The translations under genes were made by a program, and so were the position numbers. The notes below the pieces were generated by a model. It saw only the letters and a program-made list of their open reading frames with translations, was not told the DNA's origin and made no database searches. A DNA stretch of 64,000 nucleotides. Source: a virus. This document shows, one piece after another, positions 1 through 64,000 of this stretch. Numbering within the stretch: position 1 is the stretch's first letter; every line of letters starts with the position of its first letter. The stretch covers positions 120,089 to 184,088 of IMG/VR virus record IMGVR_UViG_3300027736_000020; one strand, written 5' to 3'.

Positions 1-2741
1 CTTTTTTGAGCACTATCGCCGCCACGTGAAGCGATTTTTATTTTTTGTTCTGCGTTATACTCCTGTTTTGTTTTAGAAAGTGAATCAAGAATATTTTGTG
101 AACTAATTGATGTTGAATCGAGCAATTCAATAAAATCTTTTTCTGATGGATTTTTTGGCTTTCCTCTTTTAAAAACTGTATATTTTGAATTTTCTCTTGT
201 TTCTTTTATCCATTTCTCAATTTTTTCTTGTAATTCTCCTGCAAGATTTCCTTCTTCGATTTTTCTTTTTAAAAGAACATACTTGTCACCATCACTATTG
301 TGCTTTTCCCAAGCACTTATTTTTTTTCTATCTTCTATTTGATCTTTAAGTGCTCCATGATTTGTCCCTGAATTTGAGCGCAAAAATGACGCAATATATT
401 CGTCATCGGTTGGTTCGTCATTCTTGAGTTCAAAATCAGGATTTTTTATTTCATCCGCTACTTCATATGTGACTTGCGATATGGGAGTTGGCGGAGCTTT
501 TTTCCAAAATGGACTAGTGGCAAAAAAACTTTTTTTCTGATCAGGATTCAGGCCATTAAGAGTATCGTCGAAATTTTTCGTTGATTTGTACAGTGATCCA
601 TCTGGATTTTCTTTGTATATGAGAACGTGCATTTTAGTAAAATCATTTTCAAATTTTACATGAGCAAACATTGTTTCAACACCTGTTGTTGGTGGCCTAA
701 GTCTAAAGAATAAGCTGCCATTTTCCATTCGAATAGGGTCAGTTCCTAATTCCGGCGGTTCTGCAACGGAGAATTTTGACACATCAGAGGGAATGTCTCT
801 ATGAATATCTTGAAAAGCTCCTGCTGTTCCAATTGGTTCAGAACCATCTGGAAAATATTCGCGATCATTGCCTGCTATAGTGGTTATTCCGGACGTTACG
901 GTGACCCTTCGCCCTGTTGCATCAACAGGAGCAACTATTCCGGGCTGCTCCCTCATGTATTGAAGTGCTTTCTTTTTGATTGTTTCAATATCTGCTTGTC
1001 CATTTCCATTAAAAGTCAAAAAATCTACAAGTTTTCTAGCATTTAATGTCCAAGTTCCACCTTTATGTCCAGACAAATTTCTGTTTTGAAAATCGCTCAA
1101 AGACTCCTGTTCTGTTCCCGGAGCAAAGATTCCATTATCTTCTGCATTTCCAAAAGCTTTTAATATGTCATTCCTTGTCTTGTCAGGAAGACTTGAAAAT
1201 GCATCTTTCCACTTTTGTTTTTCTTCGTCAGTTTCAAATAGTTTTCCAGGGGTAGTTTTCCATTTCGTATATAGTTCTCCAAAAGAAAGACTGCTGTTTC
1301 TTCGAGCAGCACCTAGTTTTTTTATTACTTCTTGATGCCATCTTTCAATGTTTTTCTTAGCATTAGGCCATCCAAAAACCCCTCCAAATGGCAGTGCAAC
1401 GCCAATGTTTCCATTTAATCTTGTATCGGCTTCCGTTGCCATCATTGATTTGCTTACTGCTTGATTCCTTAATATTGATGCATTGCTCCAAGCTTCAGTA
1501 ACTTTTCTTGCAAGATTAGATATGTCTTCTGAATCGCTATCCTTTGCCGGAATTAAATTGTCAAGTATTTCATTGAGATGTTCCTTTCTTAGAGACCCTT
1601 GTACCCATATACCATCTTCGTTTTTTTCAAATCTATCAGCGTGAGAAAGTATTTTGTCCTTATTGTCATCAGTTAATGCTGCTGAGTCCAGCAATCTCTT
1701 AAAGTCTTCGTGCTTATACAGATCAGCAAGGTGCTCGCGAACGGTATTCGGGTCAATATTCGACCCTTCGGTTGCTTCTGGAAGAGGAGCCAACAAACTG
1801 TCATCATGCCCTATAAAATGATGCAAAGGAATTCCCAACAGGCTTGTTGGTTTATACAAATGATCAGTTAACTTTTGATGGTTTAAACTTAATAAACCAC
1901 CTTTACGTCCATTTCCTTTTTCCCAACCAAAAAAAGTCTTGAGAAGTTTTTTGGTTCCATCAGTCATCGAATGCCAATAAATATGTTTTTCAACCTTGTC
2001 TTGATCGGTTCGTACTTGGGTTTTTTCTGGATCAAAGCCGTTAATTGGACTAAACCCAATAAGACCAGATGCAGAAACAAAAACACGTTCTAAAATGCCT
2101 TGACTTATTGTTTTCTTTCCAAGATCAATTATTTTTGTTGGGAAACCTTCCGAATGAATGAACTTCATTGGTTGTACTTCCATTAGTACGCTTCCACCAG
2201 CATGAGCAATGGACTTGTCTGATTCTGGTCCGTGTGTGTCAATTGTTCCATCTTCAATCGGAGGATATGTTGTCTTGGGAAATTTTACAAATCTTTCAAC
2301 TAGTCTTTTTCCTGTGTTAGTTATCCTGTTCCATATGCCACGTTGTTCCGCTTGTTCTGGATGAGCAAGTCCTATTTGATCTCTGGTTAGCTGTACTCCA
2401 TCTGCGGAAATTTTAGTAACTTTTGGATGTAGTATTCTAGTCATAACATCGGTTTGTTGTGGCTCAGAAGCCAAATGAGTAACATGAATTCCAACTGTTT
2501 CTCCAGCAATGTTTACATGATTACCAATATGCGTTAGTAGTCCTTTGTTGGTATCAAGAGGATGAACAGGACCTGATAATTCAACGTTATGAATTGGAGC
2601 ATCACTTTTACTAAGGTCATCTGCGTTCAGTTCCAAATCACTTGCTCTGTTAGGTATACTTTGTGATTTGAAAAATAATCCAAATTTTATTTTTTTTGAA
2701 GAGAAAAAATCTTCGTAGATGCTTTTCTTAAAAATCAGCAT
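1..2741 (-). CDS. Large hypothetical protein (>913 aa, runs off the window start), putative virion-internal protein
   Basis: Not in the ORF track. Manual translation from ATG at 2741 (MLIFKKSIYEDFFSSKKIKFGLFFKSQ...) found no stop, and the frame matches at the window start (...SRGGDSAQK). The start overlaps the stop of 2735..3229. Confidence 0.85.
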   Translation of the reverse strand, partial: MLIFKKSIYEDFFSSKKIKFGLFFKSQSIPNRASDLELNADDLSKSDAPIHNVELSGPVHPLDTNKGLLTHIGNHVNIAGETVGIHVTHLASEPQQTDVMTRILHPKVTKISADGVQLTRDQIGLAHPEQAEQRGIWNRITNTGKRLVERFVKFPKTTYPPIEDGTIDTHGPESDKSIAHAGGSVLMEVQPMKFIHSEGFPTKIIDLGKKTISQGILERVFVSASGLIGFSPINGFDPEKTQVRTDQDKVEKHIYWHSMTDGTKKLLKTFFGWEKGNGRKGGLLSLNHQKLTDHLYKPTSLLGIPLHHFIGHDDSLLAPLPEATEGSNIDPNTVREHLADLYKHEDFKRLLDSAALTDDNKDKILSHADRFEKNEDGIWVQGSLRKEHLNEILDNLIPAKDSDSEDISNLARKVTEAWSNASILRNQAVSKSMMATEADTRLNGNIGVALPFGGVFGWPNAKKNIERWHQEVIKKLGAARRNSSLSFGELYTKWKTTPGKLFETDEEKQKWKDAFSSLPDKTRNDILKAFGNAEDNGIFAPGTEQESLSDFQNRNLSGHKGGTWTLNARKLVDFLTFNGNGQADIETIKKKALQYMREQPGIVAPVDATGRRVTVTSGITTIAGNDREYFPDGSEPIGTAGAFQDIHRDIPSDVSKFSVAEPPELGTDPIRMENGSLFFRLRPPTTGVETMFAHVKFENDFTKMHVLIYKENPDGSLYKSTKNFDDTLNGLNPDQKKSFFATSPFWKKAPPTPISQVTYEVADEIKNPDFELKNDEPTDDEYIASFLRSNSGTNHGALKDQIEDRKKISAWEKHNSDGDKYVLLKRKIEEGNLAGELQEKIEKWIKETRENSKYTVFKRGKPKNPSEKDFIELLDSTSISSQNILDSLSKTKQEYNAEQKIKIASRGGDSAQK

Positions 2742-3229
2742 TTTCCACCTTCTTCAGGGACTTTCCCTTTGACTACTGCCCAATCAGGAATTTGAATGTT
2801 TTCTTCTTTTAATATTCTATGAAGCATGCTATTTTCTTTTCTATATTCAACAAGCATTGTTCCCATTTCTTCTATTTGTTTCTTGAGTTCTTTTATTTCT
2901 TTTTCATAATCGTTTTTCATTAAATCCATTTTTACTTCGTAATGCAATGTCAATAATTGCATTTCTTTCTTTAAGTTCTCTAAATCCTTGCGTATTTCGT
3001 CTCTATAAGAAGTGTTTGCGTCAACAATGAAATTGATTTGATCATTAAAATTTTTATTTGATTCTTGTTCCTTTTTTTGAGAAATAATTAAATCAAGAGC
3101 ATCTTTTTGTTTTGATTTTTTGAAGTATTCTCGAATCACATTCACCATAATTGTGATTAAGATTCCAGAAACCGCTGAAACAATTGAAACAATTTGTTGA
3201 GAATTAAAAGAAAAATCTTCATCAATCAT
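2735..3229 (-). CDS. Membrane-anchored coiled-coil protein
   Basis: N-terminal hydrophobic segment IVSIVSAVSGILITIMVNVI followed by a heptad-rich E/K/L region. Confidence 0.7.
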   Translation of the reverse strand: MIDEDFSFNSQQIVSIVSAVSGILITIMVNVIREYFKKSKQKDALDLIISQKKEQESNKNFNDQINFIVDANTSYRDEIRKDLENLKKEMQLLTLHYEVKMDLMKNDYEKEIKELKKQIEEMGTMLVEYRKENSMLHRILKEENIQIPDWAVVKGKVPEEGGKC

Positions 3230-3741
3230 GTGGGATTTTCATCTTTCAGCCTCATATTTTCATAACTAACTGGTTCTGATACATTTGACAGTCCTAATCG
3301 TTGCACCAATGGATTTTTTTCAATTTCATTTGATCTTGTCGGAGCCCAAATATCTCCTCGACAAGGCATAGGCAAAGGGAACATTGCTTGTTCTTGTTGC
3401 GGTACAATTTGTCCAGCACTATTTCTTATAATAGAAGAAGGTTTCACTGGCATAGGCATCAATATGGATAATGATCGTATTGCGGACATAAGTATTGTAC
3501 AATTATTTTTCTTGGCGCAATTTCCGCAAGACTTTTCTGGCATTTTTGGCTTTGATCCATGAATTATTATGTCAGGATCATCTTCTGGTTGGGAATAATT
3601 TGTCAGTTGAATTCTCATTTGTTTCACCACTCGGCATGATGTATCATCATAACACAGGAACATGTCAAACTCATGGCTTTCAAAAGATTCAGTGATATTC
3701 GGAGACAAAAATGCCACAATCTTTACGATTAAAAAAAGCAT
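3226..3741 (-). CDS. Hypothetical protein with CxxC motif (true start possibly later)
   Basis: ORF track; SCGNCAKKNNC; stop overlaps the next start. Confidence 0.55.
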   Translation of the reverse strand: MLFLIVKIVAFLSPNITESFESHEFDMFLCYDDTSCRVVKQMRIQLTNYSQPEDDPDIIIHGSKPKMPEKSCGNCAKKNNCTILMSAIRSLSILMPMPVKPSSIIRNSAGQIVPQQEQAMFPLPMPCRGDIWAPTRSNEIEKNPLVQRLGLSNVSEPVSYENMRLKDENPT

Positions 3742-4649
3742 TAAAAAATTTAAATCACAGTAATTTGTTGCTTGAAAACATTAATGAGCATTTAACAATT
3801 TCTGTTTCTGGTGAAGAAGATCTTGAAAAAAGCCTTGGCAAGAACAGGGCTCCACAAAAACGTCCGACAAAAATCACTTCTTCTGCAGCATTTGAGGGGC
3901 ACATAGGAACTGGAGTTCGCCCTTCGGCAAAATCAACCATGGCGAACAAAATCATTTCCTCCCTTATGGGAGGATCATCCTCACCTGCCAACGGTTCCTC
4001 GCCATTTCCTGCGATCACTTTTTCTGGACCATCAAAATCCCTTGGAGAATCCAAGGAAGACTGGCAATCTCATCCTAACTGTTCCGTTGGATCATTTGCT
4101 TTTATTCAACATCCATACAAGCATCAACAACCCGTTTGGACACGAATCATTTCAATAGGAAAGCATGGAATACAAGCAAATGAAACCAGTGGACATACGC
4201 ACAATGTGCGATGGCCACACATTCTGGATATTCAGCCTGTTATTGGTCATGGCATTCATCCTGCTGAAGACAAAGAAGTAGTCATTGATTTACACAAGAT
4301 GGGGGCACCACTTGAGCACGATAGCAAATTGTCTCATGCAGATTTGATGCATGCTGAAGAATATCTTCGTCAATTGAATCTTCCAATAATATCAGATCTC
4401 ATTCATGGAGAATTGGAAGATTCAGGTTCGGCATACGATGAGTTAAGAAATATTCATGCTCCACTTGATCCAGTTTCCATGACTGAAGATACTAGTGGCA
4501 AGAACAGCGTATTGCCTGCGCATTTGCAGGAACTCATTGATGAGCTTTCTTCCATGGGCAAACCCATTGACGTTGAAAAACTTTCCAAGCTTCCCAAAAA
4601 AGATATTTTAAAAGTTCTTGAATATTATTTTAAGGATTCAAATATATGA
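3711..4649 (+). CDS. Hypothetical His-rich protein, possible SH3-like module
   Basis: 312-aa ORF; segment IISIGKHGIQANETSGHTHNVRWPHI; LKKA and LEKS motifs near the N-terminus. Confidence 0.7.
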   Translation: MPQSLRLKKALKNLNHSNLLLENINEHLTISVSGEEDLEKSLGKNRAPQKRPTKITSSAAFEGHIGTGVRPSAKSTMANKIISSLMGGSSSPANGSSPFPAITFSGPSKSLGESKEDWQSHPNCSVGSFAFIQHPYKHQQPVWTRIISIGKHGIQANETSGHTHNVRWPHILDIQPVIGHGIHPAEDKEVVIDLHKMGAPLEHDSKLSHADLMHAEEYLRQLNLPIISDLIHGELEDSGSAYDELRNIHAPLDPVSMTEDTSGKNSVLPAHLQELIDELSSMGKPIDVEKLSKLPKKDILKVLEYYFKDSNI

Positions 4650-5068
4650 CATTTCAATCATTTATTGAAGAATGGGAAATAATGCTCCCTGATGGAACAA
4701 TTATACGCGACGAAATACAATATTCCTATGCGATGAGTCCAATAGGAGTTGAGATTGTTCCTCAAAAAAATCGCAGAATAATAACTAGTCCTGAAGGAGA
4801 AGAGGAATATGTTCCTGTTCCTGAGGATTATGAACAAAATCGCGTTGATCTTTGTGAGATTAATGATAAATGGAAAAAGCAAAATGAAAAATATTTTGAA
4901 AAACATGAACACAGAGAAAAGGATTATCTTGAATACAGCAAATGGATAAGTAATAATCTTAAAGATTCGTCTTTGACAAGTCTTTTGATGACATTTGCTC
5001 CAAAATCTTCAAGCGTTTCAGGAATTAGTGGATTATTGCTGCGTCACACACAGAAGGAACAAAAATGA
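4646..5068 (+). CDS. Hypothetical protein
   Basis: ORF coupled to neighbours by ATGA overlaps. Confidence 0.7.
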   Translation: MTFQSFIEEWEIMLPDGTIIRDEIQYSYAMSPIGVEIVPQKNRRIITSPEGEEEYVPVPEDYEQNRVDLCEINDKWKKQNEKYFEKHEHREKDYLEYSKWISNNLKDSSLTSLLMTFAPKSSSVSGISGLLLRHTQKEQK

Positions 5069-5235
5069 ACTGCTCACACTGCGGCGCAAAAGCACACACC
5101 CATGTTTTGTGGATTATTCCCAAGGAAAATATTCTCCTGAAAGACAAAAGACTTATTTGTGAGGATTGCATTCCAGCCTTGAGAAGCATCTACGGAAAAA
5201 GAAGCGACAGGCAAATAGAAATTGAAAAATCTTGA
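5065..5235 (+). CDS. Small zinc-finger-like protein (56 aa)
   Basis: Below the track cutoff; MNCSHCG...ICEDC; ATGA overlap with the upstream stop; AGGA upstream. Confidence 0.6.
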   Translation: MNCSHCGAKAHTHVLWIIPKENILLKDKRLICEDCIPALRSIYGKRSDRQIEIEKS

Positions 5236-5268
5236 TCATGGCAAAGACATAGTTTATCTATAAAAAAT

Positions 5269-5277
5269 TGCTATGAT
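5269..5277 (+). promoter_or_regulatory. Putative extended -10 promoter element
   Basis: TG-C-TATGAT about 16 nt upstream of the ATG at 5294. Confidence 0.35.
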
Positions 5278-5293
5278 AAACAAAAGGTAGAAT

Positions 5294-5659
5294 ATGAACA
5301 GAGAAATAAGAAATCTTGTTGAAAAATTGGCAAAATCCAATTTGAAAAAAGAACACGAAAAATCATTCGTACCAAAAGGAAGTATTCCTCGTGTCATGCA
5401 CGTGGATTCATTTTCTGATAACACTCCTGATGTTTCTCATGTTCGCCATGGTTCCATGTTCATGATTACTGTTCATTTAAAAAATTCTCCTCTTTATGGA
5501 AAAACCTTGTTGCTTCAAAAATTAAAAAATGGATTTTACAAGTTAGTCACCGAAGACGGAGAAAAAGATTCACATGGTCCACAAAAAATTATTGTAGACA
5601 TGGAAAAATCTCTTGTCAAGTATATGAATAAAAAAGGTGCAAAAAAATGGCAAGAATAA
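5294..5659 (+). CDS. Hypothetical protein
   Basis: 121-aa ORF with LAKS, HEKS and MEKS motifs. Confidence 0.7.
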   Translation: MNREIRNLVEKLAKSNLKKEHEKSFVPKGSIPRVMHVDSFSDNTPDVSHVRHGSMFMITVHLKNSPLYGKTLLLQKLKNGFYKLVTEDGEKDSHGPQKIIVDMEKSLVKYMNKKGAKKWQE

Positions 5660-6111
5660 AACACGTAAAAATTCATGGAAAAACTCAACTAGTTAAATCT
5701 GAACCCAGTCTTCTTGATGTATATTTTTTCGATGGACAAGAAATCTTGACGAAAGCACAGGACCGTCCTCATGTATCTCCATCTGCAATGCAGATAGCGC
5801 AAACTCCCGCCTTTTTTCGAGGCAAAAAATCTTCACAGTCAAGAAAAACAAAATCTGTAAAAAAATCCATTGATGAAATCAGCCTTCTTGAAGTATTTTC
5901 CGGAGATGTCATGAACAAATCAGAAATTACTGTTTCTCCATATATTTTGAATACTGCAGTAAATTCAACAACACTTATTCCAAAAAGCATGAGCGACAGA
6001 AATCTGTATGGCACAAGATTAAGAAGAAGGAAAAAAAGGCCGGAAACTCAAGGACCTCAAATTCAGGATGCAACAGAGGACTCTATTGTTCCACCTGCGC
6101 CAATTTTCTAA
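5647..6111 (+). CDS. Hypothetical basic protein
   Basis: 154-aa ORF overlapping the upstream stop. Confidence 0.65.
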   Translation: MARIKHVKIHGKTQLVKSEPSLLDVYFFDGQEILTKAQDRPHVSPSAMQIAQTPAFFRGKKSSQSRKTKSVKKSIDEISLLEVFSGDVMNKSEITVSPYILNTAVNSTTLIPKSMSDRNLYGTRLRRRKKRPETQGPQIQDATEDSIVPPAPIF

Positions 6112-6129
6112 AAAAGACTGGAAATCCAA

Positions 6130-9100
6130 ATGGACACAAGATTATCAAAGGCAAGAACAACAAGAAAACCTGCTCCTGCTAATGGCAAAAAAGACAGCAC
6201 TAACAAAGCGGATAAATCCAATGACAAGGTAACTACTCAGCCTTCTTTTATTCCTCCAATAACTTCTTCGGGAGAAAATACTGGGACAACAAGAGGACCG
6301 AATAACGACCCAGTGAATAACGCCATTCGCGCAGGACAGTCAAGTTTTTCCAATGGATCTTCTGTGTTCGCTGGTGGAATCCCTTTGGGAGATATTTTAT
6401 CATTGCCGGGAATTTTTTTAGCAGATACAGTCAGAAGAATGGTTGTTGGGAACAGATCAAAAAATCCCAAAGAAGTTGAAGTTCCTAAAACTGAAGTTGT
6501 TGGACCTGAAGCTCCTAAAACTGAAGTTCCTAAAGTTCGTGAAGCAGAAGCAGTAGCAAGACCACGAGGACCAACAGGAATTTCAGAACAACCTGTTGGA
6601 AAACCTCCTGCAAATTTGAGCCGTTACGAAGGAACATATGCCAGAGAATTGAATGAATTGGATTCAACAGTTAATCGAGGATATGTAGTGAATCCCGAAA
6701 CAGGCGCATTGACACCTCGCGGATTAGCACCAGTGAGAGAACCAGTGAGAGAACCTGTAAAACCCTCTAGTAAGCCTGCAGCTGCAAGTAAACCCTCTGG
6801 TAAGCCTGCTAACTCCGCTAGTGCAAAAATGGAAGGTTTTTCCGGCGCTGGAGGAAAGGCCATAAGCGCTTTAATGGCATACGACATGGTTAATGCAATT
6901 ACTGATATTAGTTGGAATACCATTCAAGATGCTTTAAACAATAAAACACCGGGAGACAGGTTAAATTGGGAGAGAAATAATATTGCCGCAAATGCTATTG
7001 ATCTTGCAACAGGATTTGCTCGCGACACAATGGAAAACGGAGATCTGACACCGGGTCGTGAATCACGATATAGACAAGCGAGAATAGATCTGGCACAAAA
7101 GCAGAAACCTGTTATGGATGAAATTTCCAATCTTGCGGATATATACGAAAAGAGAGAAAGAGATCTTAGCTCTCCTACGTACAGGCAAGCTTTGGCTCTT
7201 GGCGGATACTTGAAAATTGACAAAGACGGAAAACCCATTCCTTTGGAATCCTATGTCAATTCGGAAAATAATAAAAATCCCATGGATCAACATTCACGGC
7301 AACAGGATTTGGCTGAAACTCCCGGAAATCATTTCATTGGCCCTGTTCCTTCGCCTTCAGAAATAAATCAAATGATTAGAGACGGAAAAATAACTGGAAA
7401 TACTAAAGCTCCCGTTCGTCTTGTTCCCACAGAAGATGATCCCAATTTTCCCGGTTTTTGGGACAATATTCTGGCTGGAGATGTTCCCAAAGCGTTAAAT
7501 GCAGCAATGGCTCCATGGTCTAGGGTTGGAAATGAGCTTGGAAAACCAGAAGTAACGAACGAAGGAAAAATAGTTCCAACAAACAGATCCGGTAGTACTC
7601 TTGCAATTGTTCCTAGGGATGTAGAAGATAAAAATAGTTTTCGTGGACTAATACCATTCATGAATAATATTACCGCAAAAAGAGATAAGAGAATCAAGCA
7701 AAATACATATTATGATGGAATGAATTTAGGAGGAGATGCAGTAAAGGAAATGCTTCCCGGTGGACCTCAGGCTATTTCTCCTGTAGAGGCAAATACATTA
7801 AATTATATAGAAAGATTAAAAAGAAAAAATAAAATTGTTCCTAATTTGCCTGCAAGAGAAGGAATAGATGATTCATACGACTATCCTGATGATTTAAATC
7901 CAAATGAAGGGCTTTCTTCGGATTTAACGCGATCTATTTCTTCCAATGCAATGGCAAATTCATTGCTAAAATCGTATTCCAAAAAAAAAATATTAAAAAA
8001 AGCTTTGGTAAGCAGCCAATACAAAAAACCTTCAACGAATGAAGAACCAATTACCACAATAAAAGATCCTCCTAAATACAAAGCACAACCAGTGACTGAG
8101 CAGAGTCCTGCAGGCACGCCAATGCCTGACTACATCATTCCCAAGGGAAAAGGAAAAGCTTATAAAGACATTGTCAGCGGTGGTATCGAACCATATCCAA
8201 GAGAAACAATTGCAAGCGCGACGACACCGCGCACTCTAGAAGAAATACAAAGTGATCCAGTCCGAATTACTGTCACAAGAGGACCGGATGTAGGCGCACA
8301 AAAATTACCTCCTTCATCTCTTCCAAGCGTGCAACAACTTGCCGATTCACTATTTATTGGGTCTGGTGCTGCGCCAAAGGCAACAATTGGAAAATTTCCC
8401 AAAAGCCACTTTGATTATACTCCCGGAGGCAAAAAAACTATATGGAATCCTCAACAGTTAACAACACATCCTGATGCGTTTAATGGTAAAGAAAACATGG
8501 CTACGGACATGGAGGCACTTACAGGTACGGCGTATCCAATAGCAATTGATTCCCAAGGATCTCCATTGCTTGGGGATCATTTAGGTCATTCAGCAGATGC
8601 TCCTGCAGTTATTCCTCATGGATTTTTTTCTAAAACAGCTGACGGTCAACTGGAAAGACTGCCTGATCAAGCATCATGGTATGAACTTCCAAAATCCACA
8701 TTGCTTTATAAAAAAGGCGCAGGGAAACAAGAAGTTCTTGATCCTCAATCTGGAGATCCGGTAACACATTTAAGGTATTTGGGAGCTGTTACAAGAAAAG
8801 AAACAAGAGCAAGGACAGGTGCAGATTTTGCTGAATTTCCTGGAGCAGTGATAGATGATGCTAATTTTCGTGTTCCAGTTACTGGAATTCAGACAAAACA
8901 CGTTGAAGGTTCTTTGTCTTGGCTGTTTACCAATATTTTTCCAATTCCATTATCCGGTGCTAGGCCAATATGGGTAGAGCAATCCATTGATGACATCATT
9001 GCTACGCACATAAGAAAATTTGGAATTGATAAAGCTCCTGATTTGAGCATAGAAGATATAGAAAAGCAAACTCTCAAAACCCCTGTTGATTCATTTCGGG

Positions 9101-11937
9101 CAGGAACAGGGCGTGCAAGAGGATTGGGCGAAGGAAGACGCTTGAGTTCTCCAGAAATTGCTCAATTTGAAGCAGAAAACAATTGGCCAAGAAACATTCG
9201 TGCTCCTATTTATGGAGCAACCCAACAAGGAAGCTTGTTAAGCCAATTTGATTTTACTCCCAGACGTTGGGGAGAAATACCAAAAAGCAAAAGAAAAGAT
9301 CAGGACTATTTGCGTGCAGTTTATGAAAGTATGGATGACAAAGAAAAAGCAGCAGTACGCCCGGCGACAATACTTTCCACTGGTGGATCTTGGACAGCAT
9401 GGAAACCCGGAAACGCACGAACTGTAGGCGGAAAAGTTCGCATGGAAACTACTGCAGATGCGTCCAGAAGAGGTCAATTGATTGCCAAAAATGATTTTCT
9501 TGACATAGAACGTCCATTGATAACGACAATTAATGGCGTTGCTGTAACGTTGACTGGTCGAGATGCGCGTATTCAAAGACAATATGATTTTGTTCAAGAT
9601 CCAAAACTGAATTCTCCACAAGAAAATAAATCTGCCATTGAAGCATTTGTCCGAGAAAAACTTGGCCTTAAAGAAACAGAGGCTATTCCTGATTTGAGTC
9701 CAGATCAAGAATTGAAACTCATGGTTTATGAAGCATCTCTGAAAAAAGACAAGCTTCCTGAAGCCGTATGGGAGGAAATAAAAACGCATATTGATGCAAA
9801 TGCATCACGTTTCAGCGAATGGAAAACAGCTGCGCGAATTCCTTATGAAGGCGATTACTCGATAGATCCACGTGACAGCAGAGGGGTTCGTCAACAATAT
9901 GACGATCAAGGCAATATTGTCACCGATTTTTCGTTAAGTCGCATTAATGAAGATCCATCAGCATTTCCAAACACTTCTGTACCACAATCATCAGCTCAAC
10001 GTTCTTGGGATTCACTAGAGGATTATGAAAAACAAGCATTTAATGGTTATTCCATAATTACGGTGAATGGACAAACTTTTAAAAGAGACAGGCGCGGCAA
10101 AGCTCAAGGACAACCACTTTCAGAAGCAGAAATAACACAATTAAAAGAAGAGTATGCAAAAGACATAGAACAAAACATGGAAGATGCTTCAGCAGAAGCT
10201 GTTGGACAATTTGGATCTTCCACCAAAACCAATATTGGCGCAAATCAAGGAGAAATTAAAGCAATAAGTAAGCAGGATAGAGAACAATATGGAGGTAACG
10301 GAGAAAGAATTTATCAAATGATAAATAATCTTGTCCGCAATAATCCAGTCGCATCAGTAGCAAAAATATATTCATCGGTAAGAACTGACAAAAAACGTGA
10401 AATTCTTGATGCTCAAAATACTGCTGCACAAGCACTTAATATTGATATCGGCATAACACCTCAGTCAATAAAGACAGGGTACATGACATTTTCTCCTAGC
10501 GGATATCCAAATGGCAGGGATTCATTTTCATCCGGCGATGTTGATTTTTTGAAAAAATACAGTGATTTGCCTCATGATCAATATCTCAAGGACAAAATAG
10601 GAAAACTCATTGATTTTTGGGAAAGTAAAATTTCAGACAAAGCAAATTATCCCAGTACAGGTAGGAAAAGTCCGCTTGATGAGAGTCATCTGAACACTAG
10701 CGATATTGGCACTATTGGAAAACTAAAACAAGACATTATTGATGAATTAAAATCATTAACGTCAAAAAATAATGCTGGCAGTGATATTGCCGAATTGCGA
10801 GAAAGCATAAAAACAGTATTTGGAAATAATGATGATGATTTTCTCGAAAAATCTACGTTTGAATACGCAAGAAAAATGGCATTTCAGCGTCTTCATGCAA
10901 AATCAATTATAAATATTCAAAATCAGGTTTCAAATATTTTTGCAAAGGATCAAATAGATTCTCCAATTTCAGATTCAAAAATTATTGCTTCCAAAATAGG
11001 AACAGGAATATTGGCACTTACAGACAATCCTGCTGACAGAGCAGGAGTCAATGAATATCTTACTCTTGTTGCAATGAAAAAACTTCAAAATCCAAATACA
11101 GATTTTAATTCATTGCCAACACCTTTGCCTGCTGCTGATCCTGCACAACTTGATGCAAAAACCATACAAACAGATTCTTTGGATAGGAACAACACAGACA
11201 TTGCAAAGATGTTTTCAACATATTTGCAGCCAAAAGCGCTTCCATATTTGAAAACAATCATGACACTTGTAAATTCAAAAATAAATCAGGACAATTACGG
11301 ATCAACAACACTCATGCCTGAGAATTTTACTGCAACAAATGAGCCGCAAAAATTACTTGAGATGCTTTATCAATCCAATGAAACAAATGTTTTGCAGCTT
11401 GAAACTGTACTTCGTGACATTGCAAATGAGTTAAGAACGTCTGGAGGAAAAGGAACGATCAAGAGAGCAAATATTGCCGGTAATCCTGCGTCAAGGACGC
11501 AATCCGAAAAACCATATTTAATTCCATTGATGCCCGGTTTGAGTCATTTAAAGACTGCAGATTTTATTGATCCAGATACAAATGCTCTGATAATTCCACT
11601 TATTCATGAGCATTTTAAAAATGAAATAAGCATTTCTGATCCCGAACAACGAATCAAGGGAACACCGCCCTTATGGAGCGATGGTGCGGGACAGGTAACA
11701 GGAAACGGGTGGACAGCAAGAGAAAAACCTGCATCAACGACCATGCGAGATTGGGCGAGTGATTACAACAAAGTATTGCAAACTTTTGTTGATTCTCTTG
11801 TAAGAACAGATAAACCAGTTCAAATTCCAGAGTGGCTTGCCCAAACTCCGCAACATGTGGCAGATATCATTTCCAGAATAAATGTTGCTCCTGCTGTTCA
11901 GCAAACTCAATCGCTTTTGGGAGAAGAGGATGATTAA
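6130..11937 (+). CDS. Very large hypothetical protein (1935 aa), putative virion/ejection protein
   Basis: Long ORF; Pro-rich N-terminal third; no enzyme motif recognised. Confidence 0.85.
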   Translation: MDTRLSKARTTRKPAPANGKKDSTNKADKSNDKVTTQPSFIPPITSSGENTGTTRGPNNDPVNNAIRAGQSSFSNGSSVFAGGIPLGDILSLPGIFLADTVRRMVVGNRSKNPKEVEVPKTEVVGPEAPKTEVPKVREAEAVARPRGPTGISEQPVGKPPANLSRYEGTYARELNELDSTVNRGYVVNPETGALTPRGLAPVREPVREPVKPSSKPAAASKPSGKPANSASAKMEGFSGAGGKAISALMAYDMVNAITDISWNTIQDALNNKTPGDRLNWERNNIAANAIDLATGFARDTMENGDLTPGRESRYRQARIDLAQKQKPVMDEISNLADIYEKRERDLSSPTYRQALALGGYLKIDKDGKPIPLESYVNSENNKNPMDQHSRQQDLAETPGNHFIGPVPSPSEINQMIRDGKITGNTKAPVRLVPTEDDPNFPGFWDNILAGDVPKALNAAMAPWSRVGNELGKPEVTNEGKIVPTNRSGSTLAIVPRDVEDKNSFRGLIPFMNNITAKRDKRIKQNTYYDGMNLGGDAVKEMLPGGPQAISPVEANTLNYIERLKRKNKIVPNLPAREGIDDSYDYPDDLNPNEGLSSDLTRSISSNAMANSLLKSYSKKKILKKALVSSQYKKPSTNEEPITTIKDPPKYKAQPVTEQSPAGTPMPDYIIPKGKGKAYKDIVSGGIEPYPRETIASATTPRTLEEIQSDPVRITVTRGPDVGAQKLPPSSLPSVQQLADSLFIGSGAAPKATIGKFPKSHFDYTPGGKKTIWNPQQLTTHPDAFNGKENMATDMEALTGTAYPIAIDSQGSPLLGDHLGHSADAPAVIPHGFFSKTADGQLERLPDQASWYELPKSTLLYKKGAGKQEVLDPQSGDPVTHLRYLGAVTRKETRARTGADFAEFPGAVIDDANFRVPVTGIQTKHVEGSLSWLFTNIFPIPLSGARPIWVEQSIDDIIATHIRKFGIDKAPDLSIEDIEKQTLKTPVDSFRAGTGRARGLGEGRRLSSPEIAQFEAENNWPRNIRAPIYGATQQGSLLSQFDFTPRRWGEIPKSKRKDQDYLRAVYESMDDKEKAAVRPATILSTGGSWTAWKPGNARTVGGKVRMETTADASRRGQLIAKNDFLDIERPLITTINGVAVTLTGRDARIQRQYDFVQDPKLNSPQENKSAIEAFVREKLGLKETEAIPDLSPDQELKLMVYEASLKKDKLPEAVWEEIKTHIDANASRFSEWKTAARIPYEGDYSIDPRDSRGVRQQYDDQGNIVTDFSLSRINEDPSAFPNTSVPQSSAQRSWDSLEDYEKQAFNGYSIITVNGQTFKRDRRGKAQGQPLSEAEITQLKEEYAKDIEQNMEDASAEAVGQFGSSTKTNIGANQGEIKAISKQDREQYGGNGERIYQMINNLVRNNPVASVAKIYSSVRTDKKREILDAQNTAAQALNIDIGITPQSIKTGYMTFSPSGYPNGRDSFSSGDVDFLKKYSDLPHDQYLKDKIGKLIDFWESKISDKANYPSTGRKSPLDESHLNTSDIGTIGKLKQDIIDELKSLTSKNNAGSDIAELRESIKTVFGNNDDDFLEKSTFEYARKMAFQRLHAKSIINIQNQVSNIFAKDQIDSPISDSKIIASKIGTGILALTDNPADRAGVNEYLTLVAMKKLQNPNTDFNSLPTPLPAADPAQLDAKTIQTDSLDRNNTDIAKMFSTYLQPKALPYLKTIMTLVNSKINQDNYGSTTLMPENFTATNEPQKLLEMLYQSNETNVLQLETVLRDIANELRTSGGKGTIKRANIAGNPASRTQSEKPYLIPLMPGLSHLKTADFIDPDTNALIIPLIHEHFKNEISISDPEQRIKGTPPLWSDGAGQVTGNGWTAREKPASTTMRDWASDYNKVLQTFVDSLVRTDKPVQIPEWLAQTPQHVADIISRINVAPAVQQTQSLLGEEDD

Positions 11938-12839
11938 TTTTCGTAAACAAAAAAAGAACGCTGCTGAAAATTCAATTTTTCAGTAGCCCTCCATTTTTTC
12001 CCGTCAATACTTTCTGCTTCTTTTCTTCGAGATAAAGAAGAAAGCATTCCCATTATTCTGTGTGAAGTTATTGCACACGATTCGTCTTTTGAATCTTCGT
12101 GAAATGTTTTTCCTATTGTCTCAATAATGTCTTCACTTGTTAAACCATCTTCGCCTGCAGCAACGAGAAGGTTGGTCAACATAAATCGAGTTGCTGATCG
12201 AACATTGTTTAGATTTTTTCTTTTTTCCTTGTTTGCTTTCTTGCTAACAGTATTCTTATTTATGTCGAGTAATACTTCTATCGACATTGGAATATCCGGA
12301 ATGTTGTCTTTGCTAATTCCATTATCGATGCATTTTTGATAAAGAATTTTTATGTCTGCATACATTGAAAGCAATGAAAATTTCAATACTTGAAATTCTT
12401 CAACATATTCTTTAAATAACGAATATTCCCGCAGAAGATTTTCTGCATATTTTTGTTGCTCATTGTCAACAATCACCTTTGATGGAATAGCCATGGAATG
12501 ATACTTAATAATTTTTTTCATGTGATCTTGTAATTCTTCCATTTTTTCGGCTTTTGCTTTTTCTCGCAACAGTTTTTCTTTTTCTATCTTTTCTGTGTCT
12601 TCTTCTGGGACAAGATACAAATGTGTCCAGTTTACTGTCCAACGAACACGTTTCATCCATTTTTTTTCAAGAGATATTAACACATGCTTGTTATACACTC
12701 TTAATACTCTTCCAAATAGATTGTTATTACCAGAAACCCATACAATTCTTTTTCCAATAAGATTTTCTGAATCTGGATTCATGTCTTCTTTTAACGGACT
12801 ATATAACTTGGCAGGTATTTTTTTTAATTCAGTCAACAT
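11934..12839 (-). CDS. Hypothetical protein with possible C-terminal winged-helix DNA-binding domain
   Basis: LLVAAGEDGLTSEDIIETIG...RIMGMLSSLSRRKEAESIDGKKWRAT resembles wHTH; central coiled coil. Confidence 0.6.
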   Translation of the reverse strand: MLTELKKIPAKLYSPLKEDMNPDSENLIGKRIVWVSGNNNLFGRVLRVYNKHVLISLEKKWMKRVRWTVNWTHLYLVPEEDTEKIEKEKLLREKAKAEKMEELQDHMKKIIKYHSMAIPSKVIVDNEQQKYAENLLREYSLFKEYVEEFQVLKFSLLSMYADIKILYQKCIDNGISKDNIPDIPMSIEVLLDINKNTVSKKANKEKRKNLNNVRSATRFMLTNLLVAAGEDGLTSEDIIETIGKTFHEDSKDESCAITSHRIMGMLSSLSRRKEAESIDGKKWRATEKLNFQQRSFFVYEN

Positions 12840-12845
12840 TTTTTG

Positions 12846-13046
12846 TTATTTTTCCAGTTTTTCCAAACCAAATCGATCAAGATTCATGGTTTTGTTAATC
12901 GGTAATTCTTTTTGTTCCGGAACATTAATGTTTTTTGTATCACAGACTGGACACAGTTCTATTTCCATCATTTCGAGATCTTTTGTATTTCTCACTTTTG
13001 CTTTAACAAGAAGTGATCCGCAGGTACATCTTCCAAGTTGAGACAT
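12846..13046 (-). CDS. Small zinc-ribbon protein
   Basis: CTC...CPVC; GGAG upstream. Confidence 0.65.
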   Translation of the reverse strand: MSQLGRCTCGSLLVKAKVRNTKDLEMMEIELCPVCDTKNINVPEQKELPINKTMNLDRFGLEKLEK

Positions 13047-13258
13047 AATTTTCTCCTTTTTTTGTTTCGAGACAATAATACATTTTATTTTAAAAAATCA
13101 CAACATGAACGAAAAAATTGCAACGTTTCTTCGAAAACTGTGAAAAATCAAGGCCGCTTTTTGATTAATCCTGTGGTATGATCTTATCCATCACACAAAA
13201 AAGAGGCGCTCCCCATTGGCTCAAAGTGGGGAGCGTATCTTTTATCAGGAGGAAACCA

Positions 13259-15733
13259 TTGGCTGCATATAGTATACTCGAAAAAAAATTTGACTTGGAA
13301 GAAATATTTTCGTTTTTTGAATGGGAAACCTGTACAGTAACAACGGGTTCAGGAAAGATTATATCTGGTTTAGAATTTCCCGTATTTTGGAGTGATAACG
13401 CAAGGATTCAGGTAGCAGAGAAGTATTTTCGGAGAGCGGATGTTCCCCTTTTTCCCAAAGGGATTTATGATATCCATATGGCTGAGAAAATTGGTTTAAA
13501 CTGGAAAAATCTACCAACCGGTGGAGAAAAATCCTTAAAACATGTTGTAAACCGTATGTGTGGTGCAATAACTCATTGGGGAAATGAATACGGATATTTC
13601 AATGATATTCATCAATCGGATGAATTCCGAAAGAAATTCATGATCATGATGATTAATCAGGAAGCAGCATTGAATTCTCCACAATGGTTCAATACGGGAA
13701 TTCATTGGGCATATGGAATTGATAGTAATCCAAAAGGACAATATTACTATGATTTCAAACTCAACAGGGCTGTTGAGTCAGTAAACGGATTTGAACACCC
13801 TCAAGCCCATGCGTGTTTTATCCTTGGGGTCAAGGATGATCTTTTCGGTCCCAATGGAATTTTTGATACGGCACGGAGAGAAGCACAGATTTTCTATTTT
13901 GGATCTGGAGCTGGCAGTAATTATGCTGCGCTACGTGGCAAGGGAGAGCCAGTCTCCGGTGGTGGTGTCTCAAGCGGCATGATGTCCTTCCTCGACATTT
14001 ACGATGCTGGTGGCGGAGCAATCAAGTCGGGTGGCAAGACCAGACGCGCGGCAAAGATGGACATTTGCAGTGACAGTCATCCTGAAATCCGAGAATTTAT
14101 TGAGTGGAAAATGCGACAGGAAAAGATGGTTCGATTGTTGATTGAATCCGGAATGAGTGGCGGGTTTGAAGATGAAGCTTATCGTACTGTTCGCGGAATG
14201 AACTCAAACAACACTGTTGCGTTTACTCATAAGTTTTTTGATGCCTTGAAGAATGACAAGGATTGGGAACTACGATGGGTTACAGACCCATCTCATGTTT
14301 CTGATCGTTTCCCTGCTCGTGAACTGTGGGAAAAAGCCGTGTATTGCACTTGGTTCAGTGCAGATCCCGGCATACATGCTACTGATACTATTAATGAATG
14401 GAATACTTGCATTGGTGATGAGAGAATTGTATCAAGTAATCCATGCAGTGAGTATCTTTGGTTTAATGAAACTGCATGTAATCTTGCTTCAATAAATCTT
14501 GTAAAGTTTTATGATTCAAATACAAATGTATTTGATGTTGAGAGTTTTTGTAAAGCAATTGATGTCTGGCAAACTGCCCTTGACATTACCGTTTCCATGG
14601 CTCAGTATCCGGCAAGTGATATCTGTGAGAAAAGCATGCAGTACCGAACCACTGGATTGGGGTACACAAATCTTGGTGGTTTGCTGATGTTGATGGGATA
14701 TGGTTATGCGTCTGCAGAAGGACAACAGGTTGCCGGAGCAATCACCGCCATCCTTGGTGGCAGGTCTTATGTGCAGTCTTCAGTTCTTGCGTCAAATCTA
14801 TCTGCATATCCGGCGTATGAGCGCAACGCTGAGCATCATTTACGTGTTATCCGCAATCATCGTCGTGCGGCATATGGCTTGAACACTGAATACGAGGGAG
14901 TAACGAAGGCTCCTCGTGGAATCGACTCTGAGACATTTCCTGCGGTGCATTCCTATCTTCTGGAGTCAGCGCGGAAGCAATGGGACAATGCTCTCACACT
15001 TGGCAAGATGCATGGATTCCGCAACGCGCAGACAACGGTGTTGGCACCCACAGGAACGATCAGTTTCGCAATGGATGCCGACACTTTTGGAATCGAGCCT
15101 GATTACGCGTTGATCAAGTACAAGGCACTTGCTGGTGGTGGTTACGCAGTCATTACCAATCGATTGGTTGATCCTGCCCTCAAGAACATCGGTTATGCCG
15201 ATAAGGAGCGTGAAGCAATTCTCAAGCACATTGAGAAGACAGGATCAGTCGAAGGTGCTCCGTACTTGCGCATGGATCACTATAATGTGTTTGACACTGC
15301 TGTTGCTGCGGCAGGAAGCACCCGTTCGCTTTCTGCGTCGTCGCACATCGAGATGATGGCTGCGTGTCAGCCATTCCTTTCGGGAGCCATTTCCAAGACG
15401 GTCAATCTTCCTGAATCGGCTACTGAGAAAGATATTTCTGACGCATACCTTTACGGATATGAGTTGGGATTGAAGGCCATTGCAGTGTTCCGGGCAAACA
15501 GCAAAGCTGCTTCCGTGATGTTCACGAGAGCAGAAGACATGGCAAAGCGTGAAACTATTGACTTGGGATCAAAGCATTTTGATGTTGAGAAGATTTTTCA
15601 TCGCCAGTTTGTTTATGAAATGCCACAGGAAGTTGAAATTCATGTTGCAAAATCATACGATGAAGAAATAAATACTGAACTTGCTGTGGAAATGCCAGCA
15701 TACGGTTGCAAAGACGGCGTCTGCAGCATCTAG
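13259..15733 (+). CDS. nrdJ: Class II (adenosylcobalamin-dependent) ribonucleotide reductase
   Basis: Motifs NSPQWFNTG, HACFI, GGKTRRAAKM, NPCSEY...ACNLAS, TGLGYTNLGG, APTGTISF, QPFLSGAISKTVN and C-terminal CKDGVC. Start set at TTG 13259 (in frame, AGGAGG 6 nt upstream) rather than the track ATG at 13178. Confidence 0.95.
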   Translation: MAAYSILEKKFDLEEIFSFFEWETCTVTTGSGKIISGLEFPVFWSDNARIQVAEKYFRRADVPLFPKGIYDIHMAEKIGLNWKNLPTGGEKSLKHVVNRMCGAITHWGNEYGYFNDIHQSDEFRKKFMIMMINQEAALNSPQWFNTGIHWAYGIDSNPKGQYYYDFKLNRAVESVNGFEHPQAHACFILGVKDDLFGPNGIFDTARREAQIFYFGSGAGSNYAALRGKGEPVSGGGVSSGMMSFLDIYDAGGGAIKSGGKTRRAAKMDICSDSHPEIREFIEWKMRQEKMVRLLIESGMSGGFEDEAYRTVRGMNSNNTVAFTHKFFDALKNDKDWELRWVTDPSHVSDRFPARELWEKAVYCTWFSADPGIHATDTINEWNTCIGDERIVSSNPCSEYLWFNETACNLASINLVKFYDSNTNVFDVESFCKAIDVWQTALDITVSMAQYPASDICEKSMQYRTTGLGYTNLGGLLMLMGYGYASAEGQQVAGAITAILGGRSYVQSSVLASNLSAYPAYERNAEHHLRVIRNHRRAAYGLNTEYEGVTKAPRGIDSETFPAVHSYLLESARKQWDNALTLGKMHGFRNAQTTVLAPTGTISFAMDADTFGIEPDYALIKYKALAGGGYAVITNRLVDPALKNIGYADKEREAILKHIEKTGSVEGAPYLRMDHYNVFDTAVAAAGSTRSLSASSHIEMMAACQPFLSGAISKTVNLPESATEKDISDAYLYGYELGLKAIAVFRANSKAASVMFTRAEDMAKRETIDLGSKHFDVEKIFHRQFVYEMPQEVEIHVAKSYDEEINTELAVEMPAYGCKDGVCSI

Positions 15734-15742
15734 GAGAAAAAA

Positions 15743-16369
15743 ATGACAGAGATGATGGTATATGCACAAGTAGGTCCAGTCATTGAATCCACCGCGTGGG
15801 TATCTCAACCTGTCATTGGTGCGACAACAAAATTTTCAATCAAGGTTTCCAGAGATCAAACGCCAATAAACAATGCTGTTGTCACGTTGCAAGTTCGTGA
15901 CATTGACGAGAGGATTGTCTATCCATTGAGCAGCACCACGGTAATTCCTACCGCCGTGGTGCACTCTGCCACTTCATTTGCGGTGACTCATTCGACCGCT
16001 ACACCGTTGTCTGTCGGATCGTTGGTGACATTCAGCGGATTCAATCCTTCGGGATGGGATGGAACGTACACGGTCGCAGCATCTCCTGCACCTACATCCA
16101 CAAGCTTTACCGTTTCAATTACCCGCACTAATCCCGGTGCAATGGTGTTGCTTGGCGTATTGACGATTGGAGCGGGAACAGTAACAGTAGCGAGGGATAC
16201 ACGGTATCCCGGTCTGTACATGGTCACTCCTTCAGTTACCACTATATTTACTACAGCGGATGGTCTTTACAGGATTTACTGGAATATCTCGGTTCCTTCG
16301 GATAGCATCTATCCCGCGTCTGTGCTACCATTGACGCAGTTAGCTATTGCGAAGGAACCCGGACCATGA
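15743..16369 (+). CDS. Beta-rich Thr/Val-rich hypothetical protein (possible structural accessory)
   Basis: 208-aa ORF with AGGAG RBS; composition typical of beta-sandwich domains. Confidence 0.65.
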   Translation: MTEMMVYAQVGPVIESTAWVSQPVIGATTKFSIKVSRDQTPINNAVVTLQVRDIDERIVYPLSSTTVIPTAVVHSATSFAVTHSTATPLSVGSLVTFSGFNPSGWDGTYTVAASPAPTSTSFTVSITRTNPGAMVLLGVLTIGAGTVTVARDTRYPGLYMVTPSVTTIFTTADGLYRIYWNISVPSDSIYPASVLPLTQLAIAKEPGP

Positions 16370-16737
16370 TCGTAACGTTCACCAATCCCGTAAACATGGA
16401 AGCTTCATACGTGGTTGTCAAGAAGGTCAAGCAGGTAAGCTGGGACATGCTCAAGAGCAGCACCTCCCAGTCTTTTCCATGGAAAATCGAGGAAGAGTAC
16501 GAGTCCTCTTTCCTTGCCAAGAAGTTCTATGTTTTCCGTGCAAAAGACATCAAGACCAACAAGCCTCTTTGGCTCTCGCTTGGCTACAATCTTCTCGATG
16601 CGCCATACTGGATTGCCACAGGGCAAAATCAGCACGAGGTATTCCAGAATATGACTTCCATCATCTACGATACGATTACTCATTTCCGTCAATCCTCTTC
16701 GTCACTCGAAGAGTATGATGAGATTCTCCAGAATTGA
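16366..16737 (+). CDS. Hypothetical protein
   Basis: ATGA overlap with the upstream gene. Confidence 0.65.
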   Translation: MIVTFTNPVNMEASYVVVKKVKQVSWDMLKSSTSQSFPWKIEEEYESSFLAKKFYVFRAKDIKTNKPLWLSLGYNLLDAPYWIATGQNQHEVFQNMTSIIYDTITHFRQSSSSLEEYDEILQN

Positions 16738-16745
16738 TCATTCTG

Positions 16746-16821
16746 GCAAGGGTAGCTCAGTTGGTAGAGCTTCTGCCTTCCAAGCAGATTGTCGCGGGTT
16801 CGAGCCCCGTCCCTTGCTCCA
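16746..16821 (+). tRNA. tRNA-Gly(TCC)
   Basis: Acceptor GCAAGGG/CCCTTGC; anticodon loop CT-TCC-AA; TTCGAG T-loop; encoded CCA. Confidence 0.95.
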
Positions 16822-16822
16822 T

Positions 16823-16899
16823 GGCCTCGTAGCTCAGTGGACTAGAGCTCTCGCCTTCTAAGCGAGTGGTCGCAAGTTCGAATCTTGCCGGGGTCACCA
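16823..16899 (+). tRNA. tRNA-Arg(TCT)
   Basis: Cloverleaf; CTCGC/GCGAG stem around CT-TCT-AA; encoded CCA. Confidence 0.95.
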
Positions 16900-16927
16900 T
16901 TTTGGAAACGTCAAAGGAGGACAAAGA

Positions 16928-17005
16928 ATGCTGACTGGCGGATTTATGGTATTGTTATGTTTGTCGGTTTTTTTCCTTTGGTGGCTCGCCGCCGGGAAAA
17001 AATAA
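16928..17005 (+). CDS. 25-aa hydrophobic micro-protein
   Basis: AAGGAGG RBS; MLTGGFMVLLCLSVFFLWWLAAGKK. Confidence 0.45.
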   Translation: MLTGGFMVLLCLSVFFLWWLAAGKK

Positions 17006-17009
17006 GTAG

Positions 17010-17081
17010 TCCCTGATAGCTCAACGGTGGAGCGCTCGGCTGTTAACCGATAGGTTCGAGGTTCGAATCCTCGTCAGGGAG
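17010..17081 (+). tRNA. tRNA-Asn(GTT)
   Basis: Acceptor TCCCTGA/TCAGGGA; loop CT-GTT-AA; TTCGAAT; no encoded CCA. Confidence 0.93.
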
Positions 17082-17093
17082 CTAGGAGGAATC

Positions 17094-17180
17094 ATGTTGT
17101 TTTTCTTGTTGTTTTATGTTCTTCTGATGTACATATTGTTGACAGCTTGGCTTTTCAGGTCTGCAAGAGGAAAATATTGA
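17094..17180 (+). CDS. 28-aa hydrophobic micro-protein
   Basis: AGGAGG RBS; MLFFLLFYVLLMYILLTAWLFRSARGKY. Confidence 0.45.
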   Translation: MLFFLLFYVLLMYILLTAWLFRSARGKY

Positions 17181-17482
17181 AAATCTACGTTGCAAAATTC
17201 TGGGCGCAAAAACACAATGATCGTCGTTGGACTGACTGCGGATATCATTACTCGTTGACGCCTTGGTCGTATGACACAAACATTGATGAGATGCAAGAAG
17301 GGTGGATGATTGAACCCTTCCATTCGATTGATGTAGAGGAGAATGAAGTTGGAAACTATCACATCGAAGAAAGTAATGTTTCCGGAGAAGAAACCATCAT
17401 CAAGTCCGGTCGAGATCTCATTCTCCGGCTTGAGCAGCGACGTATTCAATCACATTATTCAGAACAGGTACGAAATTTTTGA
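17147..17482 (+). CDS. Hypothetical protein (start uncertain)
   Basis: ORF track; acidic C-terminal half. Confidence 0.4.
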   Translation: MAFQVCKRKILKIYVAKFWAQKHNDRRWTDCGYHYSLTPWSYDTNIDEMQEGWMIEPFHSIDVEENEVGNYHIEESNVSGEETIIKSGRDLILRLEQRRIQSHYSEQVRNF

Positions 17483-17626
17483 GAAATTCTTTTATGAGCA
17501 TAGACTTGCGCGATTCGAACGAATTGACTGGACGTATGCAGTAAAGGAAAAAATACTTGTGTTGAGGTTGTTTGAAGAAGTGCCCGGTGGCCTTACAACT
17601 GAAGCCCAAGACGTATAATTGAATAT

Positions 17627-17702
17627 GCCGCTGTAGCTCAGGGGTTAGAGTAGCTGTTTTGTAAACAGCGGGTCGTGGGTTCGAATCCCACTGGCGGCTC
17701 CA
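17627..17702 (+). tRNA. tRNA-Thr(TGT)
   Basis: Cloverleaf; GCTGT/ACAGC around TT-TGT-AA; encoded CCA. Confidence 0.95.
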
Positions 17703-17985
17703 TGAAAATAAAAGGATGCTAAAAGGTGTTTGTAACAATGGTGTATGAATCATGGACAGGATCGTGGTACATGTGGAGCAATGATGTCCCGCGGATGCGC
17801 ATGGATATCAATGAGGATCCGGATTTATTTCACATGGATATTACTGGAATCAAGAAGGTTTCCTGTCATGAGTGAAGAGCTACAGTATTTGCAATTTGGA
17901 ATTACTTTACTGAACACATTCATGTTAATGTCAGTATTTTACATGCTATACACCATAGGTATGAACAACAGGAGGGGACCAAGAA

Positions 17986-18615
17986 ATGGACACTGATCGG
18001 GAAATTGGTTTGCGATTCATGCTGTTGGGCAGCGCAGGATCGGGCAAAGACACCATGGCTAACCTGTTGATCAGGAAAATTGGCAATTGTCACATTCTTT
18101 CGTTTGCAGCTCCTGTCAAGCGCATGACAGGCAAGATGATTCGTTATATTTCCGATGATGAAAATCTTGGGCTTGTGCAAAAAATGGAGCAAATGACAGA
18201 TGTGCAATACAGGGAATTCATGCGTCATTTCTGGCAGTGGTTTGGAACGGAAGTTGGCCGCAAAACCATTGGAGAGGATTTCTGGATCAACAAACTCAGG
18301 GATTCCATCGAAGATATTGAGACGGCGTATCCACCAACTGATGGCATGATTCCTGCATTTGTTGTTACCGATTGCAGATTTGCCAATGAGCATCAATGGG
18401 GAATTGACAACGGATTTGTTATCGTGAGAATTTCCGGAGACTGGAGACAGTCAGGAGGCATTCCCAATCATTCAAGTGAAATTTCTCACATTACGCTTAA
18501 AGAGCATCTTTATTTCTCAAACAACGGTACAATAAAGGAAATGGAAAACTGGATTGATGAAGTTCTTGTTCCGTTTGCTCGTGAGTACAAAATAGTAAGG
18601 AAAAAAGATGCATGA
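17986..18615 (+). CDS. Deoxynucleoside monophosphate kinase
   Basis: P-loop GSAGSGKDT, SFAAPVK, QWFGTEVGR, VVTDCRFANE, HSSE. Confidence 0.88.
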   Translation: MDTDREIGLRFMLLGSAGSGKDTMANLLIRKIGNCHILSFAAPVKRMTGKMIRYISDDENLGLVQKMEQMTDVQYREFMRHFWQWFGTEVGRKTIGEDFWINKLRDSIEDIETAYPPTDGMIPAFVVTDCRFANEHQWGIDNGFVIVRISGDWRQSGGIPNHSSEISHITLKEHLYFSNNGTIKEMENWIDEVLVPFAREYKIVRKKDA

Positions 18616-18707
18616 TGATCAAGTTTCCGCCATATTCGGTGCAACAAGACTGCTTGTCTTCGCCCTGTCGCTCATCCTGCTAAGATTCTGGTGAAAGGAT
18701 TACGAAA

Positions 18708-18926
18708 ATGAATCAGGTTGTTGCTCCTCCTCCAGTCAAGCTTCCGGACATTGCCATCCCAGATTTGTACGACGACGATCCGTTGATTCCAACAGAAGAG
18801 GACGAGGAGTTGTTTGACTGGGATGAGGTTCTCAAGGGAATCCAATCAGATTTGGATGATGAGGAACCACAGGAAGTAGGTGCCGGGAGCGGGACTCGAA
18901 CCCGCACGGGGAATATCCCCTCCTGA
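18708..18926 (+). CDS. Small acidic hypothetical protein
   Basis: AAAGGA RBS; the 3' end overlaps the antisense tRNA-Leu. Confidence 0.45.
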   Translation: MNQVVAPPPVKLPDIAIPDLYDDDPLIPTEEDEELFDWDEVLKGIQSDLDDEEPQEVGAGSGTRTRTGNIPS

Positions 18927-18964
18927 TTTTAAGTCAGGTATGTCTGCCATTTCATCATCCCGGC
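18881..18964 (-). tRNA. tRNA-Leu(TAA)
   Basis: Reverse complement GCCGGGA...CCTGA-CTTAAAA-TCAGG, long variable arm, GGTTCGAGTCC. Confidence 0.93.
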
Positions 18965-18968
18965 TGGG

Positions 18969-19040
18969 CTGGGGCACTAGGATTCGAACCTAGGAATGCC
19001 GGATTCAAAGTCCGGAGCCTTACCACTTGGCGACACCCCA
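18969..19040 (-). tRNA. tRNA-Gln(TTG)
   Basis: Reverse complement TGGGGTGTCGCCAAGTGGTAAGG...CCGGA-CTTTGAA-TCCGG...GGTTCGAATCC. Confidence 0.93.
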
Positions 19041-19051
19041 TCGCTCACCAT

Positions 19052-19079
19052 ATGATACAGTATTCCTAGGAAAGGTCAA
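19052..19079 (-). promoter_or_regulatory. Sigma70-like promoter for the Gln-Leu tRNA pair
   Basis: TTGACC-16 nt-TATCAT on the minus strand, 11 nt upstream of tRNA-Gln. Confidence 0.55.
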
Positions 19080-19186
19080 TCATGAGCGAAGAACAGAAGA
19101 AATTGAGTCCCGGAGTTCCGTACCCCAAGCCCGAGAAAAAGGTCAAGAAGAACAAGGGCTTCAAGGGCAGCAAGGAAGGCAAGTAG

Positions 19187-19486
19187 ATGTATCTCAATGA
19201 GAATCTTCGAAAATTTTTTCATGGAGAAAAGGGAGCCATTGCGAACAAGATTCGCAATGAGCATCAGACAAAGGCAATCATCGTCCTTCCCATCAAGCCG
19301 CAGAAACGCATTCATTTCTTCCTGAAGACCAAGCGTGTCCTCGCTCAGCCCAAGTATGCGTTGCGTTTTCACAAGAACATGTCTTCCGAAGCTCGCGAGG
19401 TCGTTCTGAAGTACCTCAAGAAGTGGCGTTCAAAAGGAAGCGTTGAAACTTTCTCGACAATCGGGAATATCCTGAGAACATTTTAA
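19187..19486 (+). CDS. Basic hypothetical protein
   Basis: ORF track; K/R-rich. Confidence 0.6.
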   Translation: MYLNENLRKFFHGEKGAIANKIRNEHQTKAIIVLPIKPQKRIHFFLKTKRVLAQPKYALRFHKNMSSEAREVVLKYLKKWRSKGSVETFSTIGNILRTF

Positions 19487-19487
19487 C

Positions 19488-19910
19488 ATGAAAAGCTACA
19501 TTGACTTGTATGAATCTATTCATGAAGATGGTCATCTTGTCGGTGTAGCAAGAAACGAAGAGTTTTCAACGGGAACATTTTACCCTCAGTTGTACAAGCA
19601 TATCGAAAAGCTTGGAGAGGAACGTTCTTTCACGTTTGAGTCATTCGGATACCTTGTCTACGATTTTCCCGGATACAGCATCTTGGATCATCGTAAGGCA
19701 GGGCTTCCGGGTGAGTACGTTTCTCGCCCTGATAGGGATCCAAGTATGCTTCCGTTGGAATGGAGGCATTTGGCTGTTGCCAATCCCATGTTTTCCCACC
19801 GTGATCACTATTCTGGATTCATTCATCCCTCAGATAAATTGTTCATAAAAATATTGGAAAATCCACAATCTGCTGAAGGACATTATTTCATTTTTGGAGA
19901 AACCAGATAA
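19488..19910 (+). CDS. Hypothetical protein
   Basis: ORF track; adjacent to the upstream stop. Confidence 0.65.
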   Translation: MKSYIDLYESIHEDGHLVGVARNEEFSTGTFYPQLYKHIEKLGEERSFTFESFGYLVYDFPGYSILDHRKAGLPGEYVSRPDRDPSMLPLEWRHLAVANPMFSHRDHYSGFIHPSDKLFIKILENPQSAEGHYFIFGETR

Positions 19911-19937
19911 TTCTGGTACAGTAGATTCGTTCAGCAA

Positions 19938-20009
19938 GGTCCTGTGGCGCAATGGTAGCGCAAGAGACTTTTAATCTTTTGGTTGTGGGTTCGACTCCCA
20001 CTGGGACCA
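19938..20009 (+). tRNA. tRNA-Lys(TTT)
   Basis: Acceptor GGTCCTG/TGGGACC; loop CT-TTT-AA; TTCGACT. Confidence 0.92.
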
Positions 20010-20024
20010 CCGTAAGGATATGTC

Positions 20025-20276
20025 ATGATCGAGTTTTCCATCAAAAAGGTTGCATATAAACATAAGAAAAATACCAAAGCGGAAACAACGGTGTTGGCTT
20101 TGGACTTGACGGAAAAAGAGGTCGAGAAAATATTGGAAACGGTGGTTCCCGGAAATTCCAAAGAACTTAGGGAATCATTATTTGCTGCCATTTCCGAATC
20201 AATCTTTTCGCGTGCAGAAAAAGCCATTGGCGAAGAGATTGCCAATGGAGAAATCTGGATGCGTATTCGTGCCTGA
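20025..20276 (+). CDS. Hypothetical protein
   Basis: AAGGA RBS. Confidence 0.6.
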   Translation: MIEFSIKKVAYKHKKNTKAETTVLALDLTEKEVEKILETVVPGNSKELRESLFAAISESIFSRAEKAIGEEIANGEIWMRIRA

Positions 20277-20682
20277 CAAGGTTACGTGGAGAATTGGCGG
20301 ATTAAGATCCGCATCTGTTGGTTCTGCTTGGATTTCTTCAGAAGGACGAACAGGATTTTATCGTGGCAACCGCAAAATTGAAGAACCCAATCCTTTGAGC
20401 AAGGCATTCAGGCAATATTTTGCAGAAGGATTGAACGCTAAAGTTGATGCCGTTCCGGGTTCTTTTGACAATCATGATGATTTGATTGATCAGATAATTC
20501 AGCAATCTGACGCCATGACAGAAAATTGTCTGGTAACTTTTTTTGTTCCCGCAGAATTTTGGTGTCCCGTTCACTGGTTCTTGCTCGACTGCAGACATCG
20601 ACTGACTCCTCGCGAATCATGGCTCGTGGAGTCCAATGTCGATGCGCTTCGTCCGTCTGGTATGATCTTGACGGATGACTGA
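20182..20682 (+). CDS. Hypothetical protein (true start probably downstream)
   Basis: ORF track; overlaps the previous gene. Confidence 0.5.
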   Translation: MLPFPNQSFRVQKKPLAKRLPMEKSGCVFVPDKVTWRIGGLRSASVGSAWISSEGRTGFYRGNRKIEEPNPLSKAFRQYFAEGLNAKVDAVPGSFDNHDDLIDQIIQQSDAMTENCLVTFFVPAEFWCPVHWFLLDCRHRLTPRESWLVESNVDALRPSGMILTDD

Positions 20683-20690
20683 ATTCACGG

Positions 20691-20765
20691 CGGCCCGTAG
20701 CTCAGTGGTTAGAGCACGATCTTATAAATACGAGGTCATGGGTCCAATTCCCATCGGGCCTACCA
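20691..20765 (+). tRNA. Degenerate tRNA-Ile(TAT), possible pseudo-tRNA
   Basis: Cloverleaf with CCA; loop CT-TAT-AA; anticodon stem one base short (CGAT/ATACG); C1:T72 mismatch; T-loop TCCAATT. Confidence 0.65.
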
Positions 20766-20784
20766 TTCAGCAAAAAGGAATATT

Positions 20785-21063
20785 TTGATGCCAGCGATCA
20801 AAATTGAGAATATCATTTGGAGTGTCAACACAGAAGTCAGCGAAGAAGAGTATGCTACTTTCCCATTGGAGGCAATTGTTGACATACACGAGAGTTATTA
20901 TCTTCAAGAACCTATTGAGTCAATTATTCACAATGTCCTTGAAAGTTACACTAATATTCCAGCAAAAAGTTTTGATTTCAGTGTGGTCATGAGAAATGGT
21001 CCGGTACTAAAGTATTTCAAGAATCGTGAAAATACGCTGGCATTTTCCGGGCCGCTTTGGTAA
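20785..21063 (+). CDS. Hypothetical protein
   Basis: AAAGGA RBS. Confidence 0.6.
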   Translation: MMPAIKIENIIWSVNTEVSEEEYATFPLEAIVDIHESYYLQEPIESIIHNVLESYTNIPAKSFDFSVVMRNGPVLKYFKNRENTLAFSGPLW

Positions 21064-21071
21064 TAGTTTGC

Positions 21072-21144
21072 GGACCCATAGCTCAGCGGTTAGAGCATCT
21101 CTCTCATAAAGAGCAGGCCGCAGGTTCAAATCCTGCTGGGTCTA
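21072..21144 (+). tRNA. tRNA-Met or tRNA-Ile2 (CAT)
   Basis: Acceptor GGACCCA/TGGGTCT; loop CT-CAT-AA; TTCAAAT; lacks the initiator three G-C pairs. Confidence 0.88.
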
Positions 21145-21155
21145 CCCAATCACCC

Positions 21156-21515
21156 ATGCGAAGGAAATGTCATTCAGTGCAGAAAGAACAAAGCGAACAT
21201 GACAAAATTTGCGACTTCATTGATGAGCATTACCCTGCTCACAATGAGGAAGAAGGCAATGGAATTCTTCTTGCCGACGGATTTGAGAAGGCATTCATCG
21301 GCGTTGGCGCTGCATATTATAATCCACCTTGCGCCGTGTATGACTACGATAAATGCATTGAGATCCTTATCGATGGTGGTGTGAGTACGTACGAGGAGGC
21401 AGTGGAATATTTCGAGTTCAATGTCGTAGGCGCATATGTTGGCCCTCAGACTCCCATATTCATGCGGAAATTTGAGGAAGTAGAAAAGTTTTCCTTGTTT
21501 GAGAAAGAAAATTAA
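21156..21515 (+). CDS. Conserved phage hypothetical protein
   Basis: LLADGFEKAFIG...AVYDYDKC...EEAVEYFEFNVVGAYVG..TP pattern recalled from phage proteins; start moved past the tRNA. Confidence 0.7.
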   Translation: MRRKCHSVQKEQSEHDKICDFIDEHYPAHNEEEGNGILLADGFEKAFIGVGAAYYNPPCAVYDYDKCIEILIDGGVSTYEEAVEYFEFNVVGAYVGPQTPIFMRKFEEVEKFSLFEKEN

Positions 21516-22072
21516 TGAACAGGTTTATTCTTGATGCCGATCCAACCGTTTCTGCTCAATATCACAACGACAAACATGTCGTCAAGATGATTCTTGAAGA
21601 GGCACAGATGCTAAGTACTGCGCATCGTGTGCTTGATGGCATTGCAACCACTGTTGTTTCTTTGACAGGAAGGAAAAGTACGCAGTACGTGCTTGAGTCC
21701 AAGATGGACGAAGTGTTCTACAAGGCAACACATATCAATCATCCTTGCAATGCTTGGGTTAGGGAAACCTCTGAAAATTATCAATGGGGGTATTCTCTTC
21801 TTGTTTCACTTTTTGCGGAATACACGCATCGGTATGGAAAAATTCATGCAACTGAAAATATTGCGTGGGCGCTGAAGCATCAGCCTCGAAATATTCTTTC
21901 AGGACCAATGACTTCATTTCCTCAAGCAATGCCTGATGAATGCAAGCATATTTCTGATCCCGTTGCGGCTTATCAGAAATACTACGTACTTCACAAGCAT
22001 TCGATTGGACACTGGACTAAGAGGGAAACTCCCTCGTTTTTCCTCAACGCAACGGAAAACTATGTGATATGA
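21515..22072 (+). CDS. Pyrimidine dimer DNA glycosylase family protein
   Basis: MNRFILD..P, DKHVVKMILEEAQMLSTAH, YKATHINHPC..W, NYQW. Confidence 0.8.
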   Translation: MNRFILDADPTVSAQYHNDKHVVKMILEEAQMLSTAHRVLDGIATTVVSLTGRKSTQYVLESKMDEVFYKATHINHPCNAWVRETSENYQWGYSLLVSLFAEYTHRYGKIHATENIAWALKHQPRNILSGPMTSFPQAMPDECKHISDPVAAYQKYYVLHKHSIGHWTKRETPSFFLNATENYVI

Positions 22073-22287
22073 TTAGCTTGAAATCAGAAGAATACATTGG
22101 GTCAGTTTGGAAGACAAAGACAAAAGCCCATTATGGAAGACTTCGACAAATTGTGGGATTCAACAAAAACAGTACGTCAGTGCGGGTAAAGGAACAAGGC
22201 AAGATCACTCGTCAACATGCGAGTGTCATTTACTCTATCAACGTTGAAGTATTTGTTCGGGAACATGATTTGATAAGGAAAAAATAA
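22069..22287 (+). CDS. Small basic hypothetical protein
   Basis: ATGA overlap. Confidence 0.6.
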   Translation: MISLKSEEYIGSVWKTKTKAHYGRLRQIVGFNKNSTSVRVKEQGKITRQHASVIYSINVEVFVREHDLIRKK

Positions 22288-22288
22288 T

Positions 22289-22831
22289 ATGGCTAACACC
22301 GAAGGTCCATCATTGTTTTTGAGCGAAACAATGCAAAACGAATTGCAGGAAATCGATCAGATGATTTCCTACATCGTTCTTGAGCACGATCAGCTTGCCA
22401 AGGCTGTTCGTGCAGTCATTCCCAATGAAGAGCCTCATGTCATTGTATTGAACGAGATACTTGAGTGGCTTCGCATTGCGCGTGCAGCAAGAATTGGTGA
22501 CCTTCGGTACAGGCGTGATATGGTGCTTCCGTATACCAATCAGCAGATCGAGGAAATTTCTCTTGACGAATACATGTTCGAGACTCCTGTTGACATGGAA
22601 AGTCTTCTTCGTCGAAGGCTTGACTCAATCGCACAAGAGAAAGAAAATTTAATTGAATTACCCGTTCAGGTATCGGCAATCCAGATACCCGAGCCAGTCG
22701 TTGAATCTGTGGAGGAATATCATGTACAGGCCCCCGTAACGAAAATGAGTGTCCCTGATTGGGTTCCCATTTCAGCAATTGCAGCCGTAGTGAGTTTGGT
22801 TGTTTCCATTCTTGCGTCATTTGTTCGTTAG
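22289..22831 (+). CDS. Hypothetical protein with C-terminal membrane anchor
   Basis: C-terminal ISAIAAVVSLVVSILASF. Confidence 0.65.
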   Translation: MANTEGPSLFLSETMQNELQEIDQMISYIVLEHDQLAKAVRAVIPNEEPHVIVLNEILEWLRIARAARIGDLRYRRDMVLPYTNQQIEEISLDEYMFETPVDMESLLRRRLDSIAQEKENLIELPVQVSAIQIPEPVVESVEEYHVQAPVTKMSVPDWVPISAIAAVVSLVVSILASFVR

Positions 22832-22841
22832 GAGAAAAAAA

Positions 22842-23582
22842 ATGCAGAGCAGTCTCACACTTTCGTTGAAGCTTCGAAAGAAGCTTGGCGAAACCGCAGA
22901 TCCGTCACATTTTGCGCCAATCAATATTGATGCGCTTGCAAGGGAATTCAATACGTCGAGCACAAGGGTGTTGCGTGCAGCACGTGATCTTGAGCGGAAG
23001 ACAAAGGAAATTCGTCGTCATTATGATACGAGTGGAAAGCTTTTTGCTGCTCGATTGCTCCCTCAATTTTTTGTGAGATATGACTGGACCGTCAATCCCA
23101 ATGAAACGTCTACCAGAAAGGAAAAAACAGCCGTGAACAACAATGATCATGTCGACCCCGTACTGAATTCAGTGAGGAATCCCTTTGACAGTCAGAATCG
23201 TGTGAATGCTTACGTTCGTCCGTCACTGGATAATAATTCCGAGAACAACATTCCTAATCATAACCACAAGAAACCATTTTCTTCTGTGGATCTGTCGTTG
23301 CGAGCAGACACCAATGGTGGTGGGACAACGTACACAGGCATGAACAGCACTATCAAGGCTCCCATGGAAGTTACCATCAGCGATATGTTGCCGATCATCA
23401 GTCAGTACTCATCGGTGCTCTCCACAACCCTTTCCTTGCTCAAGGAGCCGCCGCAGATTGATCCTGCTGCGCAGACGTTGGTGCGGGAGGCACTCCGTGC
23501 ACACGAAGCATTGAAACTTGCGTATTCATTGCTTCCTCCAGAGCATCGCTCACGAGTTCTTGCCACACTGCGTGGTATTTGA
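22842..23582 (+). CDS. Hypothetical protein with possible N-terminal HTH
   Basis: AGGAG RBS; INIDALAREFNTSSTRVLRAARDLE. Confidence 0.6.
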   Translation: MQSSLTLSLKLRKKLGETADPSHFAPINIDALAREFNTSSTRVLRAARDLERKTKEIRRHYDTSGKLFAARLLPQFFVRYDWTVNPNETSTRKEKTAVNNNDHVDPVLNSVRNPFDSQNRVNAYVRPSLDNNSENNIPNHNHKKPFSSVDLSLRADTNGGGTTYTGMNSTIKAPMEVTISDMLPIISQYSSVLSTTLSLLKEPPQIDPAAQTLVREALRAHEALKLAYSLLPPEHRSRVLATLRGI

Positions 23583-24637
23583 TTGTGCCTCCTCTGGTTC
23601 CCGGAGAGCCAAGATATCTTTCCAATTCGCAGATTGAAATTCTTCTTGAATGTACATGGAAGCACAAACTCAAGTACATTGATGATGTGCAAGAGCCAAC
23701 CAGTGACCATCTTATCATTGGTTCTGCTGTGCACAAAGGAGTTGAGGTCTATCGAATCGCTCAAATGGAAAACAGGCTTGGCGAATGGACCGAGAACCAG
23801 AGGAATCGCGCAGTCATTGATGCGATGAACAATGAGTTTGATACCCTTCTGTATAATGCCGAGAACGGCATTCCAAAGGAGGGATCAACTATACAGCCGA
23901 TGTTTGGAGTCAAATGGTCTGCTGGAATGTCCGCTGAAATGGCGAGGAATCTTTGCAAAATGCTCTTGCAAGCATATTTTTATCGTACTGCAGAGAGCGA
24001 CATTCCGGGTACACCCAAGGCTCCATTAGCCATGATCGACACTCCGTTATCCATTGAGGAAGAGTTCATGGTTCCCATTCCGGGAATGCCGAACTGGTCC
24101 GCAAAGGGTCGTTTCGACATGCGAACCAGTTCGGCTATTGTGGATCTGAAGACTGCCAAACAGAAATATTCCCAGCCAGAAATGGCCAAGAAAACACAAC
24201 CAAGTCTCTATTCGTTTGCTTGGTTGGCCAAGGCTGGAGAATTCCTTCCGGAATTCAGATATCACCTGCTGGTGAAACCAAACAGGAATGTCTGGTCTTC
24301 CTCATCGAGACAATCTCCTCCTCAGGATATCAATGCGTATCGTGCGGTAGTTCAGCAAACCAGACGGGATCCGTCCGAGATTCTCTGGTTTCTGGATTAT
24401 CTTCGTCGTCAGATCCACCAGATTGAGGCAGGAACGCAGACACAGCGTCAGAACGCAACATGGTGCGAGTATTGCGGCGTGGCCAGCGTGTGCAAGCCGT
24501 GGCTTGACGAGGGCACTAGACGTGCTCCGGAAGATGTGCTACACTCTCTGCGGGAGCTGGTCAACTCCCGTGACGTAAACGCGGAGGCGACCCCTTCGCA
24601 GGGAATGAAAGGTAACGACAATGGGTTCTCTAAATAA
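23579..24637 (+). CDS. PD-(D/E)XK (RecB/Cas4-like) exonuclease
   Basis: LSNSQ...LEC, GSAVH, GRFD, IVDLKT, QPSLY, CEYC...VC. Confidence 0.85.
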   Translation: MIVPPLVPGEPRYLSNSQIEILLECTWKHKLKYIDDVQEPTSDHLIIGSAVHKGVEVYRIAQMENRLGEWTENQRNRAVIDAMNNEFDTLLYNAENGIPKEGSTIQPMFGVKWSAGMSAEMARNLCKMLLQAYFYRTAESDIPGTPKAPLAMIDTPLSIEEEFMVPIPGMPNWSAKGRFDMRTSSAIVDLKTAKQKYSQPEMAKKTQPSLYSFAWLAKAGEFLPEFRYHLLVKPNRNVWSSSSRQSPPQDINAYRAVVQQTRRDPSEILWFLDYLRRQIHQIEAGTQTQRQNATWCEYCGVASVCKPWLDEGTRRAPEDVLHSLRELVNSRDVNAEATPSQGMKGNDNGFSK

Positions 24638-25106
24638 GATTCTTCTCATCGGGAACGTGGGACGCGATCCAGAAGTGCGTCTCTCCAAGAACGGTGACTC
24701 GATGGCGACGTTTTCCTTGGCGACTTCCTACGGATACAAGAGTGGCGAGGGCGAGCGTGATCAGCAGACTGAGTGGCACCGCATTGTGATGTGGCGCAAG
24801 CTGGCAGAACAAGCAGAGAAGTACGTCAAGAAGGGTCGCAAGCTTTACGTCGAGGGACGTGTGCAGACCCGTACCTACGACACCCCAGCTGGAGAGAAGA
24901 AGTCGATCACTGAGGTGATTGCAGATCGCATGGAGTTTCTTGATCGCCCCGGTGATGGCGAAGACTCCACGGGTTCTTCTGCTCCTTCATATTCTGCTCG
25001 TCCTGCTGCTACCGCAACCGCTTCGCGTGGACGGGCTTCTGGTGGAACGGCTGCGCCCATCCAAGACATGGACGATCCGTTCGCATTCGAAGATCTTCGC
25101 AGCTAA
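24621..25106 (+). CDS. ssb: Single-stranded DNA-binding protein
   Basis: LNKILLIGNVGRDPEVR, TEWHRIVMW, VKKGRKLYVEGRVQTR; G/S/A-rich linker; acidic tail. Confidence 0.95.
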   Translation: MGSLNKILLIGNVGRDPEVRLSKNGDSMATFSLATSYGYKSGEGERDQQTEWHRIVMWRKLAEQAEKYVKKGRKLYVEGRVQTRTYDTPAGEKKSITEVIADRMEFLDRPGDGEDSTGSSAPSYSARPAATATASRGRASGGTAAPIQDMDDPFAFEDLRS

Positions 25107-25128
25107 TCACATCGTATAGTTGGATAAT

Positions 25129-25164
25129 GGGGGCGAGGCTGACCACCTCGTCCCCCTTTTTTTT
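25129..25164 (+). terminator. Intrinsic terminator after ssb
   Basis: GGGGGCGAGG-loop-CCTCGTCCCCC followed by T8. Confidence 0.85.
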
Positions 25165-25176
25165 GAAAGGATTTTT

Positions 25177-25812
25177 ATGACCGTGTTACTGAATGTATTG
25201 ACCGCACTGACTACATTTTTGGCTTTGATTACGGCGAGAATAATTGTTTCTTGGAAAAATTCATATTCTGAACACAAAACTCAATCAAATCCCACAAATC
25301 AATTTTTTGCCACGCATTTTCGTCAATCTCCCTTGCTTCCACATGAAAATGCGGCTCTGGTGGCGATCAATTACATGGGACAGCAAAATCAGATGATGCT
25401 GGCTGCATTTTTGGCTACATATCAAAAAATGATGGATGATATGCTTTCTGATCTGACGGAAAAAAAAGATGACAAGATGGACAATTATGAAATCCTTTGC
25501 AAGGACGAGTTCATCGAAGAAGTGAAGAGACTCATGGATTCGGACTCCGAAAAAGTTGTCAAGGAAATGGCAATGTGGGGCACCGAAAACGTAGAGAAAT
25601 TCAGCTTGACTCTCGGACAAGTGTCAATTGAGACAGACGACTCGGGCGACTCCAATCATGCTATCGATGTATTGGTTGTGTTCCATGTCAAGGGGACGGG
25701 AGAGAATGCCTTGCGTTTTCAGTCCGAAGCATCAAGGTTTCTTCGAGAAATCATTTCCAAAAACGATCATCCTAGCCTTCAATTTCTCCGCGCTGATGTT
25801 CGCTGGCGATAA
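25177..25812 (+). CDS. Hypothetical protein with N-terminal membrane anchor
   Basis: AAAGGA RBS; MTVLLNVLTALTTFLALITARIIVSW. Confidence 0.65.
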   Translation: MTVLLNVLTALTTFLALITARIIVSWKNSYSEHKTQSNPTNQFFATHFRQSPLLPHENAALVAINYMGQQNQMMLAAFLATYQKMMDDMLSDLTEKKDDKMDNYEILCKDEFIEEVKRLMDSDSEKVVKEMAMWGTENVEKFSLTLGQVSIETDDSGDSNHAIDVLVVFHVKGTGENALRFQSEASRFLREIISKNDHPSLQFLRADVRWR

Positions 25813-26119
25813 TCTTTGGCTTTATGTCCTGCTTCCTCCATGGCACAGGTCTTTTGGCCTTTGACTTGCTTTGAGGGAGCAAGATATATTTTATGATGTC
25901 AGCTCTTCGCATGTACAATATTTTTTTTGATTGTCCGCCAATATGCTTGGCGTAAATCTTCCCATACATTGCAGCATCACGCAAGGCAGTTCTGCTTACT
26001 CCATACCGTTTTTGCGCATCATACAGAGTCAGGATATCCTGATAAGTTTCTCCATCCTGTAATGCAACGTTTTTTGCCATGTCTTCATATGTAAAAAATT
26101 TTTCCATTTTATTCTCCAA
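25772..26119 (-). CDS. Excisionase/MerR-like HTH DNA-binding protein
   Basis: LTLYDAQKRYGVSRTALRDAAMYGKIYA. Confidence 0.6.
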   Translation of the reverse strand: MENKMEKFFTYEDMAKNVALQDGETYQDILTLYDAQKRYGVSRTALRDAAMYGKIYAKHIGGQSKKILYMRRADIIKYILLPQSKSKAKRPVPWRKQDIKPKIIASEHQRGEIEG

Positions 26120-26129
26120 GGAGCGGCAA

Positions 26130-26525
26130 ATGTCTCAGAATAATCATCAGTTGAGTGTCAGGGAATTCATGAGTGCGATGGGTCAGGCAACCCCCGATTC
26201 CTTTTCTCCTGAAAATTTTCCATATGAACTCCGTTCAAAACTTATTATTGAGGAAGCAAATGAGTTCAAGGATGCTTGTGAAAAAAAAGACCATGTTGAA
26301 ATCATAGACGCAATTTGCGATTTATTGTATGTAACATATGGTGCAGCGATTGCATTGGGAATAGATATTGATGTATTTTTTAATGAAGTGCATCGATCAA
26401 ATATGTCGAAGCTTGATCCTGAAACAGGCATGCCTATTGTCAGGTCAGACGGCAAGATAATGAAATCATGGGCGTATTCACCTCCTGATCTTTCCACATT
26501 GCTTGATCATCTTTCCGCAAAATAA
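26130..26525 (+). CDS. MazG-like / PRA-PH-like nucleoside triphosphate pyrophosphohydrolase
   Basis: VREFM...LIIEEANEF...IIDAICDLLYVTYG...EVHRSNMSK...DGKIMK; AAGGAG RBS. Confidence 0.85.
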   Translation: MSQNNHQLSVREFMSAMGQATPDSFSPENFPYELRSKLIIEEANEFKDACEKKDHVEIIDAICDLLYVTYGAAIALGIDIDVFFNEVHRSNMSKLDPETGMPIVRSDGKIMKSWAYSPPDLSTLLDHLSAK

Positions 26526-29056
26526 TCTCCAGCTGGTGCGTACCAGAATCCACTTCTGAATCCATCTCTTGATTGCGAGTTCTGGTAAAAAACAACTGTT
26601 GATCGCGTGCCATGCGGCGCACTTCTTGTGTAGAAGTTGCGTCCATCGGCTTGATTGTTTAATGTTTCTCTTTCTCTTTCCGAAACTTCTTTTATTTTTC
26701 CGCTTATTCCCTTGAGCTCCACGAAGACTCCTTCGGGTGTGGATACAAGTCTGGAAAAATTTTGACCTTCGCGGTTTGTAAATTGCTGCAATGCTTGTTT
26801 TGGCAACAAAACCGTTGTTCCGTCTCCTGCCAATTGTGCCGTGCTATACAATTTGCTATGAATTGAATTTTTGTTTCGAAGATGCGTCTTGAGATCAACA
26901 AGATGATCTTCTGGAGTTTGCAAAGATATCTGCGGTGTAGTTTCTTGTGGTTGACTTTGCGTATCCTGTTGCATTTGCAAAATCAATTGATTGCGTAATT
27001 CCATCAGAAGTTTTCCCAGTACATTCTGCCCTGATTGCAATCCATCACGTCGACCTACGTTGCTTGCACCCCAGAAAATATCATTTCTCAACCCGGTTGA
27101 TTCGACAATATCTGCGGTCCCTGTTGCAACAAGTTGTTCCCTGAATTCCTTGCTATATCTTGCTTTCATGGTAAGCACCCGACGCATGATATCTATCTTT
27201 TTTCCATGAAATTCAGGATCAAATAATTCTGGATTTTTTCCTTGCAAATTTTTTACAAAATCTTTTACATCTTTTGATGTGGGATTTTCGCCCATTGTTT
27301 CTGTTCCGGGAAGTCCTTTTATTTTCCCTTCAATAATACGCACTCCGAGAGGAGTAATATTTCCGTTTTGGTCTTTTAGTAATTTTGCCGCCTGATAAAT
27401 GGTTTCAACACTTTTTCCATACACAGTTGTTTCTTGTCGAGTTCCATCATTTTTTAAAGATGAAATTTTGAAGGGGATAGAAATATTACTGAAATTAGAA
27501 AATATTGGTTTCCATGTTTGACTGGTTGTTTGATATGTGCCATAGGTATGCACACCATTAACATCCATTCGATCAGTTGTATCAGGAAGACCAACGGGAA
27601 TTTGTCCTCGATCAAAGTCGATGATATGTGCCTCGTGAGGAGATCCACCAAAAGTATTAATGATATGTTTTCTTGTCTCTTCCCAGCCTCCTGTGTTGCC
27701 AACGCTTCCTGTATTTCCAACGCTTCCTGTAACAGCTCCTCCTATTTCTCCGTTGAGTGCAGCAATGCGAGGCATGGCTACTTTCCATGGATTTCCATCA
27801 GGGCTTGGATTGTTATCAAGATATTCTTTCAGAGCCGTTATTGCTCCGTTTGTATCATCTCTTCTTGCTTGATCCCTCCAATCTCTTTTCACAAATAATG
27901 ATGCAACAAGAGGGCCAACTGGAGTTCCGTCCTTTCCTATCGGTTGATGAACAAAGACACTTCCATGTGCCATGGATGCAGAGTTTCTCAAGTACTTTCC
28001 TACTGCAGACAAATAATCCGTGTCCTTGTATTTATCGCGAAAATCCATGGCAATGCCTCTACCCATTACAGGAACGCCTGCGCCATTAAGAACAGTATTG
28101 CATGTATTCACGATCATGTTATAGCCACCTGACTTTTGAAAATCAGGATTCGTGATGTCTCCCTTGATTCCTTCTTTGACTTCGGGAGAAGCAGCCGGAG
28201 CGCCCGGAACGGTTGCTGATATGAGTGGTTCCTCTTTTTGTGAATCCCAATGCGCAATTATTTGATTGAGTCTATCAAAAGATGGAATTTCTTTTTGAAA
28301 CATTCCGCGAAGAGTATCCTTGTCTTTTGAAAGATCCAATCTTTGTCGTGCTGCAATTGCTCTCATTGGATGAAGAATGATATCTTCAAAATATTTTAAT
28401 GGTTGATCAGCATTGCCTGTTTCTTTTTGCAATTCACGTATGTGAAAAATATCCGGAATTGGAACTCCAAGTTTGTCAGAAAGCCCTTTTGCAATAATTC
28501 TTCTATGACAAAAATTATTTGGATTAGAAAAGTCTTCAAAGCATGCCATTCCCACTCTTTGTATTACTGAGTTTTCGTCTTTGACTGCATCAACAGCCGC
28601 TGATAATTTGTCGTGAACATTTTCCGGAGTGACATATGGACTAATATTTATCGCCATTTGCTTTCTTGCTGCACGAGATCCAAGAAGGTCCGATTCTTGT
28701 CCTTGTCTCGCTTCTCTCAAATGTTCAGCTCTAGGTGTTGAAGCGGCCCAAAAATCTCTTATTGGTCCTTCAGGAATCGTTGCGGGAGATGCAACAATAT
28801 CAAACGCTTTACGTTGTGACCATTTGCGAGCTGCAGTGCCAGTTCCAGCAGGATGCCCTAACGAAACAGGAAGCACAATCCGAGTTGGATCTGCGATTGC
28901 GGTTACATTTTCAGCATGATTTGTCGTGAAAAGCGTGACGCGATGACCTAAAGATGGAGAAGACTCTGAAGTATCAGGATTGAGAGACTCCACGGGTTCT
29001 TCTGATGCACCTTCTGATTTTTTGAACAAGAGATAAACCATTGTTTTTGTCTCCAT
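26507..29056 (-). CDS. Multidomain protein: DUF488-like + DarG/TARG1-type macro domain + NADAR domain
   Basis: aa ~39-200 ends MACFED...CHRRIIA (DUF488-like). aa ~296-481 has GDI..IVNTCNTV...VMGRGIAMDFRDKY..LFVKRDWR..VAMPRI (macro). aa ~517-692 has FSNF..ETIYQAAK..LVATG..IVES..DIFWG..GQNVLGKLLMELR (NADAR). Confidence 0.85.
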   Translation of the reverse strand: METKTMVYLLFKKSEGASEEPVESLNPDTSESSPSLGHRVTLFTTNHAENVTAIADPTRIVLPVSLGHPAGTGTAARKWSQRKAFDIVASPATIPEGPIRDFWAASTPRAEHLREARQGQESDLLGSRAARKQMAINISPYVTPENVHDKLSAAVDAVKDENSVIQRVGMACFEDFSNPNNFCHRRIIAKGLSDKLGVPIPDIFHIRELQKETGNADQPLKYFEDIILHPMRAIAARQRLDLSKDKDTLRGMFQKEIPSFDRLNQIIAHWDSQKEEPLISATVPGAPAASPEVKEGIKGDITNPDFQKSGGYNMIVNTCNTVLNGAGVPVMGRGIAMDFRDKYKDTDYLSAVGKYLRNSASMAHGSVFVHQPIGKDGTPVGPLVASLFVKRDWRDQARRDDTNGAITALKEYLDNNPSPDGNPWKVAMPRIAALNGEIGGAVTGSVGNTGSVGNTGGWEETRKHIINTFGGSPHEAHIIDFDRGQIPVGLPDTTDRMDVNGVHTYGTYQTTSQTWKPIFSNFSNISIPFKISSLKNDGTRQETTVYGKSVETIYQAAKLLKDQNGNITPLGVRIIEGKIKGLPGTETMGENPTSKDVKDFVKNLQGKNPELFDPEFHGKKIDIMRRVLTMKARYSKEFREQLVATGTADIVESTGLRNDIFWGASNVGRRDGLQSGQNVLGKLLMELRNQLILQMQQDTQSQPQETTPQISLQTPEDHLVDLKTHLRNKNSIHSKLYSTAQLAGDGTTVLLPKQALQQFTNREGQNFSRLVSTPEGVFVELKGISGKIKEVSERERETLNNQADGRNFYTRSAPHGTRSTVVFYQNSQSRDGFRSGFWYAPAGDYFAER

Positions 29057-29135
29057 TTTTGTTTATTATATCAAAATAAATGAGCGAACATGATGCATCT
29101 GACAGGTGTTATACTTATAAAAGGCGGAGAGACAT

Positions 29136-31226
29136 ATGAAATTTTTTGAAAAAACCCCTTTTCCGTTCAAGATAAATAGTTTTCGCAAGGCAGAAGAAAC
29201 ACCATCTGAAGGTAATTTTGTCAATAGTGACGGCAATCCTGTTGAAAGAGCGGTTCGTCCATCTTTCGCAAATGGTGCAACAAAACCTTTTATCGGCAAT
29301 GCGCAAGGTGAGCGTGTAAATAGGGTAAAAAATCCATCTTTTTCTGGACAATCTAGTCCTTTTTTTGTCAATCGAGAAGGAAGTGTTGTTCAAGCTGCAA
29401 CACTTCCTTCTTATACAAACACTGAAGGACAAACTGTTGACGCGCTAGCCAATCCTTTGTTTGTAAACAAAGAAGATGCCCCTGTTCCAAGAGCAAGGAA
29501 TCCTGCTTTTCTATCTGATGAAGAGATAGTGCATGCTTCGCCAAGAAATGTTTCAAATTTCTATTCTCCTTCTGTAACGGGAAAACAAGCAAAAACGAGC
29601 AGAGCAGTAGACGAAATCCGAGCAGAAAGAGAACAAAACCCTCGTTCAGCGAATGAGGATGGCATAGCCGTTGATCCAATGATTGTCCCACTTTACGTAA
29701 TAGACGAAAATGGAGACGTAACCACTGCGCTGAGGCGAGATTCTTTTGGTCCTTATTCATACATGCAACATAATGACAGTGATTACGTGGGAGCAGAGAG
29801 AAGATTAACTGGTGCACAAGGAAATTGGGGTGAGGAAGGTCTTGGTCCTGTAGCAGATGATTCTGAATTTGCATCACCTACGGCAACGCGGGCAGAAATG
29901 CTTGCAAGAATTCTTCGTGAAGAATACCTGAAGAGAGAATATCTAGCACAGCAGGGAGAGAAAATTGGAGGATTGCCTTTCAGTCCGCTTGCTACAAGTG
30001 CAAGATACTATGCTGGTAATTTTGATGCAAAAAATATGAATGCAAACAATTCTCAAGGACAATCTCCAAAAATGTGGGCATTCAGGGAAACGATGCAGCT
30101 TCCCGATAATCGTGAAGAACAAAAAGATTGGCGGCATATGACAACAGACTCGCCAACACCAAATTCTGGAAAACCTTATGATCTTGGAGAATCTTTTCGT
30201 AATTCTGCAGCTCAAGATATTGCAGACATGATTGAAGCTCATTTACGTGCCACTGGACAATGGCCAGAAAATAAACCAAGTATAGAAGTTAAAGCATTCA
30301 GGCAAGGTCCTTCTTCGAAAAATTTTCAAGCACAGAAAACAAAAAAAGCGGAAGAAGAAAAAGTAGATAAACTAAAAAATAGTTTTTCAAATATTGCAAA
30401 TGAGGAAATAATAAACCACATTCAATCATTCAGAGATTATGCAGTAAGATCAATGTGGGAAAATCCTGATCATTTACGAGATTATGAAGCAGCAGGGAAA
30501 ATACTTCTTGATCGATTGAACGAATCATTGAAAGATGATGATCGTTCTGAAATCTTTTTGGAAGATTTGGACACAGAAGGAATGGATGAAGAAGAGATTG
30601 CTACATGGCATGCAATGACAAATGCCACTAACGAGAGACTTGTGCATTATTTTTCTGGTCATTATCCAGATTTTGTTCACGATGCAGCTCTTTCTGAAAT
30701 ATCTTTTAGATTGCAACCAGAAGAAGATGAGCCACAAGCTCCGCAACCGCCAGCTCCGCAACCGCCAGCTCCGCAACCGCCAGCTCCGCAACCGCTAGCT
30801 CCGCAACCGCTAGCTCCGCAACCGCCAGCTCCGCAACCGCCAGCTCCGCAACCGCCAGCTCCGCAACCGCCAGCTCCGCAACCGCCAGCTCCGCAACCGC
30901 CAGCTCCGCAACCGCTAGCTCCGCAACCGCCAGTCTCAACAAATTCATTTGAATCAATCATGCATAATTTTGGTCATGTCAAGGGAACGGGAACGAATCT
31001 TAGCGATCAAGAAATAAATTCATTGACTCCTGAACAGTTTGATATTTACTCTGAGGCTTTGATGAATGGATCATTGGATGCATGGCTGGAGACAAATACT
31101 CCGAAACCGTCGAATAATCAAACTGTATCGACACCAGAGATTAATAGATCCGCAGCTGTTGATCCAGATGTTGATCCAGATCCAGATGATGAATATTTAC
31201 CTGTCGGTATTGATGATTTTTTTTGA
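29136..31226 (+). CDS. Large low-complexity protein, putative virion-internal
   Basis: 696 aa; N-terminus KTPFPFKINSFRKA; (APQPP)13. Confidence 0.8.
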   Translation: MKFFEKTPFPFKINSFRKAEETPSEGNFVNSDGNPVERAVRPSFANGATKPFIGNAQGERVNRVKNPSFSGQSSPFFVNREGSVVQAATLPSYTNTEGQTVDALANPLFVNKEDAPVPRARNPAFLSDEEIVHASPRNVSNFYSPSVTGKQAKTSRAVDEIRAEREQNPRSANEDGIAVDPMIVPLYVIDENGDVTTALRRDSFGPYSYMQHNDSDYVGAERRLTGAQGNWGEEGLGPVADDSEFASPTATRAEMLARILREEYLKREYLAQQGEKIGGLPFSPLATSARYYAGNFDAKNMNANNSQGQSPKMWAFRETMQLPDNREEQKDWRHMTTDSPTPNSGKPYDLGESFRNSAAQDIADMIEAHLRATGQWPENKPSIEVKAFRQGPSSKNFQAQKTKKAEEEKVDKLKNSFSNIANEEIINHIQSFRDYAVRSMWENPDHLRDYEAAGKILLDRLNESLKDDDRSEIFLEDLDTEGMDEEEIATWHAMTNATNERLVHYFSGHYPDFVHDAALSEISFRLQPEEDEPQAPQPPAPQPPAPQPPAPQPLAPQPLAPQPPAPQPPAPQPPAPQPPAPQPPAPQPPAPQPLAPQPPVSTNSFESIMHNFGHVKGTGTNLSDQEINSLTPEQFDIYSEALMNGSLDAWLETNTPKPSNNQTVSTPEINRSAAVDPDVDPDPDDEYLPVGIDDFF
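30738..30932 (+). repeat. 15-bp coding tandem repeat x13 (APQPP/APQPL)
   Basis: gctccgcaaccgc(c/t)a units. Confidence 0.95.
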
Positions 31227-31328
31227 AAGTTTTTATGATTATTGGAAAATACGCGTCAAAATTATTTAAAAATTTTCATGATTATCCTTTGGTGAAAAAA
31301 ATAAAAAAGATTCATAAGAGTACAAATA

Positions 31329-33182
31329 ATGGTTCAGTTATTAATAAAGAAAACAAATCAACCGGAAAACCTTGAAAAATCAATTGGTGATTGGTTTAGA
31401 AGACTATTTGGTGGAACAAAAAGCGACAAAAAAACTGTCTTCAAAAAAACTTCGCCTGTATCACACATGTTTCCCGATTTATATTCCGAGCCAATTACTG
31501 AAAAACCTCTCTTATACAAAAAAAATGACCAAGGAATCATGGAGGCAACTCTTTCAAAACAAGAGCATGACGAATGGGAAAAACTTATTAAAAAAATAAC
31601 TGACGGTTTTTTCCGCAGAAAAGTAAATGAACATTTCAAAGATAGTGAAAAATCAGACAAATGGATAAGACAATCTCTTGGCAACTTAACAGAGAGACAA
31701 GATGTAGCAAGAAGCAAAAAAATTATTCAAGATTTTCTTGAAAAGATAATTCCTGCGCATAAAGTGCAAATTCCTTCCAGCATTGAATCTTCCGAAGATT
31801 ATCTGAAAAAACTTTTTACTGAAGAACAGCAAAAAAGTATTTATGATATGATCCCTGATTTGCCGATGAAGGCAAAATTTCCTGAACTATTGCCAAATGA
31901 CAAGGCAAACACAACAGAACCATCAGTCGTAGCACAACCATCAGTTGTAGCAACAGCACCAGTCGTAGCACAACCATCAGTCGTAGCACAACCACCAGTT
32001 GTAGCAACAGCACCAGTTGTAGCAACAGCACCAGTTGTAGCAACAGCACCAGTTGTAGCAACAGCACCAGTCGTAGCAACAGCACCAGTCGTAGCACAAC
32101 CATCAGTCGTAGCACAACCACAACCAACTTCCGTCGGTGTTGGGCAATCACTGCCTTCTCCAATCCGTACTGCTCGCGTGCTTACCGTTTCAGAGCGCCG
32201 CGCTCTCAATCCTAATTATGATACCACTTTAGGTACTTCAATACATGATTTTATAAATAGATTTATAACAAGAGTCATTATTGATGCAGATGAATCAACT
32301 GGTGATTCTTTGCAAAAAAAATCATTTATACTAGAAAAACTCAGATCACTGGCTGCAACTGCAAAAGTTCAACCAAAAGGAATATTTAATTCAGGAATTC
32401 CAGCTGCTGATTTTGCTGTGGATTTCTGGAAATTGTGCAATTCAACGCAATTCAATGCCTTGAATATTGGAAAAACAAAAACAGACTTTCAAGCACACAT
32501 TGAAGATTCTTTTTTGCGGAAAAAAAGACAAATAGAAATTGATTCTCCCTTGAATCAAAAATGGAGTGAAGGAGACATAACTGAAGTTTTGGCAGATGAT
32601 AGGCAATCTGAAAAAATAACCAAACATCCACAAACAGGAAAAGATGAAGCCCTGATTGTGGATGTTTTTAGGCCCAGAATATTACAAAATGGAAAACAAA
32701 TCATAGCACCATTTGTTGCATTAGGAAAAATTCCTTCGCTTTCATCATCGATTGATCCTGTTCCTGATCAGGGAAACTCAGGAATTAGCAACGTAGAAGG
32801 AAAAAATAATCCTGCAAATTCTGCTAGTGTAACTGCTCCCACAGAGCCAACATCTGTGACTCCCACAAATCCTTTGCCATTTGAAATGACAATAAATGCC
32901 AATAAGTCTAAAGGAGAATTTAAAAAATTTGGTGAATCAATTGCGGATTATGCAACAATTTCAAGAATAAAAACAAATGGATCAAATCAAACGCATCAAA
33001 TTTCCTATCAACCAGAACATTACGATAAAATATTAGAAGAAATGCAAAAACACCCAACATTAAGCTCACAGGCAATACTATTCGAAAAACACGGAGTTGG
33101 TTCAGTTGAATCTCCTGAAGTCGTTCCTCCCCCTGAAATCAACCCTACGCCAGCAAAGGACGAAGCCGATGACGTTTTTTAA
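31329..33182 (+). CDS. Large low-complexity protein, putative virion-internal
   Basis: 617 aa; N-terminus MVQLLIKK...LEKS; central PVVATA repeats. Confidence 0.8.
   Translation: MVQLLIKKTNQPENLEKSIGDWFRRLFGGTKSDKKTVFKKTSPVSHMFPDLYSEPITEKPLLYKKNDQGIMEATLSKQEHDEWEKLIKKITDGFFRRKVNEHFKDSEKSDKWIRQSLGNLTERQDVARSKKIIQDFLEKIIPAHKVQIPSSIESSEDYLKKLFTEEQQKSIYDMIPDLPMKAKFPELLPNDKANTTEPSVVAQPSVVATAPVVAQPSVVAQPPVVATAPVVATAPVVATAPVVATAPVVATAPVVAQPSVVAQPQPTSVGVGQSLPSPIRTARVLTVSERRALNPNYDTTLGTSIHDFINRFITRVIIDADESTGDSLQKKSFILEKLRSLAATAKVQPKGIFNSGIPAADFAVDFWKLCNSTQFNALNIGKTKTDFQAHIEDSFLRKKRQIEIDSPLNQKWSEGDITEVLADDRQSEKITKHPQTGKDEALIVDVFRPRILQNGKQIIAPFVALGKIPSLSSSIDPVPDQGNSGISNVEGKNNPANSASVTAPTEPTSVTPTNPLPFEMTINANKSKGEFKKFGESIADYATISRIKTNGSNQTHQISYQPEHYDKILEEMQKHPTLSSQAILFEKHGVGSVESPEVVPPPEINPTPAKDEADDVF
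31918..32118 (+). repeat. 18-bp coding tandem repeat (PVVATA/PSVVAQ)
   Basis: cca(g/t)..gt(t/c)gtagca units. Confidence 0.9.
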
Positions 33183-35286
33183 AATGCTCGTACTGAAAAA
33201 ATCTTCAGAAGAGCCACCCATTGATCCATCATCTTCTCCTGAAGTGCATCCAATCGTCGATAAATTGAATCAGGCTCGTAGTGCTGCCGATGTGGTCAGA
33301 GTAATGGGGGAATGGAGAAAAGATCCAGACGCAATGGAAAAAGTAGGTAATTTTGCAGAATTGGCACGGGCCCGCCAAAGGGCGCTAACTGGTGTTCAGC
33401 CATTTGTGCCCACACCAAGACCTGCACCAAGACCTTCATCAAACCCTGCACCATCAAACCCTGCACCATCAAACCCTGCACCATCAAACCCTGCACCATC
33501 AAACCCTGCACCATCAAACCCTGCAACACGCGCTGTTGACGACGATGGTCCACCAGATGATGATGATCTATGGGCTGGTTATGATAATTTGAGAAATGAT
33601 CGTCCTGATACTCGCCTCGTTGCTCCATTTACACCAGAAGGTTTTACACCAGAAGGTGTCACAACTGAAAGACCGACTGAGCTGATAGCTGAATTCATTC
33701 CAGAATCAGATCAAAGAAGAAGACGCAGGGAACTTTCTCCTGCTGTACGCAGTCTTCTGATCAGGCCAGAGCACAGAGGCCCCAATGCTCTTTTCCCTAT
33801 GATGTTGCTAGGGCCTCCTGTGCAACGAGTAGCCGCAACATTACCAGAAAATCAAGGTGTTGAAATTTCCGAAGAAAAACAAGCGCTTATTGACAAGATC
33901 ATGGGTACACCAAAACCTCCACAGAACCAGAATGATTTGTCTCCCGAGCAACGTACAGCACAAAGAATAAATGCCATGATTAGGGCAGATTTTACACCAG
34001 CTGAACAAATGCAAGCACAGCAAAAACTTATTGATCTTGATGTTCCTAGAGATGATTTTGCAAAATTAAAGACAATGTCAATGGAAGATTTACAGCTTAT
34101 GTCGGACATGATTGATCATCATTCAGCAAAAATTGACACATTAAAAAAATTAAATATTGAAAACAGTGATTTGCTTGATAATGATCAATTGAAGCAATTG
34201 ATCACTGAAAAAGGCAGGGCAGACCTTTTTGATCCAGATCCTTTGGATGAAATGTTCCAAGGAAAATCTGATTTGACAAGAGCCGCAATGATCAAGAATG
34301 AATTCATCAAAAAAGAGCTTAAAAGAATCAGTCATTACATAAGCAGCAGTAATAGAGAAAATATTTTTGGAACAGACGATCCCTCTGAATACACAAAATT
34401 TGTTAGGAAACTTCATGAAATTACACAACATTATCAACAAACTGATAATGTGAAAATTATCACTCAAGCGCTTAATTCAGGAATGCCTGTTGGATACTAT
34501 GAATTAAATTTATTCCGCGAACACAAAGGTCTTCCTCCGCTCACAAGAGAAGAAATTGATGCAGCGATGTCTGAAGAACGCAAAAAAGAATATGAATTGC
34601 CTTCTTTGCTTACCACTGGTACAGCAGATCCTAAACAACGAGAAAAACTATTGCAACAATATGGATACTTTATTGATTTGATGAATAAAGATAAAACATA
34701 TGATAAAGATGCTCGCGCAGCCAATTTGTACGGCATGCTTCTTATTCACAATATGATAAAAAGGCAAAATGCAAGAACTGCACCAGCAAGAACTGCACCA
34801 GCAAGAACTGCACCAGCAAGAACTGCACCAGCAAGAACTGCACCAACAGGAATTGCACCAACAGGAATTGCACCAGAAGCAGACATTTGGATACCAGCGT
34901 TGGAAAAGACGATCAAAGACCCTTCAATTTTAAGTTTTCCCAATCTTGCCGCAAAAATGCAAACAGCAATTGCTCACGCAAAAACAGGCGATATAAAATC
35001 AATGATGAGTGTATATTTTGACGCAATCACATCTACTGAATTTCGTCTTGGAAATACGAATAAAATTCGTGAAAGAGTAGAAATAGAAATGAGAGGGGAA
35101 GACTCTACCCAGTTAAGAAATGAATTTCAGTCGTTTGAGACCCTTGTTCGTCTGTTTCTCAGGGATAAATTTAAAATGGAACTTTCTACACCAGAAGGAA
35201 TTTGGTCACCATCGCAAAAGGGAAAACCAATGAAATATGTATTGACCAGCACAGAAGACGGCAAAGAGCAACAGTTTGAAACCTAA
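33169..35286 (+). CDS. Large low-complexity protein, putative virion-internal
   Basis: Start moved to ATG 33169 (AAGGA upstream) or 33184 (MLVLKKS); SNPAP and ARTAP repeats. Confidence 0.8.
33436..33525 (+). repeat. 15-bp coding tandem repeat (SNPAP)
   Basis: tcaaaccctgcacca units. Confidence 0.9.
34771..34875 (+). repeat. 15-bp coding tandem repeat ([10 protein letters not shown])
   Basis: gcaagaactgcacca units followed by two acaggaattgcacca. Confidence 0.9.
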
Positions 35287-35288
35287 AA

Positions 35289-35594
35289 TCAAGAAGATTC
35301 TTTTACAATATACAAATATCCATCAAAATTATCTTCTATTGCCGGATCTAGTGAATGATCATATTCCCTCGACTCATAGTACTCTATGAATTGCAATGCC
35401 TTTTGTCTACGAAAATTCCATACATATTTTTTGTATTTTGGATTGTTTCCAACAAATAAACTTTTATCAGCTGGATTTATGATAAACAATATATCACCGG
35501 TAATATCAAGTATCTGGTTGTGAATTGAGCGTTCTTCTTGCCTCATCAAATCCAGCAATTCTTCCCAATTTTCGGTGTCAATTATTGTGTTCAT
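35289..35594 (-). CDS. Hypothetical protein
   Basis: ORF track. Confidence 0.6.
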   Translation of the reverse strand: MNTIIDTENWEELLDLMRQEERSIHNQILDITGDILFIINPADKSLFVGNNPKYKKYVWNFRRQKALQFIEYYESREYDHSLDPAIEDNFDGYLYIVKESS

Positions 35595-35601
35595 AAAACC
35601 C

Positions 35602-36108
35602 TTACTTAAAATTTCTTAATACGGCGGCCAAAAGAAAAGTCAACAAAAGCTCAGGTTGTGGTGTTTCCTGAGGCGTTGTCATGAATGGAACAGGCGTTGG
35701 GGTGACAATAACTGTGACACACGCTGATGCTTCGTTGAGCGAGTTTATCAGTATTGGTTTTACATACGCATTCATTTCCCATTCAGGAATGGATTTCCAA
35801 TTCATGACGGTGGTATTCCCAACATTATACGCTGACAATGCATATTCGTATGGATTTGTCCTGTCAGCGTAGATATTCAGATAATTCCGCAAAATCTTGG
35901 CAGCATAAAACAATGATTCAACAGGATTCCAGACATCGACACCGGGATGTGAAAGAGGATTGATTTGTGCAATTCCGTAGGATCCTGATCCTGAAGCCTT
36001 TGCATCCCATCTGCTTTCCTTTTGAATCAACGCAAAGAAAACTGCTGCACTGATTTGTGCTTTTTCCGCAGCGGCACAAGCAACGTGCTCGTATAGCTCT
36101 CGAAACAT
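35602..36108 (-). CDS. Lytic transglycosylase (SLT domain) with Pro/Thr linker and hydrophobic C-tail
   Basis: ALIQKES (catalytic Glu), YGIAQI, NP..S...AAKIL, ALSAYNVG. Confidence 0.85.
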   Translation of the reverse strand: MFRELYEHVACAAAEKAQISAAVFFALIQKESRWDAKASGSGSYGIAQINPLSHPGVDVWNPVESLFYAAKILRNYLNIYADRTNPYEYALSAYNVGNTTVMNWKSIPEWEMNAYVKPILINSLNEASACVTVIVTPTPVPFMTTPQETPQPELLLTFLLAAVLRNFK

Positions 36109-36370
36109 AATGGTGCTCCAATCAGATAAGAATAGAAAAAGGCGTAGCTAGTCTTTTTTCTTGGGAGTGAGATTTGTTAGCAGCAGCTTGATTTCTTCAA
36201 CGGTGAGGTCGGCAAACTGTCGTCTCGGCTGAAGTTGTGGCTGCCTCCAAATCAGCGCATGGCGGCGTGGTAGCCGCTCACACTCTTCTTTTTTCCGGGG
36301 GTCTGTCATGCAACCTCCATGTGGAAGTATACCCGGCATGAAGCCCCTGTGTCCAATTTTTTTTTATTTT

Positions 36371-39300
36371 TCACACACCACCAAATGGATGGAACTGTGC
36401 GGCAGCAATTTTTTGCTCCGCTTCAGTTGGTGAAATGCCAAAAAGCTTTGCCAATCCATCAATGACTTGATTATTTGAAAGCGACGCGGAAATTTGGCGT
36501 TCAGATAAATCTGCTTGTTCGCTGTTTGTCATCAGTTCAGGCTCATTTACCATAAATGATTTTGATAATTTTTCATCAATAGATTCAGGGGAAACACCAA
36601 TGATATTTGATAATGTTATTTTTTCATCACGAGAAAGATTGCTCTTTTCAACAGGTGTCATGTCACGCATTGGAGGAACCAATGTTTTTATTCCTGTTTG
36701 ATATAGCACTGGATGAGAAATTGCTGTTTCCAGTGAATCTTCTGTGTTAAGCCAATATTGTTCTGGATTCAATTTATAGTGTTGATATGCATTTTGAATT
36801 ACAATCCTGTTCCATTCAGTATGCAAATCAAGATCTGGATTATTCATTCCTTTTTTCATTTGAGAATTTTGTATCCAATTTTTAATAATTGATTCATTTT
36901 CATCTTTTAGTACTATATTCTGAAGCATTGCAAGATCATCCAAAACAAAAAATTCAATTTTTTCGTCTTCGGTCATTGATTTTGCAAGTTCTTGTCTATT
37001 TAAATGATATTTTTCTGATTCTGTCAATTCTTTTTTTGCATTATGAGAAAATAGGAAAAATGGTTCTTTTGTTGTCATTGAGGTGGCCTTTCTTTCAAAT
37101 GATCTGGTAAGCGGAGTAGTAGTCGGTTTTGGAGTGCTGGTCGGTTTTGGAGTGCTGGTTCGTTTTGGAGTGCTAGTCGGTTTTGGAGTTTTTGTTGGTG
37201 AAGCAGCAGGGGTATTTGATTGCGAATTCCAAAATTTATCAATTTGTGCTTGAGACGTTGCGCGAATTCTATTCGAAGTGCTATCTGGATTATCTGCCAA
37301 TTCCTTTACTGTCGGAGGAGTATTTGGATGCCATTGTGTTGGAGTTAAATCTGGATCATCCCAGTTACCACTATCATCTACTATTTCTCTTTTATTGTAA
37401 TCTATTTGTGGTGGAACCAATTCACTCGGATCTCTCGGATCTGAAGTTATTCCGTTAGAACGCGCCCAGTCATCCCACTCTTTTGTACCATAGAGTGGAG
37501 CACCTCCTGGCTTATTCTGAAGCTCCTCCCATTCTTCCGAAGTCCAGTTATCCTGAATGCCTAAAACAGGATTAATTTTAGACATTCCTGTGGATCTTGT
37601 CGCTGTGGGTGTAGCTGTAGGAGTTTCCGATTGTTTAGCTTGTGCAGTAGCTGCTTCCATGGTTGCATATGCACGATGTCTTCCTGTCGGATTTGCATTT
37701 CTTGGATCGTCAGGAAAAGTAGCTGTTCTTTCAGGCCCTCTTGATTGTTGCGCCGATCTTGATCCTTGTGAGGCAAATTGATTTGCAAGAAGATTTGCGG
37801 CTACGTCTTCAGCAGAAGGTGTAGGTGTAGTCTGTCCTGCAATTCTGGTTGCTGCATTATTTACTGCTTCAGGAACATTTCCTCCTCTTGTATCAAGAGG
37901 CTCTTCACTGTGCAAACTTGGAAAATCTCTCAACATTGGTTTTGCTGGATCTGGAGTTTTTCTTTCTGAAGGCGCATTTGTTGGGCGCACAGACAAATCA
38001 CTAAGCGTTTTGTCACTATCAAGATATCCGCCGTAATTTTCTTTAAACATATTTTGCGCAGCTCTGATTCCTCCTCTTGCAGAATCAATAAATCTATCTG
38101 TAAAAGATTGAGGCGTTTTTGTTGAATCTGCCACTCGTGTTGAAGTTACTGAGGCAGTAGGTGTGGGTGTTGATGTTTCAGTAGGTGTGGGTGTTGGCGT
38201 TTCTGATCCTTTGGCTCGGGCAATTGCTGTAGCTTTTGAGTTGTCAAGAAGCACTTTTATTTCATTTGGAGTCAGTGTAGATCTTGTTACTGGTGTTGGC
38301 GTGCCACCTGTGCGACGATATTCCCATCCGTCCATCATTTCTGGAGTTGAAGTTGGAGTTGACATATCTCGCTTGGGAATCATTGCTGATAATGCTGGAG
38401 TTATAAAGTTTTTATCAAGCCAATCAATTAAAGCATTTAGTTCTTTATCTTTACCATCATCAGGTCTCCGAAAAATCATTGGCTCTCTTGTGGCTGTTTG
38501 AGTCGGTGTTGGGTCGGTAGGAGTATCTTCCTCCTCAATCGTGTTTGCAGCACTTGGCGTCTCTGTAGCAGGCACTGATGTTGCTGTAGGGCTTGGCGTC
38601 GCTGTAGCACTTGGCGTCGCTGTAGAAGGCACAGCTGTCGCTGTAGCACTTGGCGTCGCTGTAGGAGGCACAGCTGTCGCTGTAGCACTTGGCGTCGCTG
38701 TAGGAGGCACTGCTGTCGCTGTAGGGCTTGGCGTCGCTGTAGGAGGCAGAACTGTCGCTGTGGGACTTGGTGTTTGTGTGTTTGCAGCAATTTCATTTAT
38801 TGCAGATTCGTCGCCTTGATTGATACGTGAGATAAAATCATCATATGGAGTTCTATTGCCAAGCCAATTTGTAACTCCTTGTCCTTTTGTTTCCAGTTTT
38901 TCTCTTGGATTAAGTGCTCTTGGACCAATAAAATTTTTTACTCTATTATCTTCATCAATTTCTTCTTGTGTTTTACTTACATGAGGTGTGGACCATCCAA
39001 AACCGCCACCTAAATTTACAATTTGTCCTTCTACTGGATTATTTTTTTGCCATTCTTGATCTTTGTCTCCAATTATTGGATAAACAAGATCTCCTTTTTG
39101 ACTGTATTTTCCGTTATACCGAAATGGATCATAATCCGGTATTCCAAGTAAATTTTCTACAAGGCTTTGTGGAGGTTTTACGACATTTTCCATGAGAGAT
39201 TGATGTGCAAGTAAAGCGCGATTATTTTTATCGAGTATTTGTTTTTCAGTTAATGGTTGATGATAATCAGTATAATTTCTCAAAGGTTTTTCTGTTTGCG

Positions 39301-40156
39301 TTGCACTTGCAGGAATTTGTGTTGCTGTAGGGCTTGACGTAGCGGTAGCAGTGCCTATGGGGATTATCGTATTTGTAGCAGGCACTGTCGGTGATGTAGG
39401 AATTGGCGTCGCTGTAGGACTTGACGTAGCGGTAGCAGTGCCTATGGGGAATGTCGTATTTGTAGGAGGCACTGCCGTGGCTGTAGGAGGCACTGCCGTG
39501 GCTGTAGGTTTGGTTAGTGCATCGGTCAATATCTTTGAGGCTTCAGAGTTTGGATCGTATGAATAATTTCCCGGATCATTAGCATTTGCTGCATTTGCTG
39601 CATTTGTGGCATTTTCATTAAGTACTTGATCTTTTGCTTGATTAAATATTCTTTTTTCTGATTCATCCAATGGAAACACAACTGCGGGATTTAAAAGAAT
39701 AGGATTTTCTCTTATGAATTTTATGATATTTTCAAAAGGAACGTTTGAAAAAGATCGAACACCTTTATCATTAACATAAGAAGGATTATTAAGCAAAGGA
39801 TTTTCATTTAAAAACCTATTTCTGGCATTTTTTCCCCGAATTTGAAGTTCAGCATCTCTATCTTGCGGAATGACTTGTCCAGCTTGCAATATGTTTCCCT
39901 GATTGTCAACAGTACTTGATCCTTGAAACCATTGATCTCGATACGCATTTGCTTGATCTGCGTTTGTGATTTCACCTACATCGCTTAATCGTTCTCTTGT
40001 AGCTGAATCATAAATGGCATTGGTGACGTTATTCCAGTACAATCCACTATCAGGGAGACTTTGTTCTCCAGATTTTTGATCTGCTTGCCAATTTTTCTGT
40101 TTGAGCGTTATTTCCGCTTTTTTAAAAGCTTTTGAACGATCTATGTATCTATACAT
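36371..40156 (-). CDS. Very large Thr/Pro-rich protein, putative virion-internal
   Basis: Start moved to ATG 40156 (MYRYIDRSKAFKKAE); mucin-like TATP and PKPTST repeats. Confidence 0.8.
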   Translation of the reverse strand: MYRYIDRSKAFKKAEITLKQKNWQADQKSGEQSLPDSGLYWNNVTNAIYDSATRERLSDVGEITNADQANAYRDQWFQGSSTVDNQGNILQAGQVIPQDRDAELQIRGKNARNRFLNENPLLNNPSYVNDKGVRSFSNVPFENIIKFIRENPILLNPAVVFPLDESEKRIFNQAKDQVLNENATNAANAANANDPGNYSYDPNSEASKILTDALTKPTATAVPPTATAVPPTNTTFPIGTATATSSPTATPIPTSPTVPATNTIIPIGTATATSSPTATQIPASATQTEKPLRNYTDYHQPLTEKQILDKNNRALLAHQSLMENVVKPPQSLVENLLGIPDYDPFRYNGKYSQKGDLVYPIIGDKDQEWQKNNPVEGQIVNLGGGFGWSTPHVSKTQEEIDEDNRVKNFIGPRALNPREKLETKGQGVTNWLGNRTPYDDFISRINQGDESAINEIAANTQTPSPTATVLPPTATPSPTATAVPPTATPSATATAVPPTATPSATATAVPSTATPSATATPSPTATSVPATETPSAANTIEEEDTPTDPTPTQTATREPMIFRRPDDGKDKELNALIDWLDKNFITPALSAMIPKRDMSTPTSTPEMMDGWEYRRTGGTPTPVTRSTLTPNEIKVLLDNSKATAIARAKGSETPTPTPTETSTPTPTASVTSTRVADSTKTPQSFTDRFIDSARGGIRAAQNMFKENYGGYLDSDKTLSDLSVRPTNAPSERKTPDPAKPMLRDFPSLHSEEPLDTRGGNVPEAVNNAATRIAGQTTPTPSAEDVAANLLANQFASQGSRSAQQSRGPERTATFPDDPRNANPTGRHRAYATMEAATAQAKQSETPTATPTATRSTGMSKINPVLGIQDNWTSEEWEELQNKPGGAPLYGTKEWDDWARSNGITSDPRDPSELVPPQIDYNKREIVDDSGNWDDPDLTPTQWHPNTPPTVKELADNPDSTSNRIRATSQAQIDKFWNSQSNTPAASPTKTPKPTSTPKRTSTPKPTSTPKPTTTPLTRSFERKATSMTTKEPFFLFSHNAKKELTESEKYHLNRQELAKSMTEDEKIEFFVLDDLAMLQNIVLKDENESIIKNWIQNSQMKKGMNNPDLDLHTEWNRIVIQNAYQHYKLNPEQYWLNTEDSLETAISHPVLYQTGIKTLVPPMRDMTPVEKSNLSRDEKITLSNIIGVSPESIDEKLSKSFMVNEPELMTNSEQADLSERQISASLSNNQVIDGLAKLFGISPTEAEQKIAAAQFHPFGGV
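38560..38770 (-). repeat. Coding tandem repeats (TATPSATATAVPP)
   Basis: Repeated ggcgtcgctgtag units on the + strand. Confidence 0.85.
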
Positions 40157-41030
40157 TCTTTTTGCCCTGATAAAAAGGATTTCCATTAAATTCGGCGCGA
40201 GATAATTTTGCAATTACTTCATCATGCGAAAGATTGCTAATAAGGCTCATCTGATGAATAAAATTATCATTCATTAAATCATTATTAATAGGAGGAGTAT
40301 ATTCTGCAACAAGCATGCGTTCAGCAACGCCTTGTTGGGGATTCGCTATGCGCTCGGGTTCCTTGAATGCTGAATTACCCAAAAAATCTGCATGCGAAAT
40401 ATCATTCTGAATTCTTTCAATGGATTTTCCTGTCAAACGCGCCATTGTTTCCATGTCAAAGGATTTTTCTACAGAGTCCATTGGTTTTGTCCTTTTGTCC
40501 TTGGGAATGAGTGCAGAAACATTTTTCTGTGGGGTTTCTGAAATATCCGATTCTGCTGAAACGTCATTTGCTTGATGAAAATGATGGATCATTTTGTTGA
40601 CGGCTTTTAATGCTTTAGGTCCATATTTAATTGCCCCTGCTCCAGCAAGAGCTGTCCCGGCATACCAAGGCCAAACAGTTGGATCAGCCAACCCAGCAAA
40701 CAACCCTTTTTCAAGTTCGCGATATCTTCCTGCATAACTGTTTTTCATGTCAGTCTCATTTTTTTTGCTTTTAGGATTTTCTGGTTCTTCGGTTCTCATG
40801 CTATCAGAAAACATTTTTCTGGTATCTTTAACATATTCTCTGACTCTTTTGCCATATTTTTGATTGAGTTTGTGAGCTCCATACAATCCCATTCCAGCAG
40901 CAATAAATCCGGGAATTTTGTCGGGATCCTGAATTCCCGAAGCAAACGCATGCAATATGGATCCCAAAAAAAGGCTTTTTTCAAGTTCTTCATATTTTTG
41001 TTTATATGCAGTTTTGGTGTTCATCATCAA
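40149..41030 (-). CDS. Hypothetical protein with duplicated ELEK[S/G]LF modules and Gly-rich hydrophobic segments
   Basis: YEELEKSLF..., YRELEKGLF..., VEKSF... Confidence 0.75.
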   Translation of the reverse strand: MMMNTKTAYKQKYEELEKSLFLGSILHAFASGIQDPDKIPGFIAAGMGLYGAHKLNQKYGKRVREYVKDTRKMFSDSMRTEEPENPKSKKNETDMKNSYAGRYRELEKGLFAGLADPTVWPWYAGTALAGAGAIKYGPKALKAVNKMIHHFHQANDVSAESDISETPQKNVSALIPKDKRTKPMDSVEKSFDMETMARLTGKSIERIQNDISHADFLGNSAFKEPERIANPQQGVAERMLVAEYTPPINNDLMNDNFIHQMSLISNLSHDEVIAKLSRAEFNGNPFYQGKKNV

Positions 41031-41275
41031 GCCTTTGGTGCATGATCAATGGATGGAGAAGGACCAGCCACTCCGGGTTTAGAATTCTTTGTTCCATTAT
41101 CATAACTTTTTGGCGTAAGAAAATATGAAGATACTGCACCTGTCAATCCCACAAGCGCTACTTGCGCTTGTTCGCTTGCATTGAATACCGCAGCATAAAT
41201 AGTTGCCAGTATGGTGAGTATAGCAATTACTGAAGCAATAAGCTCTACAATCGAGGGATCATCATGTAATCTCAT
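41027..41275 (-). CDS. Small two-TM membrane protein (holin-like, function unproven)
   Basis: Two hydrophobic helices; charged C-tail; AAAGGA RBS. Confidence 0.55.
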   Translation of the reverse strand: MRLHDDPSIVELIASVIAILTILATIYAAVFNASEQAQVALVGLTGAVSSYFLTPKSYDNGTKNSKPGVAGPSPSIDHAPKA

Positions 41276-41294
41276 ATGAATTCCTTTTGCATGA

Positions 41295-42233
41295 TTATGC
41301 TTCCAGTGTGTTCAAGAAGAAAAATGATTTCTTGAATGTCGAGGGAAACATTGATCTTTTAACAGATTCCCATTGACCAGTTACTGAATTATATCTTTTG
41401 GGGGAAAAATTATTATTGAGATATTCAGCAACACGTGCGTCTGCTTCAGCAGCAGACACTTCACGGCCACCAACTGCAGGTTCTGAGCCATACGGTTTCG
41501 TTGGTGTATATTGATTCCATTTGGGATTATGTGGATCAGCACGATATTCCTTTATCACTTCCGGATCCCATCCCAATGCTGTATATATGGAATGTTTTGC
41601 AGAATGAATCCTGTTCCTTGATTCGGTGTCATCCGTATCGTCAATAGTGGGATTTATTTGTTCTTCTTCCTGTATGTTTGCTGGAATCGGATCATCACTC
41701 ATTGTTACAACATTTGAGGCAACAAATGGTTTTCCATTTGAGCCCTTGGCTTGTTCGGAAGAATTTTGTCCATAAACTGCTGCTGCAGCCGCTTGATTTT
41801 CCAATGCCCTCCTTTCTGGTCCTCCAGCAGCACTGTCAGCCGAATCCCTTCCATAATTCGCGTGTGTTTGCGCAATGTCAGGTGTTGTTTTTGGACCTTC
41901 TGTAAGATATCGAATTGCGTTGTCTTGCGGCGAGCTATTAATTGATTGAGTATATTGTGAAGGATTTGTGTCAAATTGCTGACTATTTTTTTGAGCATTA
42001 AAATTACTCTCAGGAGGGATTATTTGAATTTCATTTCCTGAAATTATCTTTGGTTTTTTTGCAACATTTTCTGCAGTTTTTAAAGGATTTATTGTTACTG
42101 CCTTAACCAGCAGTAACAATAACTCTTCCGATACTGTTTTTTCTGTTGACATGAATGATTTATGAACAATTTTTTTGACATCTTTTCTATCAAAACCGGT
42201 CATTCTTGCAAGGATATCGTATTCTTTTTCCAT
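41295..42233 (-). CDS. Low-complexity hypothetical protein, putative virion-internal
   Basis: N-terminus ILARMTGFDRKDVKKIVHKSF; C-terminus FKKSFFFL. Confidence 0.75.
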   Translation of the reverse strand: MEKEYDILARMTGFDRKDVKKIVHKSFMSTEKTVSEELLLLLVKAVTINPLKTAENVAKKPKIISGNEIQIIPPESNFNAQKNSQQFDTNPSQYTQSINSSPQDNAIRYLTEGPKTTPDIAQTHANYGRDSADSAAGGPERRALENQAAAAAVYGQNSSEQAKGSNGKPFVASNVVTMSDDPIPANIQEEEQINPTIDDTDDTESRNRIHSAKHSIYTALGWDPEVIKEYRADPHNPKWNQYTPTKPYGSEPAVGGREVSAAEADARVAEYLNNNFSPKRYNSVTGQWESVKRSMFPSTFKKSFFFLNTLEA

Positions 42234-43669
42234 TACAATGCTCCATTCTTTTCCAAGCGATGAAGCACTTCAGTTTCAGAAATTCGCAGCACAACAGCAA
42301 GACCCTTGATCATTTCATAATTTTCGGCGGTAAGACCACGACGAAGCACATGTCCATCATCTTCAAGAAGGCGATATGTTTCGTGAGTGTTTCCACCAAA
42401 GGATGCCTTGAGCTCATTATTGGTTCGTGCTACTGGAGCTGGCGGACTGTTGAAATCTCCTTGAGGAGGAATCTTGTTTCTCATGGCTGGAGGAATCATT
42501 TTTGGTTTGTTCGGATTTATTTTGGGACCAATTGGTTGTGGAATTGGTTTCATGGGGGGAATCTTTATGTTTCTATAATCTGGTTCATTTTTCCCATATG
42601 TTCCTACATCTCTTGGAGAGCCACCCAACGGTCCATCTGCATCTTCATCAGGCGGTGTTTGAGGAGGTTGTGATGGCGGCAATGATGGCACCAACCTTCC
42701 GTAAGGAGGTGGTGGTTCCTTCCTTCCGTAACGAGGTGGTGGTGATGGTTCCAACCTTCCGTAAGGAGGTGGTATAGATCCTTCGTTGGAAATTGATCCG
42801 CCAGCTTTTGCGCCACTTTTTGCACCATTGAGAATATCTTCAATTGACATAGACGTGCTTTGAGCACGAGGATCGTGATCATTGTTCCAGTTTTCCGGAG
42901 GATAACGTGGGTCCTCAGGATATGTTTCCGTTGAATAATTTCCAGCTTTTTTTACACTGTTATTGAAATAATTCTTAACCTTATTGACGCCACTAGCAAC
43001 TTTGTCTCTTACAACTCGTCCTGCTTCAGCAAAACTTTCAATTGGGTCTTGGTTATACGGGTTTTTCACTGGAGGAGCATCATATGGTCCCATCACTTGT
43101 CTCGGAGGACGCATTGCTCGAAAATTAGGATGATCTGCGGGCGGATTCGGAGTCTCTCTCCAATCTCCTGTTTCTGATTCACCATAAGGATTTCCGTTTG
43201 CAAAATCTGGTTTCTTCGGTTTTGGTTTTCCCCTGTTTATTGCGGCAGAGTTGTCGCGCATTGCTGACTCATTCGGTGCGGAACGCAGATCAGGATTGCG
43301 TTGCTTCCAATTGGTTGCTCCATCAGAAGGGGTTGTTGGAACTTCGTAATATTCTTTTTCATAGTATCCACTTGGGGTATAACCTTCTGGAGGAGTATAA
43401 TTCTCGTTATAAAATCTTGGTTCATTATCACCTTTCTGAATTGTTTCCAGAATTTCGCCGCGAAGTTCAGATAGCTTCTTCTCAAGATTACTGATCATCT
43501 GCAGACTATGATCAGCAGCAATATGTTGAGTTTGCGATTTTTCAATCTTTTGTTTTACCTCTGATTGAGGCATTCCTAGAAGCCTTCCGAGAAGCCATTC
43601 ATCACTATTAATTTCGTAAATTCTTTCGGATTCATATGCCTTTTCCATGGATGTGTTCCTTCTGTGCAA
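42233..43669 (-). CDS. Pro-rich hypothetical protein, putative virion-internal
   Basis: MEKA, IEKS, IQKG and VKKA motifs; PPPYGR repeats. Confidence 0.75.
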   Translation of the reverse strand: MHRRNTSMEKAYESERIYEINSDEWLLGRLLGMPQSEVKQKIEKSQTQHIAADHSLQMISNLEKKLSELRGEILETIQKGDNEPRFYNENYTPPEGYTPSGYYEKEYYEVPTTPSDGATNWKQRNPDLRSAPNESAMRDNSAAINRGKPKPKKPDFANGNPYGESETGDWRETPNPPADHPNFRAMRPPRQVMGPYDAPPVKNPYNQDPIESFAEAGRVVRDKVASGVNKVKNYFNNSVKKAGNYSTETYPEDPRYPPENWNNDHDPRAQSTSMSIEDILNGAKSGAKAGGSISNEGSIPPPYGRLEPSPPPRYGRKEPPPPYGRLVPSLPPSQPPQTPPDEDADGPLGGSPRDVGTYGKNEPDYRNIKIPPMKPIPQPIGPKINPNKPKMIPPAMRNKIPPQGDFNSPPAPVARTNNELKASFGGNTHETYRLLEDDGHVLRRGLTAENYEMIKGLAVVLRISETEVLHRLEKNGAL

Positions 43670-43688
43670 TTATATCATTTCAGGTATT

Positions 43689-44951
43689 TCAGGGTTGCTT
43701 TATTGCTTGATGTATTGCAAAGTTAAACCAATTTTTATTTGGTTGAATTTTTGGTAAAGGAAAACCATCTAATTTTGGCGTGGTAAAACCTCCCGGTTTT
43801 GGCGTAGGTTCAGGAGTTGAAAAACCTCCCGGTGTTGGCGTAGGTTCAGGAGTTGAAAAACCTCCCGGTGTTGGTGTTGGTGTCGGCATTGGGTCACTTA
43901 TTGTTGTGGGCATAACAGGTTTAACTGGTGTCCGTACGGGAGTTGGCGTGGGAGTTGGCATGGTCATGTTGCTTGCAGATGGCTCAGGAGTAGTTGTGGG
44001 CATAACAGGTTTAACTGGTGTCTGTACGGGAGTTGGCGTGGGAGTTGGCGAAGTCATTGCAAATGCAGTTGACTCAGGATCAAAATTGGTAATGCCATAT
44101 ATTTCACGAAGCGTCGAATGATAGTTGGGATCAATTTGTCTCGTTATTTCTGTCCATGGAGACACAGTTCTTGTTGGTCTTGGGGAATGTTTTGTTTCAT
44201 CAACAGTAACTTCTTGCCTAGATAATTGTGGCCTATATGCAGAAGTTGATTCCGGAGTTGGAGTAGGAGTTGGAGTAGGCGGATAGGAACTCCCAAAACC
44301 TCTCCCATTTTCGTCCACATGGTTTCGATAACCATTTATAAGTCCATCAAACATTCTGGTTCTCACCCTTGCTCCCAAATCTTTTGAGTCCCTAAGAACA
44401 TCATTCCAAGTTCCTGACTGACCGTTACGATGGGTAAATGATCCATCAGGGTTATGAGTCCAGCTTCTATCTAGGAACTTTGGTAACTGCATGTTGACTG
44501 TTTTGTCTCTTCCTTCCATCTCGCCATTTGTTAGTCGTCCCCATAATTTATGAGGGATCTGTTCTATTGGTCTGAGATCTTTTTCAGGGCTATATTTTAT
44601 TTCTCTTACACCCATTTTTTGCCAGTTATCATAAAGTTTTTGTCTGATTTCAGGATCGTTCAAATTTCCTTCTGGATTCATTCCAAGCCAGTCAACATAT
44701 AATGTACCTGTATCGGGTTGAAAACTTCCCGCATATGCTCCATGGTCTCCTATGCGAGATGCAAATGTATTATCTCCAAGACCCCATTCCTGACCAAGAA
44801 GCATGTGTTCCCCATCGTAATCTTTAAGTGCATCGACAAGAGCACTGGTTTTTTCTACAGAGTCAGGATCTTTAATACGTTCGCCAGCTTTTTGCAATCT
44901 ATTATCTGGCCATATCGCAAAGGGAAACGGATTTCTGTCAATTTTGCGCAT
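43689..44951 (-). CDS. Pro/Thr-rich hypothetical protein, putative virion-internal
   Basis: N-terminus MRKIDRNPFPFAIWP; C-terminus KNWFNFAIHQAI; PTPTP repeats. Confidence 0.8.
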   Translation of the reverse strand: MRKIDRNPFPFAIWPDNRLQKAGERIKDPDSVEKTSALVDALKDYDGEHMLLGQEWGLGDNTFASRIGDHGAYAGSFQPDTGTLYVDWLGMNPEGNLNDPEIRQKLYDNWQKMGVREIKYSPEKDLRPIEQIPHKLWGRLTNGEMEGRDKTVNMQLPKFLDRSWTHNPDGSFTHRNGQSGTWNDVLRDSKDLGARVRTRMFDGLINGYRNHVDENGRGFGSSYPPTPTPTPTPESTSAYRPQLSRQEVTVDETKHSPRPTRTVSPWTEITRQIDPNYHSTLREIYGITNFDPESTAFAMTSPTPTPTPVQTPVKPVMPTTTPEPSASNMTMPTPTPTPVRTPVKPVMPTTISDPMPTPTPTPGGFSTPEPTPTPGGFSTPEPTPKPGGFTTPKLDGFPLPKIQPNKNWFNFAIHQAIKQP

Positions 44952-44954
44952 AAT

Positions 44955-46034
44955 TCAAATCCTTTTATTCCAGCGCTGTTGTAGTGCAGAATGGATTGAA
45001 AAAGTAAACCAACTTTTTTTTACTGAATCAATGGCAGAAATCATTTCATCCGCAGTTTGTAGCTTAACGGGTGGTGGAGGATCTTTGGAAGGAAGCCTGC
45101 TCAACAAGCGATGTTGATCGCCTTTTTCAGCAAATTCTCTTACCATGGGCGGCATTGGAAATCTTTGTAATGATGCGTATGTACCATTTTTTTGATCTTG
45201 TATCTGCTGTCCAAGCTCTCTTATTTTTGAAATTTCATAGTCACCGGGCGCGGTGGTTCGTCCTTCTCTGTACATAGGGTAACTTGACGTGTTTTTCACC
45301 AAGTTGTCATAAAATTTCCACACATTGTTTGGATGCAGAGAAGCAGCGTTTTCCGGATCAAATAATTCTGGAGAATATTCCCAGTTGGAACCATCTTTTC
45401 TTCGAACAACAGGACGTTCGTAGCGAGAAAGATCGGGCAACGGTCCTCTGCCGCTTGCGTGCCAATTGGCGTATTCCTTTGCTATTTCAAATGCATGTTG
45501 CGATCCCAACATTGCGTTTTGCGTGTACTCTTTTCCATCGGTAAGCAATCCTTGTTGTTCAAGACGTGCTCGTAGTTTTTTCAATTCAGCAATTTCATTT
45601 GCATTGTAATTATTGTATTCTTCTGAAAACATGGGTTCATCAGGAGGCTTGATTATGATTGCTTGTTGACCATTATTCAATGGTATTCGCGGATCTTCTG
45701 TTTCGTCATAAGGAACATTGGACGCATCTCGTTCAGGATGATCTCTGTATCCGAAAATATCCATTCTGTCACGCTCTAGTTCAGGATTCATACCCCATAG
45801 TCGTAAATCACGAGGAGTTTCTTCCGCAAAAGGCTCGTCATCGTCAGAAGCAGCAGAAGGTGGCGTCCTTATTGCAAATTGTCCGCTTGTAAGTGCTCGC
45901 CTTTCCGCGTCAGTAAATTCTTCGCCAAGGGTTTCTTCGGATTTCCGCAATAGTTCTTCGTATGAATACACAATTGATTTTTTTTGCATGGGCCATATTG
46001 CAAAGGGAAACGGATTTTTGTCAATCTTGCGCAT
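44955..46034 (-). CDS. Hypothetical protein sharing termini with 43689..44951
   Basis: Start moved to ATG 46034 (MRKIDKNPFPFAIWP; AAAGGA upstream); C-terminus KKSWFTFSIHSAL. Confidence 0.8.
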   Translation of the reverse strand: MRKIDKNPFPFAIWPMQKKSIVYSYEELLRKSEETLGEEFTDAERRALTSGQFAIRTPPSAASDDDEPFAEETPRDLRLWGMNPELERDRMDIFGYRDHPERDASNVPYDETEDPRIPLNNGQQAIIIKPPDEPMFSEEYNNYNANEIAELKKLRARLEQQGLLTDGKEYTQNAMLGSQHAFEIAKEYANWHASGRGPLPDLSRYERPVVRRKDGSNWEYSPELFDPENAASLHPNNVWKFYDNLVKNTSSYPMYREGRTTAPGDYEISKIRELGQQIQDQKNGTYASLQRFPMPPMVREFAEKGDQHRLLSRLPSKDPPPPVKLQTADEMISAIDSVKKSWFTFSIHSALQQRWNKRI

Positions 46035-46199
46035 ATATGAAGTCCTTTCTGTGATTATATCAATTGTAGAATGATTTATTATTGCCAACTGTACTGTCTG
46101 TGATCAAAGAAGGGAAAAAACAACATTTTTTTTGTGCCTTGAAAAAAACGCGGAAAAAATGTCAAGCCTGAAACGCATTTCCCTTTCATCAAAAATCTA

Positions 46200-46800
46200 T
46201 GAAAAAACGCCGAAAATATAATGTTGGAGTCTATTCAACCCCACTACCCCAAGAGACCAAACGATAGAATTCGCAGTCTATTCGACCCTCGGTGCGCAGC
46301 GTCTATTCGTTGTTTGCCTGCACCACGGATGTATCGAGGCACAGAGACGGATATACCACGAATGCTACGATTAACAGATACGGATATAGCACGAATGTAA
46401 CGGCTAACAGATACGGAACTACCACGGATGTAACGAATGTAACGGTATCAACGTACTTCCCCGCACCATCCATCACGTAACAAGACGCTGTATATGGATG
46501 AAAGAGAGAGAAAAAGAAACAAAAATCAGTCGGAATTCGTTCCTCGGCGGGCAGCGGGCAGTGCGATACGAGACGTACTTCTATGCATTAGACATAAATT
46601 TGTTGTTAAAGTTAGGCAAAAGACGGCCAGAACGTCGGAAAACACGGGGAAAACGCGGGATTTGGGGCATTTATGGGTTATATTATATATAAATTTATAT
46701 GTTGTGTATAGATTATGTGTTTTACGGGGGGTTCGGGGGGCAGAGCCCCCCGTTTCCACGGTATCCATGAAAAAAATCCTGGCCACCCCTACATTTCTGT
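46200..46800. other. Non-coding region with iteron-like repeats, AT-rich tract and GC hairpin (candidate origin or packaging site)
   Basis: GTCTATTC x3 (46229, 46276, 46301); about seven ACG(G/A)AT(G/A)..A units at 46323-46446; AT-rich 46668-46724; GGGGGGC-AGA-GCCCCCC. Confidence 0.45.
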
Positions 46801-46817
46801 AGAAGTGGCCGTTGTGA

Positions 46818-47075
46818 TTATTCGTCGTCTTCGAATTCGAGCATCATGTCAATGACGCGATAGCCACCTTCGATGGCATTTTCTTTCAATTGTTTTTCCC
46901 AGTTGAACAACAGGTCTTCTGCTTCATCTATTGTCATGTCTGGCTTGTCTTCATCATGGTCATTGTTGTAATGTTCCATGATGTCATTTGCGCACCAGAT
47001 TGCTGAGACAACAAGATTGTGTTTATCGGCAATTTCACGGATTTCCTTTGCTGCAAGTGCTTGTTCGTCAGTCAT
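46818..47075 (-). CDS. Small hypothetical protein (paralog family A)
   Basis: VSAIWCANDI...MTIDEAEDLL. Confidence 0.65.
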   Translation of the reverse strand: MTDEQALAAKEIREIADKHNLVVSAIWCANDIMEHYNNDHDEDKPDMTIDEAEDLLFNWEKQLKENAIEGGYRVIDMMLEFEDDE

Positions 47076-47346
47076 TGGACAATTCCTTCCGTGCTAATTC
47101 AAAGTATCGTCTTGCGCTAATCCAAAGAAATTCTTGAATATCTTCTTCGGCCGCAAGAAGAATTACCTGTGCTTGTTCAATGGTTACTGCTGTATTGTCC
47201 AGTGATGTTGCAAGTATTTGTTGCACATCTTCTGGCGTCCAGATAAGTGTGACAAACTTGTTCTTTTTTGCCCAATCGTGCATTTCCGCAGCAATGTCTT
47301 CTGCAGGAAGCGTAATGCCAATTTCTCCATCTTTGTATGGGGCCAT
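47068..47346 (-). CDS. Small hypothetical protein (paralog family A)
   Basis: MAPYKDGE; VTLIWTPEDV...VTIEQAQVIL. Confidence 0.65.
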   Translation of the reverse strand: MAPYKDGEIGITLPAEDIAAEMHDWAKKNKFVTLIWTPEDVQQILATSLDNTAVTIEQAQVILLAAEEDIQEFLWISARRYFELARKELSND

Positions 47347-47573
47347 TATTCCTTTCCTTTTTCTTTTTGTGCAGCAATCACGGTCAATCTTTCGATTTCC
47401 TGATACATTTCATCAACAATATCTTCGAAGTCTCCATTTTCTTCGCACTGTTCCATGATTCTTGCCAGTTGTTCTGTGGATTGTTTCAGATTGTATTTCT
47501 GACGCAACTCTGTAAGAGCATCCAAGTCCCAATACAATGCTTTTGCGTACTCTCCATCTTCGTATAATGCCAT
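47346..47573 (-). CDS. Small hypothetical protein (paralog family A)
   Basis: MALYEDGE; KALYWDLDAL. Confidence 0.65.
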   Translation of the reverse strand: MALYEDGEYAKALYWDLDALTELRQKYNLKQSTEQLARIMEQCEENGDFEDIVDEMYQEIERLTVIAAQKEKGKE

Positions 47574-47592
47574 TAAATTATTCCTTCTGGTT

Positions 47593-48138
47593 CTAGGATT
47601 CGCTGTCTATGCCAAATTCTTCTTGAATCCATTCAGGCGCTTCAGATGTGTCCCATTCATCTTCGTCATTACTGCTCAGGATTCCGCAAAAGCCAATCCC
47701 GCCTTCGTAGTACGTGAGAATGAACTCGGCATCATGCTCATGAATCTTTTGTATGGCTTCGCGCGGTGGCCCCCACGCACTATCAAAAGATAGTTTGAGC
47801 AAATACTTAAAATCCTTGCCGATATCAGTATTTTCCGATACAGCATAGTCGTTAGACTCAAAAGCCTTTGAATCTTCTGCGCCAACGTCCCATTTGGTAC
47901 CCCAATTTCCGTTTGTCCAAGAGAACCAATCGCGGCTTCCGTACAGGGCAATGTTGTGTTGTTCTAGCCTTTCCTGTTCTTTTTCTGAAAGTGAATCAAA
48001 TCCTTGATTCTTGAGATCCTCAGGCATTGGAACAAGATAGTCAAGCAATCTGTCTTCACAAAATGCCTTTCGAAATTCTTCCAACTTTTCTTTGTTATCG
48101 GAGTAGACTGATAGATTGTTGTAGCACCAGTTAGGCAT
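47593..48138 (-). CDS. DUF1281/YubB-like ferredoxin-fold protein
   Basis: MPNWCYN, NWGTKWD, FDSAWGPP, YYEGGIGFCG. Confidence 0.8.
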   Translation of the reverse strand: MPNWCYNNLSVYSDNKEKLEEFRKAFCEDRLLDYLVPMPEDLKNQGFDSLSEKEQERLEQHNIALYGSRDWFSWTNGNWGTKWDVGAEDSKAFESNDYAVSENTDIGKDFKYLLKLSFDSAWGPPREAIQKIHEHDAEFILTYYEGGIGFCGILSSNDEDEWDTSEAPEWIQEEFGIDSES

Positions 48139-48189
48139 TATTGTTCTTTCGTAGACAGTGTGGGGCGCATTGCTACGCCCCACGAGATG

Positions 48190-48726
48190 TTATTTCCAGA
48201 GTGTTTCCATGATGTTACAGGTGCAACTGTCGTTCAACCATCCATCATCTGGAGTGTTTCCTCCGTATGGTACAACCCTGATCCAGTGTACATGCTTGTT
48301 TGCTGGTATGTTGTTGTCATCTTGAAACTCAATGGTAAAATCTTCGTCAACGGCCATGTACATAGCAACTAGTTGGTTCCATGCTTCACGAGGTGACTTT
48401 GTCCATTCGTGATACGCAAAATTCTGATCAGGCAATGTATCTGAATCTGGATCTGGAATACGAATTTTCATGCCAATTTTTGCAGCAATGTTAAGCAATG
48501 CTGTTACTTCATTTGGCTCAGTGATGGAAACCCCATCAGCCATTACTACGTTTCCCTTGTGCATGGTAACGATTGGCTTGAGGATGCTGTCTGCGTATGT
48601 TTCTGCATTGATCAAGATGCCAATGTCTTCCTTGTCCATATCTTTTTCCTTTACATACAATCGGAATAACAATGTCATTTGGTTGAGTCGTTCAAGTGCT
48701 TCATCAATGGTTTTCATGTCAGTCAA
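48190..48726 (-). CDS. Hypothetical protein
   Basis: ORF track. Confidence 0.65.
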   Translation of the reverse strand: MTDMKTIDEALERLNQMTLLFRLYVKEKDMDKEDIGILINAETYADSILKPIVTMHKGNVVMADGVSITEPNEVTALLNIAAKIGMKIRIPDPDSDTLPDQNFAYHEWTKSPREAWNQLVAMYMAVDEDFTIEFQDDNNIPANKHVHWIRVVPYGGNTPDDGWLNDSCTCNIMETLWK

Positions 48727-49021
48727 AATCCGATGCTGTCCACTCGATATCCGGTGAACTGTTCATGACGATGTATCGTGGGGAGTATCCATCGATGTGA
48801 TCCCATTCGTCAGGATGTCCTCCATCATCATTGTCCTCGTTGTCATCGTCGTTGTCGTCATCATTATCATCATGAAAAGCAACGTCGTTTCTTTTCAGGA
48901 AATCTTTTGCCATTTGAAGAAGTTCTTGATCAAATTCTTTGTTTCTTTGAAACTCTTCGATAAACATTGCCAGCAAACCCATTGCGCGTTCTTCGTTTGT
49001 ATATTTTTTATTGGGAGACAT
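48719..49021 (-). CDS. Acidic hypothetical protein
   Basis: AAAGGA RBS; poly-D/N tract. Confidence 0.6.
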   Translation of the reverse strand: MSPNKKYTNEERAMGLLAMFIEEFQRNKEFDQELLQMAKDFLKRNDVAFHDDNDDDNDDDNEDNDDGGHPDEWDHIDGYSPRYIVMNSSPDIEWTASDFD

Positions 49022-49042
49022 GGTATTTCCTTTTTGAATGGT

Positions 49043-49190
49043 GCCCTACGGGTAAGGGGGTTACCCGTAGGGCGGCGGGAAATCGCATTATGCATATCAA
49101 TCACTACAGGTGCAGAGATATGCATGATGCTAGCCTGTCACTACATACCACAAGGCTATGGCATGATTGGCGGGGGAAGCGCCTGTGACA
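49043..49190. other. Intergenic cluster of three hairpins
   Basis: GCCCTACGGGTAA/TTACCCGTAGGGC (13 bp perfect); GCATTATGCATATC/GATATGCATGATGC; TGTCAC/GTGACA. Confidence 0.6.
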
Positions 49191-49205
49191 GATTTCTAAG
49201 AGTGC

Positions 49206-49580
49206 TTACCACCAACTCCAGTAATACACTCGATAGTCATCATTGATTGCTTGTCGCGCAATTTCAATGAATTCCTTGTTTTCGTTTTTGTGCCGTGCAT
49301 CTGATTTGCCAAAAAAGAATCCTTTCGTTTCCGGAAGTGTTTCACCCTCGTTTTGATATTCGAGGTCAGTCAAATCGTCAAGCGTAAGTTCCAGATATAC
49401 AGTATTGAAATGCATGTCAGGATTATCCACAAGCATGTCTTCATTGCGTTGTTTCCACAACTGTTCTAGCCAGCCATGCAGATTTGGATTCTTGCGCCAG
49501 TAAAATATTTCTTCAATGTTTTCTGGAGTAAATTCCTCAATAGAAGCCTTGGATTTGTATGCGTATTGGTCAAGACCCAT
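49206..49580 (-). CDS. Conserved phage hypothetical protein
   Basis: MGLDQY, YWRK...LHGW, LPETKGFFFG, VYYWSWW. Confidence 0.75.
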   Translation of the reverse strand: MGLDQYAYKSKASIEEFTPENIEEIFYWRKNPNLHGWLEQLWKQRNEDMLVDNPDMHFNTVYLELTLDDLTDLEYQNEGETLPETKGFFFGKSDARHKNENKEFIEIARQAINDDYRVYYWSWW

Positions 49581-49869
49581 TTTCTTTTTCCTCTCTTTCC
49601 TGCAATTTTTGTGTGTAATCACCCATGAGCAGCAGGTCATTACGCTCAAGATCACTATTGAGTGATTTCGTTTCCCAGATGAGTTCCTGAAGTTCCTCGT
49701 TGTAGTCAAACTCATCATTGTCCGCAGACAACTCGTCGATCATTGCAAAGTCTGCTACAAGGTTCAGAATCTTGTTCAGCAGCATCAATGCGTCTGTATC
49801 TTCCTGAAGATATTTTTCACAAAGAAGTACCACTGCTGGGTGATGTCGATCCAGATCATGTGCTTCCAT
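49570..49869 (-). CDS. Hypothetical protein
   Basis: ORF track; coupled to neighbours. Confidence 0.6.
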   Translation of the reverse strand: MEAHDLDRHHPAVVLLCEKYLQEDTDALMLLNKILNLVADFAMIDELSADNDEFDYNEELQELIWETKSLNSDLERNDLLLMGDYTQKLQEREEKENGS

Positions 49870-50231
49870 TATTGTATCCTTGTAATTCTGCAGTTATTTA
49901 CACACCATCCGTGCGTGTCACTGAGTTGATTGATGATGTCCTCAATGATATCTTCGTATTCTCGCTCATTACTCAATGAAACATTGAGTGGAGGATTTGT
50001 GTCATATTTGTCATCAATTTCAATTGTCAGAGTTTTTGGCAAGTCACTAAAATGATGACACGAACAACATTCTGGCTCGTCACCATCATCATTTGTTGTG
50101 TCCCAATCAATTTCTGTTACCTTGAATAACATTTTTTGTGTGCTTCTTTCCTTGTAGACTGCATGGAAGAGCGGCGAGGTTTTATGCCTCACCGCCGCAA
50201 TTGCCATGCTAAGGAGTTCTCTTTTGTTCAT
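49869..50231 (-). CDS. Hypothetical protein
   Basis: FKVTEIDWDT...LPKTLTIEI...LSDTHGWCV. Confidence 0.6.
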   Translation of the reverse strand: MNKRELLSMAIAAVRHKTSPLFHAVYKERSTQKMLFKVTEIDWDTTNDDGDEPECCSCHHFSDLPKTLTIEIDDKYDTNPPLNVSLSNEREYEDIIEDIINQLSDTHGWCVNNCRITRIQ

Positions 50232-50530
50232 TGATCCTTGTTCTGTTCTGTTTCAAACACTACAGGAATCTTGTCCACAATGAATTCCATTGGTTTGGCA
50301 TTTTCATCTGCAGCAAGTTCAAGCAGTTTATCGCTCATGGTATTGAGTGCCATGTGATATGCAAGGAATACTGCCATTCTTGCTCCACCTTTGGCTGGCA
50401 CTGCACTTGCAAGTTGTGTCACGTATTCGTACATCTTGGGAAGTGTTTCCCGGCTTGAGAACAAGTCGTTACGAACAAGGTGTGCAAGCCTGCGTACTTC
50501 TGCCAGTTTTTCTTCATGAGACTTTTGCAA
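50228..50530 (-). CDS. Hypothetical protein
   Basis: ORF track. Confidence 0.6.
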   Translation of the reverse strand: MQKSHEEKLAEVRRLAHLVRNDLFSSRETLPKMYEYVTQLASAVPAKGGARMAVFLAYHMALNTMSDKLLELAADENAKPMEFIVDKIPVVFETEQNKDQ

Positions 50531-50708
50531 TGATGTTATCCTTCATGGTGACTGTTGCAAACCATTTGCGTTGTGGACTACCATCTGCGACGTTGAATGT
50601 GCCGTTGGATTTGTATTCTTCTCCAAAGAATGATGTTTCCTTGTAGAACAATGACTTGCCAACTTGTTCCTTGAGTTCTTTCTTGGTTTTGTAAAATACC
50701 TGAATCAT
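50514..50708 (-). CDS. Small conserved phage hypothetical protein
   Basis: YKTKKELKEQVG..L.YKETSFFG.EY...RKWFATVTM. Confidence 0.65.
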   Translation of the reverse strand: MIQVFYKTKKELKEQVGKSLFYKETSFFGEEYKSNGTFNVADGSPQRKWFATVTMKDNIIAKVS

Positions 50709-50709
50709 G

Positions 50710-51330
50710 TTATTCCCCTGTGTCTGATTGCCATTGGATGTATTGTGCTTCTAGCATGGCACCTGCATATGTGTCGTTGTGATCAATTGGCCGATTTGCC
50801 CTTTCCATTTGGCTTTGACTGTCCATGTTGCTTCCGTTGTACTCTATTCCATATGACACACCATCCTTGCTTGTCCATGCAATCGTACATGTTTTTACAT
50901 AGTATTCAAATCCCATGTTTTCATGCACATTTTCTTGCACGTCCAGTATGTTGTCCTGATTTTCCTGAAAGATCCACATGACGCGGTCATCACCAGTCCC
51001 GTTGATGTTTACCAAGTGAATTTCAAGCATGTTCTTGATAAGTTGATTTCTTTTTGGATCGTTGTATGTTGACAGTGCATGTGCGCCTTGGTTTTCTATT
51101 GTTTGCACAAGACGTTGTGCGTGCTTCTGGATATCCTTGAGTTCTACGTCCTGATCGTAGAACCTGTGCGTTATTCCGTATCCCTTGGTATATGGATCCA
51201 TGCCGGTGTTGTTGCATTCCTCAAGATATGCCAAATCTGCTGCAATGTTCATGCCTTCATCAAGCAAGCGTATTGCCTTGTTGTTTCCGGCGAGATATTG
51301 GGCGCAAAGATATTTCATCAACGCTGACAT
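50710..51330 (-). CDS. Hypothetical protein
   Basis: Start moved to MSALMK (AAAGGA RBS). Confidence 0.6.
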   Translation of the reverse strand: MSALMKYLCAQYLAGNNKAIRLLDEGMNIAADLAYLEECNNTGMDPYTKGYGITHRFYDQDVELKDIQKHAQRLVQTIENQGAHALSTYNDPKRNQLIKNMLEIHLVNINGTGDDRVMWIFQENQDNILDVQENVHENMGFEYYVKTCTIAWTSKDGVSYGIEYNGSNMDSQSQMERANRPIDHNDTYAGAMLEAQYIQWQSDTGE

Positions 51331-51382
51331 CTTCGTTCCTTTTGTATTGGCAGGAGAGTATTTCATCCCCTGCCCGACAAGA

Positions 51383-51787
51383 TTACACGTTTAGTCGTGT
51401 GTATACAGGAGTTGTGCTTTGTACTTTCTTGAATAGTTCTGCAGTTGCCTTGATCTGGAAATGAGTCATCTTGATGACATGCGCGTTTGCTTTATCTGTT
51501 GCGTCAATCCTGAGAAGCAATTCCTGCATTTGTTCGACACAGTGCGTGAGGGTTGTCATGCTATGTCCTAAGATTCCGTTTATTCCGTATGGTTCTGTAA
51601 CACGCAAATCCCAGTACTCACGATCTTCTGTCCATTCCATGGCATTCCTTACCCACACTGCCATGTACTGCTTGGCTGATTCCGCTGCGGTATCATAGTC
51701 TTTGTCCCACACTGGAATGTACATTTCTGTTGGTGTGACTGTGGTGATTCCGTCGCGCCACTTGATGTTGTATACCCTAAATAACAT
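51383..51787 (-). CDS. Hypothetical protein
   Basis: ORF track. Confidence 0.6.
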   Translation of the reverse strand: MLFRVYNIKWRDGITTVTPTEMYIPVWDKDYDTAAESAKQYMAVWVRNAMEWTEDREYWDLRVTEPYGINGILGHSMTTLTHCVEQMQELLLRIDATDKANAHVIKMTHFQIKATAELFKKVQSTTPVYTRLNV

Positions 51788-51788
51788 C

Positions 51789-52373
51789 TCAGTTGTCCTT
51801 TGGTGTGCCGAACATGCTTACGATGACAGATTCTCCGGGATTGATGAGTACGTTCTTGTTTTTTAGCATCTCCCTTATTTCGCTGAATCCATCATTCATG
51901 GTGTTTCGTACATCTTGCACTTGCAAACCCAGATCTTCGACTTCGCTTTGCACGTTATTGATTGCATCTTCGCTGGAGCAAGTGATGTCGTGATGATCAA
52001 GATCAATGCTGATTTCATCAAAATGTCCGCGCAAGATTTCAATGATTTCAGTCTTGCTTGCCATTTCTGATTGCTTGCTCGACTGTGGCACTACATCATT
52101 GCCGTTGACAATTGCATCATGGATTTCATAGATGCTGACGGTCAGACGCTCGATCTTGTCATCCACCCTGTTGAATCGTGTTGCAAGAAGGCTCCACATG
52201 TCTTCCTGCTTCTTGGTCAGGGTATCCATTTTCTCCAGCATTTCCTTGTCATGTCGCGTTTGACGGGAATGCGCAGTGCTTTCGTCAATGCCGTTGTCCC
52301 TGACCATATACCATGTGTCACGTACGTATGATGGAATATGCGCAATGTCTTTGAGTGTTTTGGCAATGTTCAT
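51789..52373 (-). CDS. Coiled-coil hypothetical protein
   Basis: ORF track. Confidence 0.6.
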   Translation of the reverse strand: MNIAKTLKDIAHIPSYVRDTWYMVRDNGIDESTAHSRQTRHDKEMLEKMDTLTKKQEDMWSLLATRFNRVDDKIERLTVSIYEIHDAIVNGNDVVPQSSKQSEMASKTEIIEILRGHFDEISIDLDHHDITCSSEDAINNVQSEVEDLGLQVQDVRNTMNDGFSEIREMLKNKNVLINPGESVIVSMFGTPKDN

Positions 52374-52735
52374 AGTGTGTCTCTTTCAAGATCCGCTGCT
52401 GAGATTCTTGCTTCCATCTCGTCCATTTCGTACCTGTTGTCGTACGAATCCCAGTCTTCTTCTTCTTCTGCTGTCCTTTCTTGCAATACAATATGCACGA
52501 GCACATCCTGCATTGCCTGACGCCTTGCGCTCAATGTGCTGTTGTCCAGATTGATTTGCTGTTCCTTGATGTCGTATCTTTCTGCCAGTATTCTCCGTTC
52601 TCTCATGGCATCAATTTCGTCAAGATATGCATTGTTGTTGCCAATGTCTTCGCTTGCTTTTGCGATTTCATCCTTGAGAAAGTTCTTGAGTGTTTCTATT
52701 GAGACGATGCTCATGGTTGTTTCCTGTGGGGGCAA
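52370..52735 (-). CDS. Coiled-coil hypothetical protein
   Basis: ORF track. Confidence 0.6.
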   Translation of the reverse strand: MPPQETTMSIVSIETLKNFLKDEIAKASEDIGNNNAYLDEIDAMRERRILAERYDIKEQQINLDNSTLSARRQAMQDVLVHIVLQERTAEEEEDWDSYDNRYEMDEMEARISAADLERDTL

Positions 52736-52762
52736 GACATTGCTGTCCTGCCCCTGTTGTTG

Positions 52763-53065
52763 TTACTTCTTGATTGCGACAGTCTTTTTTGCTTCGTTGA
52801 CGATTTTTGCAGTCTTTCGTGGCCCTCGCACGTTGACAATGCGGAACACTACGGCAGTCTTGGTTGCTCCGATTCGGAAGATCTTGATTCCCAGTTCCTT
52901 GGCACTTGCATTGAGTACTCGCATTACCTGACGGCTGGTTTCGTTCTCTTCCATCTCCAGATTGATTCTTGCTCCAGTTGGCTGTGAGGCAAGGAAGTTC
53001 TTGGCTTCGGTGAGATCTACGGTGCTGCCGGTCTTGGTAACGATTGCGGTAGTAAACTTAGGCAT
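52763..53065 (-). CDS. Small basic hypothetical protein
   Basis: K/R-rich; GGGAAAG upstream. Confidence 0.6.
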   Translation of the reverse strand: MPKFTTAIVTKTGSTVDLTEAKNFLASQPTGARINLEMEENETSRQVMRVLNASAKELGIKIFRIGATKTAVVFRIVNVRGPRKTAKIVNEAKKTVAIKK

Positions 53066-53139
53066 TTCTTTCCCTTTCTTGTGTTTTGCGATTGCTTTGT
53101 TGTTGTGTTTTATTTTTTTACATTGGAGTTTCCATCTTT

Positions 53140-53817
53140 CTAGTACTGTTCGTCCATGTACTGGCCCGGCTCCACGTCTTCAATCCACACTGCGTATCCT
53201 GCGCCTTTGTCACCCCACGTCACTTCATAGCGTTTTGGGTGGATTTCAGTAACGATTGAGTCGTGAATGATATTTGGATCGTTGGGCGTATCAGATACTT
53301 GATCTTGATCTTCGATGGCTATCTTCTTGATCAGATCGTAGTATTTCTGTGCTTCCTCTTCGGATTCAAACCACATGCTTTCATCGGGAAGCCTGCCCGG
53401 AAATCCAGTGTGCACTGCATGCGTGATTTCCAGTCTTTTCCATAGTGGAAATTCACGTTCTGCAATATCGTCAATGTAGTGCAATGCAATCTCATGCCAA
53501 TTTACGCGGTCTATGACATTGACAAGAAAATCCTTTTTCAGTGCGTTCCGTTCTTTCTCTACTCCAAAAAGTTCACTAATTTCTTCCTTGGCGTAGTCTG
53601 CAACGCGATCAAGCAGTTCTTTTACTGCCTTTTTTTCTGTTTGGTAATCTGCTGCGTTTTTCTGTATTTCCTTCCATGCTTGCTTTGTGTAGTCATCAAA
53701 CATGCTTCCGTCATCATGCGCGTTGAACAGCCATGTCTCGTATGTTGACCACCCGTTGTATGGCCTGTCTGTGCTTTCCACTGGTGAGTAGCCAAGGACT
53801 TTTTCTACGTATCCCAT
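53140..53817 (-). CDS. Conserved phage hypothetical protein (family B)
   Basis: YNGWSTYETW; IDRVNWHEIALHY. Confidence 0.7.
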   Translation of the reverse strand: MGYVEKVLGYSPVESTDRPYNGWSTYETWLFNAHDDGSMFDDYTKQAWKEIQKNAADYQTEKKAVKELLDRVADYAKEEISELFGVEKERNALKKDFLVNVIDRVNWHEIALHYIDDIAEREFPLWKRLEITHAVHTGFPGRLPDESMWFESEEEAQKYYDLIKKIAIEDQDQVSDTPNDPNIIHDSIVTEIHPKRYEVTWGDKGAGYAVWIEDVEPGQYMDEQY

Positions 53818-54053
53818 TAGTCTTCCCTTTTTGGATTCATGACTTCGTGAATATGTTTGTTTATTGCTTCGTCAAGAGCCGTTCCAATGTTTTCGTAAAA
53901 CCAATCACTTATGTCTTGTTCTATTAGAGACAATAACATTTCAGCATCAGTTTCAGTAACATATTTATGATCATATTCAGTAATACGATCAAGAATCATT
54001 TCAACATCGACATTCAACAATATGTCTTCAGCAAAAATCTTTTTAGACATCAT
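53817..54053 (-). CDS. Small hypothetical protein (family A-like)
   Basis: VTETDAEMLLSLIE. Confidence 0.55.
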   Translation of the reverse strand: MMSKKIFAEDILLNVDVEMILDRITEYDHKYVTETDAEMLLSLIEQDISDWFYENIGTALDEAINKHIHEVMNPKRED

Positions 54054-54152
54054 GCATTTCTTTGATCATTCTATTTGCGATTTTTTGCACTTTGCAGTGC
54101 CCAGACAACAATGAGTGCGATAATCCATATTACTGCTTTTTCTGGATCCATT

Positions 54153-54911
54153 TCAGTGTTCGATGTAGTATTTGCTTGTTTGTGGCTGATCCCAGCATGC
54201 AGTACACACATCGCACATGTTTTCCGTTGTTGACGATGGACATATGATGTCGTTGTTCAGATTTTTCAGGGCATCTTCTTTTCCTATTACTCCGGTTCCT
54301 GCAGCAAATCCGGGAATATTGATGATATTTCCTGAGCCTTTTTCGCGTGCTGATGGGCGCAGGCTGACGTTTGGCAGTTTGGCAAAGTCTAATAAATGCG
54401 GCAATAGTTTATATAAATAGTCTTGTGCGTTAGCATTTGCCCCTTCTGGATATGATGATGTTGGTGCCCAGAATCGTACAGTACTGAACTCTGTTGCCAG
54501 CATGATCCATGATTCAATATACATTTCGGTATTGAAGTCACCTGAATCGTGTACTCTGAAGTATGGAACGTTTCTTTTTACGGTTGCCCACTCGATTGCC
54601 GACATCATTGTTGACAGCCAGTTGGCGTATTCGATGATTGCGCCTCGTCGGTGAGACTTTCGAGTCCAGAATGTGCGTATTTTCTGTGCATTCACGACAT
54701 TTTGATACAGATATGAATGCTTCATCGCATAGCAGTCTGCACATTTATGATTTTCTTTTGTCGTGGCACCCGGACACGTTTTTCCTGCAGTCAATCCAAA
54801 ACTGTATATTTGCGTGAGTTTTTCTGGTTTGCTTGCCAGTCGTATGCGCATCTTGGATGGTTTTGTCAGGATTGCTGTTGTTGTGTCCGGTATTGTTGGA
54901 TATGTTGCCAT
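54153..54911 (-). CDS. Phage Gp88-like Cys-containing protein
   Basis: SFGLTAGKTCPGA...CADCYAMK, YFRVHDSGDF, VRFWAPT, C-terminal CPSS..CDVCTACW. Confidence 0.7.
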   Translation of the reverse strand: MATYPTIPDTTTAILTKPSKMRIRLASKPEKLTQIYSFGLTAGKTCPGATTKENHKCADCYAMKHSYLYQNVVNAQKIRTFWTRKSHRRGAIIEYANWLSTMMSAIEWATVKRNVPYFRVHDSGDFNTEMYIESWIMLATEFSTVRFWAPTSSYPEGANANAQDYLYKLLPHLLDFAKLPNVSLRPSAREKGSGNIINIPGFAAGTGVIGKEDALKNLNNDIICPSSTTENMCDVCTACWDQPQTSKYYIEH

Positions 54912-54981
54912 TTGCTTGCCTTTTCCTTTTCTTGGGGTTATTTTTCCGCCTATTCCTTTCGTTTGAGATGTATTCGGTCTT

Positions 54982-55026
54982 CAACAAGGCACATGCGGGA
55001 GCATGTGCATCCCCGCGAAGCGCTGA
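54982..55026 (-). repeat. Conserved 45-bp leader element B, copy 1
   Basis: caacaagGCACATGC-ggga-GCATGTGCatccccGCGAAGCgctga on +; upstream of 54911. Confidence 0.9.
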
Positions 55027-55123
55027 CACAGGGAACAGGAGAAAACGCGCGGAATGCAGTCGGCAGCGGCACACTCCCGGGGTGGGCGGGGGATGGATGC
55101 ATTTCCTATCCCCCGCCGCGCAG

Positions 55124-55453
55124 TTATCCTGTCCTTGATTGTTCCAGCAGTGCTAGTGCTACGGTGTCGAAGTCTGTCATGGTAAACACATTGAGCAGTA
55201 GATTTTGCAGAAGCGGGTCGTCCATGTGTGTTACGTCGTCGCGTAGTTGCGATTCGATTTGTGCGCTTGTCCTGCTTATCTGATCGCTGATATTGTCGAA
55301 CATCATTGCGTCCTTGATGAGCATGCGACAGTATTCCGGATATCTCTTTTCAAGGTTGTACAGGATGGTTTTCTCGAACGTGGTGTTTGTTGTCTTGCCA
55401 ATCTTCTTGTTGCTGATCAGTTCGACCATCTCGTCACTTGTTATGCTTTTCAT
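55124..55453 (-). CDS. Hypothetical protein (family B)
   Basis: C-terminus FTMTDFDTVALALL. Confidence 0.6.
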   Translation of the reverse strand: MKSITSDEMVELISNKKIGKTTNTTFEKTILYNLEKRYPEYCRMLIKDAMMFDNISDQISRTSAQIESQLRDDVTHMDDPLLQNLLLNVFTMTDFDTVALALLEQSRTG

Positions 55454-55853
55454 AGTATTTCACGAGTTCCTTTGCGAGTGATTCCCACCCGATATTCTGG
55501 AATGCGCGTTCTGCCATGTTTGCCAATAGCATTTCGCGCTCAAGAAGCACTTTCTCATCTTGGTTGTCTGCTTCCAGTCGAGAGTTCTCGATGGATTCCG
55601 TGAATGGAACAACAATCCTTGTTGTTGCATACTTTGACAACTTTGATGACAGGTAATGCACCGTGTGATTGTTGTACTCTTGTGCGCTGGACGCGAAGTT
55701 GGTTGCTTCGCGTTGCGCTTCCTTGAACAACATCTTGATGTCATTCCTGATTGACTCTGCTGGCAGTGTCTTGTCGGTTGCGTACTTGTACAGGATTCTC
55801 GTCTCTCGTGTTGCATCCTTGATCGAATATTCGCGGTTCATTAGATACTCCAA
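55434..55853 (-). CDS. Hypothetical protein (family B)
   Basis: C-terminus AFQNIGWESLAKELV. Confidence 0.6.
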   Translation of the reverse strand: MEYLMNREYSIKDATRETRILYKYATDKTLPAESIRNDIKMLFKEAQREATNFASSAQEYNNHTVHYLSSKLSKYATTRIVVPFTESIENSRLEADNQDEKVLLEREMLLANMAERAFQNIGWESLAKELVKYYEKHNK

Positions 55854-56179
55854 GGGATTTCCTCTTCTCGCTCTCTTATTTTTTCCGTGATGATGGTTCC
55901 CATGTCAATCATGGTCAACACCATGGTCAGGCATTGTGCCGATATGTCGTTCATTGCCTTGATCTTGCCTTTGGTAAAATCTCCATTCTTGTCGTTTTCG
56001 GATTTGATGTCAACAAGGCGTTTTATTTCGACATCAAGGTTGTATGACATGGTAGTCAGCAAGTCGATTTGATGTGAGAGCACGTACCTCTCTAGATGAT
56101 CATCAAATGACGGATGATGCAGGTTTTTCTTGAGTTGCTTGAGCAGTTCTTCCTGAATGATTGCTTCAAGTTTTTCCAT
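55841..56179 (-). CDS. Hypothetical protein
   Basis: ORF track. Confidence 0.6.
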   Translation of the reverse strand: MEKLEAIIQEELLKQLKKNLHHPSFDDHLERYVLSHQIDLLTTMSYNLDVEIKRLVDIKSENDKNGDFTKGKIKAMNDISAQCLTMVLTMIDMGTIITEKIREREEEIPWSI

Positions 56180-56182
56180 GAT

Positions 56183-56437
56183 CTACTCTTGTGCATATTT
56201 GATGTCGTGCATCATGCTGCTGATCATGGTTGCACGCTTGTTTTTGTTCAGTCCGCAGATTGCAAAGTCAATGTACTGGATTGCTTCAGTGCGTGCAACA
56301 ACCCAATACTGTATTTCGGTTTCAGCAGGGACACTTGCGTAGGAGTCTCCATCCACAAGTGCCTTGCCTGAGAAACGTTTGCTTTCCAGTTCATCGGCAA
56401 GTGCCTCCATGCACTTGCCGTAGAACCATTGATTCAT
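56183..56437 (-). CDS. Hypothetical protein
   Basis: Start moved to MNQWFYG. Confidence 0.5.
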   Translation of the reverse strand: MNQWFYGKCMEALADELESKRFSGKALVDGDSYASVPAETEIQYWVVARTEAIQYIDFAICGLNKNKRATMISSMMHDIKYAQE

Positions 56438-56457
56438 GAGTGTTCGTGTTGCGAACT

Positions 56458-56898
56458 TCACTTTGCAAGCCTTTTTTGTCTGTATGTCATGGATCGCCTT
56501 TTGGAGGCAAAATCGATGATTTTCAGTTTTGGAGTATTCATGACATAGTTCAGGATTTCGTCGAGTTCTTCGAAGTTTGCGTAGGTGTGAATGCCGTACC
56601 CATCGTGTCCCGGCACTTGATACCATTCGTCATTGGTGTTGTGCTTGACTCCGACTTCGAAGTCCTTGCTTGTCCACGGCAGGCTTCCGTTCTCGCTTAC
56701 AAATGGTTTGATGTAGTGCTCACAATAGTTTGCGCCGCCAAAGACAATAGATACCTTGATCTTTTTGTCCGTGAAAATGATTGCAAACCCTCGATTGCTC
56801 TTGTAGAGCACGAACTCCACGTTTTCTGGTTTGGTGTCGTAAAGGCGTTTTGCAATGCCTTCCAGTTTGAGCGTTTTGTCTGTGTTGATGCCGATCAT
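56458..56898 (-). CDS. Hypothetical protein
   Basis: Start moved to MIGINT (AAAGGA RBS). Confidence 0.6.
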   Translation of the reverse strand: MIGINTDKTLKLEGIAKRLYDTKPENVEFVLYKSNRGFAIIFTDKKIKVSIVFGGANYCEHYIKPFVSENGSLPWTSKDFEVGVKHNTNDEWYQVPGHDGYGIHTYANFEELDEILNYVMNTPKLKIIDFASKRRSMTYRQKRLAK

Positions 56899-56923
56899 TG
56901 TTGTTCCTTTGTTGTTGTGTGAC

Positions 56924-56949
56924 AGTTTTGTGGAGATCTGCCAACTCCG
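56924..56949 (-). repeat. 26-bp intergenic motif C, copy 1 (others at 57987-58012, 59790-59815, 60090-60115)
   Basis: agttttg(t/a/g)ggagatct(g/t)ccaactccg on +; each copy 4-8 nt from a minus-strand stop codon. Confidence 0.85.
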
Positions 56950-56953
56950 GTGC

Positions 56954-57328
56954 TTAGTCGAGTGGATTCGGTATTCCCTTTTCCTTTCCGCTATCCTGAT
57001 ACCACAGGGCAAACTTTTCCAGAGATTCTTCCTGTTCTTCGTTGAGTTCAACGACGATTGAAGCAACACTTTTCTTTTTGTCAAAGTATTGCTCAAGGTA
57101 CTCGGGCAGGTTCATTGCCCATGTGCGAAGCAACCTGTAATACGGTGCCTGATCCTGCCAGTTGGTGACATTCCACTGTTTTGTGGTTTGCCACTCTCCG
57201 TCCTTGATTTCATCCTGACGGATGATGATCAAGTCCACTGCTGGCCGACCTTCAAGGTCGATGGTTTGGTATGCCGTGAACGCAACGTTTGGCCTTGCGG
57301 TGTTTTTTGGCGACGGTATCAGATACAT
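56954..57328 (-). CDS. Hypothetical protein
   Basis: ORF track. Confidence 0.6.
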   Translation of the reverse strand: MYLIPSPKNTARPNVAFTAYQTIDLEGRPAVDLIIIRQDEIKDGEWQTTKQWNVTNWQDQAPYYRLLRTWAMNLPEYLEQYFDKKKSVASIVVELNEEQEESLEKFALWYQDSGKEKGIPNPLD

Positions 57329-57675
57329 TATCGTGGCCTTTCCAGCAGTTTTGTGGCAGTTAGTTCTGCCATTTCGGTGTCGAAGACAAACTCTGCATCG
57401 ATTGGATGTTCCGAATCGGGCAGAAGAAGTGCATTCCTTGGAGTTATTTGATACAACGACGATGCGGGATGTGCATAGAACAGATACATCCTGTTGTCCA
57501 GATACAACGAAAAATGTCCGCTTACTTGCCCAACATGCGTTGTCTTGTACAGCCTTTGCGTTTTTGGCGTACGCGTATTCTGAAGATGCGCGGCTGCGAG
57601 ATCAGAGGAATGATTGATCATTTTCTTGAACAATGCGTTTGCGATCTCGTCTTTTTCGTGATCTTCCAGAAACAT
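57328..57675 (-). CDS. Hypothetical protein
   Basis: Start moved to MFLEDH (AAAGGA RBS). Confidence 0.6.
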   Translation of the reverse strand: MFLEDHEKDEIANALFKKMINHSSDLAAAHLQNTRTPKTQRLYKTTHVGQVSGHFSLYLDNRMYLFYAHPASSLYQITPRNALLLPDSEHPIDAEFVFDTEMAELTATKLLERPR

Positions 57676-57698
57676 GTTTTTTCCTTTTTGTGATACAA

Positions 57699-57973
57699 GC
57701 AATCCCCTGTCGCCTGTGCTGTCAAGCGTGATCTTCTTTGAATAAAGAAGATCCGGGCATCAACCATCCTCGCGGATGTCCGCCGCGTTGCTTGCTATCT
57801 CGCTTGTTTCGATACTTTCCCGTTAGGGTAAACAGCGTGTGGGATGCCTCTCAGCGGCCACACTGTTATTTATGTATCGTTGGATACCATGCACCACGAA
57901 CTAGTTTCGTGTCCCATGCACATGGTTTATAATCCCAAGTCCGATATGGGCAGCACAGGCGACAGTCGATTGC
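57699..57973 (-). ncRNA. Candidate structured ncRNA E1 (class unknown)
   Basis: 15-bp perfect closing stem 57707-57721/57951-57965, extended by GCAATC/GATTGC; internal hairpins including CATCC-GCGA-GGATG and GATCTTCTTT/AAAGAAGATC. Confidence 0.6.
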
Positions 57974-58018
57974 CTGTGTGGTTGGCAGTTTTGAGGAGAT
58001 CTGCCAACTCCGTGCAGT

Positions 58019-58381
58019 TTAGAACTGTTCTACGGTTTCTTCTTTCTTTTCGAACACCTTGGTGCACACTGGACACGTTTCTCCAGCGTCGCTATTGTAG
58101 TACTTGACGCTTGCTGACACGAGCGTCTCTAGCGTGGAGACAAGATCACCCATCTTGTGCAACTCTGCCAACTTGGAGTCAGTCGATGTCATTGCCTCGC
58201 GCATGCGCGAGACGCGCTCGTCGCGTTCCTGCCACGTCGCGTTTTCCTTCTCCGTTTCGAGCAACTTGTAGTTGCGTTCGTTGGAGATTCCGATGATCTG
58301 ACGCTCATACAGTTGCTTGAGCACCTGTATCGCTTGCTGAAGTGTCTTCAGGCTGCTGTCCGGGATGTATTGTTGGTACAT
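58019..58381 (-). CDS. Coiled-coil protein with C-terminal CPVC
   Basis: GGAGG RBS. Confidence 0.65.
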   Translation of the reverse strand: MYQQYIPDSSLKTLQQAIQVLKQLYERQIIGISNERNYKLLETEKENATWQERDERVSRMREAMTSTDSKLAELHKMGDLVSTLETLVSASVKYYNSDAGETCPVCTKVFEKKEETVEQF

Positions 58382-58441
58382 TGTAGCCTCCGCGTAAGTG
58401 TGTGACGGTTTTTGTGAGGGTTCACCGACAACCCTTTGCGA

Positions 58442-59029
58442 TCACATCTGTGTGTCGCAGGTGTAGAAGATTCGGTAGCCTTCCCCTACCGCTTGTTTTG
58501 CCAGTTCCATGGCCGCGAGGTCTTCGTTGACCATTCGATACGACTTTTCCCAGAAATGCGATTCGCTTTCCCGCTGCAAATCCATTGCAACTTCTGTGGC
58601 GATTTCTTCCAAGTCGAACTGATTTAGTTCTACCCAAGTTACAAGCATATGCTTGTTATTCGGGTTGTAGAACTTGGATTTCTGGTAGATTTCGATCATC
58701 TTGCCTTGGATGTTACCGTGATTCAACCATCCGTACAAGATCTGGTACCCGAAACTTGGGTACTCGCCACCAGATGGCAGCGGTGTTTCCCATTTGCTGA
58801 TCGGTGCTCCGGGTGGCACTGCTACCAAGTAGCCGCGGATTTCCTTGTCGTCCCATTCTGCCTTTTCGACAAGATACTTGATCTCGTCTGGCGTGGAGAA
58901 TCCGCGTCGGAGGTTTCCATACGCCTTGTTCGTTTCGTAGTAGTCACGTATGATTTCTGCTTCAATGCGCATGTTTTCGTCTTCGTCTTTGATGCGCCAA
59001 TGTTCCGTGTGACTGCCAAATCCGCTCAT
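58442..59029 (-). CDS. Hypothetical protein, distantly like 49206..49580
   Basis: Start moved to MSGFGSH (AAAGGA); GWLNHGNIQG...YRIFYTCD. Confidence 0.6.
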   Translation of the reverse strand: MSGFGSHTEHWRIKDEDENMRIEAEIIRDYYETNKAYGNLRRGFSTPDEIKYLVEKAEWDDKEIRGYLVAVPPGAPISKWETPLPSGGEYPSFGYQILYGWLNHGNIQGKMIEIYQKSKFYNPNNKHMLVTWVELNQFDLEEIATEVAMDLQRESESHFWEKSYRMVNEDLAAMELAKQAVGEGYRIFYTCDTQM

Positions 59030-59090
59030 TTTTGTTCCTTTGGGAGGAAGCAACCCAGCGGAGTAGGGGGTTCTCCGCTGGGTTCTGATG

Positions 59091-59336
59091 TCAGTCCTTG
59101 TAGACCGACTTGATGATGACTGGAGCCGCTTTCCTTTCGGTTTTGCTCTTCCAGTATTCGATTTGCTCTTGCAGTTCGATTTCTCGCAGTCGGGCTTGTG
59201 ACGCAGCGGCGTCCATTTCTCGGCGGAGTTGTTCCTTGCTAAGGATATCTCCATCCAAGTCCTTGTGAAGCCCGCGGATGACTGCGTGGCACGTCTTGAT
59301 GTCATCCGGGAGATAGATTGGCGCGATGATTTTCAT
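59091..59336 (-). CDS. Small coiled-coil hypothetical protein
   Basis: Start moved to MKIIAP (AAAGGA). Confidence 0.55.
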   Translation of the reverse strand: MKIIAPIYLPDDIKTCHAVIRGLHKDLDGDILSKEQLRREMDAAASQARLREIELQEQIEYWKSKTERKAAPVIIKSVYKD

Positions 59337-59354
59337 TATGTGTGTTCCTTTGCG

Positions 59355-59790
59355 CTTGTGTTCGCCCATCACCCTTTCGGGCGCAGGCGACTGGTTCTTA
59401 TCATCCTTTCAGGCTGTATTGGGTGGGAGTTTTAGCCCCGGAGACTCCCGCGCCTTCTTGCGAACAAGACGACTAACTCCGTCGCTAGCCAAGCGATTTG
59501 GGCCTTGTGGAGGTTTTCAAGCCCGGAGATCCTCCGACCTTCCTCGCTTTGGCAGTTGCCAACACTGGAAGATTCTACTCCGCCATGGCTAGTGGCTGCG
59601 CACAGATGCACGCAGGGCTGTCAAGAGACCATCTGCCGACGCCAGCAACGCGCGGGGTCTTGCACCACCCCCGGACAGGTATTTCCTGCCGGTGCCCTCG
59701 TTGCTACTGCGCTCTGGCTGTCACCCACCACACGCTGCACGTACCGGTTTACCGGGGCACAGGTGGTGTGGCTGCAGATGGTCTCAGGAA
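59355..59790 (-). ncRNA. Candidate large structured ncRNA E2 (class unknown)
   Basis: 12-bp perfect stem 59625-59636/59774-59785; GNRA-capped hairpins on the minus strand (CGCCC-GAAA-GGGTG, TTC-GCAA-GAA); two hairpins with near-identical loops. Confidence 0.6.
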
Positions 59791-59818
59791 GTTTTGGGGA
59801 GATCTTCCAACTCCGAGT

Positions 59819-60055
59819 TCAGTCTACCAGTTCGAACTCTAGGCCTCCCATGCCTAGTTTCGTCAACTCGTCCGAGACAAGTTCCGACAACTCATCGTAG
59901 GCTACATCCTGTGCCCAGCCTTCAAGCAGCGGGACGTTTATCAGGTAGTTGGGAACCTGAATGTCCAAGGATTTTGGGATCGGTTGTCCCGTCCTCCCGG
60001 AGGCTTCTTCGGCTTCCACCGAATCGGCGAACCGCATTTTCACCGTGATGATCAT
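59819..60055 (-). CDS. Small acidic hypothetical protein
   Basis: ORF track; AAAGGA upstream. Confidence 0.6.
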   Translation of the reverse strand: MIITVKMRFADSVEAEEASGRTGQPIPKSLDIQVPNYLINVPLLEGWAQDVAYDELSELVSDELTKLGMGGLEFELVD

Positions 60056-60120
60056 GTCTTTTTTTTATTCCTTTTTCGGTGTGTGTGGAAGTTTTGGGGA
60101 GATCTTCCAACTCCGTGCGT

Positions 60121-60546
60121 TTACTTGGTGGCTAGGTATTCCTCATATACCTTTACAGCCAGCCTTGCGAGGTATTCGACATCGATTCGAGCAAAAGGCC
60201 CACTGAAGTCAATGAGCCCCTTTTCAAATGATTCGAATGGATTTCTCTTGAGATTCTGGTGCATTTCCTCGTGGACGAAGTCGATGTACGATCCCAGTTC
60301 GTATTCGAAGAGATTGTACAGGTCTTCGCCTTCCTCGCTGCGGACTATTCCCCAGAACATCTCGAAGTTCATGAGATTATTCGGGGTATCGCAGGAGTTT
60401 GGGCAACTCTCCCACGTGTACTGCGTCTCCCAGTTGGGAAATGCAGCCACGAACTGCCTGTCAGGCTCCACCATGTCTGGTGCAACCTTTACAAATAAAC
60501 TGGTGAGAAGTATGTGTGCCGCGTCGTTGGAGATGTCCATCGCCAT
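60121..60546 (-). CDS. Acidic hypothetical protein (family B-like C-terminus)
   Basis: FARIDVEYLARLAV. Confidence 0.6.
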   Translation of the reverse strand: MAMDISNDAAHILLTSLFVKVAPDMVEPDRQFVAAFPNWETQYTWESCPNSCDTPNNLMNFEMFWGIVRSEEGEDLYNLFEYELGSYIDFVHEEMHQNLKRNPFESFEKGLIDFSGPFARIDVEYLARLAVKVYEEYLATK

Positions 60547-60620
60547 TTTATTCGTCCTTATGTTGTGTCGGTTTTTAGGGTTGACCGAAAACCTTGTCAG
60601 GGGTACCGGGTTAGGTGTGT

Positions 60621-60884
60621 TTAGTCGCTTAGCATCGCTGATTCTTCAATCAGCACTGTGCGGTTAGACGGGTCGATGCTCACAAACTTCGGACGCTGTC
60701 CAACGCGGAATCCTGATGCGTGGTTGCCACGGTGGCCGGATGCCATTGCTTCGACTTCCGCCTCGATGGCATTTTTGGCGGAAGTCAAGTCGACCCCGTC
60801 GCTGATTTTGAAGGAGACGTGCCAAACGTCCCTCCACGCCTCGGCTCGGTACGACAGAACTACGCGCGTATTCCAGTCAATCAT
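60621..60884 (-). CDS. Small hypothetical protein
   Basis: Start moved to MIDWNT. Confidence 0.55.
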   Translation of the reverse strand: MIDWNTRVVLSYRAEAWRDVWHVSFKISDGVDLTSAKNAIEAEVEAMASGHRGNHASGFRVGQRPKFVSIDPSNRTVLIEESAMLSD

Positions 60885-60924
60885 TGGTTTTCTTTCTTGT
60901 TTGTTGCGCCGCATGTTTGATTAT

Positions 60925-61148
60925 CGCTAGCCCTGCAACTCTTGATCCTGATCCTCGCGGAGTCAGGGAGTTTGCAGGACATCGCGAAAGCAGTTTCGTC
61001 AGAACAAGATCAACTGTTGATCTTATATCCCATACCTCGCGGATTTGGGAAGATCATCAGTCACGATTTTGTCCTCTAGCGGCCTTCTGCTGCGTCAATG
61101 GCCCTAGGGCCGCCCGGAGCCCCCTCTTTCAAGGAGACTCCGGGCTGT
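60925..61148 (-). ncRNA. Candidate structured ncRNA E3 (class unknown)
   Basis: Two TCC-GCGA-GG hairpins; AAGATCAA-CAG-TTGATCTT; ATCGTGA/TCGCGAT; CGCTAG/CTAGCG; GAAA-capped GCCCGGAG hairpin. Confidence 0.5.
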
Positions 61149-61151
61149 GGG

Positions 61152-61592
61152 TCAGGCGACTTCTTCCTGATTGTTCAGGATCGCCTGTTCGAGATTGCGA
61201 TCAGTCTGTTCGACTTTCTCGCTGTTCTCGGGAGCCAGTCTCCAGTTGATCAACCCCTTTGAAGAACGCTGAACCACTTGGAAGTTCTCGCGGATTTTTG
61301 CAAGGATAGCGAGTTGTCCCCGGTAGAACGCTCTCTCTTCCGGTGCGGTGGCCCTCTTCAGAGCCCCGGAGGCTGCGTTCTCGGCGTCTCGGTATTCGAG
61401 ATACAACTGCTTCACGTGCTTGCTCATGATCGGCAAGATGTCCCTGCCAATCTCCCCCTCGGGAGAGAAATACACGGGAAGTGTCATGTACGTGAACCCC
61501 TTGGTTCGTGTCCACGACGCTGCCTTGGTTTCGCCGCTGTTGCCGTTGTCCGCTTCTGGCTCGAATGCTGCCGTGAGGGCCGTGCTGGCCAT
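61152..61592 (-). CDS. Hypothetical protein
   Basis: Start moved to MASTAL (AAAGGA). Confidence 0.6.
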   Translation of the reverse strand: MASTALTAAFEPEADNGNSGETKAASWTRTKGFTYMTLPVYFSPEGEIGRDILPIMSKHVKQLYLEYRDAENAASGALKRATAPEERAFYRGQLAILAKIRENFQVVQRSSKGLINWRLAPENSEKVEQTDRNLEQAILNNQEEVA

Positions 61593-61660
61593 GCTCGTGT
61601 CCTTTCGTGACACTGTGGGCTTGTTCGCCCGGTTTTAGGGAGGCTTTCACCTCCAATCCC

Positions 61661-61705
61661 CAACAAGGCACATGCGGGAGCATGTGCATCCCCGCGAAGC
61701 GGTGA
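61661..61705 (-). repeat. Leader element B, copy 2
   Basis: Same core as copy 1; followed on the minus strand by GGAGGTGA. Confidence 0.9.
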
Positions 61706-61747
61706 TTCAGGAAACAGAAGAAGAGAGAGAGAAAAAAACAGGAGCGC

Positions 61748-61789
61748 TCAGCACCCCGGGGAGGTGAAGGGGATTCCCCGGGGTGTTGA
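61748..61789. terminator. GC-rich hairpin after 61801..62118
   Basis: TCAGCACCCCGGGGA...TCCCCGGGGTGTTGA; T-rich tract further downstream on the minus strand. Confidence 0.55.
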
Positions 61790-61800
61790 TGGGATGGAAA

Positions 61801-62118
61801 CTATTCGACTTCGACTTCGATAAGATCTGCCGTGTAATAACACCCTGAATAGTCGAGCCAGCACCGAAGTGCCTGCTCATGGGTGGTGGGCATGTGCCCG
61901 AAGTTGATATCCGCTACGCCGAACACCTGCACATACTCGCGCAGGTTCCCCTCTTCGATGAACTGCTGAAAGATGAATGACCTCTCCGAGGCCGTCAGGT
62001 TGGGAACTTCGAACTCCACGTTGACGTAGTAGTTGGTGGCCTTCGGGGCAAGCCCCGTTTTCACATACAGTGTTTCGGCAAGTGCGAGTGAGGGATTGAG
62101 GGTGATCTTCAGCAACAT
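61801..62118 (-). CDS. Hypothetical protein
   Basis: Start moved to MLLKIT (GGAGG RBS). Confidence 0.65.
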   Translation of the reverse strand: MLLKITLNPSLALAETLYVKTGLAPKATNYYVNVEFEVPNLTASERSFIFQQFIEEGNLREYVQVFGVADINFGHMPTTHEQALRCWLDYSGCYYTADLIEVEVE

Positions 62119-62176
62119 TGTAGCCTCCGTGTAAGTGTGTGCCGGTTTTTTGGGTTGACCGGAAACCCCCGCGCGT

Positions 62177-62374
62177 TTACCCCCCGCGGTTGGGGCGGGC
62201 TGCCACCGCATTGCTGCGGCTCATTGGAGCCCGAAGATACCACCAATCCTGTGGTGGTGCAGGGGGCATTGCCGTGCCCCGGGTCTGTTCGCAACGCAGG
62301 CGGTTGGCGGCCGCCCGTTCGGCTTCCCGCCGACGGAGTTGACGGTGTAGGGAAAAAAGAGCCTCACTACCCAT
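62177..62374 (-). CDS. Small Arg/Ala-rich ORF following element B copy 3
   Basis: GGAGGTGA RBS; MGSEALF. Confidence 0.4.
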   Translation of the reverse strand: MGSEALFSLHRQLRRREAERAAANRLRCEQTRGTAMPPAPPQDWWYLRAPMSRSNAVAARPNRGG

Positions 62375-62393
62375 GTGACTCACCTCCACACCC

Positions 62394-62438
62394 CAACAAG
62401 GCACATGCGGGAGCATGTGCATCCCCGCGAAGCGGTGA
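62394..62438 (-). repeat. Leader element B, copy 3
   Basis: Same core. Confidence 0.9.
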
Positions 62439-62597
62439 TTCAAAGGATCGGGGAAAACGATGTGATGATCAGGAAACGCACCTACAGATTCGACAAAAAC
62501 GCGCGAAAAAAGAAGAAATGCTAGGAAAAGAAAGAGAAGAAAGAGAAACCATGACAGGAACGCACCAGTACCCATGGTGGTAACGGGGATCCCCCAC

Positions 62598-62897
62598 GGT
62601 GGTAACGGGGATTAAGAGACTGGGGCGGTTGCGATGGTGTGGGGGAAGTGCGTGCTCGCTCCGTGATTGTGACGTAGCATTGATCGATCAGGAACGAGAT
62701 GGTGCTATGGCTTCATCACATTGATCTTGAAGAACGCACAGAGGGGGTCAGGGGGCGAAGCCCCGTTGCAGGTGGTTTGGAGGACGGAGTCCTCCAATAA
62801 GATGGGGCTACGAGCGCAGCGAGTAGCATCCATCGTGGGATTAGGGCAAACGGAAAAAAGAGTCACCCGACGCCCCTCTTTCGAGGAACGCCGGGTG
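62598..62897. repeat. ~300-bp direct repeat block A, copy 1
   Basis: Near-identical to 63318-63614 and the start of 63950-64000. Confidence 0.95.
62854..62897 (-). terminator. Intrinsic terminator in block A
   Basis: CACCCGGCGTTCCTC-GAAA-GAGGGGCGTCGGGTG then ACTCTTTTTT on the minus strand. Confidence 0.85.
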
Positions 62898-62905
62898 TGA
62901 AAACG

Positions 62906-63199
62906 TCAGACGTAGTGCTTCGCAAGCGAGGCTTTCTGCGCGTTTTCAAATTTCGCAGAAAGTTCTTTGACGATGGCCATCGCCAATCCGAACCTAGAGT
63001 CGGCTACTGCCAATTCTAGGGCGTGCCGTGCCACAACGGCGGCCCGAGCGGCCCGTGCCGCCTCCATTCCCGCAATCGCCTCATCCCGAGCGGCCCGTGC
63101 CGCGAGCCTCTCGGGGTCGTTCGTGAAATTAGCCTTTCGGACGGCGTCCGCGGCCGTCCCTACTTGCTCTTCCCAGAGCAAACGATCATTTCGTGACAT
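62906..63199 (-). CDS. Cassette ORF 1, Ala-rich helical hypothetical protein
   Basis: GGAGGTGA RBS; MSRNDRLLW. Confidence 0.7.
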   Translation of the reverse strand: MSRNDRLLWEEQVGTAADAVRKANFTNDPERLAARAARDEAIAGMEAARAARAAVVARHALELAVADSRFGLAMAIVKELSAKFENAQKASLAKHYV

Positions 63200-63217
63200 G
63201 TTGTCACCTCCACACCC

Positions 63218-63262
63218 CAACAAGGCACATGCGGGAGCATGTGCGTCCCCGCGAAGCGCTGA
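63218..63262 (-). repeat. Leader element B, copy 4
   Basis: Part of a ~115-bp block near-identical to 63834-63949. Confidence 0.95.
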
Positions 63263-63317
63263 TCCAGCAAGACGGGGAAAACGCATCATGTTGACACGTG
63301 TCCGCGATGCCCCCCAA

Positions 63318-63614
63318 GGTGGTAACGGGGATTAAGAGACTGGGGCGGTTGCGATGGTGTGGGGGAAGTGCGTGCTCGCTCCGTGATTGTGACGTAACGA
63401 TGATCGATCAGGAACGAGATGGTGATATGGCTTCAGTGCGTTGATCTTGAAGAACGCGAGTAGGGGGTCAGGGGGCGAAGCCCCGCTGCAGGTGGTTTGG
63501 AGGACGGAGTCCTCCAATAAGATGGGGCTACGAGCGCAGCGAGTAGCATCCATCGGGATTAGGGTAAACGAAAAAAGAGTCACCCGACGCCCCTCTTTCG
63601 AGGAACGCCGGGTG
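63318..63614. repeat. ~300-bp direct repeat block A, copy 2
   Basis: See copy 1; terminator at 63571-63614. Confidence 0.95.
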
Positions 63615-63623
63615 ACGGTGCGG

Positions 63624-63833
63624 TTACTGAATGAGATCGAGAGACCAGTCCCCGCCCTCATGGGCGAGTGCGAGAATAAGTGCGTCGCGCGTCTTTTCGA
63701 CGTTGACGCGGGCGTCAACCCGCGCCCTGACGGAAATCGCGTTGTCCCGGCTTGCCGAGTCCTGCTGGGCATTCAAGATGGCCCGCAAAGTTGCCTTGGC
63801 TTCCCTGAACTGCTTCAGTTTTTCATGTGACAT
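63624..63833 (-). CDS. Cassette ORF 2, small helical hypothetical protein
   Basis: GGAGGTGA RBS; MSHEKLKQF. Confidence 0.7.
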   Translation of the reverse strand: MSHEKLKQFREAKATLRAILNAQQDSASRDNAISVRARVDARVNVEKTRDALILALAHEGGDWSLDLIQ

Positions 63834-63850
63834 GTGTCACCTCCACACCC

Positions 63851-63895
63851 CAACAAGGCACATGCGGGAGCATGTGCGTCCCCGCGAAGCGGTGA
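63851..63895 (-). repeat. Leader element B, copy 5
   Basis: Same core. Confidence 0.95.
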
Positions 63896-63949
63896 TCCAG
63901 CAAGACGGGGAAAACGCATCATGTTGACACGTGTCCGCGATGCCCCCAA

Positions 63950-64000
63950 GGTGGTAACGGGGATTAAGAGACTTGGGTGGTTGCGCTGGTGTGGGGGAAG
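63950..64000. repeat. Block A, copy 3 (truncated by the window end)
   Basis: ggtggtaacggggattaagagact...ggtgtgggggaag. Confidence 0.85.

Follow-up and report, generated by a model that had tools for sequence, protein, structure and literature searches.

E2 is a 483-nt gap on the minus strand that extends from the stop codon of a 78-aa open reading frame (ORF; 59819) to the start codon of an 81-aa ORF (59336). It is located in the window, the 64,000-nt stretch of DNA analysed here, which covers the final 64 kb of an IMG/VR virus contig of 184,088 bp with a rated completeness of 97%; both ends of the contig overlap within a repeat array. The right-hand ~7 kb of the window has a G+C content of 53-58%, compared with about 40% for the rest, and contains small minus-strand ORFs without family match in Pfam or PHROGs. 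No significant match to these two databases was obtained for the nine ORFs around E2, and a Foldseek search of the PDB with the AlphaFold model of protein P0004 (pLDDT 61.6) returned no match at E<=0.001, so that no candidate for a trans-acting partner emerged. E2 is composite and presumably lies between cistrons of a polycistronic, minus-strand phage mRNA whose early timing is presumed as well; its transcription, processing and RNA ends are inferred from gene orientation. A scan of positions 55000-64000 detected no sigma-70 promoter or intrinsic terminator inside E2 or at motif C, the short repeated motif at its 5' end.

Three separate parts make up E2: a copy of motif C, a 163-nt insert and a conserved 288-nt element (Table 1). 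With Rfam 15, nothing was found in 59000-60200 at E<=10, in agreement with the expectation in the preliminary description that E2 would belong to no known RNA family, and at the gathering score tRNAs were the sole matches across the window. No match was returned by BLAST of E2 and the surrounding 14 kb against cultured phages or by a comparison of the 288-nt element with plasmids, and motif C gave only a 30-nt chance match in cultured phages. Scans of IMG/VR with four patterns (motif C, the leader palindrome and two element patterns) and protein-based scans of IMG/VR with P0001 and P0004 were likewise negative. Homologues of the flanking proteins P0004 and P0001, 66-92% identical, were identified in freshwater metagenomes. 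The loci of relatives used below are the metagenome contigs that carry these homologues, together with five obtained by a 20-nt pattern scan of JGI metagenomes.

Table 1 Features in and around E2, in window coordinates
Feature	Position	Strand	Remarks
Upstream 78-aa ORF (P0002)	59819..60055	-	No known family
Downstream 81-aa ORF (P0003)	59091..59336	-	No known family; ATG 59334-59336
Shine-Dalgarno AAAGGAA of 81-aa ORF	59345..59351	-	Same leader type at other operon genes
Motif C copy	60087..60114	-	Between 141-aa and 78-aa ORFs, 6 nt past TAA; then CA-rich leader and start codon
Motif C copy (E2)	59787..59814	-	28-nt predicted H-type pseudoknot GGAG-UU-GGAAG-AU-CUCC-CCAAAA-CUUCC; S1 GGAG:CUCC, S2 GGAAG:CUUCC; begins 4 nt past TGA of 78-aa ORF
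Motif C copy	57984..58011	-	GGCAG/CUGCC; E1 insertion next to it
Motif C copy	56921..56948	-	GGCAG/CUGUC, one G-U pair
E1 insertion	57691-57983		
Strain-specific insert	59624..59786	-	163 nt; predicted three-way junction; 64% G+C
Conserved structured noncoding element	59337..59623	-	Aligned as 59336-59623; alignment of 15 sequences
P1 hairpin	59596..59615	-	CUGCGUGC-AUCU-GUGCGCAG; G-C becomes A-U in L016/L024
Pseudoknot unit 1 (predicted)	59509..59581	-	S1a GGAG 59578-59581, S1b CUCC 59525-59528; S2 GGAGG/CCUCC, 59531-59535 with 59509-59513; P2 59537-59573; loop 3 GGGCUUGAAAA
P3 hairpin	59482..59496	-	UCGCU-UGGCU-AGCGA; two pairs changed on both sides
Pseudoknot unit 2 (predicted)	59425..59480	-	S1a RGAG 59477-59480, S1b CUCY 59440-59443; S2 GRGAG/CUCYC, 59445-59449 with 59425-59429; P4 59457-59468; loop 3 GGGGCUAAAA
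P6 terminal hairpin	59362..59390	-	Invariant GAAA tetraloop; 12 pairs; no U-tract after

A strain-specific insert in E2

The preliminary description had regarded about 435 nt of E2 as one large ornate noncoding RNA with a 5' and a 3' domain, representing a new class like GOLLD and ROOL. The stems on which it relied were all located at their places on the minus strand, including the stem GAGACCATCTGC/GCAGATGGTCTC that closes the 5' domain (59774-59785 with 59625-59636, a perfect 12-bp stem), the GTGCCC/GGGCAC, AGCAACG/CGTTGCT, GGCAGG/CCTGTC and CTAGCCA/TGGCTAG stems, and the twin hairpins at 59509-59535 and 59425-59449 with their loops AUCUCCGGGCUUGAAAA and UCUCCGGGGCUAAAA. The 5' domain, however, turned out to be a strain-specific insert. 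It is present only in the window phage and an identical metagenome contig (L021), and is absent from L003, L005-L012, L016, L022-L025 and L028-L032. At this site the relatives, representing 14 distinct sequences, hold only an AC or AA dinucleotide. The empty site reads ...AAAACUUCC-AC-UGACAGCC..., and in the window the 163 nt take the place of AC. In every relative, homology passes through motif C to 59787 and restarts at 59623. The insert is single-copy in this genome and known from one sequence, and its structure is a predicted fold.

Folding against shuffled sequences gave z scores of -3.17 (minus strand) and -1.64 (plus strand) for the whole gap, -4.15 and -3.10 for the 163-nt 5' part, and -1.56 and -1.35 for the 288-nt 3' part. 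Most of the excess is due to the 5' part, so that thermodynamics alone backs only this part; the 3' part, which alone folds no better than its shuffles, is backed by covariation. The proposed search for homologues and covariation yielded covariation in the 3' domain and, for the 5' domain, only the identical contig L021. The minus-strand score of the whole gap and the lack of an Rfam match would suit a single ornate RNA, but 163 nt of it are missing from 14 distinct relatives that retain an intact 3' part, and neither the minimum free energy nor the consensus folds contain a helix joining the self-closing insert to the 3' part. We therefore consider a single 435-nt RNA highly improbable. Like GOLLD and ROOL, the structured RNA here is phage-borne and noncoding; those are stand-alone RNAs of 500-800 nt, whereas the conserved unit here is 288 nt long, modular and embedded in an mRNA, and matches no model.

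A second insertion of this kind, the hairpin-closed E1 (z -8.09), lies directly behind another motif C copy; it is carried by L022 and L025 and lacking in L003, L004, L007 and L008. Together with the perfect inverted 12-bp ends of the E2 insert, and with its presence or absence in near-identical strains (the adjacent elements of the window and L022 are 99% identical), this would fit a MITE-like mobile element with 12-bp terminal inverted repeats that landed beside motif C. Such an origin is nevertheless unlikely: the empty (CTTCC-AC-TGACAG) and filled (CTTCC-T[..]T-TGACAG) sites display no target-site duplication, the insert has no second copy in this genome or in any fetched locus, and a scan of 185,579 species genomes and IMG/VR for its two ends returned only an unrelated AT-rich palindrome of Lachnospiraceae. 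The insert may be a passenger, which would be tolerated because it sits in a 2-nt linker separating two independently folding modules. The TTGACA created at the insert junction was considered as part of a sigma-70 promoter and rejected, since a -10 element is absent.

Predicted motif C pseudoknots behind stop codons

Seventeen distinct variants of motif C from the fetched loci aligned as GGAG-UU-GGCAG-AU-CUCC-NNAAAA-CUGCC, and were 99.3% paired when set against the crossing structure [[[[..(((((..]]]]......))))). In stem S1, a G-C pair becomes A-U in L017 and L019. In stem S2, two pairs covary, one as G-C/G-U/A-U and the other as C-G/A-U. The 17 variants all share the UU and AAAA, and the loop 2 U is almost invariant. 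Loop lengths are 2 nt for loop 1, 1-2 nt for loop 2 and 6 nt for loop 3 in all variants, which fits coaxial stacking of the two stems (requiring at least 1 nt in loop 1 to span 5 bp and at least 3 nt in loop 3 to span 4 bp).

To locate copies across the genome, a 5-bp stem enclosing (A)UCUCC...AAAA was used as a pattern. Six minus-strand copies were found within 3.2 kb near E2, namely the two twin hairpins of E2 and four 28-nt motif C copies behind stop codons; elsewhere in the genome, the loose stem-loop pattern had only two unrelated AT-rich matches. None of 100 shuffles contained a match to the 28-mer at up to three mismatches. The significance given to the twin loops in the preliminary description is borne out in that they belong to two elaborated versions of the motif C pseudoknot, as described below.

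The position of motif C relative to genes was examined in 60 copies with distinct contexts, counting an upstream ORF only if it had at least 40 codons. All 60 copies were situated 4-8 nt past an in-frame stop codon, mostly at 5 or 7 nt. In 44 of them the next start codon followed within 10-39 nt, with a CA-rich leader and a Shine-Dalgarno sequence of the AAGGA type in between, and in the other 16 a structured RNA came next (the 288-nt element, its half-copy or E1). Overall, the next start codon was 10 to >400 nt away. This combination of tight spacing to the stop codon and loose spacing to the start codon argues against a promoter and points toward termination or the 3' end of the upstream cistron. 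In these sequences, motif C follows almost every stop codon of the putative early genes in a group of uncultivated freshwater phages.

Several known types of element were considered for motif C and rejected. A riboswitch was set aside because of the large number of copies and the absence of an Rfam match, and an integron attC-like site because of the absence of a matching box. A T4 RegB-type cleavage site at GGAG was rejected because a change of GGAG to AGAG is accompanied by a matching change in its partner, which indicates that the pairing is kept and not the sequence.

Structure and context of the conserved 288-nt element

The 288-nt element consists of, in order, hairpin P1, pseudoknot unit 1, hairpin P3, pseudoknot unit 2, a small GAAA hairpin, hairpin P6, and a CA-rich leader with a Shine-Dalgarno sequence. 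It is 87.5-99% identical to its counterparts in 14 other distinct sequences; the four flanking genes in the same loci are 67-94% identical, and the element is better conserved than these in most loci. Three different genes occur downstream of it: the 81-aa ORF in most loci, the 78-aa ORF in L023 and a P0004 homologue in L016 and L024. A natural half-copy comprising unit 2 only was present at L023:2670-2941. The covariance model R1, built from the element, recovered a single copy in this genome; applied to all fetched loci, it yielded no divergent extra copies, short matches of 7-21 bits being disregarded. In line with the preliminary description, the element is noncoding: stop codons occur in every sense frame, the 73 variable sites are split 25/25/23 by frame position, and indels are 1-4 nt long. 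There is one long antisense frame, which is broken by indels of 1-2 nt.

The structural model tested contained 11 helices, two of them pseudoknot stems, with a total of 62 pairs. Pairing was retained in 98.7% of 866 alignment cells, and none of 500 column shuffles performed as well. Ten pairs were changed on both sides, compared with at most one when the partners were slid by 1-3 columns; since the relatives are close (87% identity or more) and fall into a few clades, these pairs represent few independent events. The covarying helices were P1, both stems of P2, P3, P4, P6, and S1 and S2 of unit 2. In P6, one pair was changed on both sides and two on one side.

In unit 1, the branched hairpin P2 sits in loop 1 and its pairs change from U-A to C-G, from C-G to U-A, and from U-G to C-G or U-A. 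S1 and S2 of this unit are invariant across the alignment, so motif C and unit 2 served as the analogues for assigning them. Pairing is possible between the GGGCU within loop 3 of this unit and an RGCCC just downstream, with 100% compatibility; alternatively, the RGCCC could pair with loop 3 of unit 2, with 97% compatibility.

In unit 2, loop 1 accommodates hairpin P4, in which a G-C pair becomes A-U and the loop varies among UUCG, GAAA and CCU. One pair each in S1 and S2 alternates between G-C and A-U in 7 versus 7 sequences. Eight sequences with GAGAG instead of GGGAG as the 5' strand of S2 also have CUCUC as the 3' strand, UCUCU instead of UCUCC in the loop and CAGAG instead of CGGAG upstream. 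All four changes are explained only by the pairing of GGAG with CUCC in S1 and of GRGAG with CUCYC in S2, and the S1 stem was independently selected by RNAalifold. With a crossing order of strands and compensatory changes in both stems, motif C and unit 2 have the architecture of H-type pseudoknots. Units 1 and 2 share the order of parts of motif C, with a hairpin added after GGAG-U and a longer loop 3, and motif C is the minimal form of this fold.

Other proposed structures fared differently. The long-range CTAGCCA/TGGCTAG stem showed zero covariation, was broken in six cells from two lineages and clashed with the covarying UCGCU/AGCGA hairpin P3, which overlaps it and is better supported. 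Regarding the GNRA tetraloops put forward in the preliminary description, the GAAA loop held up, CCC-GAAA-GGG being unchanged in 15 sequences, whereas the GCAA loop did not, the loop closed by UUGGC/GCCAA being AACU. The UUCG loop of another hairpin reads GAAA in L009 and L010.

P1 showed additional variation among the relatives. Its loop is 3-4 nt longer in L031 and L032. In L009-L012 the whole 20-nt hairpin is exactly inverted, by which two G-U pairs become A-C mismatches; for DNA such a change is neutral, for RNA it is not, and it counts against an RNA reading.

The earlier view that the structure is of RNA type and resides on the minus, gene-sense strand is supported by the distribution of G-U and A-C cells. 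G-U cells outnumbered A-C cells by 78 to 4 in the element and 2 to 1 in motif C, and all copies of motif C and the units are on the gene-sense strand, which together argue for an RNA made along with the genes. An alternative is that motif C and the element act as DNA, either as PeSL-like sites of recombination or cassette exchange, as AGATCT-centred operators, or as promoters recognised by an RNA polymerase of the phage. In favour of this, the indels (the 288-nt element, E1 and the E2 insert) start precisely where motif C ends on its 3' side, the strains are mosaic in this region, and the P1 inversion is neutral at the DNA level. Yet the G-U over A-C asymmetry is strong, the covarying changes maintain pairs of a pseudoknot topology, which duplex DNA cannot adopt, the tight stop and loose start spacing is the opposite of that of a promoter, and mosaic breakpoints are found inside genes as well as at motif C. 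A DNA-level role is thus quite unlikely.

A further alternative is that processing of the operon transcript liberates the 288-nt element, which as a stable small RNA would act in trans as a decoy or sponge, presenting two high-affinity copies of the motif C fold to the protein or nuclease that normally encounters motif C on the mRNAs. This version of the sponge idea of the preliminary description, applied to the conserved part alone, is conceivable, though doubtful. The element carries two elaborated copies of the predicted gene-boundary pseudoknot, is independent of any one downstream gene, is more conserved than its neighbours, and has a half-copy that forms a separate cassette in L023. On the other hand, it has neither a promoter nor a terminator of its own, always ends in the leader and Shine-Dalgarno sequence of the next gene, and is present in one copy per genome.

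Possible function and relation to known systems

The account that we moderately favour is that E2 is a composite in which pseudoknots act in cis at cistron boundaries of an early polycistronic mRNA. The pseudoknots would be compact folds, probably stabilised by a triplex in which the A-rich loop 3 lies in the groove of S1. A ribosome terminating 4-8 nt upstream would have to melt S1, and the knot would refold after its departure. Once folded, the knot may be a mechanical or exonuclease roadblock, or a dock for one shared RNA-binding factor, and in either role it could determine how stable the adjacent cistrons are or how they are translated. On this view, the 288-nt element would represent a doubled, reinforced form of the motif C signal placed before selected genes. 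More tentatively, and with low confidence, motif C and its doubled form might constitute a new class of termination-coupled RNA signal, in which the triplex knot or a recruited factor decides on passage to the next cistron, or else the 288-nt element might be a decoy against a host RNA-targeting defence. The outcomes of a termination-coupled signal may include reinitiation, segmental mRNA decay or protection from host nuclease.

Concerning mechanism, the nearest described analogue is the gene 32 mRNA operator of phages T4 and T2, a small pseudoknot of two coaxial stems followed by an unstructured A-rich leader with the ribosome binding site (PMC3014915). The likeness is one of architecture only, in that a knot in a phage mRNA is followed by the leader and Shine-Dalgarno sequence of the next gene. 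Motif C differs from it in defining features, since its knot comes after almost every gene and 4-8 nt past the stop codon, while the gene 32 operator is a single site to which the gene product binds for autoregulation; the two are not similar in sequence.

Concerning genome organisation, the nearest analogue is the PeSL cassette of T4-type phages, in which short conserved intergenic sequences lie between small variable ORFs of the hyperplastic early region and at the boundaries of indels between close strains (PMC2839356, PMC4122927). Here too, the defining features are different. PeSLs are sigma-70 promoters and terminator hairpins that serve transcription and DNA recombination, whereas motif C contains neither and is conserved in the manner of an RNA pseudoknot. 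As for boundaries, three insertions occur at the 3' edge of motif C, but none has a second copy at its other end, and genes contain mosaic patches too.

Among structured RNAs, resemblance to several families is partial. Repeated structures just past stop codons of polycistronic mRNAs are represented by the REP hairpins of E. coli operons and the RNase III sites between T7 genes. These are long simple hairpins, whereas motif C, a 9-bp pseudoknot with invariant loops, does not have the length for cleavage by RNase III; a substrate of this enzyme is approached only by the 12-bp stem that closes the strain-specific insert. PreQ1-I aptamers and luteovirus frameshift stimulators are small triplex H-type pseudoknots of about 28-34 nt with the order S1-L1-S2-L2-S1'-L3-S2', a short loop 1 and an A-rich loop 3 beside a G/C-rich S1, the frameshift stimulators being placed 5-9 nt from the decoding site. 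Motif C resembles them in size, strand order, short loop 1 and A-rich loop 3, and its spacing from the stop codon is similar to that of the frameshift stimulators, a likeness that offers no more than a lead. It differs in being present many times per operon and past stop codons, not at slippery sites; no residues of a ligand pocket were recognised in it, and no Rfam match to PreQ1 was obtained at E<=10. The ToxI-type antitoxin RNAs of type III toxin-antitoxin systems are short pseudoknot repeats with A-rich tracts, which are mimicked by phages. Unlike these, motif C copies are not in tandem, have no ToxN-like gene nearby and share no sequence similarity with ToxI; the only adjacent units are the two in the 288-nt element. 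To our knowledge, no bacterium or phage has been described in which pseudoknots stand a few nucleotides past the stop codons all along an operon.

With these findings, the picture of a giant ornate phage RNA gives way to a testable pseudoknot module, which appears as punctuation after essentially every early gene. The locus also offers a natural example of structured RNA modules that are inserted, halved and inverted with their neighbours undisturbed. If the module controls ribosome hand-over, the stability of mRNA segments or evasion of defence, it would represent a compact new regulatory part.

Gene boundaries carrying motif C

The 28-nt H-type RNA pseudoknot motif C was preceded by an in-frame stop codon at a distance of 4-8 nt in every one of 60 distinct-context copies, drawn from all loci together with window 56921-60114, and the genes upstream of these copies belonged to several different families. 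In one relative, motif C and the element, the conserved 288-nt noncoding RNA, were directly preceded by a gene for a 74-aa GerE/LuxR-type helix-turn-helix protein (L016:4459-4683). The boundary 3' of the 81-aa ORF carried a different structure instead of motif C, a G+C-rich hairpin.

Features associated with motif C, the element and neighbouring gene boundaries
Feature	Size	Position	Strand	Setting
E1, hairpin-closed insertion	293 nt	window 57691-57983	minus	directly 3' of motif C copy 57984-58011
G+C-rich hairpin, CCCAGCGGAG...CUCCGCUGGG, then UUGCUU	10 bp	window 59045-59080	minus	downstream of 81-aa ORF
Second element copy	half-length	L023:2670-2941		3' of its own motif C; same contig as the other copy

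Insertions and variable stretches

E1 had a fold z of -8.09 and was carried at 99% identity by L022 and L025; it was missing from L003, L004, L007 and L008, where the empty site read ...CUGCC-CU-CAAAAAGGAAAAACAUG. The strain-specific 163-nt insertion between motif C and the element changed CCACTGACAG into CTCTTGACAG at its junction (window 59621-59628), a change that creates the hexamer TTGACA in perfect form; at 16-18 nt past it there was no -10 element. In several loci the stretch E3 (window 60920-61150) had a variable middle and only its two ends, of ~74 nt and ~53 nt, were conserved (94-98%), while in other loci identity was 86-92% over the full length.

Contig ends and tRNA gene cluster

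The 163 nt with which the contig opens matched its final 162 nt at 97.5% (genome 1-349 versus window 63200-64000), and more copies of this repeat were present. The contig is probably broken within an array of ~630-720-bp cassettes, and its 'linear' form may therefore be an assembly artefact. Nine tRNA genes were clustered at window 16746-21144.

Rearrangement within the element

The 20-nt P1 hairpin occurred as its exact reverse complement in one clade (L009-L012:4414-4433 versus window 59596-59615), with two G-U pairs becoming A-C; this version is an inverted near-palindrome. The half-copy in L023 kept the hairpins P3 and P6 and the enlarged pseudoknot unit 2, with unit 1 deleted, indicating that the units of the element are separable modules.

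Follow-up and report, generated by a model that had tools for sequence, protein, structure and literature searches.

Anti-defence and host-takeover genes turn over fastest in the early regions of phage genomes, and to our knowledge the PeSL elements of T4-type phages are the only well-described device for such early-gene turnover. Lambdoid morons are promoter-gene-terminator units that are inserted between genes. We know of no case in which the promoters of phage N4 act as cassette borders.

PeSLs are promoter-early stem-loop regulatory cassettes and have been described in the T4-type phages RB49/phi1, PST and nt-1 (PMC2839356, PMC4122927). The N4 vRNAP requires a hairpin on the template strand with a 3-nt loop, A/G at position -11, G at -10 and -8 and a sheared G:A pair (PMC4496689, PMC13492108, PMC13037366); the hairpin of the N4 P2 promoter reads GAAGC-GGA-GCTTC (PMC13492108).

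Here we describe a locus of an uncultured freshwater phage (contig G000, 184,088 bp, estimated genome completeness 97%). It is located at the end of the window, i.e. the whole stretch of 64,000 nucleotides analysed, which is at the same time the end of the contig. The locus is likely to be a small hyperplastic region, in which the copies of one composite regulatory repeat recombine to swap or delete cassettes of orphan genes and also supply these with expression signals.

Comparison with known systems

The initial annotation had drawn an analogy to PeSLs, and terminator, Shine-Dalgarno sequence, ORFan cargo and unit-border breakpoints indeed match. In both cases a repeated intergenic unit, composed of a terminator stem-loop and expression signals and ending in a Shine-Dalgarno sequence and a start codon, precedes ORFans within a plastic early region. 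Between close relatives, sequences are inserted, deleted or replaced at breakpoints that coincide with the units (here deduced from short-read assemblies), and no site-specific recombinase is involved. In contrast to PeSLs of roughly 50-100 nt, the unit described here comprises ~420 nt with copies 94-100% identical, lacks the sigma-70-like -35/-10 motif that, together with an AT-rich upstream region, defines the strong early promoter of PeSLs, and contains a ~250-nt hairpin block with compensatory changes as well as mini-hairpin motifs on the template strand. Furthermore, the array has just two slots and three full copies of the unit, its neighbouring polymerase gene is DnaE-like, and the phage is not demonstrably T4-type. 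Thus PeSL-style shuffling of accessory genes is known, while a longer repeat without a sigma-70 promoter motif appears to be new. A PeSL-like logic would thereby be found in an unrelated, uncultured freshwater phage, with a longer repeat, no host-type promoter and covarying hairpins.

With the N4 promoters P1-P3 the locus shares hairpins on the template strand whose GAA or GGA triloop is closed by C-G, identical bases at -12 to -8, and a small number of copies that all head early transcription units (PMC4496689, PMC13492108, PMC13037366). Differences are the shorter stem in leader B (3-4 bp, compared to 5-7 bp in N4), the lack of a recognisable vRNAP-like gene, and the phage itself, which with 184 kb and myovirus-type baseplate genes is not a schitovirus. 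Morons are likewise autonomous small units with their own terminator and accessory genes variably present between relatives, but they possess host-type promoters and no long near-identical direct repeats. Integrons resemble the locus in the one-directional series of small, promoterless-looking genes with structured repeats in between; they differ in that no integrase is present here and that the repeats are long homologous units with terminator and ribosome-binding site rather than attC sites.

Should the hairpins act as signals at the DNA level, the locus would add a second case from nature of promoters or priming sites that are read by their structure, and it could lead to a polymerase so far unrecognised. 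Otherwise, with its two slots and three repeats, it would still provide a clean, small model in which the exchange of cassettes via repeats can be measured.

Overall organization of the locus

The near-identical minus-strand repeats reported in the initial annotation were recovered at the same positions by repeat comparison. They form the head of the minus-strand early region, follow the order terminator, block A, leader B, and recur with periods of 633, 720/717, 824 and 733 nt. In total the array contains three A copies, five B sites and two fully repeat-bounded cassettes (Table 1). It terminates at a block of six 25-bp iterons which, together with AT-rich tracts, lies directly beside A0, and a divergent DnaE gene is found beyond the iterons. 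The piece of block A at the window edge overlaps with the start of the contig over 163 nt; apart from 4 differences the two agree, and they have private variants in common. The simplest reading is therefore an array that closes on itself, with A0 presumably split over the two contig ends. The proposed open-ended continuation past the window does not hold, since the contig ends overlap and the count of A copies stops at three.

Table 1. Features of the cassette array and of the downstream units (window coordinates).
Feature	Position	Strand	Remarks
A0, 3' end of block A	63943..64000	-	58 nt; cut by contig end, remainder at G000 bases 106-357
Leader B0	63835..63947	-	mini-hairpin CCGC-TTC-GCGG, 8-bp hairpin GCACATGC-TCCC-GCATGTGC, then GGAGGTGA
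Cargo ORF69	63624..63833	-	orphan; sole match is itself
Predicted intrinsic terminator T1	63579..63616	-	17-bp stem, GAAA loop, T-run; after ORF69
Block A copy A1	63311..63560	-	hairpins H1, H2, H3; ~150-nt mosaic segment; CCCC-N9-GGGG hairpin
Leader B1	63202..63314	-	copy of 113-nt family
Cargo ORF97	62906..63199	-	lineage-restricted orphan
Predicted intrinsic terminator T2	62864..62897	-	15-bp stem, GAAA loop, T-run; after ORF97
Block A copy A2	62591..62840	-	
A2-unit spacer	62443..62590	-	22-nt duplication of A 3' end and pyrimidine-rich tract
Leader B2	62378..62442	-	copy of 113-nt family, 62378-62490
ORF65	62177..62374	-	first ORF of fixed third unit; in all relatives
ORF105	61801..62118	-	second gene of B2 unit; conserved intergenic hairpin motif in front
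Leader B3 with preceding terminator-like hairpin and T-run	61645..61757	-	copy of 113-nt family; without block A; no start codon after GGAGGTGA
ORF153	61152..61613	-	headed by B3; likely start is ATG at 61592
Leader B4, core only	54979..55047	-	heads unit starting with 252-aa GP88-family protein

Leader B comprises ~70 nt and ends with GGAGGTGA at its 3' end; four of its copies extend to a 113-nt family. Its 27-nt core has five matches in the window compared to 0.00 expected in shuffled sequences. The core is directly followed by GGAGGTGA at four B sites out of five, and at three of them a start codon comes next; in B0, B1 and B2 this Shine-Dalgarno sequence is positioned 4-6 nt before the ATG. 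A sigma-54 promoter was considered for B and discarded, as the distance between GG and GC is wrong by one position and B2 and B3 lack the GG (by eye).

Block A measures about 250 nt; over the 245 nt at 63311-63555 (A1) and 62591-62835 (A2) the copies are 94% identical. In its hairpins H1 and H2, five base pairs are changed on both sides, compared to 0.7 in shuffles and 0 in slid controls; selection acts to maintain pairing in the hairpins of A and B. Block A was rejected as a coding region: its 72-codon frame has no Shine-Dalgarno sequence, a TAG interrupts it in every A2-type copy, and the changes seen in the hairpins would be non-synonymous. No Rfam family matched either contig end at a permissive threshold, a distant blastn search of the phage GenBank collection found no match, and scans of IMG/VR were equally empty for the B core, itself or as a degenerate pattern, for an A segment and for the intergenic hairpin motif.

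The GC-rich stems of T1 and T2 immediately precede A1 and A2, respectively. A 45-nt terminator segment is 100% identical at 62853-62897 and 63570-63614, and B3 is preceded by a 7-bp stem and a T7 run. These stem-loops fit a predicted role as terminators. The description of each unit as a self-contained expression cassette is hence upheld with respect to its Shine-Dalgarno sequence and strong predicted terminator, but not with respect to a promoter, none having been found in the unit. A consensus scan of 61600-64000 gave no sigma-70-type -35/-10 elements, and none of the five A-B units has a conserved TANNNT, compared to 11 in the stretch of 607 nt that precedes the iterons.

Downstream of the cassettes, coding by ORF65 is doubtful, with no synonymous and three non-synonymous changes relative to the related contig L029 introduced below, and an ORF of 132 aa that extends across the spacer and B2 into ORF65 was judged spurious. 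A search of IMG/VR with ORF153 found no relatives. Pfam matches among ten minus-strand ORFs at 47593-59305 are restricted to GP88, DUF1281_C and a sub-threshold DUF7249.

Hairpins and putative expression signals

Besides an upstream terminator and a ribosome-binding site, the repeat would probably provide each cargo with a transcription start. The mini-hairpin motifs (GCGNAGC/GCGNNAGC) are located on the template (plus) strand, and part of the action of the A and B hairpins may therefore take place at the DNA level. One reading of this kind, possible though rather unlikely, is that in supercoiled DNA the mini-hairpin of B, possibly joined by H2 and H3 of block A, is extruded on the template strand, where a phage RNA polymerase, either injected or made early, would recognise it in the manner of N4 promoters. 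It is compatible with recombination between the repeats, and if transcripts began with the first G of the 8-bp hairpin, each cassette mRNA would carry a protective 5' stem-loop.

On the plus strand B reads CGC-GAA-GCG and H3 reads GGGGC-GAA-GCCCC, the loop of H2 is C-GGA-G, H1 contains GCGCAGC, and the 8-bp hairpin reads GCGGGAGC. By direct reading B and H3 agree with the N4 loop positions, as both show CGAAG and a G at -8 on this strand. In the whole 184 kb, CGCGAAGCG is present on the plus strand at six B copies only. Mini-hairpin motifs number 20 on the plus and 4 on the minus strand of the 9.5-kb early region, corresponding to six times the density in the rest of the genome. The units lack a conserved sigma-70 -10 element, which also favours an N4-like promoter.

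Against such a promoter stands the lack of a recognisable enzyme: Pfam in six frames, PHROGs on all giant proteins and a sequence search of the PDB revealed no T7/N4-like or multisubunit RNA polymerase, and scans for the motifs R-x3-K-x6-7-YG and (N/D/A/S)-A-D-(F/Y/L/M)-DGD found none either, although very divergent enzymes could escape them. An atlas search with a 1935-aa protein gave nothing usable. In addition to the short B stem, the nearest candidate for a +1 template C is 10 nt instead of 11 nt away from the loop centre (direct reading). As minus-sense RNA the unit likewise folds better than shuffled sequences (z = -3.9), and the compensatory changes are Watson-Crick throughout and thus do not tell apart which strand or molecule folds.

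A more far-reaching variant, which we put forward as doubtful, assigns two purposes to the ~420-nt unit: its clustered cGNAg mini-hairpins on the template strand would be promoters or enhancers for an unrecognised structure-reading transcription or priming enzyme, and the unit itself would serve as portable homology for moving orphan genes between genomes. If true, hairpin-promoter transcription would reach beyond the schitoviruses into a 184-kb phage unrelated to N4 and would be tied to a gene-shuffling device.

The same mini-hairpins might instead be ssi or primase-recognition signals of the adjacent iteron origin, with repetition and cassettes as a by-product. The GCGNAGC/GCGNNAGC motifs have precedents at the G4-type origin and the ssiA primase site (PMC13037366), their strand bias would fit, and A0 adjoins the iterons and AT-rich tracts with the DnaE gene beyond. 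Such a function is nevertheless improbable. B also occurs at distances of 2 kb and 9 kb from the iterons, in each case immediately before a transcription unit, and the GGAGGTGA and start codons behind its core fit a role in expression. Moreover, the number of iterons (6 versus at least 3 between lineages) varies independently of the A copies.

Comparison with related contigs and probable cassette exchange

Using the B core, the metagenome contigs L026, L027 and L029 were recovered as relatives, all of them short-read assemblies. L027 and L029 represent one population (99.98% identical), so that about three lineages are compared. A further contig, L028, was discarded as a chance match of the palindromic B core within a low-complexity repeat. 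DnaE-based relatives (L008-L025, ~40% amino acid identity) exhibit no similarity to A or B and no repeats of at least 40 nt upstream of DnaE; the array is specific to the lineage of G000 and the relatives recovered with the B core.

The scaffold leading from the iterons and A0 to A2, spacer and B2 is assembled in both G000 and L029, with unique flanks 88-96% identical, and the A2-unit spacer is kept in L026, L027 and L029. The contents of the two slots differ. G000 carries the 69-aa and the 97-aa ORF, whereas L029/L027 has the order iterons-A0-B0-[68 aa]-T-A1-B1-[151 aa + 98 aa]-T-A2-spacer-B2-ORF65. Similarity stops a few nucleotides past the start codon and restarts at the base of the terminator stem. 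L026 contains no cassette at all (iterons-A-spacer-B2-ORF65) while being ~98-100% identical elsewhere; the flank of A0 is joined to the body of A2 across ~115 nt that are identical in A0 and A2. Cassette loss is a possible explanation for L026, and a mis-join by the assembler would give the same junction. The initial annotation had pointed out that fixed content in relatives would speak against a shuffling platform. Whole cassettes are in fact replaced, and possibly lost, exactly at the repeat borders. Its interpretation thus survives in the exchange of cassettes at the borders and in the likeness to PeSLs, fails in the open-ended array, and is borne out in part for the self-contained expression unit. 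It also conjectured that an exonuclease and SSB of the phage might take part and that the cargo might act against the host.

Three repeat copies (A0, A1 and A2) bound two slots, each with one or two orphan genes, and with ~420 nt and 94-100% identity they are long and similar enough that ordinary homologous recombination could act on the cassettes. Within one genome, recombination between copies would lead to deletion or excision of a cassette, and between co-infecting relatives to its replacement. PeSLs shuffle the ORFans of T4-type phages in this manner, and exchange between neighbouring PeSL units gives rise to excised mini-circles.

Since the repeat of 350-420 nt exceeds the read length, cassette order and number in any one assembly may be chimeric. 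The cassette differences or the array itself could result from mis-traversal of the repeat in short-read assemblies or from strain mixing. The contig indeed breaks in the repeat and its ends overlap imperfectly, L027 breaks within the repeat as well, and the L026 junction lies inside the stretch exactly common to A0 and A2. We assign this explanation a low probability: one scaffold is recovered in G000 and L029, the A copies retain position-specific variants that are common to the lineages and yet mosaic, unique junction sequence links each cargo to its B and terminator, homologs of the L029 cargo are missing from the entire G000 genome, and L027 and L029 agree over 5.7 kb.

The cargo genes themselves provide few clues to function. 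The 69-, 97- and 65-aa ORFs display no significant similarity to one another, in agreement with the initial description of unrelated cargo; the cargo has no PHROG, family or fold match, and its homologs are confined to its own lineage. ORF97 is predicted as a helical hairpin of two long helices, which is uninformative. ORF151 of L029 represents a real family, in which 18 homologs share 54-68% identity with it. Homologs of ORF97 and ORF151 are encoded on contigs of 162.6 kb and 182.6 kb (P0020, P0014). The ORF151 model (pLDDT 78.5) gave no match at E <= 0.001 in a fold search, and IMG/VR contains no relatives detected with the family.

It is very improbable that the cargo ORFs are paralogs which diverged after tandem duplication, with gene conversion homogenising the non-coding flanks. 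ORF97 and the 68-aa cargo of L029 do share an Ala/Arg-rich stretch of 18 residues (61% identity, E = 6e-4, single comparison), three cargo ORFs start with Met-Ser, and ORF97, the one G000 cargo that was modelled, is predicted entirely helical. All other cargo pairs are dissimilar, however, slot 2 is occupied by the 97-aa helical protein in one lineage and by the conserved 151-aa family together with a 98-aa membrane protein in the other, and a profile search with ORF97 among 1.84 billion representatives found its own cluster only.

Integron-like site-specific capture with block A as folded recombination site, suggested by hairpin-rich repeats that bound single-gene cassettes in one orientation, can practically be dismissed: neither PF00589 tyrosine recombinases (no match at E <= 1, control genomes all positive) nor resolvases/serine recombinases are found in the whole 184-kb genome, in line with the initial annotation, which had seen no integrase, and the borders are start codon and terminator with no core site.

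One observation speaks against recombination between the repeats, our preferred explanation for the exchange of cassettes. A nearby gene at 60621-60914 is likewise present in some lineages and absent from others, yet without A or B repeats, so that genes in this region can turn over independently of them.

Anatomy of the composite repeat

On its minus strand, G000 (a 184,088-bp IMG/VR phage contig with an estimated completeness of 97%, whose final 64 kb form the window) harbors the repeat array around unrelated small ORFs that the initial annotation had described. The composite repeat consists of a terminator (T), a block A and a leader B, whose positions and properties are listed in the table. 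Five copies of the 27-nt core of B are present in the window, compared to none in shuffled sequences. They are found upstream of ORF69, ORF97, ORF65, ORF153 and the unit at 54911, while full A blocks precede the ORF69, ORF97 and ORF65 units only. With the contig ends joined (see below), the minus strand of the locus would read: divergent DnaE gene, AT-rich tracts and six 25-bp iterons; A0-B0-ORF69-T; A1-B1-ORF97-T; A2-spacer-B2-ORF65-ORF105-T'; B3-ORF153 and onward. The G+C content rises from ~36% at the window start to 53-58% over the final 6 kb, where the small early ORFs are located, with the array being the most GC-rich part of the window.

Features of the array and its surroundings (window coordinates unless stated otherwise)
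Feature	Position	Strand	Description
Composite repeat	61600-64000	minus	terminator, block A, leader B
Terminator		minus	15-17-bp GC-rich stem, GAAA loop, T-run; 45-nt core 100% identical between copies
Block A		minus	~250 nt; copies 94% identical
Leader B		minus	~70 nt conserved; mini-hairpin CCGC-TTC-GCGG, perfect 8-bp hairpin GCACATGC-TCCC-GCATGTGC, then CTTGTTGGGGTGTGGAGGTGA
A fragment	63943-64000		truncated by contig end
Hairpin H1		plus (template)	GCGCAGC
Hairpin H2		plus (template)	C-GGA-G
Hairpin H3		plus (template)	GCGAAGC
B mini-hairpin		plus (template)	GCGAAGC
B 8-bp hairpin		plus (template)	GCGGGAGC
ORF65	62177-62374		
B3	61645-61757 (pairing of GGAGGTGA with AAGCCTCC at 61640-61700)		leader copy ahead of ORF153
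ORF153, probable start	61592		ATG behind second small hairpin
Repeat-free variable gene	60621-60914		97-aa ORF; difference between genomes at 60529-60905
First gene behind B4	54153-54911		252-aa protein, Pfam GP88 (PF17338, E = 1.5e-21)
TYCGGTCAACC-N3-AAAACCGRCAC	62119-62176; 60547-60600; ~5040-5095 of L029		before ORF105, ORF141 and the 98-aa L029 cargo
Iterons	G000 bases 462-610		six tandem 25-bp copies, 93% matches
AT-rich tracts	G000 bases 822-855 and 995-1012		flanking the iterons
DnaE-like gene	starts at G000 base 1067		divergent

From the A piece at the window edge it had been concluded that the array continues, which does not hold. A full A and B are located within the first 357 nt of G000, the two contig ends overlap over 163 nt with 4 differences, and variants private to the A0 copy are present at both of them. 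The simplest reading of these sequences is that G000 closes on itself at the array, assembly having stopped within the repeat. Consequently, the array would not be open-ended but comprise two fully repeat-bounded slots for cargo ORFs. An extra cassette may be hidden at the contig break; in the related contig L029 the iteron-A0-B0-cargo stretch is contiguous.

Differing cargo among relatives

The phage is very divergent, and searches of the phage GenBank collection and Rfam, and of IMG/VR with four patterns, gave no match. Scanning metagenomes with the B core recovered three related contigs as well as a fourth hit due to chance. L027 and L029 represent one population (99.98% identical over 5.7 kb), and L029 shares 88-96% identity with G000 in the unique flanks. 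This lineage displays the same scaffold as G000 but different cargo, namely a 68-aa ORF in slot 1 and a 151-aa ORF plus a 98-aa membrane protein in slot 2, none of which has a homolog across the whole G000 genome. With 18 homologs of 54-68% identity, some on 93- and 183-kb contigs, the 151-aa protein belongs to a real family. The homolog search yielded just two close relatives of ORF97 (96% and 87% identity, the latter on a 163-kb contig) and none of ORF69.

Similarity between G000 and L029 ends a few nucleotides past the start codon of each cargo and returns 10-25 nt past the stop codon, where the terminator stem has its base. The exchangeable unit is thus the coding part alone, with the repeat as constant frame. 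Comparison with relatives, proposed earlier as a test of cassette shuffling, therefore supports it, since cargo differs with breaks at the repeat borders. Position-specific A variants are kept across lineages (A0 with A0, A1 with A1, A2 with A2), the remaining variant sites show a mosaic distribution among copies, and the distances between A copies are alike within and between genomes (10-25 differences), a pattern consistent with repeated recombination or conversion between the copies.

The third contig, L026, shows 100% identity with G000 across ORF65-ORF141 and contains no cassettes, its iterons being joined via a single A straight to the A2 spacer. This A combines the upstream flank of A0 with the body of A2, the crossover lying within the first ~115 nt, a stretch exactly common to both. 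Such a junction is expected from a deletion between A0 and A2, but equally from an assembler mis-join, and the 'empty' haplotype is therefore probable, not proven.

Hairpins of blocks A and B

At the 5' end of A, hairpins H1 and H2 contain five pairs changed on both sides, compared to 0.7 in shuffles (1/500 reach the observed value) and 0 in all slid controls. As each helix is changed in one copy only, these represent two events, not five. The helices predicted in the 3' half of A have no support from pair changes. The hairpin substitutions are non-synonymous in the only frame spanning A. A coding function of this block was rejected, as that frame has no ribosome-binding site and a TAG interrupts it in every A2-type copy.

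The minus-strand loops of all A and B hairpins are pyrimidine-rich, and their plus-strand loops match the GCGNAGC/GCGNNAGC 'mini-hairpin DNA' consensus found in G4-type origin primase sites, ssiA and N4 early promoters (review PMC13037366). In 184 kb, plus-strand occurrences of CGCGAAGCG are confined to the six B copies, and within the 9.5-kb early region mini-hairpin motifs number 20 on the plus versus 4 on the minus strand. Unlike the A/B hairpins, both terminators have GAAA loops; these must act in minus-sense RNA.

Expression signals

No sigma-70-type promoter is found in the units, and even a minimal TANNNT is conserved in no A-B unit. Upstream of the iterons, a stretch of 607 nt harbors 11 TANNNT matches and one 9-of-12 consensus match directed into the array. 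Two readings remain: transcription begins upstream and reads through the terminators, with A and B functioning at the RNA level, or the units carry a non-canonical promoter.

As a minority hypothesis, the plus-strand hairpins of B and H3 might be DNA-level signals like N4 promoters. Both the B mini-hairpin and H3 conform to the rule for the virion RNA polymerase of phage N4 (-12 A, -11 purine, -10 G, -9 C, -8 G; PMC4496689; P2 oligonucleotide, PMC13492108), and a start ~10-11 nt downstream would coincide with the first G of the 8-bp hairpin and give a 5'-terminal stem-loop. However, the G000 genome encodes no recognisable RNA polymerase of any type (Pfam six-frame search, PHROGs, PDB sequence search, motif scans), the B stem has only 3-4 bp, and not only the plus-strand DNA (z = -2.4) but also the minus-sense RNA of the unit (z = -3.9) folds better than shuffles. 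No family match at all was obtained for several G000 proteins of 1,280-1,935 aa.

After the conserved GGAGGTGA of B3 comes AAGCCTCC instead of a start codon, and the two can pair (GGAGG/CCTCC); as ORF153 probably starts further downstream, B3 may leave its own Shine-Dalgarno copy unused.

Probable route of cassette turnover

The suggested analogy with integrons is rejected, since a Pfam six-frame search of the whole G000 genome revealed no tyrosine or serine recombinase (integrase, resolvase). The repeats (350-420 nt, 94-100% identity) offer ample substrate for general recombination, the process between repeats invoked for PeSLs, the promoter-early stem-loop cassettes of T4-type phages (PMC2839356; PMC4122927). 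The likeness to PeSLs stands for function, but not for their defining sigma-70 promoter, which the units lack. Unusual features of this locus are the repeat length and identity, the hairpins under selection, and mini-hairpin motifs on the template strand unaccompanied by a visible polymerase. The repeat-free variable gene is present in G000 and L026 and replaced by ~36 nt in L027/L029; its borders carry no A/B repeats, so the whole region is plastic, with the repeats as one of several routes.

Neighbouring features

Located between A0 and the DnaE-like gene, the iteron region represents a candidate origin of replication; six iteron copies are present in L026, and the motif search shows three in L029. 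The intergenic motif forms a hairpin right after a stop codon and ahead of the next start. The GP88-family protein is among the very few early proteins with a family match. Compared to its L029 counterpart, ORF65 shows 3 non-synonymous and 0 synonymous codon changes, which renders its coding status doubtful; ORF105 (6 synonymous, 5 non-synonymous) and ORF141 (15 and 6) look more gene-like.
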